Shown here: positions 1 through 64,000 of the stretch, piece by piece
Layout: each line of letters opens with the position of its first letter
Numbering within the stretch: position 1 is the first letter of the stretch
Assembly (NCBI GenBank): GCA_963674945.2
Contig: CAXXWQ010000004.1
Span: forward strand, 544,001-608,000
Reading direction: 5' to 3'
Origin: an uncultured Desulfosarcina sp.
GTDB taxonomy: Bacteria > Desulfobacterota > Desulfobacteria > Desulfobacterales > Desulfosarcinaceae
DNA: 64,000 nt
The notes under the pieces: model-generated
Database searches by the model: none
Seen by the model: only the letters and a program-made list of their open reading frames with translations
What the model was told of the DNA's origin: nothing
Position numbers and translations under genes: made by a program

Positions 1-82
1 AAAATTTTTAAAAAGCACAATAACAATTTGGAAAATTTGTTAAACAAAGATCTTTCTATATGGAACAATATTTAATTTTAAT

Positions 83-1498
83 ATGACAATGAGTATTTAT
101 CTTTTATTAATTGTTTTTTTTATAGTTTTAATTTGCGCATTCCTTCTATATCTTGAATCCGGAATACTTGTTTTTTTTATTTGCAGTACGTCATTTCAAT
201 ATCTTGAGCATATATCGCTTTTGAATTTAACGGCTTTAGATTATTTCGGAATTTTTTTTCCAATGATTTTTTTTATTGGGCTTTTTTTTAATAACAAAAA
301 TCTTTTTAATATCTTTCTTGATAATTATTTAATAAAGCATTACTTCATAATTATTATGATTTTTCTTTTTTGCGGTGTTCTATTCACTGGCATGGTATAC
401 CCTCTCAACACAAACACCTCACTAATTGAAAGATTAGGAGTATGGTTCAAACTTATAAATAATTTTAGCATTTTAATTTCCATTAATTTATTATTTATTG
501 ATAGTCAGAAAGTTAATACCTTGCTTAACTGTATGCTTCTATCACTTTTAGTTCCAGCATCTTTGTTTTCATATCAAATAATTACAGGAGAAACAATATT
601 TAACTATAGAACTGGATATAGCTTTGCTACTGCGTATTTTCATCATCCTGGAGTTATTGCCTATGCTTTAGTTTTCCACTTCCCTATTTCTTTATTAAAA
701 CTCTATAATTCAACATCAATTAGAGACAAAATATTCTGGGTAGTAATCATTATGATTTTTTTATGTCTTATATACTTTACATATCGCAGAGGTGCCTGGT
801 TAGCTCTATTGTTTCAGCTTTCAATATATTTTTTCTTTTTGCAAAAAAATAAGTTTAAGATTTCCTTTTTATATTTATCTTTATTTTTAATTTTTATTTT
901 TTCATTCACAACTATCTCATCAATATTTATTGATAGATTTTCAGATGTTACTATATTATTTGATAACTTTTGGATGTCCATTGAAACGCATACATATGAT
1001 GATCTATTTTCTGGGCGTTGGGGATTTTATCGCAGCAACTTCATATATCTTTTCAATCAACCAATTTTTAATATGTTATTCGGCAACGGAATTGGTGCGA
1101 CCTATTTTATTCCTGCAAAGTTAGGTGTTGCCGGAGGAGGGCATAATATCTATTTAATTTTATTGATTGATTACGGTATTATTGGTTTTTTGGCATACAT
1201 ATCTTTTTTATTTGCAATTTTTATCAAATTATTAGGCTCACTTCATTCACCAAATCCATTTATAAGTTCTTTTTCCAAAATGCTTATAACGTTGTTCATA
1301 AGTTATTTAATTATTGGAATGGTTACGCATGTCCTTTATAGCAATGCTCCTAATTGGCTTTTTTTTGGTTTGCTGGGCGCTTTTTTAGGAGTTGATAATT
1401 CTTCAAAAAACAAACTTGTAATGCATAAACAACAATATATTTTGAAAAATTATAACTTTAGAAAGAATAGTATAGAGTTAATCCCTAAAAGGGGATGA
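83..1498 (+). CDS. O-antigen ligase/polymerase (Wzy_C-like) membrane protein
   Basis: 471 aa polytopic protein; HPG..AY, TYRRGAWLA, SGRW, GNGIG and HNIYL..LIDYGIIG motifs; EPS context. Confidence 0.8.
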   Translation: MTMSIYLLLIVFFIVLICAFLLYLESGILVFFICSTSFQYLEHISLLNLTALDYFGIFFPMIFFIGLFFNNKNLFNIFLDNYLIKHYFIIIMIFLFCGVLFTGMVYPLNTNTSLIERLGVWFKLINNFSILISINLLFIDSQKVNTLLNCMLLSLLVPASLFSYQIITGETIFNYRTGYSFATAYFHHPGVIAYALVFHFPISLLKLYNSTSIRDKIFWVVIIMIFLCLIYFTYRRGAWLALLFQLSIYFFFLQKNKFKISFLYLSLFLIFIFSFTTISSIFIDRFSDVTILFDNFWMSIETHTYDDLFSGRWGFYRSNFIYLFNQPIFNMLFGNGIGATYFIPAKLGVAGGGHNIYLILLIDYGIIGFLAYISFLFAIFIKLLGSLHSPNPFISSFSKMLITLFISYLIIGMVTHVLYSNAPNWLFFGLLGAFLGVDNSSKNKLVMHKQQYILKNYNFRKNSIELIPKRG

Positions 1499-1699
1499 GT
1501 TTTTTGAATCTATATAGGATAAGTCAGATTCTCCTTCATTTTAGTCTGACTATTAGCTTAGCACATTGTCCTGCTTTTGGGGACTACCAAATATCTTCTG
1601 CTGAAGATTTAACTTAACCTCGGAGCCCTTTTTCCTTTTACCTTAATCCACAACGATTAATAATATATACCGAAAGAATGATTAGTTTAAATATTTTAA

Positions 1700-2747
1700 C
1701 TGGGGTATGCACTTGACTCCAGTGGCCACAACATATAGTGTACCAGTCTATGGAGGAAGATTACCCCAGAACGTTGATAGAATTTGAAAAACGATTTAGC
1801 TCTGAAGCTGGATGCACTGACTATTTGATGGCTCTTAGATGGCCCGAAGGCTTCCGTTGCCCTCATTGCGGTTCTGCATCCTCGTGGAGAACTAAACGAT
1901 CCCAGTTTCATTGTACTGATTGTGGAAATCAATCTACGATAACTTCCGGTACAATTTTTCACGGCACCAGAAAGCCCTTGTCTCTTTGGTTTCGGGCTAT
2001 GTGGCACATTACAGGTCAGAAGTACGGAGCTAATGCACTTGGGCTTCAGAGAGTACTTAACCTTGGGAGTTATAATACCGCCTGGCAATGGCTCCATAAA
2101 CTTCGAAGAGCAATGGTTCGTCCAGGACGTGACCGATTGTCCGGGATTGTTGAAGTTGATGAAACCTATGTCGGTGGGAAAAAGTCTGGAAAACGCGGTC
2201 GGGGTGCTGAAGGTAAAGCTTTGGTCGGTATTGCCGTGGAGGATAAAGGCCGAAAAGGAATTGGGCGAATTAGACTCTGGCACCTCGAAGACGCATCGGG
2301 AGATAGTCTGACTCAATTTGTACAAGAAATCGCCCAGCCAGGCAGCACCATCAGGACGGATGATTGGCCCGGCTATAGCAGCCTTGGCGATAAAGGATTT
2401 AAGCATATTGCGATTCCATCGCATGACTTGAAGATTGTACATTTGGTAGCGTCGCTCATGAAACGATGGTTACTTGGTACTTATCAAGGGGCGGTCAGAC
2501 CGTCTCATTTGATGTACTATTTGGATGAATTCACATTCAGGTTCAACCGTAGAACATCAGTGTCTCGCGGAAAACTATTTTACAGGCTGGTCCAACAGGC
2601 CGTGATGGTGGACCCTGCCCCAGCTAGTACTCTTAAAGGTGCATCGTTACCGTTTTTGGAAGGGGCAGCAAATTTAAATCTCGATCCAATTGACGATGAC
2701 CTGGGCCACAACATATAGTATGTGCTGGATTTAAGTGCATACCCCAG
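1700..2747 (+). mobile_element. Complete IS1595-family insertion sequence (1048 bp)
   Basis: 23-bp terminal inverted repeats 1700-1722 and 2725-2747 (21/23 match); 8-bp target duplication TATTTTAA at 1692-1699 and 2748-2755; GC higher than flanks. Confidence 0.95.
1738..2718 (+). CDS. IS1595-family transposase (Zn ribbon + ISXO2-like DDE domain); ATG at 1750 is an alternative start
   Basis: CPHC..CTDC ribbon, VEVDETYVGG, IRTDDWPGY, YLDEFTFRFNRR. Confidence 0.93.
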   Translation: MYQSMEEDYPRTLIEFEKRFSSEAGCTDYLMALRWPEGFRCPHCGSASSWRTKRSQFHCTDCGNQSTITSGTIFHGTRKPLSLWFRAMWHITGQKYGANALGLQRVLNLGSYNTAWQWLHKLRRAMVRPGRDRLSGIVEVDETYVGGKKSGKRGRGAEGKALVGIAVEDKGRKGIGRIRLWHLEDASGDSLTQFVQEIAQPGSTIRTDDWPGYSSLGDKGFKHIAIPSHDLKIVHLVASLMKRWLLGTYQGAVRPSHLMYYLDEFTFRFNRRTSVSRGKLFYRLVQQAVMVDPAPASTLKGASLPFLEGAANLNLDPIDDDLGHNI

Positions 2748-2852
2748 TATTTTAATTCGTTAAAAAATTTTGGGTAACGACCATATTCACCATTGGAATA
2801 ACAAAAATCCAATGGCATATACGAAGTCTTGAAATATACAAAACATTAGCTG

Positions 2853-4190
2853 ATGAATAAAAATTTAAATATTATTTATTCGGGTTCAATTGTCTTTTTT
2901 GTAGGCAAAACATTTAATGTTATTGCACAATATTTACTTATTATATTATTAGGAAGAAATCTTGGTGCAAATAATGTCGGTCTATTTTTTCTAGGTTTTT
3001 CTATAATATCATTTACCAATGTAATTGGAACGTTAGGATATTCTGAAAGTATTTTAAAATTTATCCCAGAATATTTAGCAAAAAATGAACTCTACAATGT
3101 TCCTAAAATAATAAATTTTATATCTTTATCTTCAATATTTGTTTTAATCATTTGTGCATTATTTCTTTACTATTTTTCTGATTTTCTTGGTAACAATTTG
3201 TTTAATGATGCCAATTTTAGCTCTGTAATTCAATCCTTTTCTTTATGTTTACCTTTTTACGGTATTTTATCAATTTTTTCGTCAATTTTACGAGCTTTTA
3301 AGGACATACTGAGATTTTCTTTAATAAAAAACATATTCCAGCCTTGGTCATTTATTGTTTTTTCATTTATTGTTTTTTATTTCTCAAATAATATTAATTA
3401 TATAATATTCTCATATTTTTTAAGTATCCTTCTTTCACTATCTATAAATATTTTTTTCTTACGAATTCATCTCCCCACAAAGTCTTCTCCCCTTAAATTT
3501 AATTTTTCTCGCAAAAAAATATTTTGCTATTCAATTCCATTTATGGGTTCAGGAATATTGGGATTTTTTCTTGTATGGATGGATACATTTATGCTCGGTA
3601 TTTTTAGAAGTTCAAGTGAAGTTGGAATTTATAGTTGTGCTGCACGAATCGCACTTTTTTCTAATATAATTTTAGTCTCTGTTAACTCGATATTTGGCCC
3701 AATTATTTCAGATTTCTATACGAAAAAGGACTTTTGTGGATTGGAATATGCTTATAAAACAACAGTAAGATGGATAGTTCATATTAGCTTGCCTTTTTTT
3801 TTCATTATATTCATTTTCCCTAATATAATTATGGAAACTTTTGGTGAACAATTTATTAAAGGTGCTTCCGCATTAACTATTTTATGCGTTGGACAATTTA
3901 TAAATATATCTGTTGGATCTGCAGGTTATATATTAAATATGACTGGAAAGCCTAGAATTGAACTCATAAACCAAATTCTATCTTTGATAATTAATTTTTC
4001 TTTAAACTTTATTCTCATTCCAAAAATGGGAATCAATGGAGCCGCAATTGCGACATCTACTTCGATATCAATTGTCAATATTTTTCGTTTATTGGAGAAC
4101 TATTATTTTCTTAATATTCACCCATACTCTATAGAATTAATTTTCCCAAAAAAAATTTTGACATGTCACAAGATTAGAAAGCTATCCTAA
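2853..4190 (+). CDS. Polysaccharide flippase (Wzx/MATE-like)
   Basis: Multi-TM; DTFMLG, VGIYS.A.RIA, LNFILIPKMGINGAAIAT motifs. Confidence 0.88.
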   Translation: MNKNLNIIYSGSIVFFVGKTFNVIAQYLLIILLGRNLGANNVGLFFLGFSIISFTNVIGTLGYSESILKFIPEYLAKNELYNVPKIINFISLSSIFVLIICALFLYYFSDFLGNNLFNDANFSSVIQSFSLCLPFYGILSIFSSILRAFKDILRFSLIKNIFQPWSFIVFSFIVFYFSNNINYIIFSYFLSILLSLSINIFFLRIHLPTKSSPLKFNFSRKKIFCYSIPFMGSGILGFFLVWMDTFMLGIFRSSSEVGIYSCAARIALFSNIILVSVNSIFGPIISDFYTKKDFCGLEYAYKTTVRWIVHISLPFFFIIFIFPNIIMETFGEQFIKGASALTILCVGQFINISVGSAGYILNMTGKPRIELINQILSLIINFSLNFILIPKMGINGAAIATSTSISIVNIFRLLENYYFLNIHPYSIELIFPKKILTCHKIRKLS

Positions 4191-4635
4191 TTTTTAGTTT
4201 TTGGCACTTAAAATCTAAAAAAAATTGGGTAACACTCCCAAGTATAAGAATCAATTACAACGAAAGTTGTTTCCCATTAAAAAGAATAAAGCAAAACCAG
4301 AGCTAATAGACGCTCCCGGACCCGGCCACAACCGTTGAAGATTCGACTAAGCTTTATTTTGCCAAAGATCAGTGGCCAGAATCAGCTTGGCCGCGTAACG
4401 GGTTTTTCAGGATCGACTCAAGTAAACTTATTTTAGGTATGATATTATGAAACCCTCCATTTAAAATTTGATTTCATTATATCATACCTAAAACAGGATG
4501 AGAATATTTTATAGCCATATATTTTTATAACTGTATTCCTTATCCCTCCGGATCAGATCAGGTTCATGTATACCCCATAATTGCCTTCAGGCATACTTTA
4601 TTAAAAAGTATAGTTTTGTTTATCGACCCTAATAA

Positions 4636-5733
4636 ATGAAAAAAGTCAAAGTCTTAATTTTTCGGCCTCATCCTTCAGAATCTGGTGGTGTAGGATATTA
4701 CAACTCTTTAGTTGAAAAGTATTTCATTTCAGATAGAGTTATTCTGAATTATTACTATACCGGCAAAAAATTTGGCAAATGTTCCTACTCATCAAGATTT
4801 ATAAAATTCTGCTTTGATTTAAAAAATATTTTATTTATTTTGCCAAACTATCATTTAATTATTCTCAACCCTTCTCTTGACCCTAAAGGAATTATTCGAG
4901 ATGGAATATTTCATTTTATCATAAAATATTTTTATAATAAGTCTACTTTAGTTTTTTTTCATGGATGGAAATTAGAAACTGAAAATCTAATTGATCGGCA
5001 TTTTAAAAAGCTATTTAAATTTATTTTTAATTTTGACAAAGCATGTGTGTTAGGAATAAATATTAAAACAAAACTTGTTCAATGGGGTTTTAAGCCAAAA
5101 ACTATAATTATTGAAACCACTGCATTTGAAAGTTATAAACGTACATCACAAAAGGATCCTTATAAAATAATATTTATTTCTAGGCTTGTTAAAAAAAAAG
5201 GATGTCTTGAAGCACTAAAAACAATAGAGATAGTTCGCAACGAAATACAAAACATTAAATTATTCATGGTTGGTAATGGAGAAATGGAAGAATTATTAAA
5301 ACAATATGTTAGAGATAGAGACCTAAAAAATAATGTTACATTTAAAGGATATTTACAAGGTAAAGATAAATATGAGTTATTAGATAGCTGTGGCATAATG
5401 CTTTTCCCTACATATACTGAGGGAATGCCTATTTCTCTTTTGGAAGGCATGGGGATGGGGGTCGTAGTTATTACAAGACCAGTTGGTGGAATACCAGACA
5501 TTTTCGAGGATGGAAAGAATGGATTTTTAATTAAATCTCTTGATCCACACGATTTTGCCGATAAATTATTTTTTTTAATAAAAAATCCTGCAGATATGCA
5601 AAATATGTCCATAAATAATTCAAATGAGGCCATGAAAAAATTTGAAATAAAAAAAGTTGTTACTAGATTAGAAAAGATTTACTACGAAACGGCGCTTAAT
5701 GGTTCAAATAGAAAGGGATGCATTCCCAGTTAA
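4636..5733 (+). CDS. Glycosyltransferase family 4 (GT-B)
   Basis: FISRLVKKKG, EGMPISLLEGM (EX7E), TRPVGGIPD, GKNGFL. Confidence 0.92.
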   Translation: MKKVKVLIFRPHPSESGGVGYYNSLVEKYFISDRVILNYYYTGKKFGKCSYSSRFIKFCFDLKNILFILPNYHLIILNPSLDPKGIIRDGIFHFIIKYFYNKSTLVFFHGWKLETENLIDRHFKKLFKFIFNFDKACVLGINIKTKLVQWGFKPKTIIIETTAFESYKRTSQKDPYKIIFISRLVKKKGCLEALKTIEIVRNEIQNIKLFMVGNGEMEELLKQYVRDRDLKNNVTFKGYLQGKDKYELLDSCGIMLFPTYTEGMPISLLEGMGMGVVVITRPVGGIPDIFEDGKNGFLIKSLDPHDFADKLFFLIKNPADMQNMSINNSNEAMKKFEIKKVVTRLEKIYYETALNGSNRKGCIPS

Positions 5734-5859
5734 TGATTTTTATTGATCTTTGATAATATACTTTCATGGCCCGCCCCCTGTAGGGAGGAGCCATTGGCTA
5801 CTTCCCCCTTTAGAGGAGATTTTACAAGACCGTACCTTCTGGGTGTGAATAATTACTAT

Positions 5860-7467
5860 TTACCTTCTAACAATTGATAAATTCTCTGGTGCCAATATTA
5901 CAATAGAGTTTGATATGCTACTTTCAAAAGGTCCAATATCAGGCGCCAATCCATTGAATTTTAAACTAACCCCTTGGTTATTTGACCAAGTTAAAGATCT
6001 ATCAATTGATATAATATTATTGGTATAATCAACACTTATTATCCTTGCAGACTCACTCTGATTCTCAAACTGAATTATATCTCCTTCTATTATACCCCAT
6101 CCATCTATAAAGTAATGAGCATCATTAACCTGAATTTCTCTACCACTCCCAGAACTAATTGTTCTCGTTAAAAAAGTACCAGAATCTATGCACGGACTTT
6201 TAACTTGCAGATTAAGCAAATTGAAATTTGGATAATCATGTTTATTTGGATTTAATAAGCTTGTGTTAGCATCGATAAATTTCGGGTCACCATCGGCTGT
6301 TTGCCAATTGTTTAAAAAAGTATTATCCGAAAGATTTATTGGGCCTGTGAAGCCGACAATTCCTCCAACATTTTCATGAAAAATGTTATTTTTCACAACT
6401 GTTCCTTTTATTCCTCCATTCCAACCACAAAGAGTAATTGCATTTGTATTTCGTCCAGACTGGCCTAAACCAAGATGATAAAAAACATTGTGAAATATAT
6501 AATTGTTGTCTGCAACTCCTGTAGGGAAGGCTTGAAGGGTGTTTATTTGAATTGCAGGGCCGTATAAGTTGTAGAACATGTTCCCACGCCATATGTTATT
6601 AGATGATTCTACCTGAAGAGCCGGGGCATAATTGCCATCAATCGGATCCCCTGTGAAACAAAAGCGATTTCCTTCAAACAAATTCCATCCTCCTTCTCCA
6701 ACCTCTTGAGATGTACCTGCTGAAACTTCGCCAATTCGATTTCCGTAGGTTGGATTATTTTCTGGATACCATTCTTCGTGATGAAAATAATTGTTCCGTA
6801 TCACGTTGTAGCTATCTGTAACTCTAATAACATTGTGGCCGCCATAATACATATGATTATTTTCTATAAGATTATAGTTAGTTCCCCATGGACTTTTCGT
6901 ACTCCCAATAAAAATCATATCAGCATAATCTTCACCATCAGATTGCCAACCAAATCGTGAAATAGTACAATGATGGATCCAATTATATTTTGAATTTGTT
7001 GAGATCCAAAATGCTCTCCATGTTTTAACATTTCGAGGGTCATCAAAAATACAGTATTCTATGTAATTGTGGTTTCCATTTTCAATAAGTAAATAGGTAT
7101 CCGTATCATTAAAAGTAAGCCCATTGATGGTAATATACGATCTATTGCTTAACTGCAGTGGATTACTAACATTGATAATTCTTACTACTTCGTTATTATA
7201 ATTTTGGTAAACAATCCTATTATCCGCACTTCCACTGTTGCTGGGATAAATTTGTTGACCACTATAATCTCCACTTCTAATATAAACTGTATCACCAGCC
7301 ATTAAAGAATTATTTGCTTTAGACAATGTTTTCCAGGGGTTTGACAGTGTACCAGGATTAGAGTCATTTCCATTAGCGCCATCAACATAGAATTCAGCGG
7401 CCTGTAAAACTGAGCACATGGTCATAAAGAATAAAAGTGACAACAGTGTATTACGAATTTTTAACAT
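5860..7467 (-). CDS. Secreted right-handed parallel beta-helix protein (pectin-lyase-like fold)
   Basis: Signal peptide, YVDGANGNDSNPGT..PWKT, GDTVYIRSG, Asn-rich coil repeats, SPCIDSG and APDIGPFE; ATG 7467 chosen over 7518. Confidence 0.82.
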   Translation of the reverse strand: MLKIRNTLLSLLFFMTMCSVLQAAEFYVDGANGNDSNPGTLSNPWKTLSKANNSLMAGDTVYIRSGDYSGQQIYPSNSGSADNRIVYQNYNNEVVRIINVSNPLQLSNRSYITINGLTFNDTDTYLLIENGNHNYIEYCIFDDPRNVKTWRAFWISTNSKYNWIHHCTISRFGWQSDGEDYADMIFIGSTKSPWGTNYNLIENNHMYYGGHNVIRVTDSYNVIRNNYFHHEEWYPENNPTYGNRIGEVSAGTSQEVGEGGWNLFEGNRFCFTGDPIDGNYAPALQVESSNNIWRGNMFYNLYGPAIQINTLQAFPTGVADNNYIFHNVFYHLGLGQSGRNTNAITLCGWNGGIKGTVVKNNIFHENVGGIVGFTGPINLSDNTFLNNWQTADGDPKFIDANTSLLNPNKHDYPNFNLLNLQVKSPCIDSGTFLTRTISSGSGREIQVNDAHYFIDGWGIIEGDIIQFENQSESARIISVDYTNNIISIDRSLTWSNNQGVSLKFNGLAPDIGPFESSISNSIVILAPENLSIVRR

Positions 7468-7611
7468 GCCTTTTACCTCAATTGAATAGTAGTATATATT
7501 ATTTCTTATATTTTTCATTTTGCAATACTTCTTTACAATAATTTACATCTATATGTTTTAATTGCGCTCCCACTCTAATACAATTATCCTATGTACCATA
7601 GAATAACAGAA

Positions 7612-8765
7612 TTAATTTTCCAGGAGATAAACCATATCATCAGTAACAATAAATCTGTCAATCTTGGTACCATCTTCCCGTTGTTGAATTTTAAACGTAT
7701 GAGTGCCGACTTCTAAATGGTAGACGGCCGGATTGGAGGCATCCCGCACATCGTCATAATCGCGTATGCTGACCATGTCCCATGTCCAGTTATCTGTTCC
7801 GCTCATTTTCGTGTGCCACGTCAGGCTCTCCCCGTCATCCATCGAGACAAAGAAGGAATCACTGGCAGCGTCATTGGCGATAACTCGTCCCCATATAATA
7901 TAGTCTCCTGCTGTAGAGACATCAAAAGTGTATTCGGCATAGCCAGCCTGCGAAGAAAAAGGATCGTCGTTTGTACCATTTCCATCCGGTACCACGATAC
8001 AGGTGCCACTGGATGCATTTGCATCTTCAGCAAACTCCATGGGAGTAACAATATCTCCTTCCTCAGCTTCCATCCAGATTTTTACATATTCGGTTTGTGA
8101 ATTCGAGTTCAAGGGATCCGCTCCTTCACTTACTTCTTGGCCGTCTGAAATCCCGTTACCATCGCCATCGGTATTGTAATGCTCAGTAGCGTAAATGTCT
8201 TTTTCTTCAGCATATTTCAGGCCATCATCATCGCTACCTACTGGTGCAACCCGTAGGATGGTGACCTGACAGGCATCTGAATTCATCATCCCGCCATCGT
8301 CTTTTATGACAAGTTGAAAGCTCAAGACAGTACTTTCGCTGTGAAGGTAGTTTTACTTCTTACGGGACTACTACAAAGGACCGATAATCCTGACGTTTGT
8401 GTCCATTGATAACTATAGATAGTCTCTTCGGGATCAATTGACTCTGAACCATCAAGTATACAGGTTTTTGTGGTCCCTGACCAAGCAGGTTTTTCAAAAT
8501 CGTAGGTTTCACCTTGGATGCGCATGTAAACGTGGTAGCCATCGGTGGAAGTGTTTTGATCATCATCCCAAGCAAGCGTAACCTGATTTGCGTTAAGATA
8601 ATTTGTGCAACATAAGATGAAACAAACAACACTGCAAAAAAAGATTAATCGCCAGTTAGGACACAAATGTCCACATTTCATTTTTTCGTTATGCCCTCTC
8701 AAATTCAGTTGTGATTCAGTTTTTACAATCCAATTGGAGATGAAACTTGAACAAGATCTGATCAA
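7612..8765 (-). pseudogene. Split, internally deleted secreted protein (Fn3 start, PKD-like domain, Asp-rich repeat, carbohydrate-binding-like C-terminus)
   Basis: 8322-8765 has VTLAWD then jumps to LDGSES..YQWTQTSG; the PKD-like domain continues (LSFQLVIKDDGG) in another frame at 8325. Confidence 0.65.
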
Positions 8766-8852
8766 TTTTATTTTTAACTATGATTTGTCCTTGTTACTTC
8801 CATATTGGGGTAAATTTTTCATAAAAAGACGTCTTTTTTCAAGTTTATGTTG

Positions 8853-8867
8853 GCAATTATAATGCCA
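8853..8867 (-). promoter_or_regulatory. sigma54 -24/-12 promoter
   Basis: Minus strand TGGCAT-TATAA-TTGC upstream of the 8765 ORF. Confidence 0.6.
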
Positions 8868-9117
8868 AAATCAGATCAGAAGAACATCTGGTCGCATAGA
8901 ACAACTAGCAGATTCCGTTTATTATCCTTGATTCACAACAGATATTGTAATTCTTCCTAAGAAAGCCAAAACGGAAGTTAAGTCCCTATTGTTGAAAAAA
9001 TGTTTTAATTTGAAGACAAGAACCACCCGCAATGTATTTTTTTTCCCTCTTCGGTTGCAAATATTTCCCCTTTGGTGTGCAAAAATTTCTTATTATTTTA
9101 GAAACTTATAAATTTTT

Positions 9118-9975
9118 TTGGCATTGATTTCGTCAGTATGGATGGACGAAAAAGAACTCCAACATCTTGTTAAAACAGAAAAATCCGCAATGGCATTCCT
9201 CCGCCGGTTGTGTTGGGATAATTATCGCCGATACTGCCCACGGTGCCATTCCTACCGCTATTATCGAACTGCTGATAGAAGAACAATGCGCTGCAAACGC
9301 TGCAAATATAAATTTCATGATTTTTCAGGACGCTGGATCAATAAATGCAAAATCGGATTTCGCCAGTGGTTGCTTGTGGTCGATCTCTTCGGGCAAGACC
9401 TTCCCGCCCGTCAGATTTCATTGAAAACGGGTATCAGCTATCCTACCATCTTAAAGGCTATAGAAACATTGAGGATGGCCATAATCACCAACTCGGCAGA
9501 TTCTTCGAAATGGCTTGATTATATCTATTTCCAATCGGAGGTACTTGAACAGGCCCAATCACTGCCGAAACAAGTGGATGCTTTCGGCATCGTCAAGATA
9601 AACAGAGAAATTAAAATTCATATCTTGAAGGGGTTGACACTTGAAAGCCTGGCCAAACATCATCCTAAGATACTTGGAAAAAGTTCGATCTTCTATACGA
9701 ATGAATTCTATCCCTATGAGACAATTTTATTTCATGACATGAAAAATGATGGGATAATTCCTGAAAAAAAGGATCCTGAAGATGTTGATCAGGCAAGGAA
9801 GGAATCTGAATTCTGGCGTTTTGCGAAAAGCAAAATAATCAAACACCGTGGCATCTCGAAACAAAAACTTCCGCAGTATTTAAAAGAGATCGAGTTTCGC
9901 TTCAACTGCATGGGAAATGACATCTTTGAGCCATTGTGCCGCTATCTGGTAAGTTTCATCCCCGACCATTGTTGA
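9118..9975 (+). CDS. IS1595 transposase-like protein with degenerate catalytic residues
   Basis: CPRC..CKRC ribbon, FHDFSGRW, HTH region, YLKEIEFRFN; no DE motif, YTD reads YTN; no TIR/TSD seen; ATG 9142 alternative start. Confidence 0.75.
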   Translation: MALISSVWMDEKELQHLVKTEKSAMAFLRRLCWDNYRRYCPRCHSYRYYRTADRRTMRCKRCKYKFHDFSGRWINKCKIGFRQWLLVVDLFGQDLPARQISLKTGISYPTILKAIETLRMAIITNSADSSKWLDYIYFQSEVLEQAQSLPKQVDAFGIVKINREIKIHILKGLTLESLAKHHPKILGKSSIFYTNEFYPYETILFHDMKNDGIIPEKKDPEDVDQARKESEFWRFAKSKIIKHRGISKQKLPQYLKEIEFRFNCMGNDIFEPLCRYLVSFIPDHC

Positions 9976-10324
9976 TATATGGGCTATCCGCCATCATATC
10001 GATAAAAGCCTACCGTTATAGCTTTCCCGCAATTTCTTTTTGACTTTGAAGGTTTTTGTACATCTCATTGATCCATGAGCTTCGCGATTGTCTCGCTTAC
10101 CGCAGATACAATGAAGATGGCTTTCGCTATAGTCACCTATGCCGGAAGGCATCTGACGCCGTTCGAAGATCCAGTTGCCGGGAAGATGCATTTAAAATGG
10201 TAATCCCAGTGGGTTTCACATGATTGAGGAAAGAATTGAGCCATCGTTTCAGAATAATGGGATTTTTCTTCTTTCAAAAAATTGAAACGCTCAGTATAGG
10301 TGTTAACCACTCATTGTTATAACA

Positions 10325-10699
10325 TTGACAAAAAAACAAGACAGAAGAGTATTTCCTGAGCGAAGGCAGTACTCATACAGCTACCACATACCTGAGCGAA
10401 GAACGCTAAGAGGTCAGCAACAGACAAGTGCCCCTTCTTCCATAAAATCATCCTCGAGAAACATATCCAGGACATCGGAAACAATTCAAATTCGAATCAT
10501 ATCATCCAGGTGCATCCAGTTACAGAAACCGCGTCACCTGCCCGTCAGGCATACCAGAAAAAGATCAAGAACATACGCCACTATAATTCTCGCTGAAGAC
10601 AAGCGTCACTTACTGGAAAAACTTGAAACCGCAATTGATAAAAAAGGTGCGCACAAGCTGACAAAGGAAGAACTGATCCAGTTTCTTGACGATTGGTAA
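10325..10699 (+). CDS. Hypothetical protein with DRR...ERRQYSY..HIPERR motif
   Basis: ORF followed by a clear terminator; TTG start uncertain. Confidence 0.45.
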   Translation: MTKKQDRRVFPERRQYSYSYHIPERRTLRGQQQTSAPSSIKSSSRNISRTSETIQIRIISSRCIQLQKPRHLPVRHTRKRSRTYATIILAEDKRHLLEKLETAIDKKGAHKLTKEELIQFLDDW

Positions 10700-10760
10700 A
10701 ATTATTTAAAAAACCGAATCGTTGCGATCAATATAGAAGTTTCCTTTTTATTTTTGCAAT

Positions 10761-10784
10761 AAGCCTCCGCCAGGAGGCTTTTTT
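10761..10784 (+). terminator. Intrinsic terminator
   Basis: AAGCCTCC-gcca-GGAGGCTT followed by T run. Confidence 0.75.
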
Positions 10785-11062
10785 GTTTGCCGGTTGACGC
10801 TAATTTCATAAACAGACGTTTTGAATCTATGGAGTCCCATGGACGGGCACTGAGGGTCCGAAACCTGCAACTTTGAAGGATTATCAGGGATCGTCATCCA
10901 TTCTCTCTGACGGAACTTGAAAAATTATCCGGCCGAAATAAATCAAACCTTTCGAGGACGTGAAAAACGCTTTCGAACTATGGCATAGTGGATCTTGTGC
11001 GAGAAAAAGGGACAAAAAGTGGTCCCGACGTCCGATGGCTGGCAAAATATGACAAAGGGGAC

Positions 11063-11100
11063 AAAAAAGCCGCTTGAACAGGGAAAGCTGTCCAAGCGGC
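11063..11100 (-). terminator. Intrinsic terminator of the tRNA operon
   Basis: Minus strand GCCGCTTGGACAG/CTGTTCAAGCGGC hairpin followed by T6. Confidence 0.75.
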
Positions 11101-11131
11101 CGAAAACAGAAAGTAAAATATATGATAAAAG

Positions 11132-11209
11132 TGGCGTCCCCAAGGGGATTCGAACCCCTGTCGCCGGCGTGAAAGGCCGGTGTCCTGGGCCAGGCTAGAC
11201 GATGGGGAC
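11132..11209 (-). tRNA. tRNA-Glu (TTC)
   Basis: Acceptor GTCCCCA/TGGGGAC, anticodon arm CCGGC-CT-TTC-AC-GCCGG, GGTTCGAATCC, CCA end. Confidence 0.97.
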
Positions 11210-11231
11210 GCAAGCATTTTCCAAATTGTGA

Positions 11232-11304
11232 TGGGCCGTGTTGGACTCGAACCAACGACTCTCTGCTTAAAAGGCAGATACTCTACCGACTGAGTTAACG
11301 GCCC
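11232..11304 (-). tRNA. tRNA-Lys (TTT)
   Basis: Acceptor GGGCCGT/ACGGCCC, anticodon arm TCTGC-CT-TTT-AA-GCAGA, GGTTCGAGTCC; followed by TCA rather than CCA. Confidence 0.96.
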
Positions 11305-11393
11305 GAAGAGAAAAGCTGTAGATACCCAACAGACTGGCCGTTGTCAACAGAAAATGTCGAAAATTGCATTTTTTATTCAAGGAGGCCCGATTT

Positions 11394-12842
11394 TCATTTC
11401 CGCCAGAACTCGGGCACAACCAGGATGATTACGGTGTAGATTTCCAGCCGCCCCAGCAGCATGCACCAGGAGAGCAGCCACTTTCCCAGGCATGGAATCT
11501 GGGAAAAGTTTTCCGCCGGCCCCACCAGGCCGAATCCCGGACCAATGTTGCCGATGGTGGCGGCCGTGGCCCCCAGGGCAGTGACGAAATCGACGCCGAT
11601 CCCGGCCAGAAGAACCGTGGAGATGGCAAACAGGATCATGTACAAGGCCAAGAACCCGAGCACACTTCGGATCACATCCTCGGGAACCGGCTTTCCGCCG
11701 ATCTTGATCTGGGTGACGGCCCGGGGATGGATCATGGAAAACAGCTCTTTGTAGCAATACTTGAAGCAGAGCATGATGCGAAGGCACTTCATTCCCCCAC
11801 CTGTGGAGCCGGCCGACGCGCCGACGAACATGCAAATAAACAGGATAAGCTGGGACATGGCCGGCCACATCTCATAATCGGCCGTGGCGTACCCCGTGGT
11901 GGTGGCGATGGAGACCACCTGAAAGGCGGCGTAGCGCATGGCCTGGTCCATCTTTGCATAGACGGTTCCGTGGATGTTCCAGGCGACGAGGAGGGTCAAC
12001 ACGAGGCACATGGCCAGATAGAACTTGAATTCCGAATCCTTCCAGAAGGCCTTGGCATTGCCCTTGAGAAGCTGGTAATGAAGGGAAAAGTTGATGCCGG
12101 CCGCCAGCATGAACAGGGTGATGACCACATCGATATAAACGCTGTCGTAATGGGCCACCGAGGCGTTTTTCGTGGAAAACCCACCGGTGGGCATGGTGGT
12201 GAAGGCGTGATTTACGGCGTCGAAGAGGCTCATACCGCCGAATATCAGCAACACCACCTCGGCCACGGTCAAAAGCAGGTATACCTTCCACAAGACCATG
12301 GCCGTGTCCCTGATCCGGGGTTTGAGTTTGTCCGGCACGGGGCTGGGTACCTCAGCTTTGTAAAGCTGCATGCCGCCCACCCCTAAAAACGGCAGGATGG
12401 CGATGGACAGCACGATGATGCCCATTCCCCCCAGCCACTGGATAAAACTTCGCCAGATTAACAGCCCGGGGCTCAACCCTTCGATGTCGGTCAGAATGGA
12501 TGAACCGGTCGTGGTGAATCCGGAGACCGATTCGAAGAACGCATCGGCAAAGGTAAAGGAAGGGCCGGAAAAATAAAATGGCAATGCGCCGAAAAATCCG
12601 ACGACCGTCCACCCCAGCGCCACGATGGCCATGCCCTCCCGCTGGCTCATGGTCTCGCTCTTTTCCCTCCGGAACAGGACCGTCATGAGCCCGCCGAATC
12701 CTAAGGTGGCGCCCATGGCCTTGAGCATGGGAATCAGGCTTCGGTCCATGGCGTACAGATCGAAGGCCAGCGGCACCACCATGGTGCCACCGAAAAAGAG
12801 GATCAGCACCCCGATGATTTTCAGGATATAGGGCCAGCGCAA
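11394..12842 (-). CDS. trkH: Trk potassium uptake membrane protein
   Basis: FESVSGFTTTG, QWLGGMG, TGGFS, GSTGGGMK, GNIGPG, GRLE motifs. Confidence 0.95.
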   Translation of the reverse strand: MRWPYILKIIGVLILFFGGTMVVPLAFDLYAMDRSLIPMLKAMGATLGFGGLMTVLFRREKSETMSQREGMAIVALGWTVVGFFGALPFYFSGPSFTFADAFFESVSGFTTTGSSILTDIEGLSPGLLIWRSFIQWLGGMGIIVLSIAILPFLGVGGMQLYKAEVPSPVPDKLKPRIRDTAMVLWKVYLLLTVAEVVLLIFGGMSLFDAVNHAFTTMPTGGFSTKNASVAHYDSVYIDVVITLFMLAAGINFSLHYQLLKGNAKAFWKDSEFKFYLAMCLVLTLLVAWNIHGTVYAKMDQAMRYAAFQVVSIATTTGYATADYEMWPAMSQLILFICMFVGASAGSTGGGMKCLRIMLCFKYCYKELFSMIHPRAVTQIKIGGKPVPEDVIRSVLGFLALYMILFAISTVLLAGIGVDFVTALGATAATIGNIGPGFGLVGPAENFSQIPCLGKWLLSWCMLLGRLEIYTVIILVVPEFWRK

Positions 12843-14207
12843 TTATACATACTCCAGTTTTACGGTCAGAATTTTCTCCACACCGGCGATCGCCTCCCGT
12901 GTGGCGAAGATAATGATACGATCATCCGGCTCGATGACACTTTCCCCATCGGGTATGATGATCGTCTCCTTCCGGATGATACCGGCAACGATGGATCCTT
13001 TGGGCATGGATATCTTTTTCAACGGTTTCCCCACGATGGTGGACGTGGCCAGGGCCAACGCCTCCATCACCTCCCCGGCTTCCCCCTTGACGGATATGGC
13101 CGAGAGCACCTTTCCGCGACGGATATGCTGCAAGATGGTGTTGATGGCCGACAAGCGTGGACTCACGACCTGTTCGATGCCGATGGCGGACAGAAGCGGC
13201 AGATAACTGAATTTATTAATTTGGGTGATGGTTTTTGTGGCGCCCAACCGTTTTGACAAAAGGGATGCCAGAATATTGGTTTCGTCGTCGCCGGTAAGCG
13301 TCACCACCAGATCGGTATCGAAAATCCCCTCTTCCACCAGTAATCGCTGGTCCGAGCCGTCTCCGTGGAGAACGATGGTTCGATCCAGCCGCTCGGCCAG
13401 TAACGCGCATCGGGAGCCCCGTTTTTCAATCACCTTGCAGGAGATGGAACTCTCCTCCAGACGTTTGGCCAGACGGTAGCCGATTCGGCCGCCACCCACG
13501 ATCAGGACCCGTTTGACGGGTGTTACACGCTTTTCGAAAACGGAGAGGTGGCGGATCAGTTTGTCCGATTCGCTGATGAAATACACCAGATCGCCGGCAC
13601 GAAGCCGGTCCTTTCCCCGGGGGACGATCAACCGGTCGTCCCGGAACAGTGCGGCGATCAGGGGGCGATCTTCCTTGAAGAGTTTGGGAAAATCCACCAG
13701 TTGCACGCCGTCCAGACGCGAGTCCGAATCGAGATAGACCCCTACGAATTTGATTCTTCCATCGGCAAAAGAGGCAACGTCCACGGCTCCTGGAACGTGC
13801 ATGAGACGATCGATGGTTCGGACGACCTCGATGTCTGGATTGATGACCGTATCGATATGGGGCGGGTTCTGTTGGAACGCTTCGTGATACGACTCGAAAT
13901 CGGGAGCCCGCATTCGCAGCAGTTTCTTCGTGTTGGGAGAAATGGTATCGGTGACCAGGCAGGCCACCAGGTTCACCTCATCGGAATCGGTAACGGCAAG
14001 CATGATCTCGGCCTCCCGAATCTCCGCTGCCTCCAAAATGGCGGGACTGCTCCCCGACCCAAGCACCGTGTGGACATCGATACTGTCCGATATCCGTTTC
14101 AAGGCACCCGGATGGTGATCGATGACCACCACGTCCTTGTTTTCGTACGCCAGTCGGCTGGCGATATGAAACCCCACTTCGCCGGCACCCACGATGACTA
14201 TTTTCAC
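12843..14207 (-). CDS. trkA: Trk potassium transporter NAD-binding subunit
   Basis: Two RCK units (IVGAGEVG, IVGGGRIG); adjacent to trkH. Confidence 0.95.
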   Translation of the reverse strand: MKIVIVGAGEVGFHIASRLAYENKDVVVIDHHPGALKRISDSIDVHTVLGSGSSPAILEAAEIREAEIMLAVTDSDEVNLVACLVTDTISPNTKKLLRMRAPDFESYHEAFQQNPPHIDTVINPDIEVVRTIDRLMHVPGAVDVASFADGRIKFVGVYLDSDSRLDGVQLVDFPKLFKEDRPLIAALFRDDRLIVPRGKDRLRAGDLVYFISESDKLIRHLSVFEKRVTPVKRVLIVGGGRIGYRLAKRLEESSISCKVIEKRGSRCALLAERLDRTIVLHGDGSDQRLLVEEGIFDTDLVVTLTGDDETNILASLLSKRLGATKTITQINKFSYLPLLSAIGIEQVVSPRLSAINTILQHIRRGKVLSAISVKGEAGEVMEALALATSTIVGKPLKKISMPKGSIVAGIIRKETIIIPDGESVIEPDDRIIIFATREAIAGVEKILTVKLEYV

Positions 14208-14339
14208 ATCCAGACTCCTATCTGGTGTCTATCCAGAAATCGGAAAGTTTATTCGAGATCTCCCGCTGAAAATCAAACGGGACGAAAAATAATATCGGCC
14301 AAAGCTAAGATTGATGAACATGTAAAAAGTCGCTGTTCG

Positions 14340-14464
14340 GACGGGTTCGTAAAAAGTTCGAGATCAAGGCTTGCGATTCCCGAGGAATGAGGCGTATGGT
14401 TGGATACGTCGCAGTGACGAGGGATGAAGCGTAACGCCGATATCGGACTTTTTACGAACCCGTC
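14340..14464. repeat. ~125-bp palindromic dispersed repeat (MITE/REP-like), copy 1
   Basis: TIR GACGGGTTCGTAAAAAGT/ACTTTTTACGAACCCGTC; near-identical copies at 17880 and 41010. Confidence 0.9.
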
Positions 14465-14637
14465 AAGATTGGCTTGACCGTTTCTGGATGAGCACAATAA
14501 ATCACGCCGTTTACCATGTCAATCGGTGGCATTCTTTCTTAACTATCACGCCAAAGAGAATTTCACAAAGGAACAAATCCGAGTCTGCCACCATATCCAA
14601 CGGAAAATGCCAGGATACGGAAGGGTATCGTCAGCCG

Positions 14638-15378
14638 TCAGGGAAAGAGCAACGTCAAACCGATGATTGCACCCAAGGCGAAGGCCACAGTGTCCTGTCG
14701 TGAAAAGGATAGTTCGGGCAGGGTTCGATGTTCATTGTAGCACCGGGCCTGCAAAGCCACGGTCAACTCATCGGCACTCAGAAAAACACGGCGAAACAGA
14801 CAGATGGCAAAAATCATCATGCGCCCTGCGGGATTCTTTCGCTGTTCGATGCCCCTTGCCCGCTGGGCACTTGTGATTTCACCGGCCTGAAACAGAACCA
14901 TCGGCAAAAAGCGAACGATCAGCCCCACCATGGTCCCGGCCATCTTTTCGTTCACGAGGGGAACCGGTTTCAAAAACCAGATCAGTGCGGCGCGGATATG
15001 GGCGATCCGCGTGGTGGCCACCAATAAGAGCCCCATCACCACCATGAGCAGGAGGCGCCAGCACAGCATCAAGGCATCCATCGCCTCTCTGGCATCCACG
15101 CCGGGTGTCCAATGATGGTCCAGGGTGACGGTCCGAACAATGAAAACAAAGCACAAAAAGAGGATGAAATAGCGGATTTCGAAAATCAAACGGTGGATTC
15201 GAAGGCCGGCGGCATGGACGCAAAGCAGAAGGGACAGGGAAAAAAAGAGGAGAAAGATCAGTTCGCCCCACATGCTCGCAACACTCAGAGACATGAGCAG
15301 AATCTGTTTGGTCCGCGGGTCCAACCGGTGAAGGGGGGAGTGACCGGGTGTAAAGCCGATGGTGTTCATATCGCCCAT
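14638..15378 (-). CDS. ECF transporter T component (BioN/CbiQ-like)
   Basis: SPLHRLDPRTK, AQRARG and ALQARCY motifs. Confidence 0.9.
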   Translation of the reverse strand: MGDMNTIGFTPGHSPLHRLDPRTKQILLMSLSVASMWGELIFLLFFSLSLLLCVHAAGLRIHRLIFEIRYFILFLCFVFIVRTVTLDHHWTPGVDAREAMDALMLCWRLLLMVVMGLLLVATTRIAHIRAALIWFLKPVPLVNEKMAGTMVGLIVRFLPMVLFQAGEITSAQRARGIEQRKNPAGRMMIFAICLFRRVFLSADELTVALQARCYNEHRTLPELSFSRQDTVAFALGAIIGLTLLFP

Positions 15379-16115
15379 GACCGTATCCCTCTTCCCATCT
15401 GCACGGAGCACGGCGGCCGGATGCCGTATCGTGCGACGTCGTGTACCACCTTTTCCGGGAGGCCGTCTTCCACCACCCTTCCCTTTTCCATGACCACCAA
15501 TCGCTGGGCGAGAAAGATCACCTTCTCCAGGTCGTGAGTGGTGATGATGATGGTTCGGCCTTTTTCGTGCAGGGCGGCGATCTGATCAATCACCATGCAG
15601 GCCGCGGGATAGTCCAGGTTGGAAAAAGGCTCGTCCATGAGCAGCACGCTGGGCGCCATTGCCAATACACCGGCGATGGCCAGCCTGCGCTTTTCTCCGC
15701 CGGACAGGTGGTGGGGCCGTTTATCCTCAAATCCGGCCATATCCACGGCATCAAGGGCCTTTGCCACACGCCGGTCGATTTCAGAACGGGCAAGCCCCAA
15801 ATTTTCCGGACCAAAAGCCACATCGTCGTATACGGTTTCACCGACGATCTGGCTGTCGGCATCCTGAAACACCATGCCCACCCGCCTGCGCGCACCCATG
15901 GGATCTTTCTTCACCGATCGTCCGCAAACGGTCACAGACCCGTCATCGGCCAAGAGCAGACCGTTGAGATGACGAAGCAGGGTTGTTTTTCCCGATCCGT
16001 TGGCGCCGGCGATGATGGTCAGTTCCCCTTCGGCAAAAGAGAGACTGACGTCGGAAATCGCCTGGGTGCCATCGCTGAATCGATGACTGAGGCCGAGGAC
16101 CTCGATGATGGCCAT
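15366..16115 (-). CDS. ECF transporter ATPase (BioM/CbiO-like)
   Basis: GANGSGKT, VAFGPENLG, LSGGEK, DEP, THD. Confidence 0.92.
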   Translation of the reverse strand: MAIIEVLGLSHRFSDGTQAISDVSLSFAEGELTIIAGANGSGKTTLLRHLNGLLLADDGSVTVCGRSVKKDPMGARRRVGMVFQDADSQIVGETVYDDVAFGPENLGLARSEIDRRVAKALDAVDMAGFEDKRPHHLSGGEKRRLAIAGVLAMAPSVLLMDEPFSNLDYPAACMVIDQIAALHEKGRTIIITTHDLEKVIFLAQRLVVMEKGRVVEDGLPEKVVHDVARYGIRPPCSVQMGRGIRSWAI

Positions 16116-16120
16116 CTGAT

Positions 16121-16681
16121 CTATCCTGCGGCCCGCACCGGGTGAAAGGTATCATCGATGATGGGCCGCAAAGCTCTTGCGATGGGAATGGCCGCTGCGA
16201 TCTTCAGGACATCGCCGATCAAAAACGGGAGCATGCCGGCGGAAATCGCCGCTGCATAGCTCATTCCCGTAACCACCTTGAGCCAGCTGACGCCGAATCC
16301 GTATAAGACCAGAGTACCGGCGACCATGGCCAATACGTCCGTGACCACACGGGCGCCGCCCTTTCGGGAAATGGCGCCGATCAGGTAAACGGAGGCGATG
16401 TACCCCAGAAGATACCCCCCGGTGGGTCCTATGAATTTTGCCACGCCGCCGGTGCCCCCTGCGAATACGGGAAGCCCCACCGCACCGGCCAGCAGGTAGG
16501 CCCCGACGCTGATCAGCCCCCATCGTCCACCCAGTAACAGGCCCGTCAGCATGACGAACATGTTTTGCAGGACGATGGGTACCGGACCGATGGGAATCGC
16601 AATATATGCCCCGGCTGCGGTCAAGGCCGCCATGAGGGAGGCGTACACCATGCGTTTCAATTGTTGGGTTGTCGGTTCCAT
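16121..16681 (-). CDS. bioY: Biotin transporter S component
   Basis: PVPIVLQ, GLPVFAGG, GPTGGYLLG, PFLIGD; downstream of birA. Confidence 0.93.
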   Translation of the reverse strand: MEPTTQQLKRMVYASLMAALTAAGAYIAIPIGPVPIVLQNMFVMLTGLLLGGRWGLISVGAYLLAGAVGLPVFAGGTGGVAKFIGPTGGYLLGYIASVYLIGAISRKGGARVVTDVLAMVAGTLVLYGFGVSWLKVVTGMSYAAAISAGMLPFLIGDVLKIAAAIPIARALRPIIDDTFHPVRAAG

Positions 16682-16783
16682 GGATCGTTGGTTTTCCTTT
16701 GGTACCCATACGGAAATGGCCGATTTCCGAATGAGCAACTTGTGTAATCGGCATTCATCTAATTTGGATATATCTATTTGTTA

Positions 16784-17710
16784 TTACCGGTGGAAGCAAT
16801 CGCCGTGAATCACGGTCTGCCGCCTGCCGTCGGCTGCTTGCACGATCAGCCCGCCCTGCCCGTCCACATCCAGTGCCGTGCCTTCGACCCGATCGTTGAA
16901 GGTTACGATGCGAACCTTCCGGCCGAGGGTCACATTGAGCGATCGCCAGGTTTCGATCACGTCCGAAGAGGAAAAATGGATGATCCGCCGTTCGAATGCA
17001 TCCAAAAACGCCGCCAGGATCTTTCTGCGCGGCACAGACCGCCCCAACAGGGATTTCAGGGAAATGGCCACGGGCTCCTCGAGTTCCGGCGAATTGTTGA
17101 CGTTGAGGCCGATGCCGACGTTCACGTGGACCAGCCGGTCCCCTTCCGCTTCCATCTGGGACAACACGCCGCAGACCTTGCGGTCTCCCACCAGAATATC
17201 ATTGGGCCATTTCACGCCGGCATCGATGCCATGGGCAGAACGAAGCAGCGCGGCCATGTCCACGGCTGCCGCAAGATTCACGAGTCCCACATGTTCCAGC
17301 GGAATGTTCGGCCGAACGACGACGGTGAAATAAAGACCGCCGTCTGCCGATCGCCAGATCCGTTGCATGCGCCCCCTGCCCTTGGTTTGCCGCTGGGCCA
17401 CGGCGACGGTGAAGTCCGGGCAGCTTTTTCGGGCAAGGATCATGGCCTCGTCCATGGTGGAGGAAGTCTGCGCGAAAAAGTGAATACGATCCTTTCGGCT
17501 GCCGAAGGCCCACGGGAAAAGATGATCCGGATCACGGTCCAAGCGGTATCCCTTGGGGGTCGAAGCGATGGGAATACCCGATTGCACCATCTTCTTGACA
17601 TGTTTCCAGACCGAGACCCTGCTGACGCCCAGGGCGGCACTGAGGGTTTCACCGGACACGATGTCGTCGGCGTCATCGAGGATGTCGAGAATTTTCTGTT
17701 TCGCGGCCAT
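16784..17710 (-). CDS. birA: Bifunctional biotin ligase/repressor (class II, N-terminal HTH)
   Basis: SGETLSAALGVSRVSVWKH HTH; QTKGRGR, KWPND, KVCGVL, GIGLNV. Confidence 0.95.
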   Translation of the reverse strand: MAAKQKILDILDDADDIVSGETLSAALGVSRVSVWKHVKKMVQSGIPIASTPKGYRLDRDPDHLFPWAFGSRKDRIHFFAQTSSTMDEAMILARKSCPDFTVAVAQRQTKGRGRMQRIWRSADGGLYFTVVVRPNIPLEHVGLVNLAAAVDMAALLRSAHGIDAGVKWPNDILVGDRKVCGVLSQMEAEGDRLVHVNVGIGLNVNNSPELEEPVAISLKSLLGRSVPRRKILAAFLDAFERRIIHFSSSDVIETWRSLNVTLGRKVRIVTFNDRVEGTALDVDGQGGLIVQAADGRRQTVIHGDCFHR

Positions 17711-17713
17711 CTG

Positions 17714-17741
17714 GTTAACCTCTTCCGAAGAGGTGGTTAAC
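17714..17741. promoter_or_regulatory. BirA operator-like palindrome
   Basis: GTTAACC-N14-GGTTAAC immediately upstream of the birA start codon. Confidence 0.75.
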
Positions 17742-17812
17742 TACATTGCCGATGGGAAGTCAACAATGATTTTGGCAGGATTGTCCATGGAGTTGAAAAA
17801 ACACCGACCAAT

Positions 17813-17853
17813 GAACGCTGAACATCGAACGTCCAACCTCGAAGTTCGAATAA
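17813..17853 (+). repeat. Degenerate heptamer tandem repeat (GAACRTC-like, 5-6 units)
   Basis: gaacgct gaacatc gaacgtc caacctc gaagttc gaataa. Confidence 0.55.
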
Positions 17854-17879
17854 GGCATTCTGTCGATCTCACGGGTCCA

Positions 17880-18003
17880 GACGGCTTCGTAAAAAATTCG
17901 AGATCAAGGATTGCGAGTCCCGAGGAATGAGGCGTACTTATAATGCGTCGCAGTGACGAGGGATGAAGCGTAACGCCGATATCGGACTTTTTACGAAGCC
18001 GGC
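17880..18003. repeat. ~125-bp palindromic dispersed repeat, copy 2
   Basis: Aligns end to end with 14340-14464. Confidence 0.9.
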
Positions 18004-18005
18004 AT

Positions 18006-19019
18006 CTACCAACGCATCAATATGGAGCCGTAAGTAAGTCCGGCACCGAATGCGTCGAGCAGCACCAACTGCCCCTTTTTTATTTTTCCTTCCCGTACCG
18101 CCTCATCCAGGGCAGTGGGAATGGTTGCCGCAGAGGTGTTGCCAAAACGCTCTAAATTGACCACGACTTTTTCCATGGGACACCCCAGGCGTTTGGAAAC
18201 GGCCTCGATGATCCGGTAGTTGGCCTGGTGGGGAATGAACCAGTCGAGATCGTCGATGGAAAAACCGTTTTCCGATAGAGAACGGTTAGCGAAATCGGTG
18301 AGGGTACGAACGGCAACCTTAAAAAGCTCCTTGCCGTGCATTCGTATTTTGTGCAGATTTTTTGAAAATCGTTCCGGCGTCGTTTCCATTCTCGAACCGC
18401 CGGAGGGGACATGGAGCAGCTCACACAGATTTCCATCGGACAACAGATGGCTGGAAAGGATGCGGGAGGGTGCGTCGGCGTCACATCGCTCCACGATGGC
18501 AGCCCCCGCACCGTCTCCGAAGATGATGCAGGATCCCCGGTCCCTCCAGTTGATAAGTTGGCTGAAGATATCCGCCCCCACGACCAGAACCGTACTAGTC
18601 TGACCGGATTGGATGAATTTTTCGGCGGTAGCCAAGCCGTAGATAAATCCTGAACAGGCGGCATTGACATCCATGGCCCAGGCCCTTGGCGCACCGATCT
18701 TATACTGAAGCCAGCATGCGGTCGATGGCATCAAGGTATCCGGCGAACAGGTGGCGTATATGATCTGGTCGATATCTTCCGGCTTTCGGCCGGCCATTTC
18801 CAAGGCCTGTGTTGCCGCCACCATGCCCAACGACGAGTTGTATTCATCGGGATTCTGCGGGTCGGAGAAACGCCTCTCCAGGATTCCTGTTCGCTCACGA
18901 ATCCATCGGTCGTCGGTGGTGATATTGTCTCTCTCCAGCCGATCGATGATATCTTCGTTGGTCACCCGGTTTTCAGGAAAAGCGCTGCCTGTCCCCGTTA
19001 TTCTAGCGGCATACCTCAT
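18006..19019 (-). CDS. fabH: 3-oxoacyl-ACP synthase III
   Basis: WIRERTGI, AACSG, FGDGAGA, PHQAN, GNTSAA, FGAGLT. Confidence 0.9.
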   Translation of the reverse strand: MRYAARITGTGSAFPENRVTNEDIIDRLERDNITTDDRWIRERTGILERRFSDPQNPDEYNSSLGMVAATQALEMAGRKPEDIDQIIYATCSPDTLMPSTACWLQYKIGAPRAWAMDVNAACSGFIYGLATAEKFIQSGQTSTVLVVGADIFSQLINWRDRGSCIIFGDGAGAAIVERCDADAPSRILSSHLLSDGNLCELLHVPSGGSRMETTPERFSKNLHKIRMHGKELFKVAVRTLTDFANRSLSENGFSIDDLDWFIPHQANYRIIEAVSKRLGCPMEKVVVNLERFGNTSAATIPTALDEAVREGKIKKGQLVLLDAFGAGLTYGSILMRW

Positions 19020-19055
19020 TATGAATCCCAACCTCCGCAGACAGATGAAAGGACC

Positions 19056-19190
19056 GAGAGTCAACGACCACCCGCAAGGCGGGAGGCTTGGATGTTCGGT
19101 CCAACTGCCGCATATCCCAAAGCACGTTACATGCTGTATCGTTCGGGTTGTAACCGGGCGCGAAGTGCCCGGTTTGAATGCAACGAATCA
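19056..19190. repeat. ~135-nt multi-hairpin dispersed repeat, copy A
   Basis: Reverse complement aligns with 48418-48551; stems preserved. Confidence 0.8.
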
Positions 19191-19727
19191 GCCTGAACCG
19201 GAGTTCTTTCCAAAGCGATGAAAAGTCTCTTAATCATCTGTTTTTTAAATAATTTTGTATACTTCGGAAGTGCAACTAATGGAAACCCGTAGCAATGTCA
19301 AGATTTTTCCTCTTCATAAGCAGGTAAACATAAACAACGGCCGATTACCATAGATGGCATCCATTTCCCAAATTCGGGAGGAACACGGGAATCGACATTG
19401 TTACAACCACGTCCCTGGCGCACCCTTTTTGGTTCTGGACATGAAAGCCGAATGTTACGTCAATCCGTCAACGACGAACCTTCGTATAAAGTTCTCTTTA
19501 TACTCAATATGCTCTCATATGTGAATTTATTTTTTCATAATGAGATAACGGGTTTCGGATTTTTGAGGAAATCATCGAGCCGTCGGTTCAGAATTCCAGG
19601 ATATTTTTTAGAAAAATTGGAAACGCGCGATATTGGTGGAAAAAAGGTGATTCGCCGGCAATACGTGAGTTACAGTGGAGATCTCGAAAGCCCGGAGCCA
19701 AACGAGGAGGGTGTTGGAATCGAGCGA

Positions 19728-19976
19728 TTACGAAATTTCGAATCGAATATAATATGGAATCGTATGAATCACTCTGTCCGCCAACCGTCTGCACGCACCA
19801 TGATCGCTCAGCCACATGCTCATATGATAAAGCCCATGGTAATAGACCATGGGAAGCACGGTCACGCGCCAGAGGTCGGATAATTGTCGATCTGCCCAAT
19901 AGTAGATTTTTAATAAATTCAAGGCATAAGATACTTTTCTGATCGGCAGCAAAAAGGCTTTCTTCAGGCGTCTCAT
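19728..19976 (-). CDS. Hypothetical small protein
   Basis: GGAGGGAG before ATG (MRRLKK...); no recognisable domain. Confidence 0.35.
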   Translation of the reverse strand: MRRLKKAFLLPIRKVSYALNLLKIYYWADRQLSDLWRVTVLPMVYYHGLYHMSMWLSDHGACRRLADRVIHTIPYYIRFEIS

Positions 19977-20125
19977 CTCTCCCTCCATTATTCTCCGATA
20001 TCGGGAGATACGCCACAAACTTTATTCAGCCGGAGATCTTTTTTCCCAAAATAACAATCGACCGGACAATATTTGACCGATCGAGCAGCAGTCGTGTATT
20101 TCCTTGAGATTCCAAGTGCAGGTTA

Positions 20126-20524
20126 TCACCCGTCATTTCGAAGTAAATAAAAACAAACGGGCGCGACGGCGGTCCAGATGAGCACCAGCAGCCATACACG
20201 CCCTTTAAAGATATTGTAGTCGTGAAACAGCCTCTGCCATGGATGTTCCATCACCCAGTGGCCGAATACAAATTCGAAAGCGACGGTCATCATCAACCAG
20301 GTCCCGCCGATGGCAATGGCCTGTCTGGATGATTCCATCGGATATATACCACTGAGAATCCAAATATACGTCCCGAACAGAATGAGTCCGATAAGCGTTG
20401 ACAACTGATGGGCAGACAACTCACTCATGGCAGGGCCATACACCTTCTCGCGAACCGCTCCGTTGATGATGGCAAGGACCAACAGGCCGATCCAGAATGC
20501 CATGTAAATGCAAAAGGTTTTCAT
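20126..20524 (-). CDS. Conserved hypothetical 4-TM membrane protein
   Basis: NGAVRE..Y, AHQLST, FEFVFGH, DYNIFKGRVW pattern. Confidence 0.75.
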   Translation of the reverse strand: MKTFCIYMAFWIGLLVLAIINGAVREKVYGPAMSELSAHQLSTLIGLILFGTYIWILSGIYPMESSRQAIAIGGTWLMMTVAFEFVFGHWVMEHPWQRLFHDYNIFKGRVWLLVLIWTAVAPVCFYLLRNDG

Positions 20525-20737
20525 ACTGATGGTTCCATCGGATTCGTTTTTTTGCCACTTAAAGAGAAATTACCGTATCCCGCTGCCGGGTTATATAACA
20601 AAACCCTTCCCGGGGAAAAACCCAAAATGATTGAATGAAGCGACTGGACCGGAATTGGAAAAATGCTTGCAAAGATGTGCTTGTTGCCCTAATACACGTA
20701 CACGATTTCAGGCGCGACGCCCGCCACCAACCATATC

Positions 20738-20813
20738 GCCCCCGTAGCTCAGGGGATAGAGCATCGGATTCCTAATCCGTGTGCCGCAGGTTCGAATCCT
20801 GCCGGGGGCACCA
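20738..20813 (+). tRNA. tRNA-Arg (CCT)
   Basis: Acceptor GCCCCCG/CGGGGGC, anticodon loop TT-CCT-AA, GGTTCGAATCC, ACCA end. Confidence 0.96.
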
Positions 20814-20840
20814 AATATGGGGGTGCAGACTATCTCAGAA

Positions 20841-20970
20841 ATTTAACGCCGAATTAAGGGGCCGGGAAACAATGACCGAAAAACTATGCAAAAGGCAAAA
20901 AAGTCCGACCCAGAATAAATTTTAAAAGTGGCACGGATTTTCCCGGTCCCACTTAAATGACAGGTTAGCC
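20841..20970 (-). other. Integron attC recombination site (130 bp)
   Basis: Minus strand GGCTAAC..TTTAAGTGGGACCGGGAAA...TTTCCCGGCCCCTTAATTCGGC-GTTAAAT; long imperfect palindrome about 20 nt after the stop of 20990-21649. Confidence 0.8.
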
Positions 20971-20989
20971 CATAAATGGCTCGACCTCC

Positions 20990-21649
20990 TTACCATATTG
21001 CGGGAAACAGCCGCATCCGGTTCCTGGCAAATTCAGTGTATCCTTCGATTTTGAAAAGCATTTTTTCTTCAATTCTGATCCTCAGAATGATTGCCGGTGC
21101 CAAAATCAATAGAAACGCGCATAGAGTCACCCAATTAAGAAAATAGATGCAGATCCCGGCATTAGCGATGATCATGCCTGCATAGGCAGGATGCCTTACG
21201 AATCTATACGGGCCTGAAGCCACGATTTGATGTTGAGAAACAGTACGAACTCTATGCGAATAAAACTGCCCCAATGTACGGATCGCCCATAGTCGATAGC
21301 AGACACCAATGAGGAAGATACTAACGCCAATATAGAGAGCAGCATTCTTTTCTTGCCATGCTGATGGAAACCAAAGGGCTGTAAAAATCGTCAGCGCCTG
21401 TCCAATCCCATATAATTGGCAGGTCATAAAATCATAGGTTTTTTTACCCTCGGTTATCACATCCTTTTTGGTAACTCGTAGTTCGATTATCATCCAAAGC
21501 AGATAAAAACTTGCGAACATGACATCCAAATAAGCTGGGTATTCATTTAGCACAATGAAGAGACGACTGAGTCTGATCAAGGCAAATATTATTATCCCTG
21601 AGAACAAAATGAACCACATTATCAGTGGCGTAATGTCTCTTTTTTTCAC
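20990..21649 (-). CDS. Isoprenylcysteine carboxyl methyltransferase (ICMT/Ste14) family protein
   Basis: TLGQFYS, GPYRFVRHPAYAG, RIRIEEKML. Confidence 0.88.
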   Translation of the reverse strand: MKKRDITPLIMWFILFSGIIIFALIRLSRLFIVLNEYPAYLDVMFASFYLLWMIIELRVTKKDVITEGKKTYDFMTCQLYGIGQALTIFTALWFPSAWQEKNAALYIGVSIFLIGVCYRLWAIRTLGQFYSHRVRTVSQHQIVASGPYRFVRHPAYAGMIIANAGICIYFLNWVTLCAFLLILAPAIILRIRIEEKMLFKIEGYTEFARNRMRLFPAIW

Positions 21650-21832
21650 TTAGATCAAATTCCTTGTTCCTTAAAATAACTTTCGAGTTTACAACAGGCT
21701 ATCATTGAAATTCTATAGACGTCTATTTTGTGTCCCACCTGGGGATGATATGTAGACGTCTTGATTACATCCCAAATGGGGATAAAAAAGACGATTTCAG
21801 CTTGCACTGTTTAAAGACTATTGAGAGCAAAT

Positions 21833-21878
21833 TCAATCCACAATCTCTATATGAGCCAAGAGCAGACTTGACCCCTTT
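21833..21878 (+). repeat. 46-bp direct repeat, copy 1
   Basis: 45/46 identical to 23248-23293. Confidence 0.9.
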
Positions 21879-22158
21879 TCTTCCATGAAGACGCATGGGT
21901 GCCATTAAGAATCGGTCGAGGAGTTTCGGAAGTACATGTATGTTGGCCCGGGCCAGTTCATTTTTGGCAGAGAACCGCCATGGCCACGCTCTCGAATTTA
22001 GCCACCCGTTCTGAGTTATCTTTAGCCAACTGCTCTAATTCTTCTTTAGCGAAGGGAATACTCATACCATATCCTGTAATGGTTCCTGGAATTAATCCGG
22101 GGAAACCGGCCCAGGAAAGCCGGCATTTGAGCCGTCGCTCTATCCCCGAAAATTGATC

Positions 22159-22515
22159 TTACAAGAAAATCCGATGATCAGGTATATTCAGCGCCGCCGC
22201 CAGTTTCTGGGCTCGGTTTTTTCCAATAGACCGTTTTCCGTTCTCCATTTCGCTGATATGGCGCTGAGGGATTCCGGTTTTCTCCGAAAGTTTCTTTTGA
22301 GTCATCTCCTCTTTCTGCCTGGCGCCACGGAGCACAGTCCCGCTCTCGTTGCCTTCGAACTCGGAAAAAGCCTTTCTCCATGGGATCGAATCGGAAGTGT
22401 CCACGAATCCAAGGCGGGAAAGAGAGTCCACTGCCGCCTTTCTCTTTGATGCCGGCCCCTGGAAGGTCAGCACAATGATTTTATCAGTATGGCGCTTTTT
22501 CGTGCGTCCCAGCAT
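22159..22515 (-). CDS. XRE-family HTH antitoxin (HigA-like)
   Basis: LRGARQKEEMTQKKLSEKTGIPQRHISEMENGKRSIG; overlaps upstream toxin. Confidence 0.85.
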   Translation of the reverse strand: MLGRTKKRHTDKIIVLTFQGPASKRKAAVDSLSRLGFVDTSDSIPWRKAFSEFEGNESGTVLRGARQKEEMTQKKLSEKTGIPQRHISEMENGKRSIGKNRAQKLAAALNIPDHRIFL

Positions 22516-22765
22516 ATGTCACCTCGACAAGTCTTATGGTTCGGTCGCGCACTTCCCAAACCGCCACATAACAGGGGTTCCCCTTCTTGATATGGCAATG
22601 GTGCACGTCCTTTTCGAGTTTGCCGTAATTCGGCCAGTTACCCCGGATCGGGCCGCTTTGTTCGATCTCCGCCAACAGGTAGTAAAGCCTTTGCCGAACA
22701 TTTAACGGAAGCCGGGGAATCTGTTTTTCCGCCTTATGGTTTAACGTCACCGTCCACGGTATCAT
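22484..22765 (-). CDS. RelE/HigB-like toxin
   Basis: 93 aa, WTV..KAEKQ..LP, NWPNYGKL, HCHIKKG, EVTYAGTHEKAPY; toxin-first order. Confidence 0.75.
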   Translation of the reverse strand: MIPWTVTLNHKAEKQIPRLPLNVRQRLYYLLAEIEQSGPIRGNWPNYGKLEKDVHHCHIKKGNPCYVAVWEVRDRTIRLVEVTYAGTHEKAPY

Positions 22766-22815
22766 ATATACCTTTTTTGGGTATTGTCAATATTTGATCG
22801 ATAACCGACAATCGA

Positions 22816-23090
22816 TCAGTTTTTCTCGGCCAAATTGACGACTTTTTCATCATCGCTTGCCGGGCCCAATGTCACCACCAGCTTATTGACCGCATTTCGC
22901 TTGATGTCTGGCGCCAGGTGGCTGTATCGCATAGTTGTTTGTATGTCTGCGTGACCCATAAGCTCTTGAACCGTCTGCAGACTCTCTCCACCCATGACAA
23001 GCCAACTTGCAAACGTGTGGCGCAGGGTATGGAACCGTGGATGATTTGAAACTGAATGATGGCATCACCGATCATCGCCAGAAAGTTATC
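22816..23090 (-). pseudogene. Tyrosine recombinase/integrase C-terminal remnant
   Basis: Frame absent from ORF track: FHTLRHTFASWLVMGGESLQTVQELMGHADIQTTMRYSHL; N-terminal part missing. Confidence 0.9.
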
Positions 23091-23247
23091 TTAACATTTC
23101 TCGCTGCAACATTGCCAACATTAGCTACCATTATCCTTCCAATTGATACTTCGTTATTTTTGCCTTGGAATGAAACTTGATCGTCAAGTGCGTAATGCAG
23201 AATCTCTTTTTTATCAACTTTGGGTTCTTGTGTGAAATAGAAGACAA

Positions 23248-23293
23248 TCAATCCACAATCTCTATATGAGCCAAGAGCAGACTTGGCCCCTTT
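23248..23293 (+). repeat. 46-bp direct repeat, copy 2
   Basis: 45/46 identical to 21833-21878. Confidence 0.9.
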
Positions 23294-23334
23294 CATTGCG
23301 TCTCCTCAACTGCTGGGTTAGCGTATAATCAATT

Positions 23335-23658
23335 CTATTTGATATCTACCTTTTTAATTTCAACTAATTCATTCCCTTCGAACACCAAACTATAAAAACT
23401 TTTTTCCCCATAAAATGATGATGAATAGATCCATTCTTCGACTTTCATTACCCTAATCCGTTCATTATCCTGAACCTTGTCTATATAGCCTAAAATTTCT
23501 GATCTTTCAGGTTCACCACATGACAAACGAACTTGATGCTTTAAATCGCCCAATGATGCAGAGCCCTTACTACCACAATTAAAAATAGATTCGGCATGAA
23601 GTGAGGTAGAAGTCAAAGCTAATAAGGCAAATATGAAAAACTTTATCGAACGTGTCAT
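23335..23658 (-). CDS. DUF2845-like secreted protein
   Basis: AAGGAG RBS, signal peptide, CG...GD....V...CGEP, VEEWIY, FEGNELVEI. Confidence 0.7.
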   Translation of the reverse strand: MTRSIKFFIFALLALTSTSLHAESIFNCGSKGSASLGDLKHQVRLSCGEPERSEILGYIDKVQDNERIRVMKVEEWIYSSSFYGEKSFYSLVFEGNELVEIKKVDIK

Positions 23659-24518
23659 CCGATTCTCCTTTCTTACCGATAATTTATAGATTATATAGAC
23701 GTCTTTTTCTCTGTCCAATGCGGCAATGTTATGATACATAGACGTTTTGATAACATCCCAAATAGGAGCAAAAAATAGACGGTTTCAGTCTATGATTGTT
23801 TTGGAGCTAATTCTTTATTTTGAAATGTGGGATTAAAGGTGCGTTGGAGATATCCCAGGGAAATACGGTGGTTAAGTGCTAAAAACATACATGGCGCTAC
23901 CCTCCTGCTTATCAAATTCCGAAGTTCGCATTTTCCAGCTTTTCACGTGGAGCGTATAACCGCAGGACAACGAATCTGTCATTTATCGTCGAGACAAGGC
24001 CGACTCGTGTAACCCCTCTCCACTCGAAAAAAAACCGAGTTTCGAGCAATTCATTTGCGGCTTTTTGGATCGTGGTGATGATTAGATCTATTTTATCGAT
24101 GTGGTACTTAAAGTCCTGGAGATAACGACCCCTTGCGTACTGAATTTCATGGCTCGCCGCACTCTCGATGGTACCGTAGGCCCTGACGACAAATATATAG
24201 AATAGCTGAAGGTACCAAAGCTGTCAATTATCGTCTAATCACGTTTCGGATATCCCAGGATCACGCAACCTTTTTTAATACCCGTTACCCATCAAAATCT
24301 TTTTTCGGTTCCCCAAAACAAGGCCGGACCATCAATGGATGATCCGGCCTGGAACAGCATGCAGCACGGGAAGCGTGTGAAATAGTCTATGGCGGGTTTG
24401 TTATAGTATGATTAGAGTCATAGAAACGACCCTCGCCCCTATATAGCAGGATCGTCCGTGGCATTCGGGCGGTCGTTTACGAAATCGGTTTGCCACGCCT
24501 CAGGAATCATGGATTTGC

Positions 24519-24920
24519 TTAGATTGGGGCAATAATCCCCCGAACCTCATTTACTTCAAACGTAATGGCTGCGCGGATCCTCTGGGCGGAGGCTTCACCG
24601 GCGGCTTCCGCGATTTTTCCTTTGATTTGATCGCACAGTGGGCCCTCGGTTTCGACGACCTTGGCTGTCATATACACCCGGCAGCCTTTCCAGTCCATTG
24701 CGGTTTCGCCGGGTTCCATGACAATAAATACGGCTTTGGGATTCTCTTGCAGGTATTGAAGGGAACGGTTATTGCCGATTCCCATGACGACCGTGTTTTC
24801 ATCGATCATTTGAGGGGATCCGAAGATCGCTACGTTTACATCTCCGTTTTTATTGGACGTGCTGAGGGTGCCGATTCTGGGTCGTTTGTTGAACAGTTCC
24901 ATGACGTCTTTTCGGTCCAT
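24519..24920 (-). CDS. Pyridoxamine 5'-phosphate oxidase-like FMN-binding protein
   Basis: LSTSNKNGDVNVA, NRSLQYLQENPKAVF; AAGGAG RBS. Confidence 0.85.
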   Translation of the reverse strand: MDRKDVMELFNKRPRIGTLSTSNKNGDVNVAIFGSPQMIDENTVVMGIGNNRSLQYLQENPKAVFIVMEPGETAMDWKGCRVYMTAKVVETEGPLCDQIKGKIAEAAGEASAQRIRAAITFEVNEVRGIIAPI

Positions 24921-25553
24921 CTCTTTCTCCTTTTGCCGTAATCACTCGTTTGTTATATGAAAAAGTAAAAAATGTGTGAAGAGTTAATGGTAAACTTAAT
25001 AGATGGAGGCGGCCGTGTCAACCATGGCGTCTATGTTTGATAACCAAATAGCCTTCTATTATTTACAAATAGGAGATTTAATCATCAATTAGGACATTTA
25101 TTGACAAACTTTATTGGGAAACCCCTTTCTTTTTCATCCGTTCCCCTATCTTTCCTGGGCAAGGTCCTTGGTTGGGCCTTGCCCATTTTTTTCCCGAAAT
25201 AGCCTCACCATTGGCCACCGTAGGTTTTCCCAATCCAGCCGACAACTTTATTCGCTGCAACCCATGCTTGCCGTACTTCGGACAAGGCCCTCAAGGGTAG
25301 GGACGCATTGGCACCAAAGACCGGCTACCATCGTATCGATTGTATCCCGAAGATGCCACAATCCTGACGGGAAAATCATTCTTAGGAGACGCCGTATGTC
25401 CGATTTTGGCGTAACGAGGACTTCTTTTTCCAATTTCACTGTTCATGGTTCAGGTCCTCCGTATTCGGATTTCCGTTGAAACATGCATTACTTCCATTCT
25501 TCTAAAGAGTAAATCGTTCCCAACAGCCTTATGCGAATTCGATGGCCCACATT

Positions 25554-28009
25554 CAGAACACTGCATCTCCGGGAAAACTATGTGACACCTCCGGCATGAT
25601 TTGAGGTGCTGCAGCCATTTAGTTCGAATATCATTTGCAGCTCGGTACCGGGGTATTTTACCTGCGCACTGTTCAGATGCGCAAACAGTTGGCAAAGAGC
25701 CCGATTGGCCGCTGGGAACGAAGCGCCGTGCAATCGTATATTCAATTGCTGATTTTCAATATCGGGCAGTACATCGCCTTCGGTCTGGAACAGTGTCTGG
25801 AGAAGACTCCGTGCATCCGACGAGTTTACCGTCGGACCCGTGAGCAACCCAACCATTGCCGTCTCTGCACGATATGCAATCATACGAACCGTGTCCATCA
25901 GGCGTTTTCTGCCCGGTTGTAAACGTAAAAATTTATCTTTTGCTTCAAGTTCTCCCCACGTGATGTGTTTACTTGTCTGTTTTCGTTTTTCTTTCAACTC
26001 GCTGAGTTGATACTCCATCTTTTCGATTTCTTCTAACAGCTCGGCCTTTTTCTCTATCCACTTCTTAAACTTTACCGGTTTGTCTTCATTTTCAGGGTGA
26101 ATGGTCATCTCGGCAAAACAGGCACGACGATATCGTAGCTTGTTCTGCAACGAATTACGGGATTGATTCAATTGCCGCCAAACGGGGTTGATTACCCGTT
26201 CGGTATCAGGAAATTCAACGACACCATAATCTAAAAGCACATCGATATCAAAATGTTGCATCATATAGTTGAAAAAGTTTTCCTGACACCACCGGCTGAA
26301 CATGCGTGCTGCCAATTGAGTATGCGGCAAATCGAAAGCGGTGCTGATTACGCTGGTCTGGTGTCCGGAATCGGTCAGTTTTCGCACTTGTCGCATCCAT
26401 GTTGCACCCTTACCAGATCCCACCAAACTACCCATTTCGCAAAGCCGCATCTTCACCACCTCTTTGTTTGGCATCGCAACTTCATGCTCGGTGAACCAAT
26501 GCTCCGGCCATGATTCACCAGGATGCTTATGATACGTCATGCAGCCGATTCGATGGCGATCCCACATTTCCTTGAAGAATGCGGGACTATATCCTTCCCT
26601 GTCGAAAACAAGAACGAACCGGCATAAACATGGGTTCTCTTGTAGTTGCTGCAAACCGGGTTGATTCGGAACGTCTTGCAACAACCGGGGAACGATATCG
26701 TCTCTTAAAACCGCCAATAATCCAGGATCGATCTGCTTTTCGACGACAAAAAAAGGTCGGCCAATCGCATCGTTAACCCAATAGTCGGTAATGCCCCTCA
26801 TGCACAATCGTTCCCGGGACACGTAGCGGCGCGGTAGTCGGGTCAATTTTCCATGATAAACACGTACATGCCCGTCAACATAAAGCGCGCCAACCGATTC
26901 GGGCGCCTGTTCCATCCAGTATTTACCGAGGTATGCGGCCCACTTTTCCGCGCCGTGGTCTGCGCTCAACGCATCCATCTTGTAACGCAAACAGCGAACC
27001 TCCGGTGCACGATCCAAGCCCAATAACTTACCAAATTCTCCCGGAGCATGGCCTCGTATTTTTTCTGTCGTCTTGATCCTGCATAAGGCCATAAACGAAA
27101 GCAGCAACAAGACATGAAAGATCGTGTAATAGCCTTTGACTTGGCCGAGGAACTGTTTTGCGCCGGTAAACAACCCGTTTGCCACCAATGACGGTATCGC
27201 ACAAAGAACGCCTGCTTTGGGAACGTCCAGGCATCTGTCAAAACGAACCGGCGCACCAACCATTTTGCCCAATGATGCCAATATGCGTTCCCCGACTCGG
27301 TTGCAAGCCGTCCCCATACCATCGGCAGCAGCCATGTCGACCATGTCCCGATCTGATTTGGTTAGACACGGTTCACCAATCCTTGATTCGATTAACCGAC
27401 CATCATCTATAGCTTTGCGAAACGTATCGTATTTAATGCCAAGTTCCAGGGCGGCATCTTTTTTCGAGCACCCTTGATCCAGTAAACGTTGGGCTTGTTC
27501 AAGCACCTCAGGTTTGAAAACCTTGCCGCCGCGTCGTCCCCGCCGCTGAACGAAAAATGCCTCGGCGCCGCCGGACCTGAGTTTGTTCACGGATCGGATG
27601 ACATTGCTCTTGGATACGCCGAATGTGTTTTGGATATCGATCTGGCGGCAAGCTCCGGATTCAACCAGTTGGGCTGTTATCATCCGAAACATTCGTTGAT
27701 CGCCTTGTCTGTGAGAATAAATCGGAACGGTCGATAGAAAATAGGTCCAGGTCGTATCGTCACGAAATACACTGACAAGCCCGTTGATTTGTCTTGCACC
27801 GCGAGGAATAAGTGGTAGTATCTGTTGAGGCATGGCATCCTTTTCCTTTCATTTATCCGCCAAGATAATAAGGTTAAAGGTGCCATGTTCATTTTCCGGT
27901 TGCAATACCTTACCGGCCTGCTGGATTCAGACTCCTATCTTTCTGTTTTTCAACCACTTACATTATGTTTTGCTTGCCATATGCAACAATTAGGAAATCA
28001 AGTTTCCTG
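25554..28009 (-). mobile_element. Insertion sequence, 2456 bp, copy 1
   Basis: Near-identical to 55374-57829; CAG...CTG ends with imperfect TIR; 5-bp duplication ACATT at 25549-25553 and 28010-28014. Confidence 0.92.
25578..27833 (-). CDS. Large DDE-type transposase (751 aa, N-terminal HTHs, coiled coil)
   Basis: LYVDGH, VFDREGYS, RWCQENFF; sole long ORF of a duplicated element. Confidence 0.88.
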   Translation of the reverse strand: MPQQILPLIPRGARQINGLVSVFRDDTTWTYFLSTVPIYSHRQGDQRMFRMITAQLVESGACRQIDIQNTFGVSKSNVIRSVNKLRSGGAEAFFVQRRGRRGGKVFKPEVLEQAQRLLDQGCSKKDAALELGIKYDTFRKAIDDGRLIESRIGEPCLTKSDRDMVDMAAADGMGTACNRVGERILASLGKMVGAPVRFDRCLDVPKAGVLCAIPSLVANGLFTGAKQFLGQVKGYYTIFHVLLLLSFMALCRIKTTEKIRGHAPGEFGKLLGLDRAPEVRCLRYKMDALSADHGAEKWAAYLGKYWMEQAPESVGALYVDGHVRVYHGKLTRLPRRYVSRERLCMRGITDYWVNDAIGRPFFVVEKQIDPGLLAVLRDDIVPRLLQDVPNQPGLQQLQENPCLCRFVLVFDREGYSPAFFKEMWDRHRIGCMTYHKHPGESWPEHWFTEHEVAMPNKEVVKMRLCEMGSLVGSGKGATWMRQVRKLTDSGHQTSVISTAFDLPHTQLAARMFSRWCQENFFNYMMQHFDIDVLLDYGVVEFPDTERVINPVWRQLNQSRNSLQNKLRYRRACFAEMTIHPENEDKPVKFKKWIEKKAELLEEIEKMEYQLSELKEKRKQTSKHITWGELEAKDKFLRLQPGRKRLMDTVRMIAYRAETAMVGLLTGPTVNSSDARSLLQTLFQTEGDVLPDIENQQLNIRLHGASFPAANRALCQLFAHLNSAQVKYPGTELQMIFELNGCSTSNHAGGVT

Positions 28010-28152
28010 ACATTATGCATGGCTTCATTTTATCGACAGATCGTCGTTTCGTCGGTGTTGTCATTGGCACTGGCAGAAGGCCCCACGCCCGGGACCCACC
28101 AATAAAAGAAAAAATATTTGCTGTTGGCGAAAAGAAGAAAGGACAAATTTTC

Positions 28153-28503
28153 ATGTTACACCGCAAGCCACATATTGAGAACCACCTCCAGTCAGCCGAA
28201 AAGCGGCTCGCCGCCCGCGTTGCATCTCTGACCATAAACGGTTCAGATGCCAAAAGAATCGAAAAAGACTGTCAAGTCAAACAGTTCAAAGCCCAGATAC
28301 GGAAGGCCAAAAGACAATTGGCCGCCATCACGGCATCGGAAACCCTGACGGCCGAGAAAGCCGAAGCCCTCATCCGCAAGGAAGCCGCCGCCAAGTCGGC
28401 GCCAATAGAAAAAAAATCGAAAAAAAGAGATCCGAACACCCCACCTGCAAAGAAAAAAAAGAAGAGACAGGTGGAATCGGATGAAGATAAACAGGCAGCA
28501 TAA
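28153..28503 (+). CDS. Hypothetical basic coiled-coil protein
   Basis: Lys/Ala-rich ORF, GAAAGGA RBS before MLHRKP. Confidence 0.6.
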   Translation: MLHRKPHIENHLQSAEKRLAARVASLTINGSDAKRIEKDCQVKQFKAQIRKAKRQLAAITASETLTAEKAEALIRKEAAAKSAPIEKKSKKRDPNTPPAKKKKKRQVESDEDKQAA

Positions 28504-28605
28504 GCAGCGTCAGCGCCGGAACTGGTCGGCGGTGACCATGTCTGGCTGAAACGTTGGAATTTAGGTCCGGCGCGGTTGAATTCAATATGAGGCCATGGCC
28601 TGACG

Positions 28606-29718
28606 TCAGGAAATACGTTGGCGGGCCGCGATCAGGTCACGGTATGCGGCAGGGTCGCGCATATAAAGGTCCAGGGCTCCGTGGAACCCCATTTCCCTGA
28701 CCAGCGCCATACCATCTCGCCGGTATTTGTACTGATGCAGGGCCGGTGTGAGTGACCTCGTCTCTTCAACGTCCATGGGGGGAAAGGCCATATGGTGTCG
28801 CGTGCAATAATCCCGGACCACCTGGGCTACCAGTCCGCCCACGATGGACTCTTCAACGGCAATCCATGTTTCCGCCATCTCCTGCGCTTCACTGACATTG
28901 CGTGGCGGGGTCGTACACAGGGCTTCGGCCAGTTGCTTATCCGTGGCCCTTCCCACGTAGTAGTGCAGGGTCTCTTCCACCGGTAAAGCCATCAGGGTAT
29001 AGAAATCGCTGCTGCTGTTTTGCCAGATGGTAAAGGGCCTGCGTTTCAACCGGACTTGATCGTGGGAGAGGAATTCAATTTCCAGATCCACGGCGCCCAG
29101 ATGATTGGAGAAGATGGCGCCCGACGCCCTGTACTTCACAGATCGTCCGGATTCTGCCGTGAACCTGCAAATGGCCTGGTAATCCTTTGCCAGGCGGTGA
29201 ACCAGAAAAGCGGACAGGCCGTCGTCAGCGAGCGGTGGATAGCTGCCGATAGGGCTGGTGATGGTGCTGTAAAAATTATCCGTCTGGATCATCCCGAAAA
29301 GAAAGGCAATAATGCTATGGCAATAGCGATGATAGGCCGCGCCGGGACCTTGGGGCCGCTGCGGCACGTACATCAGACGGACCTGTACTTCCTCCAACTT
29401 CAAGTGAACCTGTTTGTCGAATCCGATTTTTTTCTTTAAAAGAGCGTACAGATCGTTCTTCCGGCGCATTTGATGACGGATATGCCGCTTGACCTCCACA
29501 TCCGCGTCGGAAACGAAGTCCCTGAAAACCAGCAAAGGTCCATCCCGTTCGGCCATCTCCGGCATGAGCGAAACGGCTTTTAGGTCATCCCGGGAAACGG
29601 CGGCATTTCCCACAAGGGGTGACATCACCCGGCCGGCGGCGCCCATCAGGCCAAACGCCAGAAGCTGGCGCCGGGTCATGCACCGGTTTTTCGTTAATTC
29701 GCTCAAGCCTCGCATCAT
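28606..29718 (-). CDS. Hypothetical Tat-exported protein
   Basis: 370 aa; TRRQLL twin-arginine motif plus hydrophobic segment. Confidence 0.7.
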   Translation of the reverse strand: MMRGLSELTKNRCMTRRQLLAFGLMGAAGRVMSPLVGNAAVSRDDLKAVSLMPEMAERDGPLLVFRDFVSDADVEVKRHIRHQMRRKNDLYALLKKKIGFDKQVHLKLEEVQVRLMYVPQRPQGPGAAYHRYCHSIIAFLFGMIQTDNFYSTITSPIGSYPPLADDGLSAFLVHRLAKDYQAICRFTAESGRSVKYRASGAIFSNHLGAVDLEIEFLSHDQVRLKRRPFTIWQNSSSDFYTLMALPVEETLHYYVGRATDKQLAEALCTTPPRNVSEAQEMAETWIAVEESIVGGLVAQVVRDYCTRHHMAFPPMDVEETRSLTPALHQYKYRRDGMALVREMGFHGALDLYMRDPAAYRDLIAARQRIS

Positions 29719-30034
29719 GGTTTACGTTTCGGCAGGTGTCGCGAGATACTTGAGGCCAATACGGTTCTATCAATTGTGTACCATCCGTGGCATGAAAACC
29801 CATCATTGAAATTGCATGATGATCGGAAGAAGGCCCTGTTTCGTGTGTTTTCAGAAAATCCGGATCTGTGGTCCAGGATTTCTGTTTATGGCCGAGAGGA
29901 TTCAATCGGAAGCCTGAAAATAAAACGCCGGTGCGGTTTTTTGTGAAAGTGAACCACACCGGCGAATGGTGACGTGCAGATTTAAACCGCAAAAATTGAA
30001 TCGGCGCCAATGCGCCGGGTAACCAGGCGGGCGG

Positions 30035-30319
30035 TTATTCCTCGATTTCCTCCATTTCCATTACCGTGATGGTCTTGGCATCGCCTCCCTCTTCCAGGGT
30101 GCCGGTCACCTTGACGGCCTTACCGATCATTTCCGTCAGATCCCTGCCCTTGACCAGGTAATCTTCACCGTCATCGGCGGAGATGATGATCATATCGCTG
30201 TCGTTCACATCGACCATGCCGGTAATGGTTTTATTTTCCGCCGCGACTCCTGTGGTGAACAGGAATCCCAATACCAAAGTAAGAGCCATGATTGCACCAA
30301 TGATGGTTTTCGTCTTCAT
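30035..30319 (-). CDS. Small secreted acidic beta-rich protein
   Basis: GGAG RBS, signal peptide, ITGMV...DGEDYLV.G.....IGKAVKVTG. Confidence 0.75.
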   Translation of the reverse strand: MKTKTIIGAIMALTLVLGFLFTTGVAAENKTITGMVDVNDSDMIIISADDGEDYLVKGRDLTEMIGKAVKVTGTLEEGGDAKTITVMEMEEIEE

Positions 30320-30458
30320 CTTCTCCTCCATTTGTTGGTTTTTTGTTGGTTTTCTGAACATCAGCCGAGGATACGGCTGGTGGATAAGGCGATACCTGTA
30401 TTCATACCTGTGCACAGGACACTAACGAAGTACTTCATGTCATTGGTATACATCCGCA

Positions 30459-30473
30459 GCAATAAATGAGCCA
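30459..30473 (-). promoter_or_regulatory. sigma54 promoter
   Basis: TGGCTC-ATTTA-TTGC on minus strand upstream of 30319. Confidence 0.6.
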
Positions 30474-30743
30474 ATTTGATAACATACTTGAATCATATGA
30501 TAATCATTTTCCAAGGTGGTATAGCGACTTCTGCGCGGTTTGAAAGCGGACACATGATTTCCGATGATGCCCCCAAAGGTTTCGCGGCAGTCATAATCAA
30601 TGAGAAAATTCAATGCATCGCCCTGGTGCCCGGTCAGTACTGCGTTTCGATGAAAACGGATCCGCCTGTTTCAGAAAAACGATCGGCACGGGATTGTGAC
30701 GCGGTTGATGGCAAAAAAGCCCTCCCATCCGTCATGCCGGTGA

Positions 30744-33002
30744 TCATCGACCGGACAGCACCTTGCAGTAAATCACCTTGCCGTCGTCCGGCGCATAGAA
30801 ATCTTTCAGCACCGCCTCCAGACGATAGCCACAGCTTTCGTAGAAGGCCCTTGTACTGGCGTATTGATCGCGCTGGGAGGTATCCACGTAGATGCGATCG
30901 CCGCCGCCCTTTCGGATCAGCGCCTCGGTCTCTGCAATCAGTCGGCGACCCAATCCCTTTCGATGGAACTCGGGATGGACGGCAATCCAATACAGATCGT
31001 AACTGTTCCGCGTGCAGGGAATGGGACCGTAACAGGTGTAGCCCACCAGCCGGCCATACTGCTCGGCGATCAGGAAATGGTAGCCGCTTTCATCCCCCCT
31101 GGTAAGGCGCTCCTGTACCAGTTCCTCGGCCACCGCCACTTCATCCGGGTGGAAAAAGCCGGTAAGATCGACAAGGCGCCTGACCCGTTCCGGATCACTC
31201 GCCGTGGGTTCTTGTCTCAACACGATGCCGTGCATCTGCTCTTTGTCCGGAGGATGTTTGGCTTGCGGATGAAAACCTGCGGCGGCCAACCCCTTAAAAA
31301 AGTGGAGGGCATTGCTGCCAAGGGTACGTACGCGATACCCCCCCTCCTGTACCAGTAAAGTGGGCAGCCCCAGTGCGCCGATACGCCGCCCGTTGGCCTC
31401 GAAATCCCTGGCGGTAAGCTGCCAGGTGCCGGTAGGGTCACTTTTTGCCGTATCCAGCCCGAAGGCCACCACCAGAAACTGGGGATTGAACTGCCGGATG
31501 CGACGCAGGGCTTTGTCCAATACCTTCAGGTAACCGTCGCCGTCCATTTTCTCAGGCAAGGGCAGGTTCATATTGAACCCCTCGCCTTCGCCCTCGCCGC
31601 GTTCTTCTTCGAATCCCGCAAAATAGGGGTAGGCAAAGGCGGGATGGCCATGCAACGAAACGGTGAGCACGTCGCTGCGCCGGTAGAAAATATCCTGCTG
31701 GCCGTTGCCATGATGATAGTCGATATCCAGGATGGCAACCTTTCCGTGGGCGCTCAGATATTGGGCGGCGATGGCGTTATTGTTGAAGTAGCAAAACCCC
31801 CCGAAGGCCCGGCGCTCTGCATGGTGGCCGGGCGGTCGCACCAGGGCGTAGGCCATTCGCCGGCCGGCCAGAATGTCGGCGGCAGCGGTCAGGGTGCAGT
31901 CAACCCCCTGGCGGGCGGCCGGATAGGCATTGCGGTTGATCGGGGTGAAGGTATCGATGCAGTAATATCCGGAAAGCACAGACGGCTCTTTGGGTGGTCG
32001 GGTCTTGTTGCGCAGCGGGAAGATGTAGGGATACAGTGATTTGCCCTCGGGTATCTCTTCACAGGCCCGGTGCAGGTAGTTTACCAAATCGCTGTCGTGA
32101 ACCGCGGTGATATGCTTTTCGGCAAAAGAGCGGGGTTTGATTTGGGCAAACAAACCGCTGGGCTGCAGCACTTTCAGGATTCTGCGCACCCGTACGGGCG
32201 CTTCCACATAGCCACGTTCGTGTATGTGGTGGATGTCATGATTGGCGTTGACCACCAGGGCGATTTGCTCTAAAGAGCGGCTTTCAACGGCTGTTCGCAC
32301 GGCCTCGGGTTTGACATACCGGAAAGGCCGCAGGTTCACCGGATCATCCCGAAAGGATGCCACCACCTTTTCCACATAGCGGGGGGGACAGTAGGCGGCG
32401 TATTTTCGCTCCAGCACGGCGCGCACCACTTTTCTGGCAAACCGCGGTCGCAATGGCTCGGGATGATCGAGCCCGTCGTACACCAGATGGGGCATGCAGG
32501 TGTCACCCGGCCTGACGGGACTCTCGTAGGCGGTATTGATGATCGGACGGGCCCCATAACGTTCATAGAAGCGGAGCCTGTCGCGATTCTGCTTAAGGAT
32601 CGCCGGATCATCGCAGGCATCGCGATCGTCGGGCAGACACTCGAAAAAGAGTCCCCTGGCATGAAGTTCCACGGCCTCGGCCCGCACGCTGTCATACAGG
32701 GCACTGCCCAGCCCGCCTCCGGTGGAACCTTTGGCGGTGGCAATCCAGTCCAGATAGCAAAAACCGATCACCGGTTCGTGCAGCACCATGGTGAATCCCA
32801 GTACGCGTCGACGCAATGTTTCGGCAACCAGCAAGATGGTCCGGAAACGCTGTTTGAAAGGATTACGCAGCTTTTCACTGATCTGGTCGATCTCTTCCGG
32901 CGGCACCTCGGAAAAGCGGGTCCGAAGGATCTGCTTCACCTGCTGCAACGCCTCCCGGTCCACAGACAGAATGTCATCGTAAATCCGGCGAATTTTAAGC
33001 AT
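30744..33002 (-). CDS. GNAT - HDAC-family (acetylpolyamine amidohydrolase-like) - GNAT fusion
   Basis: N-term YLDWIA..GGGLGSALY; central RPPGHHA, GFCYFNN, DIDYHHGNG, QEGGY; C-term LYWIAVHPEFHRKGLG, FYESCGY. Confidence 0.88.
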   Translation of the reverse strand: MLKIRRIYDDILSVDREALQQVKQILRTRFSEVPPEEIDQISEKLRNPFKQRFRTILLVAETLRRRVLGFTMVLHEPVIGFCYLDWIATAKGSTGGGLGSALYDSVRAEAVELHARGLFFECLPDDRDACDDPAILKQNRDRLRFYERYGARPIINTAYESPVRPGDTCMPHLVYDGLDHPEPLRPRFARKVVRAVLERKYAAYCPPRYVEKVVASFRDDPVNLRPFRYVKPEAVRTAVESRSLEQIALVVNANHDIHHIHERGYVEAPVRVRRILKVLQPSGLFAQIKPRSFAEKHITAVHDSDLVNYLHRACEEIPEGKSLYPYIFPLRNKTRPPKEPSVLSGYYCIDTFTPINRNAYPAARQGVDCTLTAAADILAGRRMAYALVRPPGHHAERRAFGGFCYFNNNAIAAQYLSAHGKVAILDIDYHHGNGQQDIFYRRSDVLTVSLHGHPAFAYPYFAGFEEERGEGEGEGFNMNLPLPEKMDGDGYLKVLDKALRRIRQFNPQFLVVAFGLDTAKSDPTGTWQLTARDFEANGRRIGALGLPTLLVQEGGYRVRTLGSNALHFFKGLAAAGFHPQAKHPPDKEQMHGIVLRQEPTASDPERVRRLVDLTGFFHPDEVAVAEELVQERLTRGDESGYHFLIAEQYGRLVGYTCYGPIPCTRNSYDLYWIAVHPEFHRKGLGRRLIAETEALIRKGGGDRIYVDTSQRDQYASTRAFYESCGYRLEAVLKDFYAPDDGKVIYCKVLSGR

Positions 33003-33010
33003 GACGAAAC

Positions 33011-34009
33011 CTATCGTATCGCCGAATCCACGATCCTTTTTATGGCATCGGTCATGGACAATCCGGCTTGGTGGACGGCGGCGGCAAAACCGGCATCCGG
33101 TGAAAGACAGGGATTGGCGTTAATTTCCAGGACCCAGGGCCGACCGTGACAGTCCACACGAAAATCTACGCGGGCATACCCCCGAAGACCCAGCAAATCC
33201 CAACATTCCAGGGACATATTCGTAAGCTGCACCAGAAGTTCCTCGTCTTTTGCATCGAAATCAAAACGACGCGGCGTGTGGTGATACGCATAGGAATTCT
33301 CGTCCCATTTGGCATTGTAGCCCACGATCCTGGCCTGACCGGAAGAATACCCCTCAAAGACAATTTCCGCCGGAGGTAACACCTGGGGGCCTTGCGGGCT
33401 GTCCAGCAAAGAGAGATTAAACTCCCGGCCCTCGATAAAGGCCTCGGCAAAACAGGATCCGCCCAGCATGGGTGCCCGCTGGACCATCAGGGTCTCCAGC
33501 AACCTTTCGGACGCGGCATCCACGATGGCTTCATCGTCAAGGCCGATAGAAGCGTGCTCCCAGACGGATTTGAGAATCCAGCGGCAAGGGGTGTCTCGCG
33601 GTCTTCCGAAGAGCCCAACACGCCAGGCGTCGGACGGAACGGTCCATGTCGGCGTCGGCAGACCCGCGCCGTCCAGCAAGGCCTTTGTGAGCAGCTTGTT
33701 GGAGGTCAGCATCATGGCTTCGGCACATGCCCCGGTGTAGGACAGCACCATGGCATCCAGCAGGGATGGAAACAGATGGATCAGCCGGCCCGTGCCGTCC
33801 AGGGACTCTACCAGATTGAAGACCAGATCGGGATCAATGGCGCGAAGTTCTCTCCGGACGCGGGAAAGATCCAGATCACAGGTCAGGCGGACCGCTTTGT
33901 GCCCGAGCGCCCGCAGATCATCGGTGACGGCATCGGCCTGAATCATAACGTCCTGTTCATCCACCGTACTGTCTGTTTGCACGGTATTATGAACCACAGC
34001 AACACGCAT
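33011..34009 (-). CDS. Ddl-like ATP-grasp ligase B
   Basis: FNLVES, KSVWEHASIG, FIEGREF, YNAKW, ARVDFR, LEINANP. Confidence 0.88.
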   Translation of the reverse strand: MRVAVVHNTVQTDSTVDEQDVMIQADAVTDDLRALGHKAVRLTCDLDLSRVRRELRAIDPDLVFNLVESLDGTGRLIHLFPSLLDAMVLSYTGACAEAMMLTSNKLLTKALLDGAGLPTPTWTVPSDAWRVGLFGRPRDTPCRWILKSVWEHASIGLDDEAIVDAASERLLETLMVQRAPMLGGSCFAEAFIEGREFNLSLLDSPQGPQVLPPAEIVFEGYSSGQARIVGYNAKWDENSYAYHHTPRRFDFDAKDEELLVQLTNMSLECWDLLGLRGYARVDFRVDCHGRPWVLEINANPCLSPDAGFAAAVHQAGLSMTDAIKRIVDSAIR

Positions 34010-35021
34010 AGGCTTGGCTCCTTGTCGAGGTCGTGGTGTGGCGAATGCGTTTTTGCGCAGACTGCACGATCCATTCGATCAACTGCGCATAGGTGATTTT
34101 AAGTTTGGTGCATAAAATCGGCAGGTCGGAATGTTCAGGATGCAATCCGGCCAGCGGATTGACCTCCATGAACTGTGGTGCACCTTCGGCGTCGCAGCGC
34201 ACATCGGCACGTCCCCCGTCCCTGCATCCCAGCACTTGCCAGGCTTTCAGCACGATGGCTTCGGCCTGCCGTACAACAGGGTCCGTTGCTGCATCCACGA
34301 GACGGTAGGCGACCAATTCCTCGCAGCGCTCCTTGTTCGTGTAAGAGTAAACCTGGGCTTCGGCTTTATCCAGTAAATGAACTTCCATGGTGCCCAGCAC
34401 CCTTGCCTCTCGACCCGTTCCCACAACGCCGATGGTAAACTCGCGGCCTGGTAGAAACGGCTCAACCAGGACCGGTTGGGAAAAGTCGGTCATCAGGTTG
34501 AGACAGGCGGCGCCCAACTCCTTTCTTTGGCGTACGATGGAGTCGGGCGTCACTCCCTTGCCCGTTCCCTCGGCCACGGGCTTGATAAAATAGGGCGGCC
34601 CAAAAGTTACCGCCTTCAGGTCCCCCGGTTCGCGAACCACCACGAAATCGGAAGTGGCCACACCGGCATCGCGCAGTACGTGCTTGGTCATGCCTTTGTG
34701 CAGGGTCAGGGCCATCACCAACGGATCGGAAAACGTGTACGCGATGCCGTAGACATCCAATATTGCGGGCACCTGGGCTTCCCGGCCGATGCCGTTCATT
34801 CCTTCGGCGATGTTGAAAACAAGGTCCCAGCGCCGTCCTGCAGCCAAGTGTTGGATCAGGTTGCGGGCATGGCCGATGCGTTCGGTGTGATAGCCCAAGG
34901 CGGCAAGCGTGCTTTCCAATGCCTCGACCGTGTCGTCGCGATCGAATTCGGCGGTCTCCTCCTCGCCGTACCCGGCAGCCAGGTATTCGGAGCGTAGATC
35001 ATACGTCAGGCCAATTTTCAT
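33987..35021 (-). CDS. Ddl-like ATP-grasp ligase A
   Basis: FNIAEG, KPVAEGTGKG, FLPGREF, GRADVR, MEVNPLAGL. Confidence 0.88.
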   Translation of the reverse strand: MKIGLTYDLRSEYLAAGYGEEETAEFDRDDTVEALESTLAALGYHTERIGHARNLIQHLAAGRRWDLVFNIAEGMNGIGREAQVPAILDVYGIAYTFSDPLVMALTLHKGMTKHVLRDAGVATSDFVVVREPGDLKAVTFGPPYFIKPVAEGTGKGVTPDSIVRQRKELGAACLNLMTDFSQPVLVEPFLPGREFTIGVVGTGREARVLGTMEVHLLDKAEAQVYSYTNKERCEELVAYRLVDAATDPVVRQAEAIVLKAWQVLGCRDGGRADVRCDAEGAPQFMEVNPLAGLHPEHSDLPILCTKLKITYAQLIEWIVQSAQKRIRHTTTSTRSQAYACCCGS

Positions 35022-35580
35022 TTTCTTTTGCCTCCCAGAAAATTTCACGGTAGAGCATACGGTGCCATTGGACTGCTTGTTGCCGGGCGACGCCGGCGAT
35101 TCCCTTCTCGAAGGAAGGCATCGCCTGCATTCTGGTTGCGCTGCATTCGCCGTCCCATTGCCCGCTCAGGCCTTCGGCAGTGTAAAGATGGGGATACAAC
35201 CGGCACACCAGTGGCCGGGCGGTCAACGACAGCGAACATCCCGAAGGGCCGAGGAAAAGGCAGTCGCCGTCCGCCAGCCATTTGAGAACTCGTCGCCTGC
35301 CATCGGTGCGAAAGACGTACCGATGCCACAGCGGATCATCCTCCTGGTCGGCATAGTCCGCGTGAACGCCGACACGGTATTCATAAAAGTCACAAAACCC
35401 GCCGTGGCGTTGGATCCGTTGGCAATCACCTGCGGTAACGTAAATATCGTGCTGCTGACAGCAGGTCCGGCCCTGACTGGCGCAGCGTATGCAAACGTCT
35501 CCCCGGTCCGGATTTTCAACAGCCGATAGCGTGTTGCCGGGTATCGTTGCACTCGCCATATCTGTGTTTGTTGGATTCAT
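34999..35580 (-). CDS. YkgJ-family cysteine-cluster (Zn/Fe-chelating) protein
   Basis: C..C.....CC, CLFL...GC, RPLVCRLYP. Confidence 0.85.
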   Translation of the reverse strand: MNPTNTDMASATIPGNTLSAVENPDRGDVCIRCASQGRTCCQQHDIYVTAGDCQRIQRHGGFCDFYEYRVGVHADYADQEDDPLWHRYVFRTDGRRRVLKWLADGDCLFLGPSGCSLSLTARPLVCRLYPHLYTAEGLSGQWDGECSATRMQAMPSFEKGIAGVARQQAVQWHRMLYREIFWEAKENENWPDV

Positions 35581-35615
35581 CCTCACCGCCCTCCTTTACC
35601 GGCGGTGGTGTCTGA

Positions 35616-36923
35616 TTAGAACGAATCTGGATAGCGAAAGGTTTTGCCTTCATAATTCCGCAGCAGGATATCGCATCCGTCGCGTCCCTGGCAGTAATCG
35701 GGCGTCAATGGTATCTTTCCGCCGCCGCCAGGTGCGTCGATGACATAGGTCGGTACGGCGTACCCACTTGTAAACCCCCGCAATCCTTGGATGATTTCCA
35801 GCCCCTTGTCCACCGGTGTGCGGAAATGAGAAGAACCGGAAATGGGATCGCACTGGTAAAGATAGTAGGGCCTGACCCGCATGCGCAGCAATTGGTGCAC
35901 TAGGCGGCCCATGGTTTCCACCGAATCGTTGATATCCTTGAGCAGAACGGTCTGTGATCCCAATGGGATTCCGGCGTTGGCCAATCGCTGGCAGGCAAGC
36001 GAGGCTTCGGGCGTGCACTCGTCCGGATGGATGAAGTGAAGACTCATCCACAACGGATGATGGCGCTTGAGCATGCGCACCAGTTGCGGCGTAATTCGCT
36101 GGGGCAGGACGGCCGGAATCTTGGTGCCGATCCGAATGATCTCCACATGTTTGATCTGCCGCAACCGGGTCAGCAGCCAATCCAGTCGAGAATCGCTCAA
36201 GGTCAGCGGGTCGCCGCCGGAAAGCAGAACATCCCGGATCATGGGAGTACGACGAATGTACTCCAGGGCCTGTTCCAAGCGCTTGCGATTGAAAAAGAGG
36301 CGACCGTGCCCCACCATGCGGGAACGGGTGCAATAGCGGCAATAGGTGGAGCAGAAATCCAGGGTCAGGAACAACACCCGATCCGGATAGCGATGGACCA
36401 GACCCGTAACAGGACTTTGATGATCTTCGCCCAGGGGATCATCGGCCTCTTCCGGCATGCGGATCAACTCGTTGATTGTGGGCACAACGGTTCGGCGCAG
36501 GGGATAGGCCACACCGTGGTCAACGAGCAGACTGAGGAAATAGGGTGTGATCGCCAGGGGCAACCTGGTTTGCAAGCCCGCCATTGCCGCATTCTCATCG
36601 CTGCTCAGCGTTAAAAACCGTTCCAGCTGTCTTGTCGTGCACACCCGGTTGGCGATCTGCCATTGCCAGGAGTTCCATTGCTGGTCGCTGATGTTGGGGT
36701 AATGGATTTTTAAAAACTTGCGCCTTCGAGAAATCGGGTAGTTGGGAACCGGTCTGATGGATAAATGGTTTGGTCGCGGCCGTGTAGCCGACAATGGCGA
36801 GGCAACCGCGCAATCGGTCGCCTGACTTGGAGGCTCCTCTTCCACTTCCGTGGAGACCTCCATGGTAGTAGTGGACTTTTGGTCCTGATTCGGGTTGGAT
36901 TGACGACGGGGAGGCAAACGCAT
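35616..36923 (-). CDS. KamA-family radical SAM aminomutase (lysine 2,3-aminomutase-like)
   Basis: DPLGE, HRYPDR, CSTYCRYC, SGGDPL, YQCD, YVIDAPGGGGKIP; start uncertain (36923 or 36863). Confidence 0.92.
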   Translation of the reverse strand: MRLPPRRQSNPNQDQKSTTTMEVSTEVEEEPPSQATDCAVASPLSATRPRPNHLSIRPVPNYPISRRRKFLKIHYPNISDQQWNSWQWQIANRVCTTRQLERFLTLSSDENAAMAGLQTRLPLAITPYFLSLLVDHGVAYPLRRTVVPTINELIRMPEEADDPLGEDHQSPVTGLVHRYPDRVLFLTLDFCSTYCRYCTRSRMVGHGRLFFNRKRLEQALEYIRRTPMIRDVLLSGGDPLTLSDSRLDWLLTRLRQIKHVEIIRIGTKIPAVLPQRITPQLVRMLKRHHPLWMSLHFIHPDECTPEASLACQRLANAGIPLGSQTVLLKDINDSVETMGRLVHQLLRMRVRPYYLYQCDPISGSSHFRTPVDKGLEIIQGLRGFTSGYAVPTYVIDAPGGGGKIPLTPDYCQGRDGCDILLRNYEGKTFRYPDSF

Positions 36924-36998
36924 CGTTTGGATACTCCTTTTCTTTGCTCGGTTCGGTTTCCAGGAAAAACAACCTGTTTTTCTAATGCCAAGCACTTA

Positions 36999-37013
36999 AC
37001 AAAATGCATGCCA
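36999..37013 (-). promoter_or_regulatory. sigma54 promoter of the aminomutase operon
   Basis: TGGCAT-GCATT-TTGT (one deviation at -12). Confidence 0.5.
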
Positions 37014-37409
37014 GTATGATATTCTTAACAAATCAAGCCATTTTCGCGATTTCCGGCGAAACCAGAACGTGAATGACCGAGGAAAAGGAAACTTCGGTTC
37101 CGATTTTCAGCCATGTTCTCATCGCTGCATCGCACAATTCCTCCCTTTCTATCCAAAACTGCCTGTTTAACGACAAACCGTGCCTCTCCACCAATGCCTT
37201 TGATGATATTCAATGATCTATTGAAGGAGACATCAGGTGTCCGAAAAATGGTGAGGACAGGACATTTTGCTTCCGGTCCTGGAGGACAGGTCCATGAGAA
37301 GGTAAATGTCTGCTGAATTTGAAATTTTGGGATGATCGGACCGGGGCCTTGTCGCGGCGGTTACTGCCGGCAGATTCAGATGTAAACGGGACCAAAGGCC
37401 GATAAAGGA

Positions 37410-37775
37410 TCAATATCCAACGGCCTTTTCGTACCGTTCACGGCGTATCTTGCAGTCGATGCAATATCGGGTTACCGGCCTTGCCTTGAGACGCTCCAGG
37501 GAGATGGGCTCTTCGCAATCTTCACAGATTCCGTATGACCCTTCTTCGATGGCGCTCAGGCTGTATTTGATCTTTTTAATCAATCGACTTTCCCGGCTCC
37601 GAATTCGATACTTACTGTTCCGATCCAGCTCCTGCGTGGCCCGATCCAGAGGATCGGGTTCACTCTCAAGGGTTGTGGAAATAAGCTCATAAACCGTTGT
37701 CCCGGCATCGTCGAGCAACCGGTTCAATTCATTTTCAAGCAACTGACGAAAGTAATTCAGATCTTTTCGATTCAT
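37410..37775 (-). CDS. dksA: DksA/TraR-family C4 zinc-finger protein
   Basis: PDPLDRA tip, RSRESRLIKKI, YGICEDC, RLKARP, CIDCK. Confidence 0.88.
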   Translation of the reverse strand: MNRKDLNYFRQLLENELNRLLDDAGTTVYELISTTLESEPDPLDRATQELDRNSKYRIRSRESRLIKKIKYSLSAIEEGSYGICEDCEEPISLERLKARPVTRYCIDCKIRRERYEKAVGY

Positions 37776-37835
37776 AGCAACCCTCCGGAAATTCCTTCAA
37801 AAAAGACCCAACGAACAACGACACGAAAGCCTGAC

Positions 37836-37850
37836 GCAATATTTGCGCCA
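37836..37850 (-). promoter_or_regulatory. sigma54 promoter of dksA-like gene
   Basis: TGGCGC-AAATA-TTGC. Confidence 0.7.
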
Positions 37851-38065
37851 TATCTATTTTGATTTACTTCCCTGCCAATGGAGCAAATCGAAACACCGGT
37901 TCTTATAGGTGGTCGTTGATCGGCTGCTTTCCGGTAAGGAGCGATGCACCCGGAACCATCCGAGGCGAGTGAAACACGGAGGTGTGTTACCTCAATGGCT
38001 CACATTATGCAGGCATATTCGAGGCCTGCGTACCATTGCGGCTGTCGACGTGACGATTTGTATGG

Positions 38066-38722
38066 TTGCACCCCTATCGCGCATGCCGAAAAAAGCTTTC
38101 CGATATCGGGTTGGCGGAGAAAAAGAAGTTGGGAATCTTCTCTGAAATGACGGCGCTGTATGCCCACATCGATCAGGTGGTGGCAGAATTTCAATTGAGG
38201 AGCGGACTTCGTTGTCCACCGGGGTGCGGAAAATGTTGTACGACCTCCGATGTCCAGGTGACCGTTCTGGAAATGCTTCCCATGGCCCATGAAATGTTTT
38301 GCGACGGTACGGCAGACCAATGGCTGGAGCGTCTGTCGGTACCTTCCGTGTCGGGGAGATGCGTTTTATACAAGGTCCATGGGACAGAAAACTTGGCCGG
38401 ACACTGCGGCTATTACAAATGGCGGCCGGTAGTGTGTCGATTGTTCGGCTTTGCCGCGGTACGAGATCGGACCGGGTCCAAGACACTGGCGGTGTGTCGG
38501 CACATCCGCCAGAACAACCCGAAAGTCGCCCTGGTCGCAATGGCCATGGCCGAAGAAGCGCCCTGTTTCGTGAAGTACGGCACCGAAGTCTTTGGGCTCG
38601 ATCCAGTGTTGGGTTTCCGTTTGATGCCCATCAATACGGCGCTGCACCAGGCCATCGAACGTCTGGGGATTGTGAGGTCATATGCATATCGGGAGAGTTT
38701 GCGGGACAATCCGGCAGCGTAG
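38066..38722 (+). CDS. YkgJ-family cysteine-cluster protein
   Basis: CPPGCGKCC, CVLY, CGYYKWRPVVCRLFG; start uncertain (38147 possible). Confidence 0.85.
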   Translation: MHPYRACRKKLSDIGLAEKKKLGIFSEMTALYAHIDQVVAEFQLRSGLRCPPGCGKCCTTSDVQVTVLEMLPMAHEMFCDGTADQWLERLSVPSVSGRCVLYKVHGTENLAGHCGYYKWRPVVCRLFGFAAVRDRTGSKTLAVCRHIRQNNPKVALVAMAMAEEAPCFVKYGTEVFGLDPVLGFRLMPINTALHQAIERLGIVRSYAYRESLRDNPAA

Positions 38723-39004
38723 GGAGGCAACCCCCCTTTACAAACCGTCCGATTGGTTTATATGGGGAATCGTCTTTTCAGAATTGCAAACACAATCATC
38801 CATTTGAAAAAATACGCAGATTTGATTTTGAAGAGCCGCCGATTGACATCGTGAGAAATAGAAATACGATGTCCGCTTTGATCCGGAAGAGGAAACCGGA
38901 TGTCAGATTTCATCTGATTCACAATTTCTGGCACAAATGATTCCAGTCCACGAAAGATTCGCACCATGCGATCCTGCATTGTTTTCGCCTGCAAGTTGTG
39001 CACC

Positions 39005-39019
39005 TGGCGCATTCATTGC
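39005..39019 (+). promoter_or_regulatory. sigma54 promoter
   Basis: TGGCGC-ATTCA-TTGC upstream of ATG 39078. Confidence 0.7.
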
Positions 39020-39077
39020 AGTAGAAGGCGCCAAGATAATTTCACAAACACAAAACAAGGTCGTTGTCGGTGGAATA

Positions 39078-39344
39078 ATGGCGAAAAAAAATCCGACAAT
39101 CATTCGAGGCATCGTTCTTGCCGCCGGCTGGGAAAAAAATGGTGCGATCTCGGTCGTGGATATCGCGGACTACGATGAGAAAACATACCGGGTGGTGAAC
39201 GATGAAATCGGCAACCAATTGCTGTCCTATGTGAAGAAGAGAGTTGCCGCCGAAGGCATTGTCATGATGCATCGCGGCAGGTTAACCTTCCGCGTCCGCC
39301 ATTTTCGGGTCGACACCGCCGACCCAATCAAGTCCATCGCCTGA
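39078..39344 (+). CDS. Small hypothetical beta-rich protein
   Basis: IRGIVLAAGWE.NG....DE..Y.V....G..LL...V..EG. Confidence 0.7.
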   Translation: MAKKNPTIIRGIVLAAGWEKNGAISVVDIADYDEKTYRVVNDEIGNQLLSYVKKRVAAEGIVMMHRGRLTFRVRHFRVDTADPIKSIA

Positions 39345-39512
39345 ACGGCAGGATCTCCCACCGCCATCGCTGATCCCCCAAGAATCGAAAACGTCCTGAT
39401 AACCGCCCGTTGCATTTTGAGAAGATACACGATATAGAATGAAGCGTGGTTTGCATCACCATGAAATATGCCTGATTCGCTTTGTTCCCTTTCAATCCAT
39501 TGATGATGTGTC

Positions 39513-40910
39513 ATGATAGAAGAGATTCTGGTCGTTAGTGACAGTCCGGAAGTGGTAGCGCTGATTCACGGTGCCATTGGCAAAAAGTCCAATGTGAGCT
39601 GTGAAAAAGAGCTTTCGGGCGCGTTAGCATCGATGAAACAGCAATTCGATCTGATTTTCATCGATCTGGCCCCGTTGGGGAATGATATCGTAGGCCCGTT
39701 GGAAGACGCCATCCGGCATTTCCGCAGACACCATCAGCAGACCCAATTTGTGGTACTGGCGCCCAAAGAGAATGTGCGCCGCGCCGTTGAAGCGGTGAAA
39801 CTCGGTGCCAACGACTATTTGACCTATCCCATCGAAAGCGCCGAGATACGACTGGTTCTGGAAACCGCAAAAGAAGGGATCGCAAAAAATCTGGAACTGG
39901 AATACCTGCGGGACAAATTCTGGAAGTCGGATTGGATGGAGATTATCCAGACCCGCAATCCTGCCATGCGGTTAGTTTTCGAAAATGTCCGTAGCGTGGC
40001 CCCGACCATTGCCACCGTATTGCTTACGGGGGAAACGGGAACGGGAAAGGGCTTGATGGCCAGGTTGATTCATTGGCACAGCCACAGAAGTGACGGCCCG
40101 TTTGTTGCCGTTCACTGCGGCGCCATCCCCGAGACCCTGATCGAAAGTGAACTTTTCGGTCATGAAAAGGGCGCTTTCACCGGTGCCGACCGCAGAAGAA
40201 TCGGTAAATTCGAGATGGCCCGCGACGGTACGATCTTTTTGGATGAGATTGGAACCATCACGCCGGCCGCCCAGATCAAATTGCTGCAGGTGCTGCAGGA
40301 CGGCACCTTCAACCGGTTGGGCGCCCAGGAACCGCTTTGCACCAACGCCCGTATCATTGCGGCGACAAACGCCGACCTCCAGCAGATGGCCGATTCCGGT
40401 GTATTTCGCCGGGACCTCCTCTACCGGCTTAATGTATTTCCCATCCAAATTCCCCCTTTGCGGGATCGCCTGGAGGACCTGCCTCATCTGGTCGATCTGT
40501 TTCTTGCCAATCTGAATGCCAAATACGGGAAAACCATCAAGGGCGTGCACAAGGAGGCTGTAAAAAACCTGCAGACGTATCATTGGCCCGGTAACCTGCG
40601 CGAACTGGAAAATGTTCTGGAGAGGGCCCATATTCTGGAGACCGGCGATCTGCTCATTTCGGAACATTTCCCCCAGGCATTGATGATCGGCTCCACCATC
40701 GATCAAATTATCGAGGGCCAGAGGGCGCTTTCCCTGGCCAGGGCCCGACAGCTCGCCATCGACGAATTCGAACGCCTCTACCTGATCAAACTTCTGGAAA
40801 AAAACAAAGGAAGAATCAACAGTTCGGCCGCCGAAGCCGACATCACGCCCAGACAGTTGAGCCGGCTGATATCCCGACACGGCCTGGACAAAAAAAAGTA
40901 CAAACACTAA
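39513..40910 (+). CDS. sigma54-dependent response regulator (REC-AAA-HTH)
   Basis: GETGTGKG, ESELFGHEKGAFTGA, FLDEIG, WPGNLRELEN. Confidence 0.95.
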   Translation: MIEEILVVSDSPEVVALIHGAIGKKSNVSCEKELSGALASMKQQFDLIFIDLAPLGNDIVGPLEDAIRHFRRHHQQTQFVVLAPKENVRRAVEAVKLGANDYLTYPIESAEIRLVLETAKEGIAKNLELEYLRDKFWKSDWMEIIQTRNPAMRLVFENVRSVAPTIATVLLTGETGTGKGLMARLIHWHSHRSDGPFVAVHCGAIPETLIESELFGHEKGAFTGADRRRIGKFEMARDGTIFLDEIGTITPAAQIKLLQVLQDGTFNRLGAQEPLCTNARIIAATNADLQQMADSGVFRRDLLYRLNVFPIQIPPLRDRLEDLPHLVDLFLANLNAKYGKTIKGVHKEAVKNLQTYHWPGNLRELENVLERAHILETGDLLISEHFPQALMIGSTIDQIIEGQRALSLARARQLAIDEFERLYLIKLLEKNKGRINSSAAEADITPRQLSRLISRHGLDKKKYKH

Positions 40911-41009
40911 AAATCAGAAGGCCAACATCCATCGTCCCCAAAAACGCTTCCTGCCGGATCATCGACTGCCAGCGCCAATGATGATAAACTTGTAAGATGT
41001 CGGATTTCG

Positions 41010-41132
41010 GACGGCTTTGTAAAAAGTTCGAGATCAAGGATTGCGAGTCCCGAGGAATGAGGCGTACATATAGTACGCCTCAGTGACGAGGGATGAAGCG
41101 TAACGCCGATATCGGATTTTTTACGAAGCCGT
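41010..41132. repeat. ~125-bp palindromic dispersed repeat, copy 3
   Basis: Aligns with 14340-14464; also shares a ~30-bp 5' extension (40981-41009 vs 14311-14339). Confidence 0.9.
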
Positions 41133-41159
41133 AAATGATAAAGGCGAAAGGATGGACAT

Positions 41160-42224
41160 ATGTTGCGATTTGTTAAGAGAAGTCGAAAAAAAGCCGGCAG
41201 CGCACCGGGAACGCTGGTGCACGTCGGCGAGCAGAAAACAGACCGGCCTCGCATCACCATCATGGATTATGATGATGACCAATTGACCGAACGCCGGGTA
41301 GACACGATCGATGAACTCATACCGTTCATGAACTCGCCCACAAGGACCTGGGTCAATATCGACGGGATCCACGACCTGTCCATGATCGAAAGAATCGGTG
41401 AACATTTCGGCATTCATCCGCTGACGCTGGAGGACATTGTCAACACCGGGCATCGACCCAAACTCGAATCCTTCGACAATTATCTGTTTATCGTCCTCAA
41501 AATGCTGCAACACAATACCGAAGATGGCCAGGTGACCTCCGAACAGATTAGTATCCTGCTCGGCACCCATTGGTTGATCTCTTTGCAGGAGGCGCCGGGT
41601 GATACCTTCGACCCGGTGCGTGAACGCCTCCGCAAGGGAAAGGGGCGCATCCGCAAATCAGACTGCGATTATTTGGCCTACGCCCTGATGGATAACGTCG
41701 TGGATCACTACTTTCATATTCTGGAGACAATCGGCACGCAAATCGAGGAAGTGGATGACGCCGTGACCGAAAACCCGCAGACCGATGTTCTTCAGGTTAT
41801 CCATTCGCTGAAGCAGGAGGTGATATATCTTCGCAGACAGGTGTGGCCCCTGCGTGAAATCGTAAATCACATGACAAGAGAGGAGACGGAGCTGATTCAC
41901 GACAGCACCCGGCTATATCTCGGTGACGTGTATGACCATGTGGTGCAGGTGATGGATACCATCGAGAGTTACCGCGACCTCTTGGGTGGCATGCTCGAAC
42001 TGTACATTTCCATGGTGAGCAACCGCATGAACGAGGTAATGAAGGTGCTGACCATCATCGCCACCATCTTTATTCCCATTACTTTTGTTGCCGGGATATA
42101 CGGCATGAACTTCAAATACATGCCGGAACTTGATTGGCCATGGGGATACGGCCTTGCCTGGGTCGTCATGGTTGCGATGGTCGTTGCCATGCTTCTCTTT
42201 TTCAGAAAAAAGAGATGGATGTGA
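41160..42224 (+). CDS. corA: Magnesium/cobalt transporter
   Basis: HPLTLEDI, MNEVMKVLT, GIYGMNF, MPEL. Confidence 0.95.
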   Translation: MLRFVKRSRKKAGSAPGTLVHVGEQKTDRPRITIMDYDDDQLTERRVDTIDELIPFMNSPTRTWVNIDGIHDLSMIERIGEHFGIHPLTLEDIVNTGHRPKLESFDNYLFIVLKMLQHNTEDGQVTSEQISILLGTHWLISLQEAPGDTFDPVRERLRKGKGRIRKSDCDYLAYALMDNVVDHYFHILETIGTQIEEVDDAVTENPQTDVLQVIHSLKQEVIYLRRQVWPLREIVNHMTREETELIHDSTRLYLGDVYDHVVQVMDTIESYRDLLGGMLELYISMVSNRMNEVMKVLTIIATIFIPITFVAGIYGMNFKYMPELDWPWGYGLAWVVMVAMVVAMLLFFRKKRWM

Positions 42225-42281
42225 AAGCCGGGGCAGATACTTTCTTTCGTTTCACGACCGATTCGGTCGATGGAAAGGTTG

Positions 42282-42659
42282 TCATCTGGAATCTCCCGTG
42301 CGTCGATCTTTCAGTTTTCGTATTTCGTTCAACAGCTCTTCTTCCCGCTCATGCATGTGCGCTTGCATCCCATCGAGTCGAGCCTGCATCTCTGTAACAC
42401 ATCGGCGCATGCGGAGTATAAAGTCGATGGCATTAAGGTCGAACCCCAGATCTTCATAAAAGTGCCGGATTCGGATAAGCCTGCAAACCATCTTGTCATC
42501 GTATCCCTTTTCGCCTTCAACGACTGTTGCCTGGATCAGGTTTTCCCTTTCACATTCATCGACAAATGAAATCGTGACGCGTGCCGCCCTGGCGGCCGAC
42601 GGTACGGGATAGAAGCGCCGGCGCGTATCCAGCCGGATTTCAATCGTGCTTTCGGTCAT
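42282..42659 (-). CDS. Chaperone modulator CbpM-like protein
   Basis: Start overlaps upstream J-protein stop; RL.RIR.F..DLG..L.AID pattern. Confidence 0.7.
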
Positions 42660-43630
42660 CGTCGATCTCCTTCCCGCGTTTTTTTCCATTGTTGAATGAT
42701 CGCCTTCTCCTCGGCAGACAGGGTTTTCGGCAACGCAGCCGCTACGGTGACAAATAAATCCCCGCGTTTTTCCGGATTTCTCATCAGGGGCATTCCTAAC
42801 CCCTTTAAACGAAAAGTCCGTCCGTTCGGTGTCTGTGAAGAGATGTCCAGGCGCACCGACCTGTCGATACCGGTCACCGTCACGCTTCCTCCGAGCAGCA
42901 TCGTGAACAGGTCCACGATAATGGTTGTGCTCAAATCGTCTCCATTGCGCTGGAACCGTGAATCGGGAAGGACATCTACCATCAGGAAGAGATTCCCCGG
43001 TTCCCCCCCGCGGGCGCCCGGCGCCCCCTGGCCCTTCAAGCGTACCCGGGAGCCGGTCTGGACCCCGCGCGGTATCTTCGCCTTGATCGTGCGACCGTCC
43101 TCCCACTGCAGAGAACGCGTGGTGCCGTGAAAGGCTTCATCCAAAGTTACTGACACCCCGTACTCGCTGTCCCGGCCGTGGCGGGGAGAAGAAAAAGAAA
43201 TGTCTTCGCCACCGAATCCACCGGCCGACCTTTGCTTTGCAGTGCCACCGAAAAGGGTTTCAAAGAAATCGGAATAGCCCCCGGCGCCACCGAACAATGT
43301 CTCGAACTCTTCGGGGGTCACCGTGCGATAGGAGTAGCTGCTCTCCGATTCAGGGCGCCATTGCTCCCAATTATAACCATCGGGGTTTCCGCCGCTTTCA
43401 CGGTAGCTCTTCCATTGCGATCGGAACTGATCGTATTTTTTTCGCTTCTCCGGATCGGAAAGCACCTCCTTGGCCTCGTTGATTTCTTTGAATTTGCCCT
43501 CTGCGGCCTCGTTACCGGGATTGTGGTCCGGATGAAACTTTCTCGCCAGCTTGCGGTAGGCTTTCTTTATTTCATCCTGGCTCGCGTTGGCATCGATTTC
43601 CAGGATGCCGTAGTAGTCTTTGTACTCCAT
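42656..43630 (-). CDS. cbpA: CbpA-type DnaJ co-chaperone (no Zn finger)
   Basis: YKDYY, HPD, G/F region, C-terminal KIPRGV..G..VRL.GQG, RL.GLGMP. Confidence 0.85.
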
Positions 43631-44096
43631 TGGCGTTTCACCGTTGATCCGTATTTGGGTATCGTTTCTTTTGAGAGTACCCGAAATGCAATGCGAAGGT
43701 AGCACAGTATGATCATATAAGACGCCTGCCGGTCAACCCAAAGATCTTTATTGTTGTTTTCAATCCATGACCGGTTCGTTCGGCCAAGCAGAACCTGTTC
43801 CTGACTGCCGGAAATGAAAAATTGTATTTACAACACGCCTGTCAATGCGCTTTATTGGCAGGGTGAAATGGACGATGGTCGAGAAAACCAATGACCGTCC
43901 GTTATTACTTGTTCGTTTTATTAGTGCATAGATGAGCAAAGGATGCCGTCAAATATATTGCACATGCCTCGTCCCGCTGCGCTGCCGGGCAGGCAATTAT
44001 CGGAAGACCTCGTATGTCCGGTTTTGGGGAGAGGAGGACATCCGCTGTCACGTTTACAAGACGATATGAAAAATTTGTGACATCGAGAATACTTTG

Positions 44097-44630
44097 ATGC
44101 CCACATTTTTGAAAACGATTTATCAGCGGTTCATACGCATAAGGGGTAATCCGCGGGAAGTTGCGCTCGGATTTGCCCTGGGCCTGTTTATCGGGTTCAC
44201 CCCAACCATGGGAGGACAAATCCTCATCTCCGTTTTTTTGGCATCCGTGTTCAAATGGAACAAAATTACAGCGGCGATCGGGGTTCAGGTCACCAATCCG
44301 TTTTCGGCACCATTGATTTACGGGTTCACCTATGTCATTGGTGCGAAACTGATCGGCGTGCAAAGGCCTGTTGATTTTGAACTCACCTTCAACTGGCATG
44401 GTATCGTCTCCATGATGGACCAGGCGCCGACAATATTCTTGTCATTGACCGTCGGTGGGATCATCATCGGCATACCTGTCGCGGCGATCGGGTATTTTGC
44501 GAGTTACGCTGCGGTTGAACGCTATCAACAAAATCTCAAAGAGAAATTGGCCCGCCAAAAAGAACGTCTACAGCAGAAAATGGCCCAGAGAAAATCCCGC
44601 AGGCAAAACAGGAAGCAGTCCCGGCACTGA
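44097..44630 (+). CDS. DUF2062-family membrane protein
   Basis: PREVALGFALGLFIGFTP, TNPF. Confidence 0.8.
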   Translation: MPTFLKTIYQRFIRIRGNPREVALGFALGLFIGFTPTMGGQILISVFLASVFKWNKITAAIGVQVTNPFSAPLIYGFTYVIGAKLIGVQRPVDFELTFNWHGIVSMMDQAPTIFLSLTVGGIIIGIPVAAIGYFASYAAVERYQQNLKEKLARQKERLQQKMAQRKSRRQNRKQSRH

Positions 44631-44712
44631 TGGCCGCTGGCTGGCATCGAACAGGGAAAGGTTGAATAGCCGATCACGGCGGACAACAATTGACCTCCCG
44701 TGTCTGTGAATT

Positions 44713-44850
44713 TTACAGCAGATAGGACTGGCACAGCACCGCGAAACCGAGGAAGGCAAAAAAGCCCACGATGTCCGTCACCGTCGTCATGATGCGACCG
44801 ACGCTTCCTTTCGGATATTCCAAAAGGTCTCGGATCTCTTTCATCTGTTT
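44713..44850 (-). pseudogene. MgtE magnesium transporter remnant
   Basis: IRDLLEYPKGSVGRIMTT fused directly to TVTDIVGFFAFLGFA. Confidence 0.8.
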
Positions 44851-44894
44851 TTTTTGAGGCGTTAGAAGGAAACCACGCAATACGAAAACAGGTT

Positions 44895-45662
44895 TCAGTG
44901 CAGCGGAATTGTTTTCACCATCGATTTCACCCCGTACCTTGCAAGCTCTTGCACCGTCAGCCATTGAAGCCCCATCCCGATCTGTTTTATCCCACCGAGT
45001 ACATCTTCCGAAAGAACCTTTTGGGTGCCATCGAAGCTGTCATGCCACAGCCGTTGGCCGGTTTCGACCCGAACGAGATAAAGGGCGAAGCCGACCGATG
45101 CGGGATTTTCCGGAATCTCTCCCTTTTCCCTGAACCGCCACACGGTTCCGACGACAATCATGTCAGCACCCAACACCTCCCCAAGCCCGACGGCGAGTTT
45201 GCGCGGCGTGTCGTTGGCCGGATTGCCGGACAGCCGGCGGTACGTTGCCGAGACAAGATCAGCCGGAACCAATCGTTCCGGGAAACGATGTTTCAATGCA
45301 TCGTAAACGATGCGGTTCATGGTCGTATCCGAACCTTCCGGCAGACTTTGGTCGTCGAAGGTCAGCTGAGACAAAGTCTTGCTCAGCGGTTTGGCGATGG
45401 TCTGGTCCGAGGCCTGCAACCGGCCACTAAGAAACGGCATCAATGCGATCCGGGAGAAACCATGGCCTTCACGTGGAATCTGAGGGGCTTTTGACGTTGC
45501 ACCACATTCGTCGCAGAAAAATTCAAAAAGCAGCAACGCGGCGGCGATAAAAACAAAGTACATCATGATGCTTTTTTTTACTGGATACACCCTTATCCTC
45601 CAACTTGAGTAAACGTCCAGACCAAGGTATTGCCACGCCGGCAGACAAATGCCGGCGCGCAC
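44895..45662 (-). CDS. Exported hypothetical protein (CsgG/LpoB-like alpha-beta fold)
   Basis: IALMPF, LGEVLGAD...VGTV..FRE, VETGQRLW; start probably near 45566. Confidence 0.65.
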   Translation of the reverse strand: MRAGICLPAWQYLGLDVYSSWRIRVYPVKKSIMMYFVFIAAALLLFEFFCDECGATSKAPQIPREGHGFSRIALMPFLSGRLQASDQTIAKPLSKTLSQLTFDDQSLPEGSDTTMNRIVYDALKHRFPERLVPADLVSATYRRLSGNPANDTPRKLAVGLGEVLGADMIVVGTVWRFREKGEIPENPASVGFALYLVRVETGQRLWHDSFDGTQKVLSEDVLGGIKQIGMGLQWLTVQELARYGVKSMVKTIPLH

Positions 45663-45812
45663 GACCGAATTGTAATCAAATTATCTGATTAGCGGATTGA
45701 ACGGCGGTACACAACATGGTAAAAGAAGATGACCGGCGATTGCCGCAGCGTTTCTGCAACGCCGGTATCTGCGCCCGGCATTTACGAAAATCCAATTCGC
45801 CCCCAAAACAAC

Positions 45813-46448
45813 ATGAACAGAGTCGAAACCATTATCACCGGAACATCCGCCCTGCTATTGACGGTATATCACCTCCATCTCTATTTCACCATACGGCGTT
45901 ATCCCGAGAGGACCGCGGTGGGAATGACCAACATGATGCGGCAAAAATGGGTCGAGACGATCATGACGGATCGGCGGGACATTCTGGCGGTGCAAACCCT
46001 GCGCAACTGGGTGATGGCATCCAGCCTGCTGGCCTCCACTGCGATCCTTATCGCCCTGGGTATCCTCAATACGGCCATTCGGCCCGGCGGTTTCAGGGAA
46101 ATCACCCAGGCATTGAACCTGGTCGGTACGCCCAGCGAAACGCTGTGGGCGGTTAAATTGATGCTGCTGGCGGTGGACTTTTTTCTGGGATTTTTCAATT
46201 TCACCCTGGCAATCCGGTACTTCAATCACGCCGGGTACGGATTGGGCCTTCCTGATCTGCACCGAGGTGTTGAAAGCCATGAATTTGTCGTGGAGGTGGT
46301 GAATCATGCAAGCTCGCATTATACCATCGGTATGCGTTGCTACTATCTGGCGATTCCTTTGGGCCTGTGGTTGTTCGGTGCCACATGGATGCTCATGGGA
46401 TCCATGTTATTGCTGGCCGTGCTCTATCGGCTGGATAGAACGGTTTGA
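45813..46448 (+). CDS. DUF599-family membrane protein
   Basis: ILAVQTLRN..MASSLLAS, GMRCYY, LWLFG. Confidence 0.85.
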   Translation: MNRVETIITGTSALLLTVYHLHLYFTIRRYPERTAVGMTNMMRQKWVETIMTDRRDILAVQTLRNWVMASSLLASTAILIALGILNTAIRPGGFREITQALNLVGTPSETLWAVKLMLLAVDFFLGFFNFTLAIRYFNHAGYGLGLPDLHRGVESHEFVVEVVNHASSHYTIGMRCYYLAIPLGLWLFGATWMLMGSMLLLAVLYRLDRTV

Positions 46449-46481
46449 ATGGCGAATTAAAGATTATGGTCGAGACAATAG

Positions 46482-47390
46482 ATGAACTGGAACGCTCTTT
46501 TCTTTGAGACCCCTTTTTTCACCCGCCTGCTCAGCACCCTGGTGCTCATCGCCGTCGCCGTAAGCGTCCGGACCATCGTCGTCCGCCGATTGATGAAAAA
46601 AGAGGAAGTGGACGCCACGAGCCGGCGTCGGTGGATCGTGACGGCCAGAAACATCACGTTTCTCGTCGCGTTCATCATCATTGTGGTAATCTGGCTGGAA
46701 CAGCTGAGGGCCGTGGCCGCCACCATTGTGGTGATCGCCGCGGCCATCGTCGTGGCCACCAAGGAGTTTTTGCTCAACATCATCGGATTCATTTACCAAA
46801 GCACCGCCAAATTTGCAGAAGTGGGAGATCGCATCGAGATCGATGGAATCCGCGGGGACCTCATCGACCAGAGTATGCTGGGCTTCACATTGATGGAGAT
46901 CGGTTCCGGTGAGAAAACAAACCAGTATACCGGCCTCACTATTCACGTGCCCAATGTCCGGTACCTGTCGGGCATCGTTAAAAACGAAACCCGCATGTGG
47001 GGGGACTATGTGTTTCACCTGATTACGATTCCCATCGACAATACACCGGAATGGACACTTTCCGAAAAAGCCCTGCTGACGGCGGCCGACGAAGTCGTTC
47101 GGCCATACATTCATGTCGCCAAACGATATATGACTACCAGGGCACGCCACCAGAGCCTGGACGAGCCCAATGTCGATCCCCGGGTGAACATACAAATGTC
47201 GTCTCCAAGCCTGCTGAACCTGATTCTCCGGATACCCGTCCCCACCCGCCACCGCGGGAGAGTGGAGCAGGAGGTGACGCGCCGTTATATGACGATATTG
47301 GATGAAATGAAAAAGCGGCAGCCGGCCTCATCCAGCGGCGAAAAGCCTGCCGAGACCATAGATTCTTCAGAGTCCCCTGAACCGGCATAG
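46482..47390 (+). CDS. Small-conductance mechanosensitive channel (MscS family)
   Basis: TM helices, VGDRIEIDGIRGD.ID, VPN. Confidence 0.85.
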   Translation: MNWNALFFETPFFTRLLSTLVLIAVAVSVRTIVVRRLMKKEEVDATSRRRWIVTARNITFLVAFIIIVVIWLEQLRAVAATIVVIAAAIVVATKEFLLNIIGFIYQSTAKFAEVGDRIEIDGIRGDLIDQSMLGFTLMEIGSGEKTNQYTGLTIHVPNVRYLSGIVKNETRMWGDYVFHLITIPIDNTPEWTLSEKALLTAADEVVRPYIHVAKRYMTTRARHQSLDEPNVDPRVNIQMSSPSLLNLILRIPVPTRHRGRVEQEVTRRYMTILDEMKKRQPASSSGEKPAETIDSSESPEPA

Positions 47391-47440
47391 TGATCCGAGG
47401 CAACGATTATCGGGGATGAATCGCGACAAGGAAGAATGAA

Positions 47441-48381
47441 ATGAAGACAGAAATAACCAATCATCCTGTTCCGGCCCTTGTTTTCCTGGCCATTTTTATG
47501 CTGATCCTATTCGGTGGTGAGGCGGGTGCCCATGCCGCCACCAACCCGAAGACCTTTTCCGGTCTGGTAAAAAAAGCCGGCCCGAGTGTGGTGAATATCC
47601 TGGTCACCAAGGTAGTCAAAACCGATGGGACGGATCAGTCCCCCTTCGGATCCGACGACCCTTTCCGGGATTTTTTCGACCGCTATTTCGGCAACAGAAT
47701 GCCGCGCGAATACCGTCAGGGAGCCCTGGGCACCGGATTTGTCATCGACGCCAAGGGAAAGTACACAGGGCCTATCTGGGAGTGATGATTCAGGATATTA
47801 CACCCGAACTGAAGAAGAAACTACGGCTGGAAACGGAAAACGGTGCATTGGTTTCCGATATAGCACCCGATGGACCGGCAGCCAAGGCCGGTATTCTGCG
47901 CGGCGACGTCATCACCGCGGTGGACGGCAAAACGGTGAAGAGTTCCCGGGATCTTCCGATCATGATCGCCGCCAAACCCATCGGCAAGCCGGTTGCGCTG
48001 AAGTTGCTGCGCCAGGGAAAAAAGATCGTTCTGAATGTGACCACGACGGAAATGACCGATGAAGAACCGACCGCCCAGCCCCAGGAAGATGTGTACGCCA
48101 AATTCGGCATGTCCATTCAGACCCTGACAGCCGATGTGGCCAGGGCATACGGCCTGCTGCGCTCTCAGGGGATACTTGTCATGCAGGTGGCCCAGGGATC
48201 GCCTGCGGCCGAAGCCGGTCTTCAGCCGGGCGATGTGATCATCGAGGTGGACCAGCGGGAGGTTTCCAACTTGGATGCCTTCCAACGATCGGTCGAGAAA
48301 GAGGAAAAAGGGGAATCCCTTCTGCTGCTCGTGGACCGGGGCGGCAGCACAATATTTCTGACCATGGCGCCGTTGCAATAA
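47441..48381 (+). pseudogene. DegP/HtrA remnant: protease domain deleted, two PDZ domains retained
   Basis: PSVVNI...GTGFVIDAKG joins to (HRAYLG)VMIQDITPEL with a frameshift near 47760; no TNNHV or GNSGG. Confidence 0.85.
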
Positions 48382-48417
48382 GGAATGGGGGAAAAAGGAA
48401 AGTTGGATATAAAAATT

Positions 48418-48551
48418 TGATTCGTCGTATTCAAACCGGGTGCTTTGCACCCGGAACCAACCCCAACAATGAAAGCACTGATGTGCTTATAGATATCCGG
48501 GCTATGGCCGAATATCCAAGCCACTCGTTTTGCTGGTGGTCGTTGCCTCTC
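48418..48551. repeat. ~135-nt multi-hairpin dispersed repeat, copy B
   Basis: Aligns with reverse complement of 19056-19190. Confidence 0.8.
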
Positions 48552-48595
48552 ATGAAAAAAAACATGCCTCGAGCATGGCTATACATGGAAAAGTT

Positions 48596-50152
48596 TTACA
48601 CGCCTTTTTGTCCGTCCGGTACGGTTTTCCATACGATTTCATATAATTCCTTACGTCGACTTTGCAGATTGCGGACACTTCCCTGTTGCCGAAGCTCTTT
48701 CAGCAGATCCAGGTCCAGATCCACCATCAGCGTCATCTCCGTGTTGGGTGTCGCTTCTGCGGCAATGGCATCATGGGGGAACGCAAAATCCGATGGCGTG
48801 AAGACTGCCGACTGCGAGTACTGGATATCCATGTTTTCGATTTTCGGCAGGTTGCCCACGCTGCCGGAAATGGCCACATAGCATTCGTTCTCGATTGCCC
48901 TGGCCTGGGCGCAACGGCGAACCCGGAGGTAGGCGTTTTTCGTGTCGGTCCAAAAGGGTACGAATAGGATCGTCATTCCCTGGTCCACAAGATAACGTGC
49001 CAATTCGGGGAATTCCACGTCATAGCAGATGAGGATGCCGATTTTGCCGATATCGGTGTTGAATATTCGGATTTCATCCCCCCCTTTTAGTCCCCAGTAT
49101 TGAAATTCGTCCGGTGTAATATGCAGCTTGTACTGGGCACCCCAGGTGCCGTCCCGGCGGCATAAATAGGACACATTGTACAGATTGCCGTCTTTGAGCA
49201 GGGGCATGCTGCCCGCGATGATATTGGTGTTATAGGAAATGGCCATATTGACGAAGGCGGACTGGATTTTTTCGGTATATTCCGCCAGTGACCGCATGGC
49301 TTCGGCGGTGTTTTCCTGGTTAAAGTTTTTCAACAGCGGTGCATTGAGCAACTCCGGAAACAGCACCAGATCCGAATTATATCCCGCAACCGCATCGACG
49401 AAGAATTCCGCCTGCTGCAAAAAATCGTCCAGGTTGTTGAAGGGCCGCATCTGCCATTGTACGACACCGATTCTGGGGTAGGATTTCCTGCCGCCGAAAA
49501 GCGTAGGCCGTTTCTCATAATGGATATTGTTCCACTCCATCAGGACCCCGTAAGCTTCGGACTGGGTGTCTTCGGGAATGTAATTTTTAACGATGTTTTT
49601 GATGTGAAAATCATTTGACAGCTGAAAGGACAACACCGGGTCGTAAATTTCGTTTGCCTTAACTTTTCTGATATATTCGGAAGGCGACAGTTTGCCGGAA
49701 TGTTCGGCATACCCCGGAATTCGCCCGCCGAAGATAATGCTTTTCAGGTTCAGCTTCTCGCACAACTCCTTGCGGGCATCGTAGAGTCGTCTTCCAAGAC
49801 GCAGCCCGCGGTAGTCCGGATCGACAAATATGTCGACGCCGTAAAGTGTATTTCCATCCGGATCGTGCGCCGACATCTTCCCCCCGCCGACAACATCGTT
49901 ATACGTATGACGTCTTTCGAAATCCTCTGCGTTCACAAGAACGGAGAGGGCTGCGGCAACAACCTTTCCGTTATCCTCAATACAAATCTGTCCTTCGGGA
50001 AAATGACCGATCAGTGTGTCGTATTCATGGGGCTGCCATGCGCCGCCCATCCCCTTGTACACCCGGTCCATAATTTCTTTGATATAAGAATAGTCTTCGT
50101 GTTGTAATCCGCGAAGTACCAGTTTGTATTCGGTCTGTTCCGTTTTTGTCAT
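48596..50152 (-). CDS. GNAT acetyltransferase / carbon-nitrogen hydrolase (nitrilase superfamily) fusion
   Basis: VDPDYRGLRLGRRLY; FPE, QYKLH, ICYDVEFPE catalytic triad motifs. Confidence 0.92.
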   Translation of the reverse strand: MTKTEQTEYKLVLRGLQHEDYSYIKEIMDRVYKGMGGAWQPHEYDTLIGHFPEGQICIEDNGKVVAAALSVLVNAEDFERRHTYNDVVGGGKMSAHDPDGNTLYGVDIFVDPDYRGLRLGRRLYDARKELCEKLNLKSIIFGGRIPGYAEHSGKLSPSEYIRKVKANEIYDPVLSFQLSNDFHIKNIVKNYIPEDTQSEAYGVLMEWNNIHYEKRPTLFGGRKSYPRIGVVQWQMRPFNNLDDFLQQAEFFVDAVAGYNSDLVLFPELLNAPLLKNFNQENTAEAMRSLAEYTEKIQSAFVNMAISYNTNIIAGSMPLLKDGNLYNVSYLCRRDGTWGAQYKLHITPDEFQYWGLKGGDEIRIFNTDIGKIGILICYDVEFPELARYLVDQGMTILFVPFWTDTKNAYLRVRRCAQARAIENECYVAISGSVGNLPKIENMDIQYSQSAVFTPSDFAFPHDAIAAEATPNTEMTLMVDLDLDLLKELRQQGSVRNLQSRRKELYEIVWKTVPDGQKGV

Positions 50153-50706
50153 TGCCGTTCCGTATTTGATTTGTAAATCCCTTAATTTCCGAGAACATAT
50201 TTTCCATGCGTCGTATGATCCGCACCGTCAATAGGATTCGCGGCCCTTCATCATGCCAAAGAGAGGCAAGAAGAAGAGATACAACCACATTGGCACATTG
50301 CTCACGATAGTGATTAGAATTCCCTGGCCGCTTTGTCAAACGCAACTTGCAGTCTCTTGCAACTCTCCCTGTGAAGCCGGTCTTGACATCCTCCCGGACT
50401 TTGCCGGATCTTTGTTTCCATACGCCATACCACCCCGCCGCCTGGATGCCCTGTTTTCCAAAAGCTTCATTGACAATGACGCACATCAGCAGAATCGAAC
50501 TGTATTTAGGATCGGAAAGGGTGTGATGTGTTCTGGTAAAATTTGACAGAATGGAAAACTTCATGACAAGGTATCATGTCTCCATAATGCCTCAACAACC
50601 CAAGACGTAATGATCGACAAACCAATTCATTATGTTCATTCAAAACTCTATCAAGATGGCATATTGCTTGCTTTTCTTCGGTTTGAAAAAAAAGTGGAGA
50701 GTGCCC

Positions 50707-51537
50707 ATGTCCATCGAAAAGTACCGTCATCCATTTCTCTTTTATGGGTTGTCCACGGCAATTCCGTGGGCATTCTGGTTCGCGGCTGCGTACACAAGCC
50801 ATATGACACCGACAAGCGAATTTCTCAGCGCATTGGTCGGCATCCTGGGTGTTACAGGACTGCTCGGGCCGACGGCAATCGCATTCTTTATGATATGGCC
50901 CCACGCAGAGATGCGGGTGGATCTCAAACGCCGCATCATCGGCCTAAAGGGCATTAGACCCGCTTATATCTTCACGACGTGTTTCCTCATGCTTGCCAGC
51001 ATCCTGCTGGCGCAGGCAATCTCCTTGCTTTTCGGTCATAGCGCGGATCAATTTCTTCTTGCCGGCAAGTCTTCGTTCTCTGCCGGCATCTTTCCCGGAT
51101 GGTTCCTGCTCCTCCTTGCACCGCTGGTGGAGGAACTGGCATGGCATTCCTACGGTACGGACTGCCTGCGGCAGCGCATGAATTTGCTGACCACCTCCCT
51201 CCTCTTTGGTCTCTTCTGGGCCCTGTGGCACATGCCGCTTTCGTTCATCAAGGGATATTATCACAGCAACGTGGCGGAAACCGGGCTTCTTTACAGTATC
51301 AACTTCATGGCCAGCCTGATTCCCTATGTCGTATTGATGAACTGGCTGTATTACAAGACGAACCGCAGCATACTCGTGGCGATTGTTTTTCATATTACGG
51401 CGGGATGCTTTAACGAGGTGTTTCGAACACATCCTGACAGCAAGGTCATCCAGACCGTCCTCTTACTTTTGTTGTCCATCATTGTGGTGGTGAAAAATCC
51501 CGATTTCTTTCTGCGGCGAGAATATCGGGAAGGCTGA
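50707..51537 (+). CDS. CPBP (CAAX protease-like) intramembrane metalloprotease
   Basis: EELAW, WALWH, AIVFH motifs. Confidence 0.88.
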   Translation: MSIEKYRHPFLFYGLSTAIPWAFWFAAAYTSHMTPTSEFLSALVGILGVTGLLGPTAIAFFMIWPHAEMRVDLKRRIIGLKGIRPAYIFTTCFLMLASILLAQAISLLFGHSADQFLLAGKSSFSAGIFPGWFLLLLAPLVEELAWHSYGTDCLRQRMNLLTTSLLFGLFWALWHMPLSFIKGYYHSNVAETGLLYSINFMASLIPYVVLMNWLYYKTNRSILVAIVFHITAGCFNEVFRTHPDSKVIQTVLLLLLSIIVVVKNPDFFLRREYREG

Positions 51538-51599
51538 CAATTATGTATCGAAAAGATGCCCAGGATCTGTCAGGAACGATGCGTTAAAACGGGTCCATA

Positions 51600-52157
51600 A
51601 GAGAGGATTGGTGCCGGCTGCGTAAGTATCCTGTCCGCCTTTGCCGTCGCCGCCCAGGCAGATGCAAAAGAACTCAATTCAGGTGAGTTGCACAGGTACC
51701 TGGCCGAGGCGGTCTGGTTCCCGACCGCTCTTTTGCCTCAGTCCGGCGTCGTATGGCGTCCCATCGGAAATACCTCCGCATTGGCCACACTCTCTAAAAA
51801 ATGGCATAACGAATTAAAGAAACATCCGAAGCGATCCGTATTCTCGACCAGACACCGCACTCCTTGTTCTGGGACTACGACGCGATCGGATACATATGCA
51901 TGGGGCTGGCGACGTTGTTTGCCATTCCGGCATTACACGAGGTGGGTTTTGAAAGATGGGTGAGAGTCTCCTTTATCGCCCACTTTTTAGTGACACCGCT
52001 GATCGGCATCGTCTATTTTTATCCGACGTTTACGCAAAATTTGCTGTTTCTCGGATTGTCCTGGGCAATCACGGCACCTCTTTTTATGGTGCTGCTCGCA
52101 ATCTTGCTGCGCAGAAGACATTCATTAGCCAAAGCATCACCAAATTCATCGAAGTGA
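51600..52157 (+). pseudogene. Two fused gene fragments (DUF6544-like piece, then membrane-protein C-terminus)
   Basis: ELHRYLAEAVWFPTALLP without start, abutting HSLFWDYDAIGYICMGLATLF. Confidence 0.55.
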
Positions 52158-52445
52158 GGGACCGGCTCGAGATCGACGGGATCCGGAGGGTCATTTTCGA
52201 TAAGAACACGCCGGGCTTCATCTTGCTTTAGATCGGTTCCGGTGAGAAAGCCAATCAGTGCACCGGCCTCCCCTTCATGTACCCAATGTCCGCTGCCTAT
52301 CGGGCATTGTCAAATATGCAACCCGTATTCGGGGAGACCACATATTCTACCTGATTACCATCTCCATCAACAACACGCCGGAATGGATCCTTTCCGGAAA
52401 ACCCCTTCTGGCGGCCGTCGATGAAGTCGTTCTTCCCTGCATTCA
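52151..52445 (+). pseudogene. Degenerate partial duplicate of the MscS-family gene
   Basis: Nucleotide similarity to 46818-47112 (gatcggttccggtgagaaa, cacctgattac, gaagtcgttc blocks) with in-frame stop. Confidence 0.85.
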
Positions 52446-53122
52446 GCCTGGTCATACCGCTGACCGTATTTTCCAATCGGAGGCGGTTTGTCGGATCCAT
52501 GTTAATAAAACCGGAATGAACGCTGTTTTTGTTCTCGAACAAATCACCTCGCGGTGTCGAAAAAAGAATCCCGATAACTTCCCCTCTGTCGTTGAACCAT
52601 ACGCGGCTCATTTGTGTCGGCGTGCAGAACAGCAAGTCTAATTCTTCATTTATGGTCATGCCTGCAATGAGTGGGTGTTCGCGATCTTGAAACCCATTGC
52701 GCATCTCCTTTCGGCAAACGGGATTGTTGCAGGCCAAAAAGCCGATCGTTAAAATAACGATTGACAGGATTTGAAGGAAAACGAATCTGTTTTTCATGAT
52801 TACGGCCCTCCGTTTTTCGTTGAACGCTACTCGCCTCTCCGGATAATCTGAGGGAGCATTGGTACCCGTCGTAATGACGGAAGTTGAGGGCTTTTGAAAA
52901 TCAACCGCTAGCACAGAAAATCGATCGGTGTAAAACAAGAATACGGCACTATCCTTATTGGATTTCACCATTCTTTGAAGGTCTTCGGACAGCGTGTGCT
53001 GTTCGCTGGTAACTCATTTATTTATACTGCCGGCAGTCAGGGGAAACAATATGCAGAACTGCGTATTTATGACCGGTTATGTGGATACTAATACCCATGT
53101 AAAAACGGATTGTCCCATGATT

Positions 53123-53356
53123 TCAGCGAAGATGGGATTGGTTTGATCTCGATATGGAATCGACGATGTCATGGACGTTTTGTTGGAAAACATCCCATCC
53201 ATGATCGTATAGCGTGTGGATCCAGGATACGCAGATGTCGCCGAGTCCGCCGGCACGGGCGGAAATGGTGTGGCCTCCCGGTCTTATCCCCCGGGAGACG
53301 GCGGTCACTTCCGGCGTGACGATCAGCAGCCGAGGTGAGCGATTGTGAGCAGCCAA
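53123..53356 (-). pseudogene. Glycogen/starch synthase N-terminal remnant
   Basis: PRLLIVTPEV...ARAGGLGDI....L...GWDV then loss of frame. Confidence 0.65.
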
Positions 53357-53451
53357 TTATTCTTCCTCCCCACCCACCACAATCCGTCATGGGATCAGTC
53401 AGACGAGGGGTGTCTCAGCGGATCGAACGGGTGCTCTTTGTCCCAATACCC

Positions 53452-53823
53452 CTATTCCAGATACCGCAGCCCCATTCCGTAGCGAAAGGTTTCTTCTTCA
53501 ACCAGTGCCTGTTGCCATTTGACTTCCGCCAGGCAGATGGACCGCGGCTGATCCTGAATGGTCGTATCCGGCGATGCTGGTGAATAGCGTAAAACCCGCA
53601 TAAAAATAATGGCACCGGGTCGAAACGGCAGGAGCGTCTCGATATACGACCCTTCCATGGAAAAGTTACGCATGATGCCTTCCACCGACCGCCCGCCATC
53701 GCCACTGGTGTGGTGTCGACAAGTGACGATGGCTTCGGTGGGGATGCGCGAGGCAGCGCGTCTTCTCTGTTTGGATGGTGGGTTCTTTCTCATGACTGCA
53801 TCCTGGTGTTTCATTACGATCAC
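53452..53823 (-). CDS. PilZ-domain protein
   Basis: RRAASR, RNFSMEG, AEVKW, YGMGLRY. Confidence 0.8.
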   Translation of the reverse strand: MIVMKHQDAVMRKNPPSKQRRRAASRIPTEAIVTCRHHTSGDGGRSVEGIMRNFSMEGSYIETLLPFRPGAIIFMRVLRYSPASPDTTIQDQPRSICLAEVKWQQALVEEETFRYGMGLRYLE

Positions 53824-53898
53824 AAACCCTTGCTTTATGGCCTGCCCCTGCCGATCCGAAGGCGCGGAGCGAAAGTCGAACGATCGTTTGACGACCGG

Positions 53899-54360
53899 TC
53901 AAACGGTTTTAATAGCGATCTTTTTGGGCTCGGACACCAGGGTTTTCGTGAAAACAAGATTCAACACACCTTTCTTATAGGTTGCGTCGATCTTTTCCGG
54001 GTCAACGTCTGCGGGTAGTTCCACCATACGGGTGAACGATCCATAGAGCCGCTCCACCCGGTGGACGTTATCGTCCTTCTCCTCTTTCTCCTGCTTCTTC
54101 TCACCGCTGATGGTCAGCGTCCTGCGGTCCAGTTTCACGTCGATGTCTTCAATCTCACATCCCGGAACTTCCGCCTTCACCGTGATCGATTCCTTGCCCT
54201 CCACCACATCCACACGGGGCGCCCAATTTCCCTGGCCGAAGAGGCTTCGGGACAATGGTACATCCATATCGAAAAAACGGTTGAAAAGGTTATCGATCTC
54301 GTCCCTGAAGCTTACCAGTTCCCTTCCACCCCTTCGTCTGTGGGGCATTAGATCAAACAT
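53899..54360 (-). CDS. Hsp20/alpha-crystallin small heat-shock protein
   Basis: PRVDV.E, AEVPG, ERLYGSFTR..LP, ATYKKGVL. Confidence 0.93.
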   Translation of the reverse strand: MFDLMPHRRRGGRELVSFRDEIDNLFNRFFDMDVPLSRSLFGQGNWAPRVDVVEGKESITVKAEVPGCEIEDIDVKLDRRTLTISGEKKQEKEEKDDNVHRVERLYGSFTRMVELPADVDPEKIDATYKKGVLNLVFTKTLVSEPKKIAIKTV

Positions 54361-54429
54361 GGGTGTTCCTCCTCTTGCGTCGGTTTTTATGGTTATGCAA
54401 ATCGGGTGAACGACATTCGATTTTTCCCA

Positions 54430-54738
54430 TCAAAGGCGGATGACCGAATTGTGCCCATCCCCATAGGGTGTCGGCAACGCGTCATCGGCATCCGGATCAT
54501 TGGCCCAGTGGGACGGCCCCAACAGATAGCGAAACTGGTACGCCTGCCCTACGGGCAGTTCCAAAGTGGTGCTGAAGGCCCCATTCTTAAAGTGACGCAT
54601 GGGAGTGGCCGAGGTCGACCAGTCGTTGAACTCGCCCACGACGTGGGCATTGTCGAATTTATTGCCCAATATCTCGGATATCGTAAAGGTCACTTTGCAT
54701 GTCGGCCGGCTTTTTAAATACTGTTTGCGAATCCCCAT
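54430..54738 (-). CDS. Isoamylase early-set / CBM48-like glycogen-binding protein
   Basis: CKVTF, VVGEFNDW, YQFRYL, W.NDPDAD, NSVI. Confidence 0.85.
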   Translation of the reverse strand: MGIRKQYLKSRPTCKVTFTISEILGNKFDNAHVVGEFNDWSTSATPMRHFKNGAFSTTLELPVGQAYQFRYLLGPSHWANDPDADDALPTPYGDGHNSVIRL

Positions 54739-54858
54739 GGTTTTGCCTCCAAACGATGTTCCTGGTGATAATCAATATTCTTCTTGCGATTTTATAAATT
54801 CATCAATCTGTGGCGATTCTTTTATACAAACCGGTCTTTGATCAACTAAAGTCGATCA

Positions 54859-55134
54859 CTACTCCTGAAAGACCCCGCTGAAACAGCCGGTCACCTCAAT
54901 GTCCATCCTGCGGTTTGCCAGCTTCGCAATGCGTGGCAGGGTTACCGACAAACCAAAGCGATTGATCATTCGCAACCCATCCGTATCGATGGCAACTTTG
55001 GTGGCATTTTTTGCGCTTTGGTCCAAGACATGGAGCAGTTCACAGGCGGACGACGCATCAAAATCGCCAAACAGTTGGATGGCTAAGGATTGGTCGCCTC
55101 TTGTTTTGGCGTGGATACGAAAATTTTTCGCCAT
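54859..55134 (-). CDS. Small STAS-like protein
   Basis: GGAGG RBS; L.GDFDASSACEL, IDTDGL..I..FG. Confidence 0.6.
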   Translation of the reverse strand: MAKNFRIHAKTRGDQSLAIQLFGDFDASSACELLHVLDQSAKNATKVAIDTDGLRMINRFGLSVTLPRIAKLANRRMDIEVTGCFSGVFQE

Positions 55135-55373
55135 TGATTCACCTCCGGGCAGATGGCAGCACTGCACTTTTTCGATTGATTGAATCGAAAAGGCTTCGTA
55201 GGTATGAAGTATCTTAAAAAGTCCCTTGTACTTTCGGTACTACTTCCCGTCTCGGGGATTCGATGTTCGTTTTCTTGCCGTCGATAGCGTTGTTAACAGA
55301 ATTTGTTTTTGATCAGCGGTAAAAGAGTTTTCGGTGGGGCCGATCTTTTCTACCTATGTATTTTTGATAACCT

Positions 55374-57829
55374 CAGGAAACTTGATTTCCTAATTGTTGC
55401 ATATGGCAAGCAAAACATAATGTAAGTGGTTGAAAAACAGAAAGATAGGAGTCTGAATCCAGCAGGCCGGTAAGGTATTGCAACCGGAAAATGAACATGG
55501 CACCTTTAACCTTATTATCTTGGCGGATAAATGAAAGGAAAAGGATGCCATGCCTCAACAGATACTACCACTTATTCCTCGCGGTGCAAGACAAATCAAC
55601 GGGCTTGTCAGTGTATTTCGTGACGATACGACCTGGACCTATTTTCTATCGACCGTTCCGATTTATTCTCACAGACAAGGCGATCAACGAATGTTTCGGA
55701 TGATAACAGCCCAACTGGTTGAATCCGGAGCTTGCCGCCAGATCGATATCCAAAACACATTCGGCGTATCCAAGAGCAATGTCATCCGATCCGTGAACAA
55801 ACTCAGGTCCGGCGGCGCCGAGGCATTTTTCGTTCAGCGGCGGGGACGACGCGGCGGCAAGGTTTTCAAACCTGAGGTGCTTGAACAAGCCCAACGTTTA
55901 CTGGATCAAGGGTGCTCGAAAAAAGATGCCGCCCTGGAACTTGGCATTAAATACGATACGTTTCGCAAAGCTATAGATGATGGTCGGTTAATCGAATCAA
56001 GGATTGGTGAACCGTGTCTAACCAAATCAGATCGGGACATGGTCGACATGGCTGCTGCCGATGGTATGGGGACGGCTTGCAACCGAGTCGGGGAACGCAT
56101 ATTGGCATCATTGGGCAAAATGGTTGGTGCGCCGGTTCGTTTTGACAGATGCCTGGACGTTCCCAAAGCAGGCGTTCTTTGTGCGATACCGTCATTGGTG
56201 GCAAACGGGTTGTTTACCGGCGCAAAACAGTTCCTCGGCCAAGTCAAAGGCTATTACACGATCTTTCATGTCTTGTTGCTGCTTTCGTTTATGGCCTTAT
56301 GCAGGATCAAGACGACAGAAAAAATACGAGGCCATGCTCCGGGAGAATTTGGTAAGTTATTGGGCTTGGATCGTGCACCGGAGGTTCGCTGTTTGCGTTA
56401 CAAGATGGATGCGTTGAGCGCAGACCACGGCGCGGAAAAGTGGGCCGCATACCTCGGTAAATACTGGATGGAACAGGCGCCCGAATCGGTTGGCGCGCTT
56501 TATGTTGACGGGCATGTACGTGTTTATCATGGAAAATTGACCCGACTACCGCGCCGCTACGTGTCCCGGGAACGATTGTGCATGAGGGGCATTACCGACT
56601 ATTGGGTTAACGATGCGATTGGCCGACCTTTTTTTGTCGTCGAAAAGCAGATCGATCCTGGATTATTGGCGGTTTTAAGAGACGATATCGTTCCCCGGTT
56701 GTTGCAAGACGTTCCGAATCAACCCGGTTTGCAGCAACTACAAGAGAACCCATGTTTATGCCGGTTCGTTCTTGTTTTCGACAGGGAAGGATATAGTCCC
56801 GCATTCTTCAAGGAAATGTGGGATCGCCATCGAATCGGCTGCATGACGTATCATAAGCATCCTGGTGAATCATGGCCGGAGCATTGGTTCACCGAGTATG
56901 AAGTTGCGATGCCAAACAAAGAGGTGGTGAAGATGCGGCTTTGCGAAATGGGTAGTTTGGTGGGATCTGGTAAGGGTGCAACATGGATGCGACAAGTGCG
57001 AAAACTGACCGATTCCGGACACCAGACCAGCGTAATCAGCACCGCTTTCGATTTGCCGCATACTCAATTGGCAGCACGCATGTTCAGCCGGTGGTGTCAG
57101 GAAAACTTTTTCAACTATATGATGCAACATTTTGATATCGATGTGCTTTTAGATTATGGTGTCGTTGAATTTCCTGATACCGAACGGGTAATCAACCCCG
57201 TTTGGCGGCAATTGAATCAATCCCGTAATTCGTTGCAGAACAAGCTACGATATCGTCGTGCCTGTTTTGCCGAGATGACCATTCACCCTGAAAATGAAGA
57301 CAAACCGGTAAAGTTTAAGAAGTGGATAGAGAAAAAGGCCGAGCTGTTAGAAGAAATCGAAAAGATGGAGTATCAACTCAGCGAGTTGAAAGAAAAACGA
57401 AAACAGACAAGTAAACACATCACGTGGGGAGAACTTGAAGCAAAAGATAAATTTTTACGTTTACAACCGGGCAGAAAACGCCTGATGGACACGGTTCGTA
57501 TGATTGCATATCGTGCAGAGACGGCAATGGTTGGGTTGCTCACGGGTCCGACGGTAAACTCGTCGGATGCACGGAGTCTTCTCCAGACACTGTTCCAGAC
57601 CGAAGGCGATGTACTGCCCGATATTGAAAATCAGCAATTGAATATACGATTGCACGGCGCTTCGTTCCCAGCGGCCAATCGGGCTCTTTGCCAACTGTTT
57701 GCGCATCTGAACAGTGCGCAGGTAAAATACCCCGGTACCGAGCTGCAAATGATATTCGAACTAAATGGCTGCAGCACCTCAAATCATGCCGGAGGTGTCA
57801 CATAGTTTTCCCGGAGATGCAGTGTTCTG
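55374..57829 (+). mobile_element. Insertion sequence, 2456 bp, copy 2
   Basis: Inverted copy of 25554-28009; flanks AACCT / AAGAT do not match. Confidence 0.92.
55550..57805 (+). CDS. Large DDE-type transposase, copy 2
   Basis: 751 aa; differs from copy 1 at one residue seen (FTEY vs FTEH). Confidence 0.88.
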   Translation: MPQQILPLIPRGARQINGLVSVFRDDTTWTYFLSTVPIYSHRQGDQRMFRMITAQLVESGACRQIDIQNTFGVSKSNVIRSVNKLRSGGAEAFFVQRRGRRGGKVFKPEVLEQAQRLLDQGCSKKDAALELGIKYDTFRKAIDDGRLIESRIGEPCLTKSDRDMVDMAAADGMGTACNRVGERILASLGKMVGAPVRFDRCLDVPKAGVLCAIPSLVANGLFTGAKQFLGQVKGYYTIFHVLLLLSFMALCRIKTTEKIRGHAPGEFGKLLGLDRAPEVRCLRYKMDALSADHGAEKWAAYLGKYWMEQAPESVGALYVDGHVRVYHGKLTRLPRRYVSRERLCMRGITDYWVNDAIGRPFFVVEKQIDPGLLAVLRDDIVPRLLQDVPNQPGLQQLQENPCLCRFVLVFDREGYSPAFFKEMWDRHRIGCMTYHKHPGESWPEHWFTEYEVAMPNKEVVKMRLCEMGSLVGSGKGATWMRQVRKLTDSGHQTSVISTAFDLPHTQLAARMFSRWCQENFFNYMMQHFDIDVLLDYGVVEFPDTERVINPVWRQLNQSRNSLQNKLRYRRACFAEMTIHPENEDKPVKFKKWIEKKAELLEEIEKMEYQLSELKEKRKQTSKHITWGELEAKDKFLRLQPGRKRLMDTVRMIAYRAETAMVGLLTGPTVNSSDARSLLQTLFQTEGDVLPDIENQQLNIRLHGASFPAANRALCQLFAHLNSAQVKYPGTELQMIFELNGCSTSNHAGGVT

Positions 57830-57926
57830 AAGATGGCGTAACGCTCAAAAGCACGGCATCCCGCATGGAGCATAAAAAAGAGATCACGATTGCGAGGAGA
57901 AAAAAGCCAGCCAGAAGTGTAATCAT
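57830..57926 (-). pseudogene. CNNM/DUF21 (hemolysin-CBS family) N-terminal stub cut by IS
   Basis: MITLLAGFFLLAIVISFLCSMRDAVLLSVTPS ends at IS terminus. Confidence 0.7.
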
Positions 57927-58089
57927 CGTTTTCCCTTTCGTACTTTCGTTGGACAATAGAAATCGATATTGATGAGAAGATGGCAACGAATGCGGATTGT
58001 CCCATCGTTCTTATGCTTGGCTTGCGAACAACTGATTCGATTAAAAGTCCGGAAATTTGGAATGCGGGCGGCTGTCGAAGTTGGGCTTG

Positions 58090-58770
58090 TCAAAGAGAAT
58101 GCAAATCGAAATGCTCGGATCGAACCTCTTCACCCGGCGCCACGATCACGAAGTCATCATCCCATTCCGTTTCCATAAACTTCTTTAAAAATTGATTCGA
58201 ACCGGGAATTTCTTCATAATTCAGATCAAAAAGATCGGCGACCATTTTGGCGTATTTCCGGTCCGATTCGAGACTCGATTGGTGATTGCCAGAATCAATA
58301 TACGCCAGCCGCGTATAATTCTTGATAACCATTTTCGCGACACGCATGGCCTTTTTTTCATCGTATCTCTTTTTCATCGCACAATATTCCGTATATGGAT
58401 CCTGGCCGGATTCGATCCACCCTCTGGACAGATAAAAAGTGCCGGGCGCCTGTTTCATTTGGCGCAAATATTCATCACAAGAGCCCAACAGCAGGGCGAT
58501 ACAATCATAGGTTTTCGGAAATACCATTTTCGCCGTATTCGATTTCAAACCAATAACCGAATTGCCGCACAATCCATAGCCAAACAAAATTACATCCACT
58601 TGATCAGACGTTGCGTCGATCTCGGCCTGCAATTGAGCGTGGAGACTCTTTGGTACATTATGCAACCCATACTCCAACATGGTCATTTCAAAATTTTCGG
58701 GCAGTATCGATTTGAGTTCCTCGCCTACGGTCTGGCATGCGATGATTTTAATCCGAGAATCCGCTCTCAT
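58090..58770 (-). CDS. DUF1638-domain protein
   Basis: IIAC, GLHN.P..L, GYGLCGN, DCIALLLGS, TFYLS.GW. Confidence 0.85.
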   Translation of the reverse strand: MRADSRIKIIACQTVGEELKSILPENFEMTMLEYGLHNVPKSLHAQLQAEIDATSDQVDVILFGYGLCGNSVIGLKSNTAKMVFPKTYDCIALLLGSCDEYLRQMKQAPGTFYLSRGWIESGQDPYTEYCAMKKRYDEKKAMRVAKMVIKNYTRLAYIDSGNHQSSLESDRKYAKMVADLFDLNYEEIPGSNQFLKKFMETEWDDDFVIVAPGEEVRSEHFDLHSL

Positions 58771-58831
58771 TTTGTACAGGTCCTTTGCAAAGATTCTATG
58801 TTAGATCATTCAGGGGTGATTTTACCTCATT

Positions 58832-61150
58832 TTACGGGACTCCGGCCAGTGAAAAAGGAGCCCAGTAGTAGGGATGATGATACTGATTTTTAATATGAAG
58901 CTGGGCCGTCCGTAAAGCATGTAGCATACCTTTTTGGGGAATATTTTCGTAGAATTTCACCATCAGGTCTTTGGTCGCTTTGTCATCCACTTTCCATAAG
59001 CTGGTAACGATGGTGCTTGCCCCCGCATAGAAAAATCCACGTGTAAAACCGACAACATCATCTCCACCGGCGATTTTCCCGAGACCTGTTTCGCATGCAC
59101 TTAAGGTCACCAAGCCTGCATTGAATTTCAGTGAATAGAGTTCTCCCACCGTTAGAACCCCATCATTTTGATTATCCGGGGCGAGAAGCAATGCAGACTC
59201 TAATGGTTTACCATCGTTAAAAGCACCATGGCTGGCAAAATGAAGGATGTTATACTTGGCGGCATTCTGTTTTATATACGTTTCGGTGGCGTCAGTTCTC
59301 AGCAGAACGGTTGGATTCTGAAATTTTTTGGATATGGAAACCGCTTCATGCTGTGTGAATACGAGATCGTATTCTGGATTTTTGAGGTCCGGATTACCCA
59401 AAATCAAAGCCCTTGCATCATTTGAGATCTCTCTTTCTTTCAAATAGATAAGAACCGTGGCGCTGGGGAGAATCCTCGTTTCATATCGCTGGATTAAATA
59501 TCCACCTCCATCATTTAGCGCAGAGAAAGGAAGATAGTGCAGCCGCCCATGAGGAACGATCGTAAGCTGCCTTCCAGAGATGAAATCACCGGCGGGCTCA
59601 ATAAGTTGGCTGTAGAGTTTATAGCTCCAGCGGAGGTATTCAGAGGAGTCAGGGGTGACCAAGGATTTTCGGAAAAGAGAAATATTTCTGTAAAGGTCAT
59701 TCAAAGGCGTCTTAATCGCCTGGATGTTTTTTTGATCGAGTATGAATACAATAAGATCTCTCTCGCTTGTATAGTACTCGATTAACGTTTCATCATTTTT
59801 GATGAGCGCTTGAATTGCCGCTACGGGTGTTTTGTTTACGCTGACGAGAGATGCAAGTTCTGGATCTATATTGGACAGAGAATTGTTAAGGTTGACAATA
59901 ATACCCCGATGCTTTCTCTGGCTTGTTTTTTCCCCGGGCAATGGTGTTGCTTCGAGCTTTTGCAGCCGATGAATGATCGCATTCGCATTTTCGGAGTTGG
60001 TCGTCCTAGCGGCAAACGTTTTTTGAGAAGCAAGAAGATCAACCAGGGATCTCGCTTTGGCTCGCTCGACTGTTTCAAAGGCTTGTTCGGTCAATCCTTT
60101 TTGCAAAAAAAGTTCCGTCAATTCCTGATAAATGGTTTGTTTGTCACCAACAAACCCTATCCGCCCGGTATCCGTATCAATGGTGGATCTTTGGCGTTCA
60201 ATCACATCCATTGCCTTTATTAATATTTCGATTGCCAGATCCGGATCATTTTGGTGTCTGGCAATACGTGCCCGATCATGAAGAATGACCCAGTGCATAC
60301 CTCCCAATTCTTCGATTCGGGGGTGATTCAGCAACTTGTCATATCCAAGTGCCGCTTCAGACAGTCTTCCAATCTCGTAAAGGCACTTTGTGCGGATGAA
60401 ATACTTCGGAACATCCTGAAAGCTTGCGTCATAGCGCAACACTTCGTCTTGGTCGACCTTGGCATTGGGATTATCAATGGCCGCTAACGCTTTGGCATAA
60501 TTTCGGGCCGACAGGTAAATCTTGCTAATGCCGATATATTTTTCCGGGCCGATGACGCTGTTGGCAATGCTTACATGTGAAATTTCCCCGGCATCTTGTT
60601 CGGCTTTTGGAATATTGCCTGTCAGGGCAAAGGCGATTCCCCTGGATGTCAATAAATGGATCAGTTGGTACCGGTAAAAGGACTGGTTGTTCCGACCTTC
60701 ACGATGCAACAATGCATACCCACGATTTGCATCATTAAGCGCATCGGAAAAATTTCCCAGATCTAATTTTGCTCTTGCTCCGATCATGATCGGAGTAACC
60801 GCAATATCCTTTCCATGATGCTTGCTGTCCCCTGCCCCGATCTTTTCTTCCAATACGGTGAGTTCCGTGAACAAGCGATCATAAATTTTAAGCGCATAGA
60901 GGGATTCACACAGCCACATTTGCTCCCAGGCGGTAAGTCGTACCCCCCTGCCCTTTTTCCGATCCAGAAAATTCACTAACTCTTTAAAGTTGTTGGATTG
61001 TGCAAGGACACCGATATGAAGATCATCATTGCTGGGCATTCCACTACCACTGCCGGAAACGTTATGGTGTTGGAGAGATTGTGGTCCACAGGAAATTAGC
61101 AACAGACATCCAGATATGATTACTACGATTCTCCGTAATGTCATCTCCAT
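58832..61150 (-). CDS. TPR + CHAT (caspase-like) domain lipoprotein
   Basis: Lipobox LLISC; ERAKARSL, IVPHGRLHYLPF, LHFASHG, LSACETG, SLWKVDD, PYYWAPF. Confidence 0.9.
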   Translation of the reverse strand: MEMTLRRIVVIISGCLLLISCGPQSLQHHNVSGSGSGMPSNDDLHIGVLAQSNNFKELVNFLDRKKGRGVRLTAWEQMWLCESLYALKIYDRLFTELTVLEEKIGAGDSKHHGKDIAVTPIMIGARAKLDLGNFSDALNDANRGYALLHREGRNNQSFYRYQLIHLLTSRGIAFALTGNIPKAEQDAGEISHVSIANSVIGPEKYIGISKIYLSARNYAKALAAIDNPNAKVDQDEVLRYDASFQDVPKYFIRTKCLYEIGRLSEAALGYDKLLNHPRIEELGGMHWVILHDRARIARHQNDPDLAIEILIKAMDVIERQRSTIDTDTGRIGFVGDKQTIYQELTELFLQKGLTEQAFETVERAKARSLVDLLASQKTFAARTTNSENANAIIHRLQKLEATPLPGEKTSQRKHRGIIVNLNNSLSNIDPELASLVSVNKTPVAAIQALIKNDETLIEYYTSERDLIVFILDQKNIQAIKTPLNDLYRNISLFRKSLVTPDSSEYLRWSYKLYSQLIEPAGDFISGRQLTIVPHGRLHYLPFSALNDGGGYLIQRYETRILPSATVLIYLKEREISNDARALILGNPDLKNPEYDLVFTQHEAVSISKKFQNPTVLLRTDATETYIKQNAAKYNILHFASHGAFNDGKPLESALLLAPDNQNDGVLTVGELYSLKFNAGLVTLSACETGLGKIAGGDDVVGFTRGFFYAGASTIVTSLWKVDDKATKDLMVKFYENIPQKGMLHALRTAQLHIKNQYHHPYYWAPFSLAGVP

Positions 61151-62179
61151 CCTTTCTGAAACAGGTCGTTGTCGCATCAGCGGAAACCACACATGGTAAA
61201 CTGGTCCGAATGCAATTGGCATTGAGAATAATGGATCGAATGTTGTTAAGCAAAGGTACTTGATGCCGCCGGTCAAACTTTGATTTTATACATCCCAGCG
61301 GAGGTAGAATGCAATAAATCATTTCTCGTTTGTATTACAGTGATTCACTACTTCCATCAAAGAACACAGCAAAACGCATAAAGGCATGCCTGTCCCTTCT
61401 TTGCTCACTTTCATATGTCGAATTCAAACCACTACGCATCACATACGCCTATATCGTCTCTTTGAGACCAAAAATCGCAAGACAGGTGGTATTTATCCCT
61501 TCTTTTCACTTATTTCATTTAATAATAGCAGGTTGCCTTACCCCAACATCTGCTCCATCAGATCATTCTCTATAGATTATATTTATTTAAAAGATAGACA
61601 TTATCCATACTTTATACTTGACAAGGTTTTACGCGGGTGGTAGGCAGCAAATATGGAAATTTTCCATTATATATATCGCTATATATACATTTTATTTATA
61701 TTTTTAGGCTGTTAACTTATCTTCATAATATTTTGTGAAAACATTCCAAAATCCAACGATGTATTACGGAAAATTATGCTGACAATGTTTCGATTTTTTG
61801 GCTTTACGTGAGGCTGTGCGGATAGTTATGCCCGGGCTCGGCATGTTATGAAGTAGGCTGAAAAATCGCGAATAGAAGAATTTTGCTACACCATTTTCTC
61901 CAAAATATTTTTCTACCGCCGTAATTTTTTCAAGCCTTTGGCAAGTTAAGCAGATATTTATTTTTACGAATAAATATCCGCTTTCCGCCAAAATCCTATT
62001 CGCTCAATTCTAAACGAATACAGCCTTTCTGCTCGACAATGGGAATCTGTATGCTCCTATATGCCGATCGGCTTTGGATCATTCTTTTCTCCCATGACTG
62101 GAATACGTCAACAGCCTTGTTAAAATTGAGTACCGAAACATTCGTCCATAAATTCAATCAATGAAAAGTGGAGGTAATT

Positions 62180-63427
62180 ATGTGGAAGGGAAGATTGCCA
62201 ATGAAGGGAGCGCCCTATTGGTATAACACACCCATCGAAGATCTGGATTTCGAATGGAGCCATGAAGACAAAGTAGAGATCGAGAGATATTGTACAAAAA
62301 TTCTTAAAAACATCGAAGAAGAAGGGGGAATGACGCCAAAAGAACGATGGCTGGCGACCATGTATGGAAAGGAAAAGGACCGAATGATGTTTGGTCTTAA
62401 CACCGCCAATGTTTATTGTTCCAGGGTTTTGGATTCCTTTGCAGATGCGATAAAACCGATCGACTTGTACCGGTACCCGAAGTTGTTCATCAAAGCGCAT
62501 TTGGCGACTGTTGCCCGTTTCGGAACAGATTTCGCCAACATGCACGCCATTAGTTATGGCGAGGATATGTTTGGCGGGCAGTCAGAGATGATCGAATACG
62601 GCAATCCAATTCTGTCTGGAGAACCGCCCATCAAATCGTTGGAAGACCTCGAAGGCATAGTTATGCCCAATCCGTACACCGACGGATTGTATCCAGGTTA
62701 CCTTTGGGCCTTTCGGGAATACAAACGAATTCTCGAAGAATACAATGTTCCCCATCCTGTATGGGGATGCATTTGTGTCGGGCCGACCCTGACGGTCATG
62801 ATGTGTATGATGGGATGGACGGAGTTCAGCATGAACTTGCGCAAAAACCCGGAACTGGTCCGCAAATGCATGGATATTTCGACGGAATGGCTTATCACTT
62901 ACGGAAAGGCCGTGATCGATACCAATGCACCGGACGGGATATACACCTGTGAGGTCTTCGACGGTTTTCCCCTAAAAGGAAACGAATGGATCATCGATTA
63001 TCACAAGAAACTCGGGGAAACATTGAGTCAATACGCAATAGAAAAAACAGGGAAAAAGGTCCATCTGGCCTATGGATACGGATTCATGGGCAAAGCGATA
63101 GAGGCTTACAATCTGATGTATCAATACGGAGGACTTGGACCGGCCGGAGAACTTTTCAATGGCGGCTATGGCGGTCGCGGTGAAGTAGACCTGGATGCAG
63201 CGGCGCAGTGGCACTATGAACACGAATGCTATGTAAGCATGTCGATTCTTGACCATACGGCCGAATTTGGCCCCATATCCCAGATAGAGGAAGAAATCAA
63301 AGAGCTTTGCGAGAAGCACAAACACATGCCTAAATTCGTCCCAGGATTTAAATCGACCTACTGGACACCAATGGCACATCTTGATGCAGCCGCTGCTGCA
63401 TTTAAAAAGTATGGCAGGTATGAGTAA
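62180..63427 (+). CDS. Uroporphyrinogen decarboxylase/MtaA-like methyltransferase family protein
   Basis: MTPKER, PIKSLEDL, GPT.T...MMG..F...L.KNPE; upstream of corrinoid protein. Confidence 0.75.
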   Translation: MWKGRLPMKGAPYWYNTPIEDLDFEWSHEDKVEIERYCTKILKNIEEEGGMTPKERWLATMYGKEKDRMMFGLNTANVYCSRVLDSFADAIKPIDLYRYPKLFIKAHLATVARFGTDFANMHAISYGEDMFGGQSEMIEYGNPILSGEPPIKSLEDLEGIVMPNPYTDGLYPGYLWAFREYKRILEEYNVPHPVWGCICVGPTLTVMMCMMGWTEFSMNLRKNPELVRKCMDISTEWLITYGKAVIDTNAPDGIYTCEVFDGFPLKGNEWIIDYHKKLGETLSQYAIEKTGKKVHLAYGYGFMGKAIEAYNLMYQYGGLGPAGELFNGGYGGRGEVDLDAAAQWHYEHECYVSMSILDHTAEFGPISQIEEEIKELCEKHKHMPKFVPGFKSTYWTPMAHLDAAAAAFKKYGRYE

Positions 63428-63472
63428 ATTCAGGCTTTTACTTTCAGATACGAACAAAGGGAGTCCCATCAA

Positions 63473-64000
63473 ATGGCTGATGAAGAAATATTGGAAAAAT
63501 TAAAAGAAGCGATTATCGATCTGGATGATGACCTGGTCGCCCAATTGGTTCAAGAGTGCATGGATGCCAAAATTCCAGCCCTTGACGTCATTGTCAAGGG
63601 GTTGAGCCCCGGATTGACCATCATTGGCGACGAGTACGAGGCCAATGACCGGTTCATGAGCGATCTGATGATCTCGGGACAGATCATGAACGACGCCATG
63701 GAGAAGTTGCTTCCGACAGCGGATGTCGAAGCCTCCATCATGAATCGGAAACCGGAGGATAAGGTGATGATCATCGGCACCGTAGAAGGTGATCTTCACA
63801 ACGTCGGCAAAAGAATCGTCTCCGCTTTCTTTTCCGGTGCCGGTATCAAGGCCATCGACATCGGCGAGAACGTGTCGGCCGACAAGTTCGTGGCAGCGAT
63901 CAAGAAGTTCAAACCCGATATCGTAGGCGCATCGGCCATCATCGGGCCGGTGACGCCCTATTGCGGGGTCATCCATAAGGCCATGATGGAAGCCGGCGTC
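63473..64000 (+). CDS. Corrinoid (B12-binding) methyltransferase protein, runs off window
   Basis: Not in ORF track; MADEEILEKL..., GLSPGL..IG, GTVEGDLHNVGK (DxHxxG), DIGENV, VGASA. Confidence 0.9.
   Translation, partial: MADEEILEKLKEAIIDLDDDLVAQLVQECMDAKIPALDVIVKGLSPGLTIIGDEYEANDRFMSDLMISGQIMNDAMEKLLPTADVEASIMNRKPEDKVMIIGTVEGDLHNVGKRIVSAFFSGAGIKAIDIGENVSADKFVAAIKKFKPDIVGASAIIGPVTPYCGVIHKAMMEAGV

Follow-up and report, generated by a model that had tools for sequence, protein, structure and literature searches.

The operon at positions 30744..37013 of the window, the 64,000-nucleotide stretch of an uncultured Desulfosarcina sp. that was analysed here, raises the question of what is made by a gene set that combines an aminomutase, two ligases of the D-alanine-D-alanine ligase (Ddl) fold, acetyltransferases and a deacetylase.

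Organization and conservation of the operon

Five minus-strand ORFs were located in this region, encoding in order KamA, a CxxCxxCC (YkgJ-like) protein, ligase 1, ligase 2 and a GNAT–deacetylase–GNAT fusion, with gaps of about 30, -23, -23 and +8 nt between successive genes. The following features could be assigned:

36998..37013, minus strand: sigma54-type (-24/-12) promoter-like site TGGCATGCATTTTGTT, 10/12 match to the consensus
35616..36923, minus strand: KamA-type radical SAM/PLP aminomutase, likely a lysine 2,3-aminomutase; ATG start with RBS, Pfam Radical_SAM and LAM_C
34999..35580, minus strand: CxxCxxCC (YkgJ-like) putative metal/Fe-S protein, accessory; ATG start (alternative GTG start possible at 35586), PF03692
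33987..35021, minus strand: ligase 1, Ddl-fold ATP-grasp; Pfam Dala_Dala_lig_C
33011..34009, minus strand: ligase 2, Ddl-fold ATP-grasp; Pfam Dala_Dala_lig_C
30744..33002, minus strand: GNAT–deacetylase–GNAT fusion; Pfam Hist_deacetyl (266-571) and Acetyltransf_1 (633-726)
32298..33002, minus strand: N-terminal GNAT-like domain of the fusion, accessory; ESM Atlas, weak PDB support
31263..32267, minus strand: deacetylase domain of the fusion, acetylpolyamine-amidohydrolase-type Zn enzyme, accessory; PDB matches, conserved catalytic residues
30744..31232, minus strand: C-terminal GNAT of the fusion, the core acetyltransferase of the operon; match to 2R7H

KamA residues are numbered from a reading that starts one codon before the ATG, at 36926. 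The ORF coordinates and Pfam domains confirm the five co-oriented, overlapping or abutting genes reported by the first-pass annotation, and Pfam, ESM Atlas and a motif check also support its description of two different Ddl-like ligases, YkgJ and a triple fusion with intact HDAC motifs. The sigma54-type promoter that it placed ahead of the operon is upheld as well, since a site with at least 10/12 matches lies upstream of KamA at 20 of 66 related loci, compared with 22 of 1320 shuffles; the same TTGTT variant as in the window recurs at three loci (L001, L004 and L008).

The neighbourhood, suspected earlier of being widespread, is co-conserved across taxa. A core consisting of KamA, ligase 1, ligase 2 and the C-terminal GNAT is present at 44 of 56 well-flanked loci, and this four-gene set was found again in many bacterial phyla. 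The C-terminal GNAT occurs at 52 of 62 loci with downstream sequence, and in 13 loci it is fused to ligase 2. Sampling of 201 genomes from the host phylum turned up ligase 1 in 70, with relatives in 39/151 and 19/151 genomes of two other phyla; Desulfosarcina variabilis (L010) is one of the cultured carriers. KamA at E<=1e-120 accompanies it in 51 of the 70 ligase 1 genomes, compared with 4 of the 131 others; one of these four carries the operon minus ligase 1. Many Myxococcota encode a tandem double ligase with no adjoining KamA, GNAT or ligase 2. The deacetylase and the YkgJ-like gene are accessory: the former is present at 21 of 56 well-flanked loci, a GNAT-deacetylase occurs anywhere in the genome for only 10 of 70 ligase genomes, and the latter is found at 18 of 73 loci with upstream sequence. 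The N-terminal GNAT travels together with the deacetylase. Because the deacetylase is accessory, the acetyl "eraser" is optional, and its earlier description as built-in has to be dropped. No paper describing the operon was found in the literature.

Properties of the encoded enzymes

KamA aligns with 2A5H at E 1e-132, the alignment stopping at residue 366 of 416. Its scores stay below the cut-offs of the lysine model TIGR03820 (478 bits, cut-off 525), the EpmB model TIGR03821 (237, cut-off 369) and the glutamate or arginine 2,3-aminomutase models TIGR04368 and TIGR04468 (422 and 370, cut-offs 650 and 600). The cluster motif CxxxCxxC (C192/C196/C199) and the PLP lysine K404 are kept in 135/135 sequences. 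The two Asp motifs of a beta-lysine-type enzyme, YQCD and VIDAP, are present as first described: equivalents of 2A5H Asp293, Asp330 and Arg134, substrate contacts of lysine 2,3-aminomutase, are found in 134/135, 134/135 and 135/135 KamA sequences, and with Lys337 included conservation is 134-135 of 135. On these sequence grounds the operon enzyme likely converts lysine to beta-lysine. Cys268 is replaced, a conserved acidic EEPP motif occurs in the N-terminal tail (46/81, compared with 61/3700 shuffles), and the C-terminal multimerisation domain of lysine 2,3-aminomutase, described in the available part of PMC2821294, is missing.

Neither ligase is a cell-wall Ddl, in agreement with the earlier assignment. 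Both lie far below the TIGR01205 cut-off of 246 (113 and 85 bits), a canonical Ddl scoring 306 bits is coded elsewhere in the same genome, and the tree places the two as sisters (support 0.99), separate from canonical Ddl. The three-domain ATP-grasp Ddl fold is present with its catalytic Lys/Glu/Asn/Arg (TM 0.74), and the ATP, Mg and oxyanion residues are kept in both. The GGxSxE motif is absent from both, as had been noted, but its Glu (Ddl E15) persists in ligase 1 (184/186). Residue roles in both ligases are carried over from Ddl. In ligase 1 the equivalents of E15 and S281 are kept, together with the changes H63->E73, E68->R80 and L282->D299; since the Arg at E68 is invariant and co-occurs with H63->E, the H63->E change may reflect a compensated salt bridge rather than a site for binding amines. 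Ligase 2 carries H63->E68, Y216->W235, S281->A306 and L282->G307. Among its relatives the S281/L282 positions hold A/S and G, and the Trp at Y216 is invariant (159/159), which suggests an open acceptor site without the acceptor-carboxylate clamp of Ddl.

For the N-terminal GNAT no Pfam match was obtained; ESM Atlas gave 0.94, with all of the 10 best named matches in the same family or clan, and PDB support was weak. The C-terminal GNAT matches the structural-genomics entry 2R7H at orthologue level (E 2e-42). The top five PDB matches of the deacetylase all belong to the acetylpolyamine amidohydrolases, with E values from 1e-75 to 1e-63 (1e-39 for HDAH), all aligning from about residue 266 and including the insert before the GYY motif. 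The Zn ligands, His dyad and catalytic Tyr are conserved, with H393, H394, D428, H430 and D517 in 44/44 sequences and Y556 in 43/44. E106 and E117, the acidic residues with which the M. ramosa enzyme binds polyamines, are not identical in the deacetylase by alignment, and its invariant D350 matches 9GKZ instead. Membership of the acetylpolyamine amidohydrolase clade leaves the substrate unfixed.

Proposed product and alternative explanations

A link to polyamines could be found in part of the phylum. In 12 of 70 genomes, drawn from 5 families, a pyruvoyl arginine decarboxylase gene precedes the ligases by no more than 2.5 kb, and the ligases concerned fall into two separate subclades of the tree. 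Agmatinase and decarboxylase beside the ligases both exceed their profile cut-offs, and a deoxyhypusine-synthase-like gene comes first in the operon at 5 of 14 arginine-decarboxylase loci. All 12 linked genomes keep KamA at E<=1e-120, and stand-alone KamA copies in such genomes have the short tail of the operon type (9/9 examined). At one locus (L078) GNAT and agmatinase form a single ORF; this single case may reflect a lost stop codon, and no such fusion was seen among 120 listed of 392 longer GNAT homologues. In the host genome, the genes for SAM decarboxylase, spermidine synthase and an Orn/Arg-family decarboxylase sit together in a cluster. Two further clues to a polyamine acceptor are the closeness of the deacetylase to acetylpolyamine amidohydrolases and the missing carboxylate clamp of ligase 2. 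Against this, polyamine genes are found by the ligases in none of the other 51 ligase genomes of the phylum, at 0/20 Myxococcota and 0/18 Acidobacteriota loci, at 7 of 80 metagenome loci and nowhere within the 64-kb window. The linkage is lineage-limited, and the 12 linked genomes are kin. Of the acceptors first suggested for beta-lysine (peptide, polyamine or protein), the evidence favours a polyamine, not decisively; that a beta-lysine-type aminomutase supplies two ligases and an acetylase is supported.

Our tentative reading, put at slightly below an even chance, is that the operon product is an acetyl-switched beta-lysyl-polyamine amide. KamA would convert L-lysine to beta-lysine, and ligase 1 would activate this to an acyl phosphate and couple it to an amino acid, which may be another beta-lysine, given that the carboxylate-binding Ser is kept. 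Ligase 2 would then transfer the acyl group to an amine, the acceptor being putrescine or spermidine in the Desulfosarcina host and homospermidine or agmatine in the lineages with arginine decarboxylase. Acetylation of a free amine would fall to the C-terminal GNAT, frequently found as a fusion with ligase 2, and the GNAT-deacetylase module, where present, would undo this. The likely role would be a sigma54-controlled, nitrogen-rich polycation pool, its charge hidden when it serves storage or stress protection and exposed again when needed. This reading builds on genes, folds, residues and co-occurrence; the KamA-free double ligases of many Myxococcota and the possible salt bridge in ligase 1 speak against it.

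That the product serves instead as a compatible solute, an NAGGN-like N-acetylated beta-lysine dipeptide or amide without polyamine, is a possibility we consider rather unlikely. AblB was not found in the host genome, N-acetyl-beta-lysine is already known as an osmolyte (PMC3543383, available part), and the 13 ligase 2-GNAT fusions are similar to Ngg, which in the accessible text of PMC8070244 acetylates and ligates glutamine to give an osmolyte. However, the original argument from neighbouring mscS, corA and chaperone genes fails: of 7 MscS matches in the genome none lies inside the 64-kb window, and near related operons corA occurs at 0/80, dnaJ at 2/80 and dksA at 1/80 loci. No osmotic-stress gene is co-conserved with the operon, records of carriers span fen, bog, groundwater and digester plus marine isolates, and both the decarboxylase/agmatinase linkage and the clamp loss of ligase 2 would be left unexplained. 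Attachment of beta-lysine to a macromolecule (protein or envelope polymer), with GNAT and deacetylase writing and erasing an acetyl mark, appears improbable. It could draw on the open acceptor site of ligase 2, on the EEPP motif of the KamA tail as a docking or target site, and on RimK and LysX, ATP-grasp enzymes that modify proteins and are listed among the structural fold relatives of the ligases.

There is only a small chance that arginine or a different basic amino acid is the substrate of the aminomutase and that the pathway builds up a guanidino compound, the decarboxylase linkage then reflecting shared arginine chemistry. The linked genes are indeed those of arginine decarboxylase and agmatinase, and KamA falls under the lysine cut-off and is C-terminally short like the 351-position arginine aminomutase model; yet its score is higher on the lysine model (478) than on the arginine model (370), and every lysine-binding position matches 2A5H. 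Extra cell-wall D-Ala-D-X ligases in a cluster without common pathway would fit the fold and the automatic database annotation as D-alanine-D-alanine ligase, but this reading is very improbable, being largely refuted by the scores, the tree, the conserved gene order and the fusions.

The broader form of the polyamine amide proposal is somewhat doubtful: widespread, undescribed conjugated polyamines, namely (di-)beta-lysyl amides of putrescine, spermidine or homospermidine, made by a paralogous Ddl-fold ligase pair acting as one unit and tuned in charge by acetylase and deacetylase. If true, it would give anaerobes a way to build long-chain polycations through amide bonds, in about one third of Desulfobacterota genomes and many other phyla, with an undescribed class of cellular metabolite. 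Beta-lysine, which enters fermentation, EF-P modification, the AblAB osmolyte and antibiotics, would gain a further fate; polyamine biology would gain a new branch, with the Ddl fold working on non-amino-acid amines, and the orphan 2R7H a pathway. Databases call these enzymes D-Ala-D-Ala ligases or generic acetyltransferases, and the polyamine clue narrows an open-ended substrate search to a small assay matrix.

Comparison with known systems

Glutathionylspermidine synthetase/amidase joins an acyl group to a polyamine through an ATP-grasp enzyme paired with an opposing hydrolase, and the best model of the operon works alike. The operon ligases differ in being Ddl-family enzymes with beta-lysine as the likely donor, and the hydrolase would take off acetyl and not the amide; Gsp synthetase and CHAP amidase domains are absent, Pfam assigning the ligases only Ddl/GARS-type families. 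Clustering with polyamine synthesis genes is a further likeness in that model, hss and glutathionylspermidine synthetase genes being physically clustered according to the available part of PMC9992855. The homospermidine route of SpeY (PMC13625781, in part) uses the trio of decarboxylase, agmatinase and DHS homologue that also heads the operon in some relatives, whereas this trio is missing from the 64-kb window; "ligase" and "D-alanine" occur nowhere in the main text of that paper.

AblA/AblB, producing N-epsilon-acetyl-beta-lysine, likewise have their lysine 2,3-aminomutase and GNAT encoded by a single operon (PMC3543383 and PMC2821294, available parts). As first proposed, the present operon is distinct, with two core ligases, a non-AblB GNAT and a KamA without the C-terminal domain; the AblB model TIGR03827 gave 0 matches in the 98.7% complete genome, where control models matched. 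Ngg/AsnO, which form the acetylated dipeptide NAGGN with an acetyltransferase and a peptide-bond former, are paralleled by the ligase 2-GNAT fusions (PMC8070244, accessible text), but the operon has a radical SAM aminomutase and two ligases and no asparagine-synthase-like amidotransferase, AsnO being absent among scanned window ORFs and recurrent neighbours. With Ddl/Van the operon ligases share fold and catalytic residues; they differ in a changed substrate pocket and do not lie in a cell-wall cluster.

EpmA/EpmB, responsible for EF-P beta-lysylation, also use a C-terminally short aminomutase feeding beta-lysine to a ligase, EpmA being a tRNA-synthetase paralogue. The separation from this system stands, given the TIGR03821 score of KamA. 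The reported absence of EpmA is correct for the locus but not for the genome, in which EpmA is encoded on a different contig with a separate short KamA paralogue.

Organization and conservation of the operon

Five head-to-tail genes were read as ORFs on the minus strand (30744-36923), the distances between neighbours being about 30, -23, -23 and +8 nt; genes 1-4 each have a ribosome-binding site in front. Based on Pfam, the first gene encodes a KamA-type radical SAM enzyme and the second a CxxCxxCC protein; genes for two Ddl-like ligases follow, and the last specifies a 752-aa fusion in which a deacetylase domain precedes a C-terminal GNAT. Residues 1-235 of the fusion were assigned to a second GNAT with high confidence by language-model features, and PDB profile matches agree weakly with this call.

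37013-36998, minus strand: sigma54-type site, upstream of KamA
35616-36923, minus strand: KamA
33987-35021, minus strand: ligase 1
33011-34009, minus strand: ligase 2
30744-33002, minus strand: GNAT-deacetylase-GNAT fusion

Scored at a minimum of 10 of 12 consensus positions, a sigma54-type site was found upstream of KamA in 20/66 related loci vs 22/1320 shuffles. The first-pass description of five co-oriented, abutting or overlapping genes behind such a site is borne out. The operon is preceded at 37410-38722 by a dksA gene and another CxxCxxCC gene; they occur near 1/80 and 2/80 related operons and are therefore unconserved there.

The titles of the best 80 of 559 related genome loci include Desulfobacterota, Bacteroidota, Planctomycetota, Acidobacteriota, Myxococcota, Bacillota, Krumholzibacteriota and others. 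Among the 56 loci with enough flanking sequence on both sides, 44 combine KamA with the two ligases and the C-terminal GNAT, 21 have the deacetylase as well, and nine carry all five genes, in line with the suspected conservation of the neighbourhood across taxa. Among all loci collected, 13 join the C-terminal GNAT to ligase 2 and 26 join it to the GNAT-deacetylase in one protein. No recurrent neighbours beyond clade-level synteny were found among the related loci. The corA and chaperone genes once proposed as companions are, like dksA, not co-conserved (corA near 0/80, dnaJ 2/80 and dksA 1/80 of the best 80 of 559), and none of the genome's seven mscS matches, one of which had been expected nearby, falls in the window.

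Within the window's phylum, ligase 1 was detected at E<=1e-40 in 77/201 sampled genomes, reduced to 70 after seven with only distant matches were dropped. KamA at E<=1e-120 is present in 51/70 of these vs 4/131 others, and one of the latter four carries the operon minus ligase 1. At L233, a related locus (5014-8322, genome G072), KamA and a ligase 2-GNAT fusion have no ligase 1 in between. In two further phyla represented among the related loci, 39/151 and 19/151 genomes gave a match.

Properties of the enzymes and relation to known systems

KamA aligns with the Clostridium lysine 2,3-aminomutase 2A5H (E 1e-132). The cluster cysteines, PLP lysine, Arg134 and two aspartates are retained in 134-135 of 135 KamA sequences; we take Arg134 and the aspartate pair to be substrate contacts, the aspartates binding the epsilon-amine. 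KamA scores 478 with the lysine, 422 with the glutamate, 370 with the arginine and 237 with the EpmB model, every cut-off of these specific models being missed. AblB was not found in the window's genome. EpmA is absent from the locus, as had been noted, but is encoded at another place in the genome, which also has a second short KamA outside the operon. KamA is without the C-terminal domain that, according to PMC2821294, separates classical lysine 2,3-aminomutases from EpmB/YjeK. In the decarboxylase-linked genomes described below, the nine stand-alone KamA copies examined have the operon-type short tail, 31-38 residues past GGGK. The N-terminal tail carries an acidic di-proline motif, [ED][ED]PP (36825-36840), located about 55 residues ahead of the first conserved W..W.WQ in 46/81 KamAs vs 61/3700 shuffles, and present in only 4/52 of a distant KamA set. 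It may serve for docking; alternatively, ribosomes may stall there in an EF-P-dependent manner, linking KamA translation to beta-lysylated EF-P. Elsewhere in the genome, KamA-like sequence occurs twice within a single 836-aa protein (G000 C3:1062689-1065199), next to a PotABCD-like ABC transporter.

Compared with solved structures in PDB, the deacetylase has acetylpolyamine amidohydrolases as its five best matches (E 1e-75 to 1e-63), and its metal ligands are intact in 44/44 sequences. The GNAT-deacetylase is linked to the pathway yet optional, since 10 of 12 full-length matches lie in ligase-1 genomes and only six inside the operon. Of the "built-in eraser" claimed earlier, the association with the operon holds, while its being built in does not, as the 21/56 count indicates.

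Each operon enzyme belongs to a known family. The operon fell outside the AblAB, EpmAB, Ddl, Gsp and NAGGN systems. Its logic resembles that of Ngg and of glutathionylspermidine synthetase/amidase; clustering of glutathionylspermidine synthetase with hss is described in PMC9992855. No paper on the operon was found in the literature searched, and its putative product is undescribed.

Linkage to polyamine genes and the proposed pathway

In 12/70 ligase genomes, the ligases have a co-oriented pyruvoyl arginine decarboxylase gene at most 2.5 kb upstream; the 12 all belong to one 19-genome subfamily but come from 5 families, and in the tree these loci split into two separate subclades. The decarboxylase is found together with agmatinase, and in 5/14 decarboxylase-linked loci the first gene of the operon is deoxyhypusine-synthase-like. 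According to PMC13625781, these three genes make up the SpeY homospermidine route; the word "ligase" does not occur in its main text. Donor and acceptor genes coexist rather than being alternatives, because KamA is present at E<=1e-120 in 12/12 such genomes; in two, it stands between decarboxylase and ligases. At L078, a locus that shares the window's subfamily, a single ORF covers the C-terminal GNAT and an agmatinase. The window's genome has no pyruvoyl decarboxylase match; one of its clusters holds SAM decarboxylase, spermidine synthase and an Orn/Arg-family decarboxylase. In several decarboxylase-type operons (L108, L127-L129, L144, L160, L215) a SAM methyltransferase follows the GNAT (best match PmtA-like, 141 bits, under cut-off), a gene order that hints at an N-methylated product variant.

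Against this linkage, an adjacent decarboxylase was found in 0 of the 51 ligase genomes outside this subfamily and in 7/80 metagenome loci, many of them short. No decarboxylase, agmatinase or DHS-like neighbours occurred in the 20 and 18 fetched loci of Myxococcota and Acidobacteriota, and no agmatinase fusion among 120 listed of 392 longer GNAT homologues. Many Myxococcota loci have a tandem double ligase with KamA or GNAT not beside it, which suggests that the ligases act as a pair and that the family may also have several substrates. In the Myxococcota loci L253-L269, two Ddl-like domains stand in tandem within proteins of ~680 aa, and neither KamA nor ligase 2 nor a GNAT adjoins these; at L094 a similar protein follows KamA and precedes GCS2 and peptidase C26 genes.

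In the pathway we tentatively favour, at somewhat short of an even chance, KamA would make beta-lysine, ligase 1 would activate and extend it, ligase 2 would amidate the product onto a polyamine, the GNAT would cap it and the accessory module, where present, would uncap it. The main rival, a polyamine-free acetylated dipeptide osmolyte resembling NAGGN (PMC8070244), is clearly less probable. Modification of a protein or the envelope by beta-lysine is unlikely. Marginally more doubtful still is an arginine-based variant. That the ligases, Ddl-like in fold, are cell-wall Ddl is very improbable.

Other modules

Beside the operon in three genomes (L025 12621-16708, L078 511-4735, L097 709-4652) lies a second orphan module of SAM-decarboxylase-like, GNAT, ATP-grasp and PLP decarboxylase genes, three of which occur elsewhere in the window's genome (G000 C3:1028643-1032062). 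In a separate conserved trio (L102 8005-12532, L103, L104), a 715-aa Ddl-like ligase that is extended far beyond its C-terminal domain stands with gamma-glutamyltranspeptidase and N-formylglutamate amidohydrolase. In the window, inverted Transposase_29 copies (25578-27833, minus; 55550-57805, plus; 750/751 residues identical), each with a divergent partner ORF or neighbour of 158-162 aa, flank a 28-kb block that includes the operon. A 93-aa ORF, for which Pfam gives no match, and the HTH_3 gene after it (22159-22765, minus) look like a RelE/HigB-type toxin-antitoxin pair, and a GNAT-carbon-nitrogen hydrolase fusion (48596-50152, minus) gives an acetylase/amidase pairing 11 kb from the operon.
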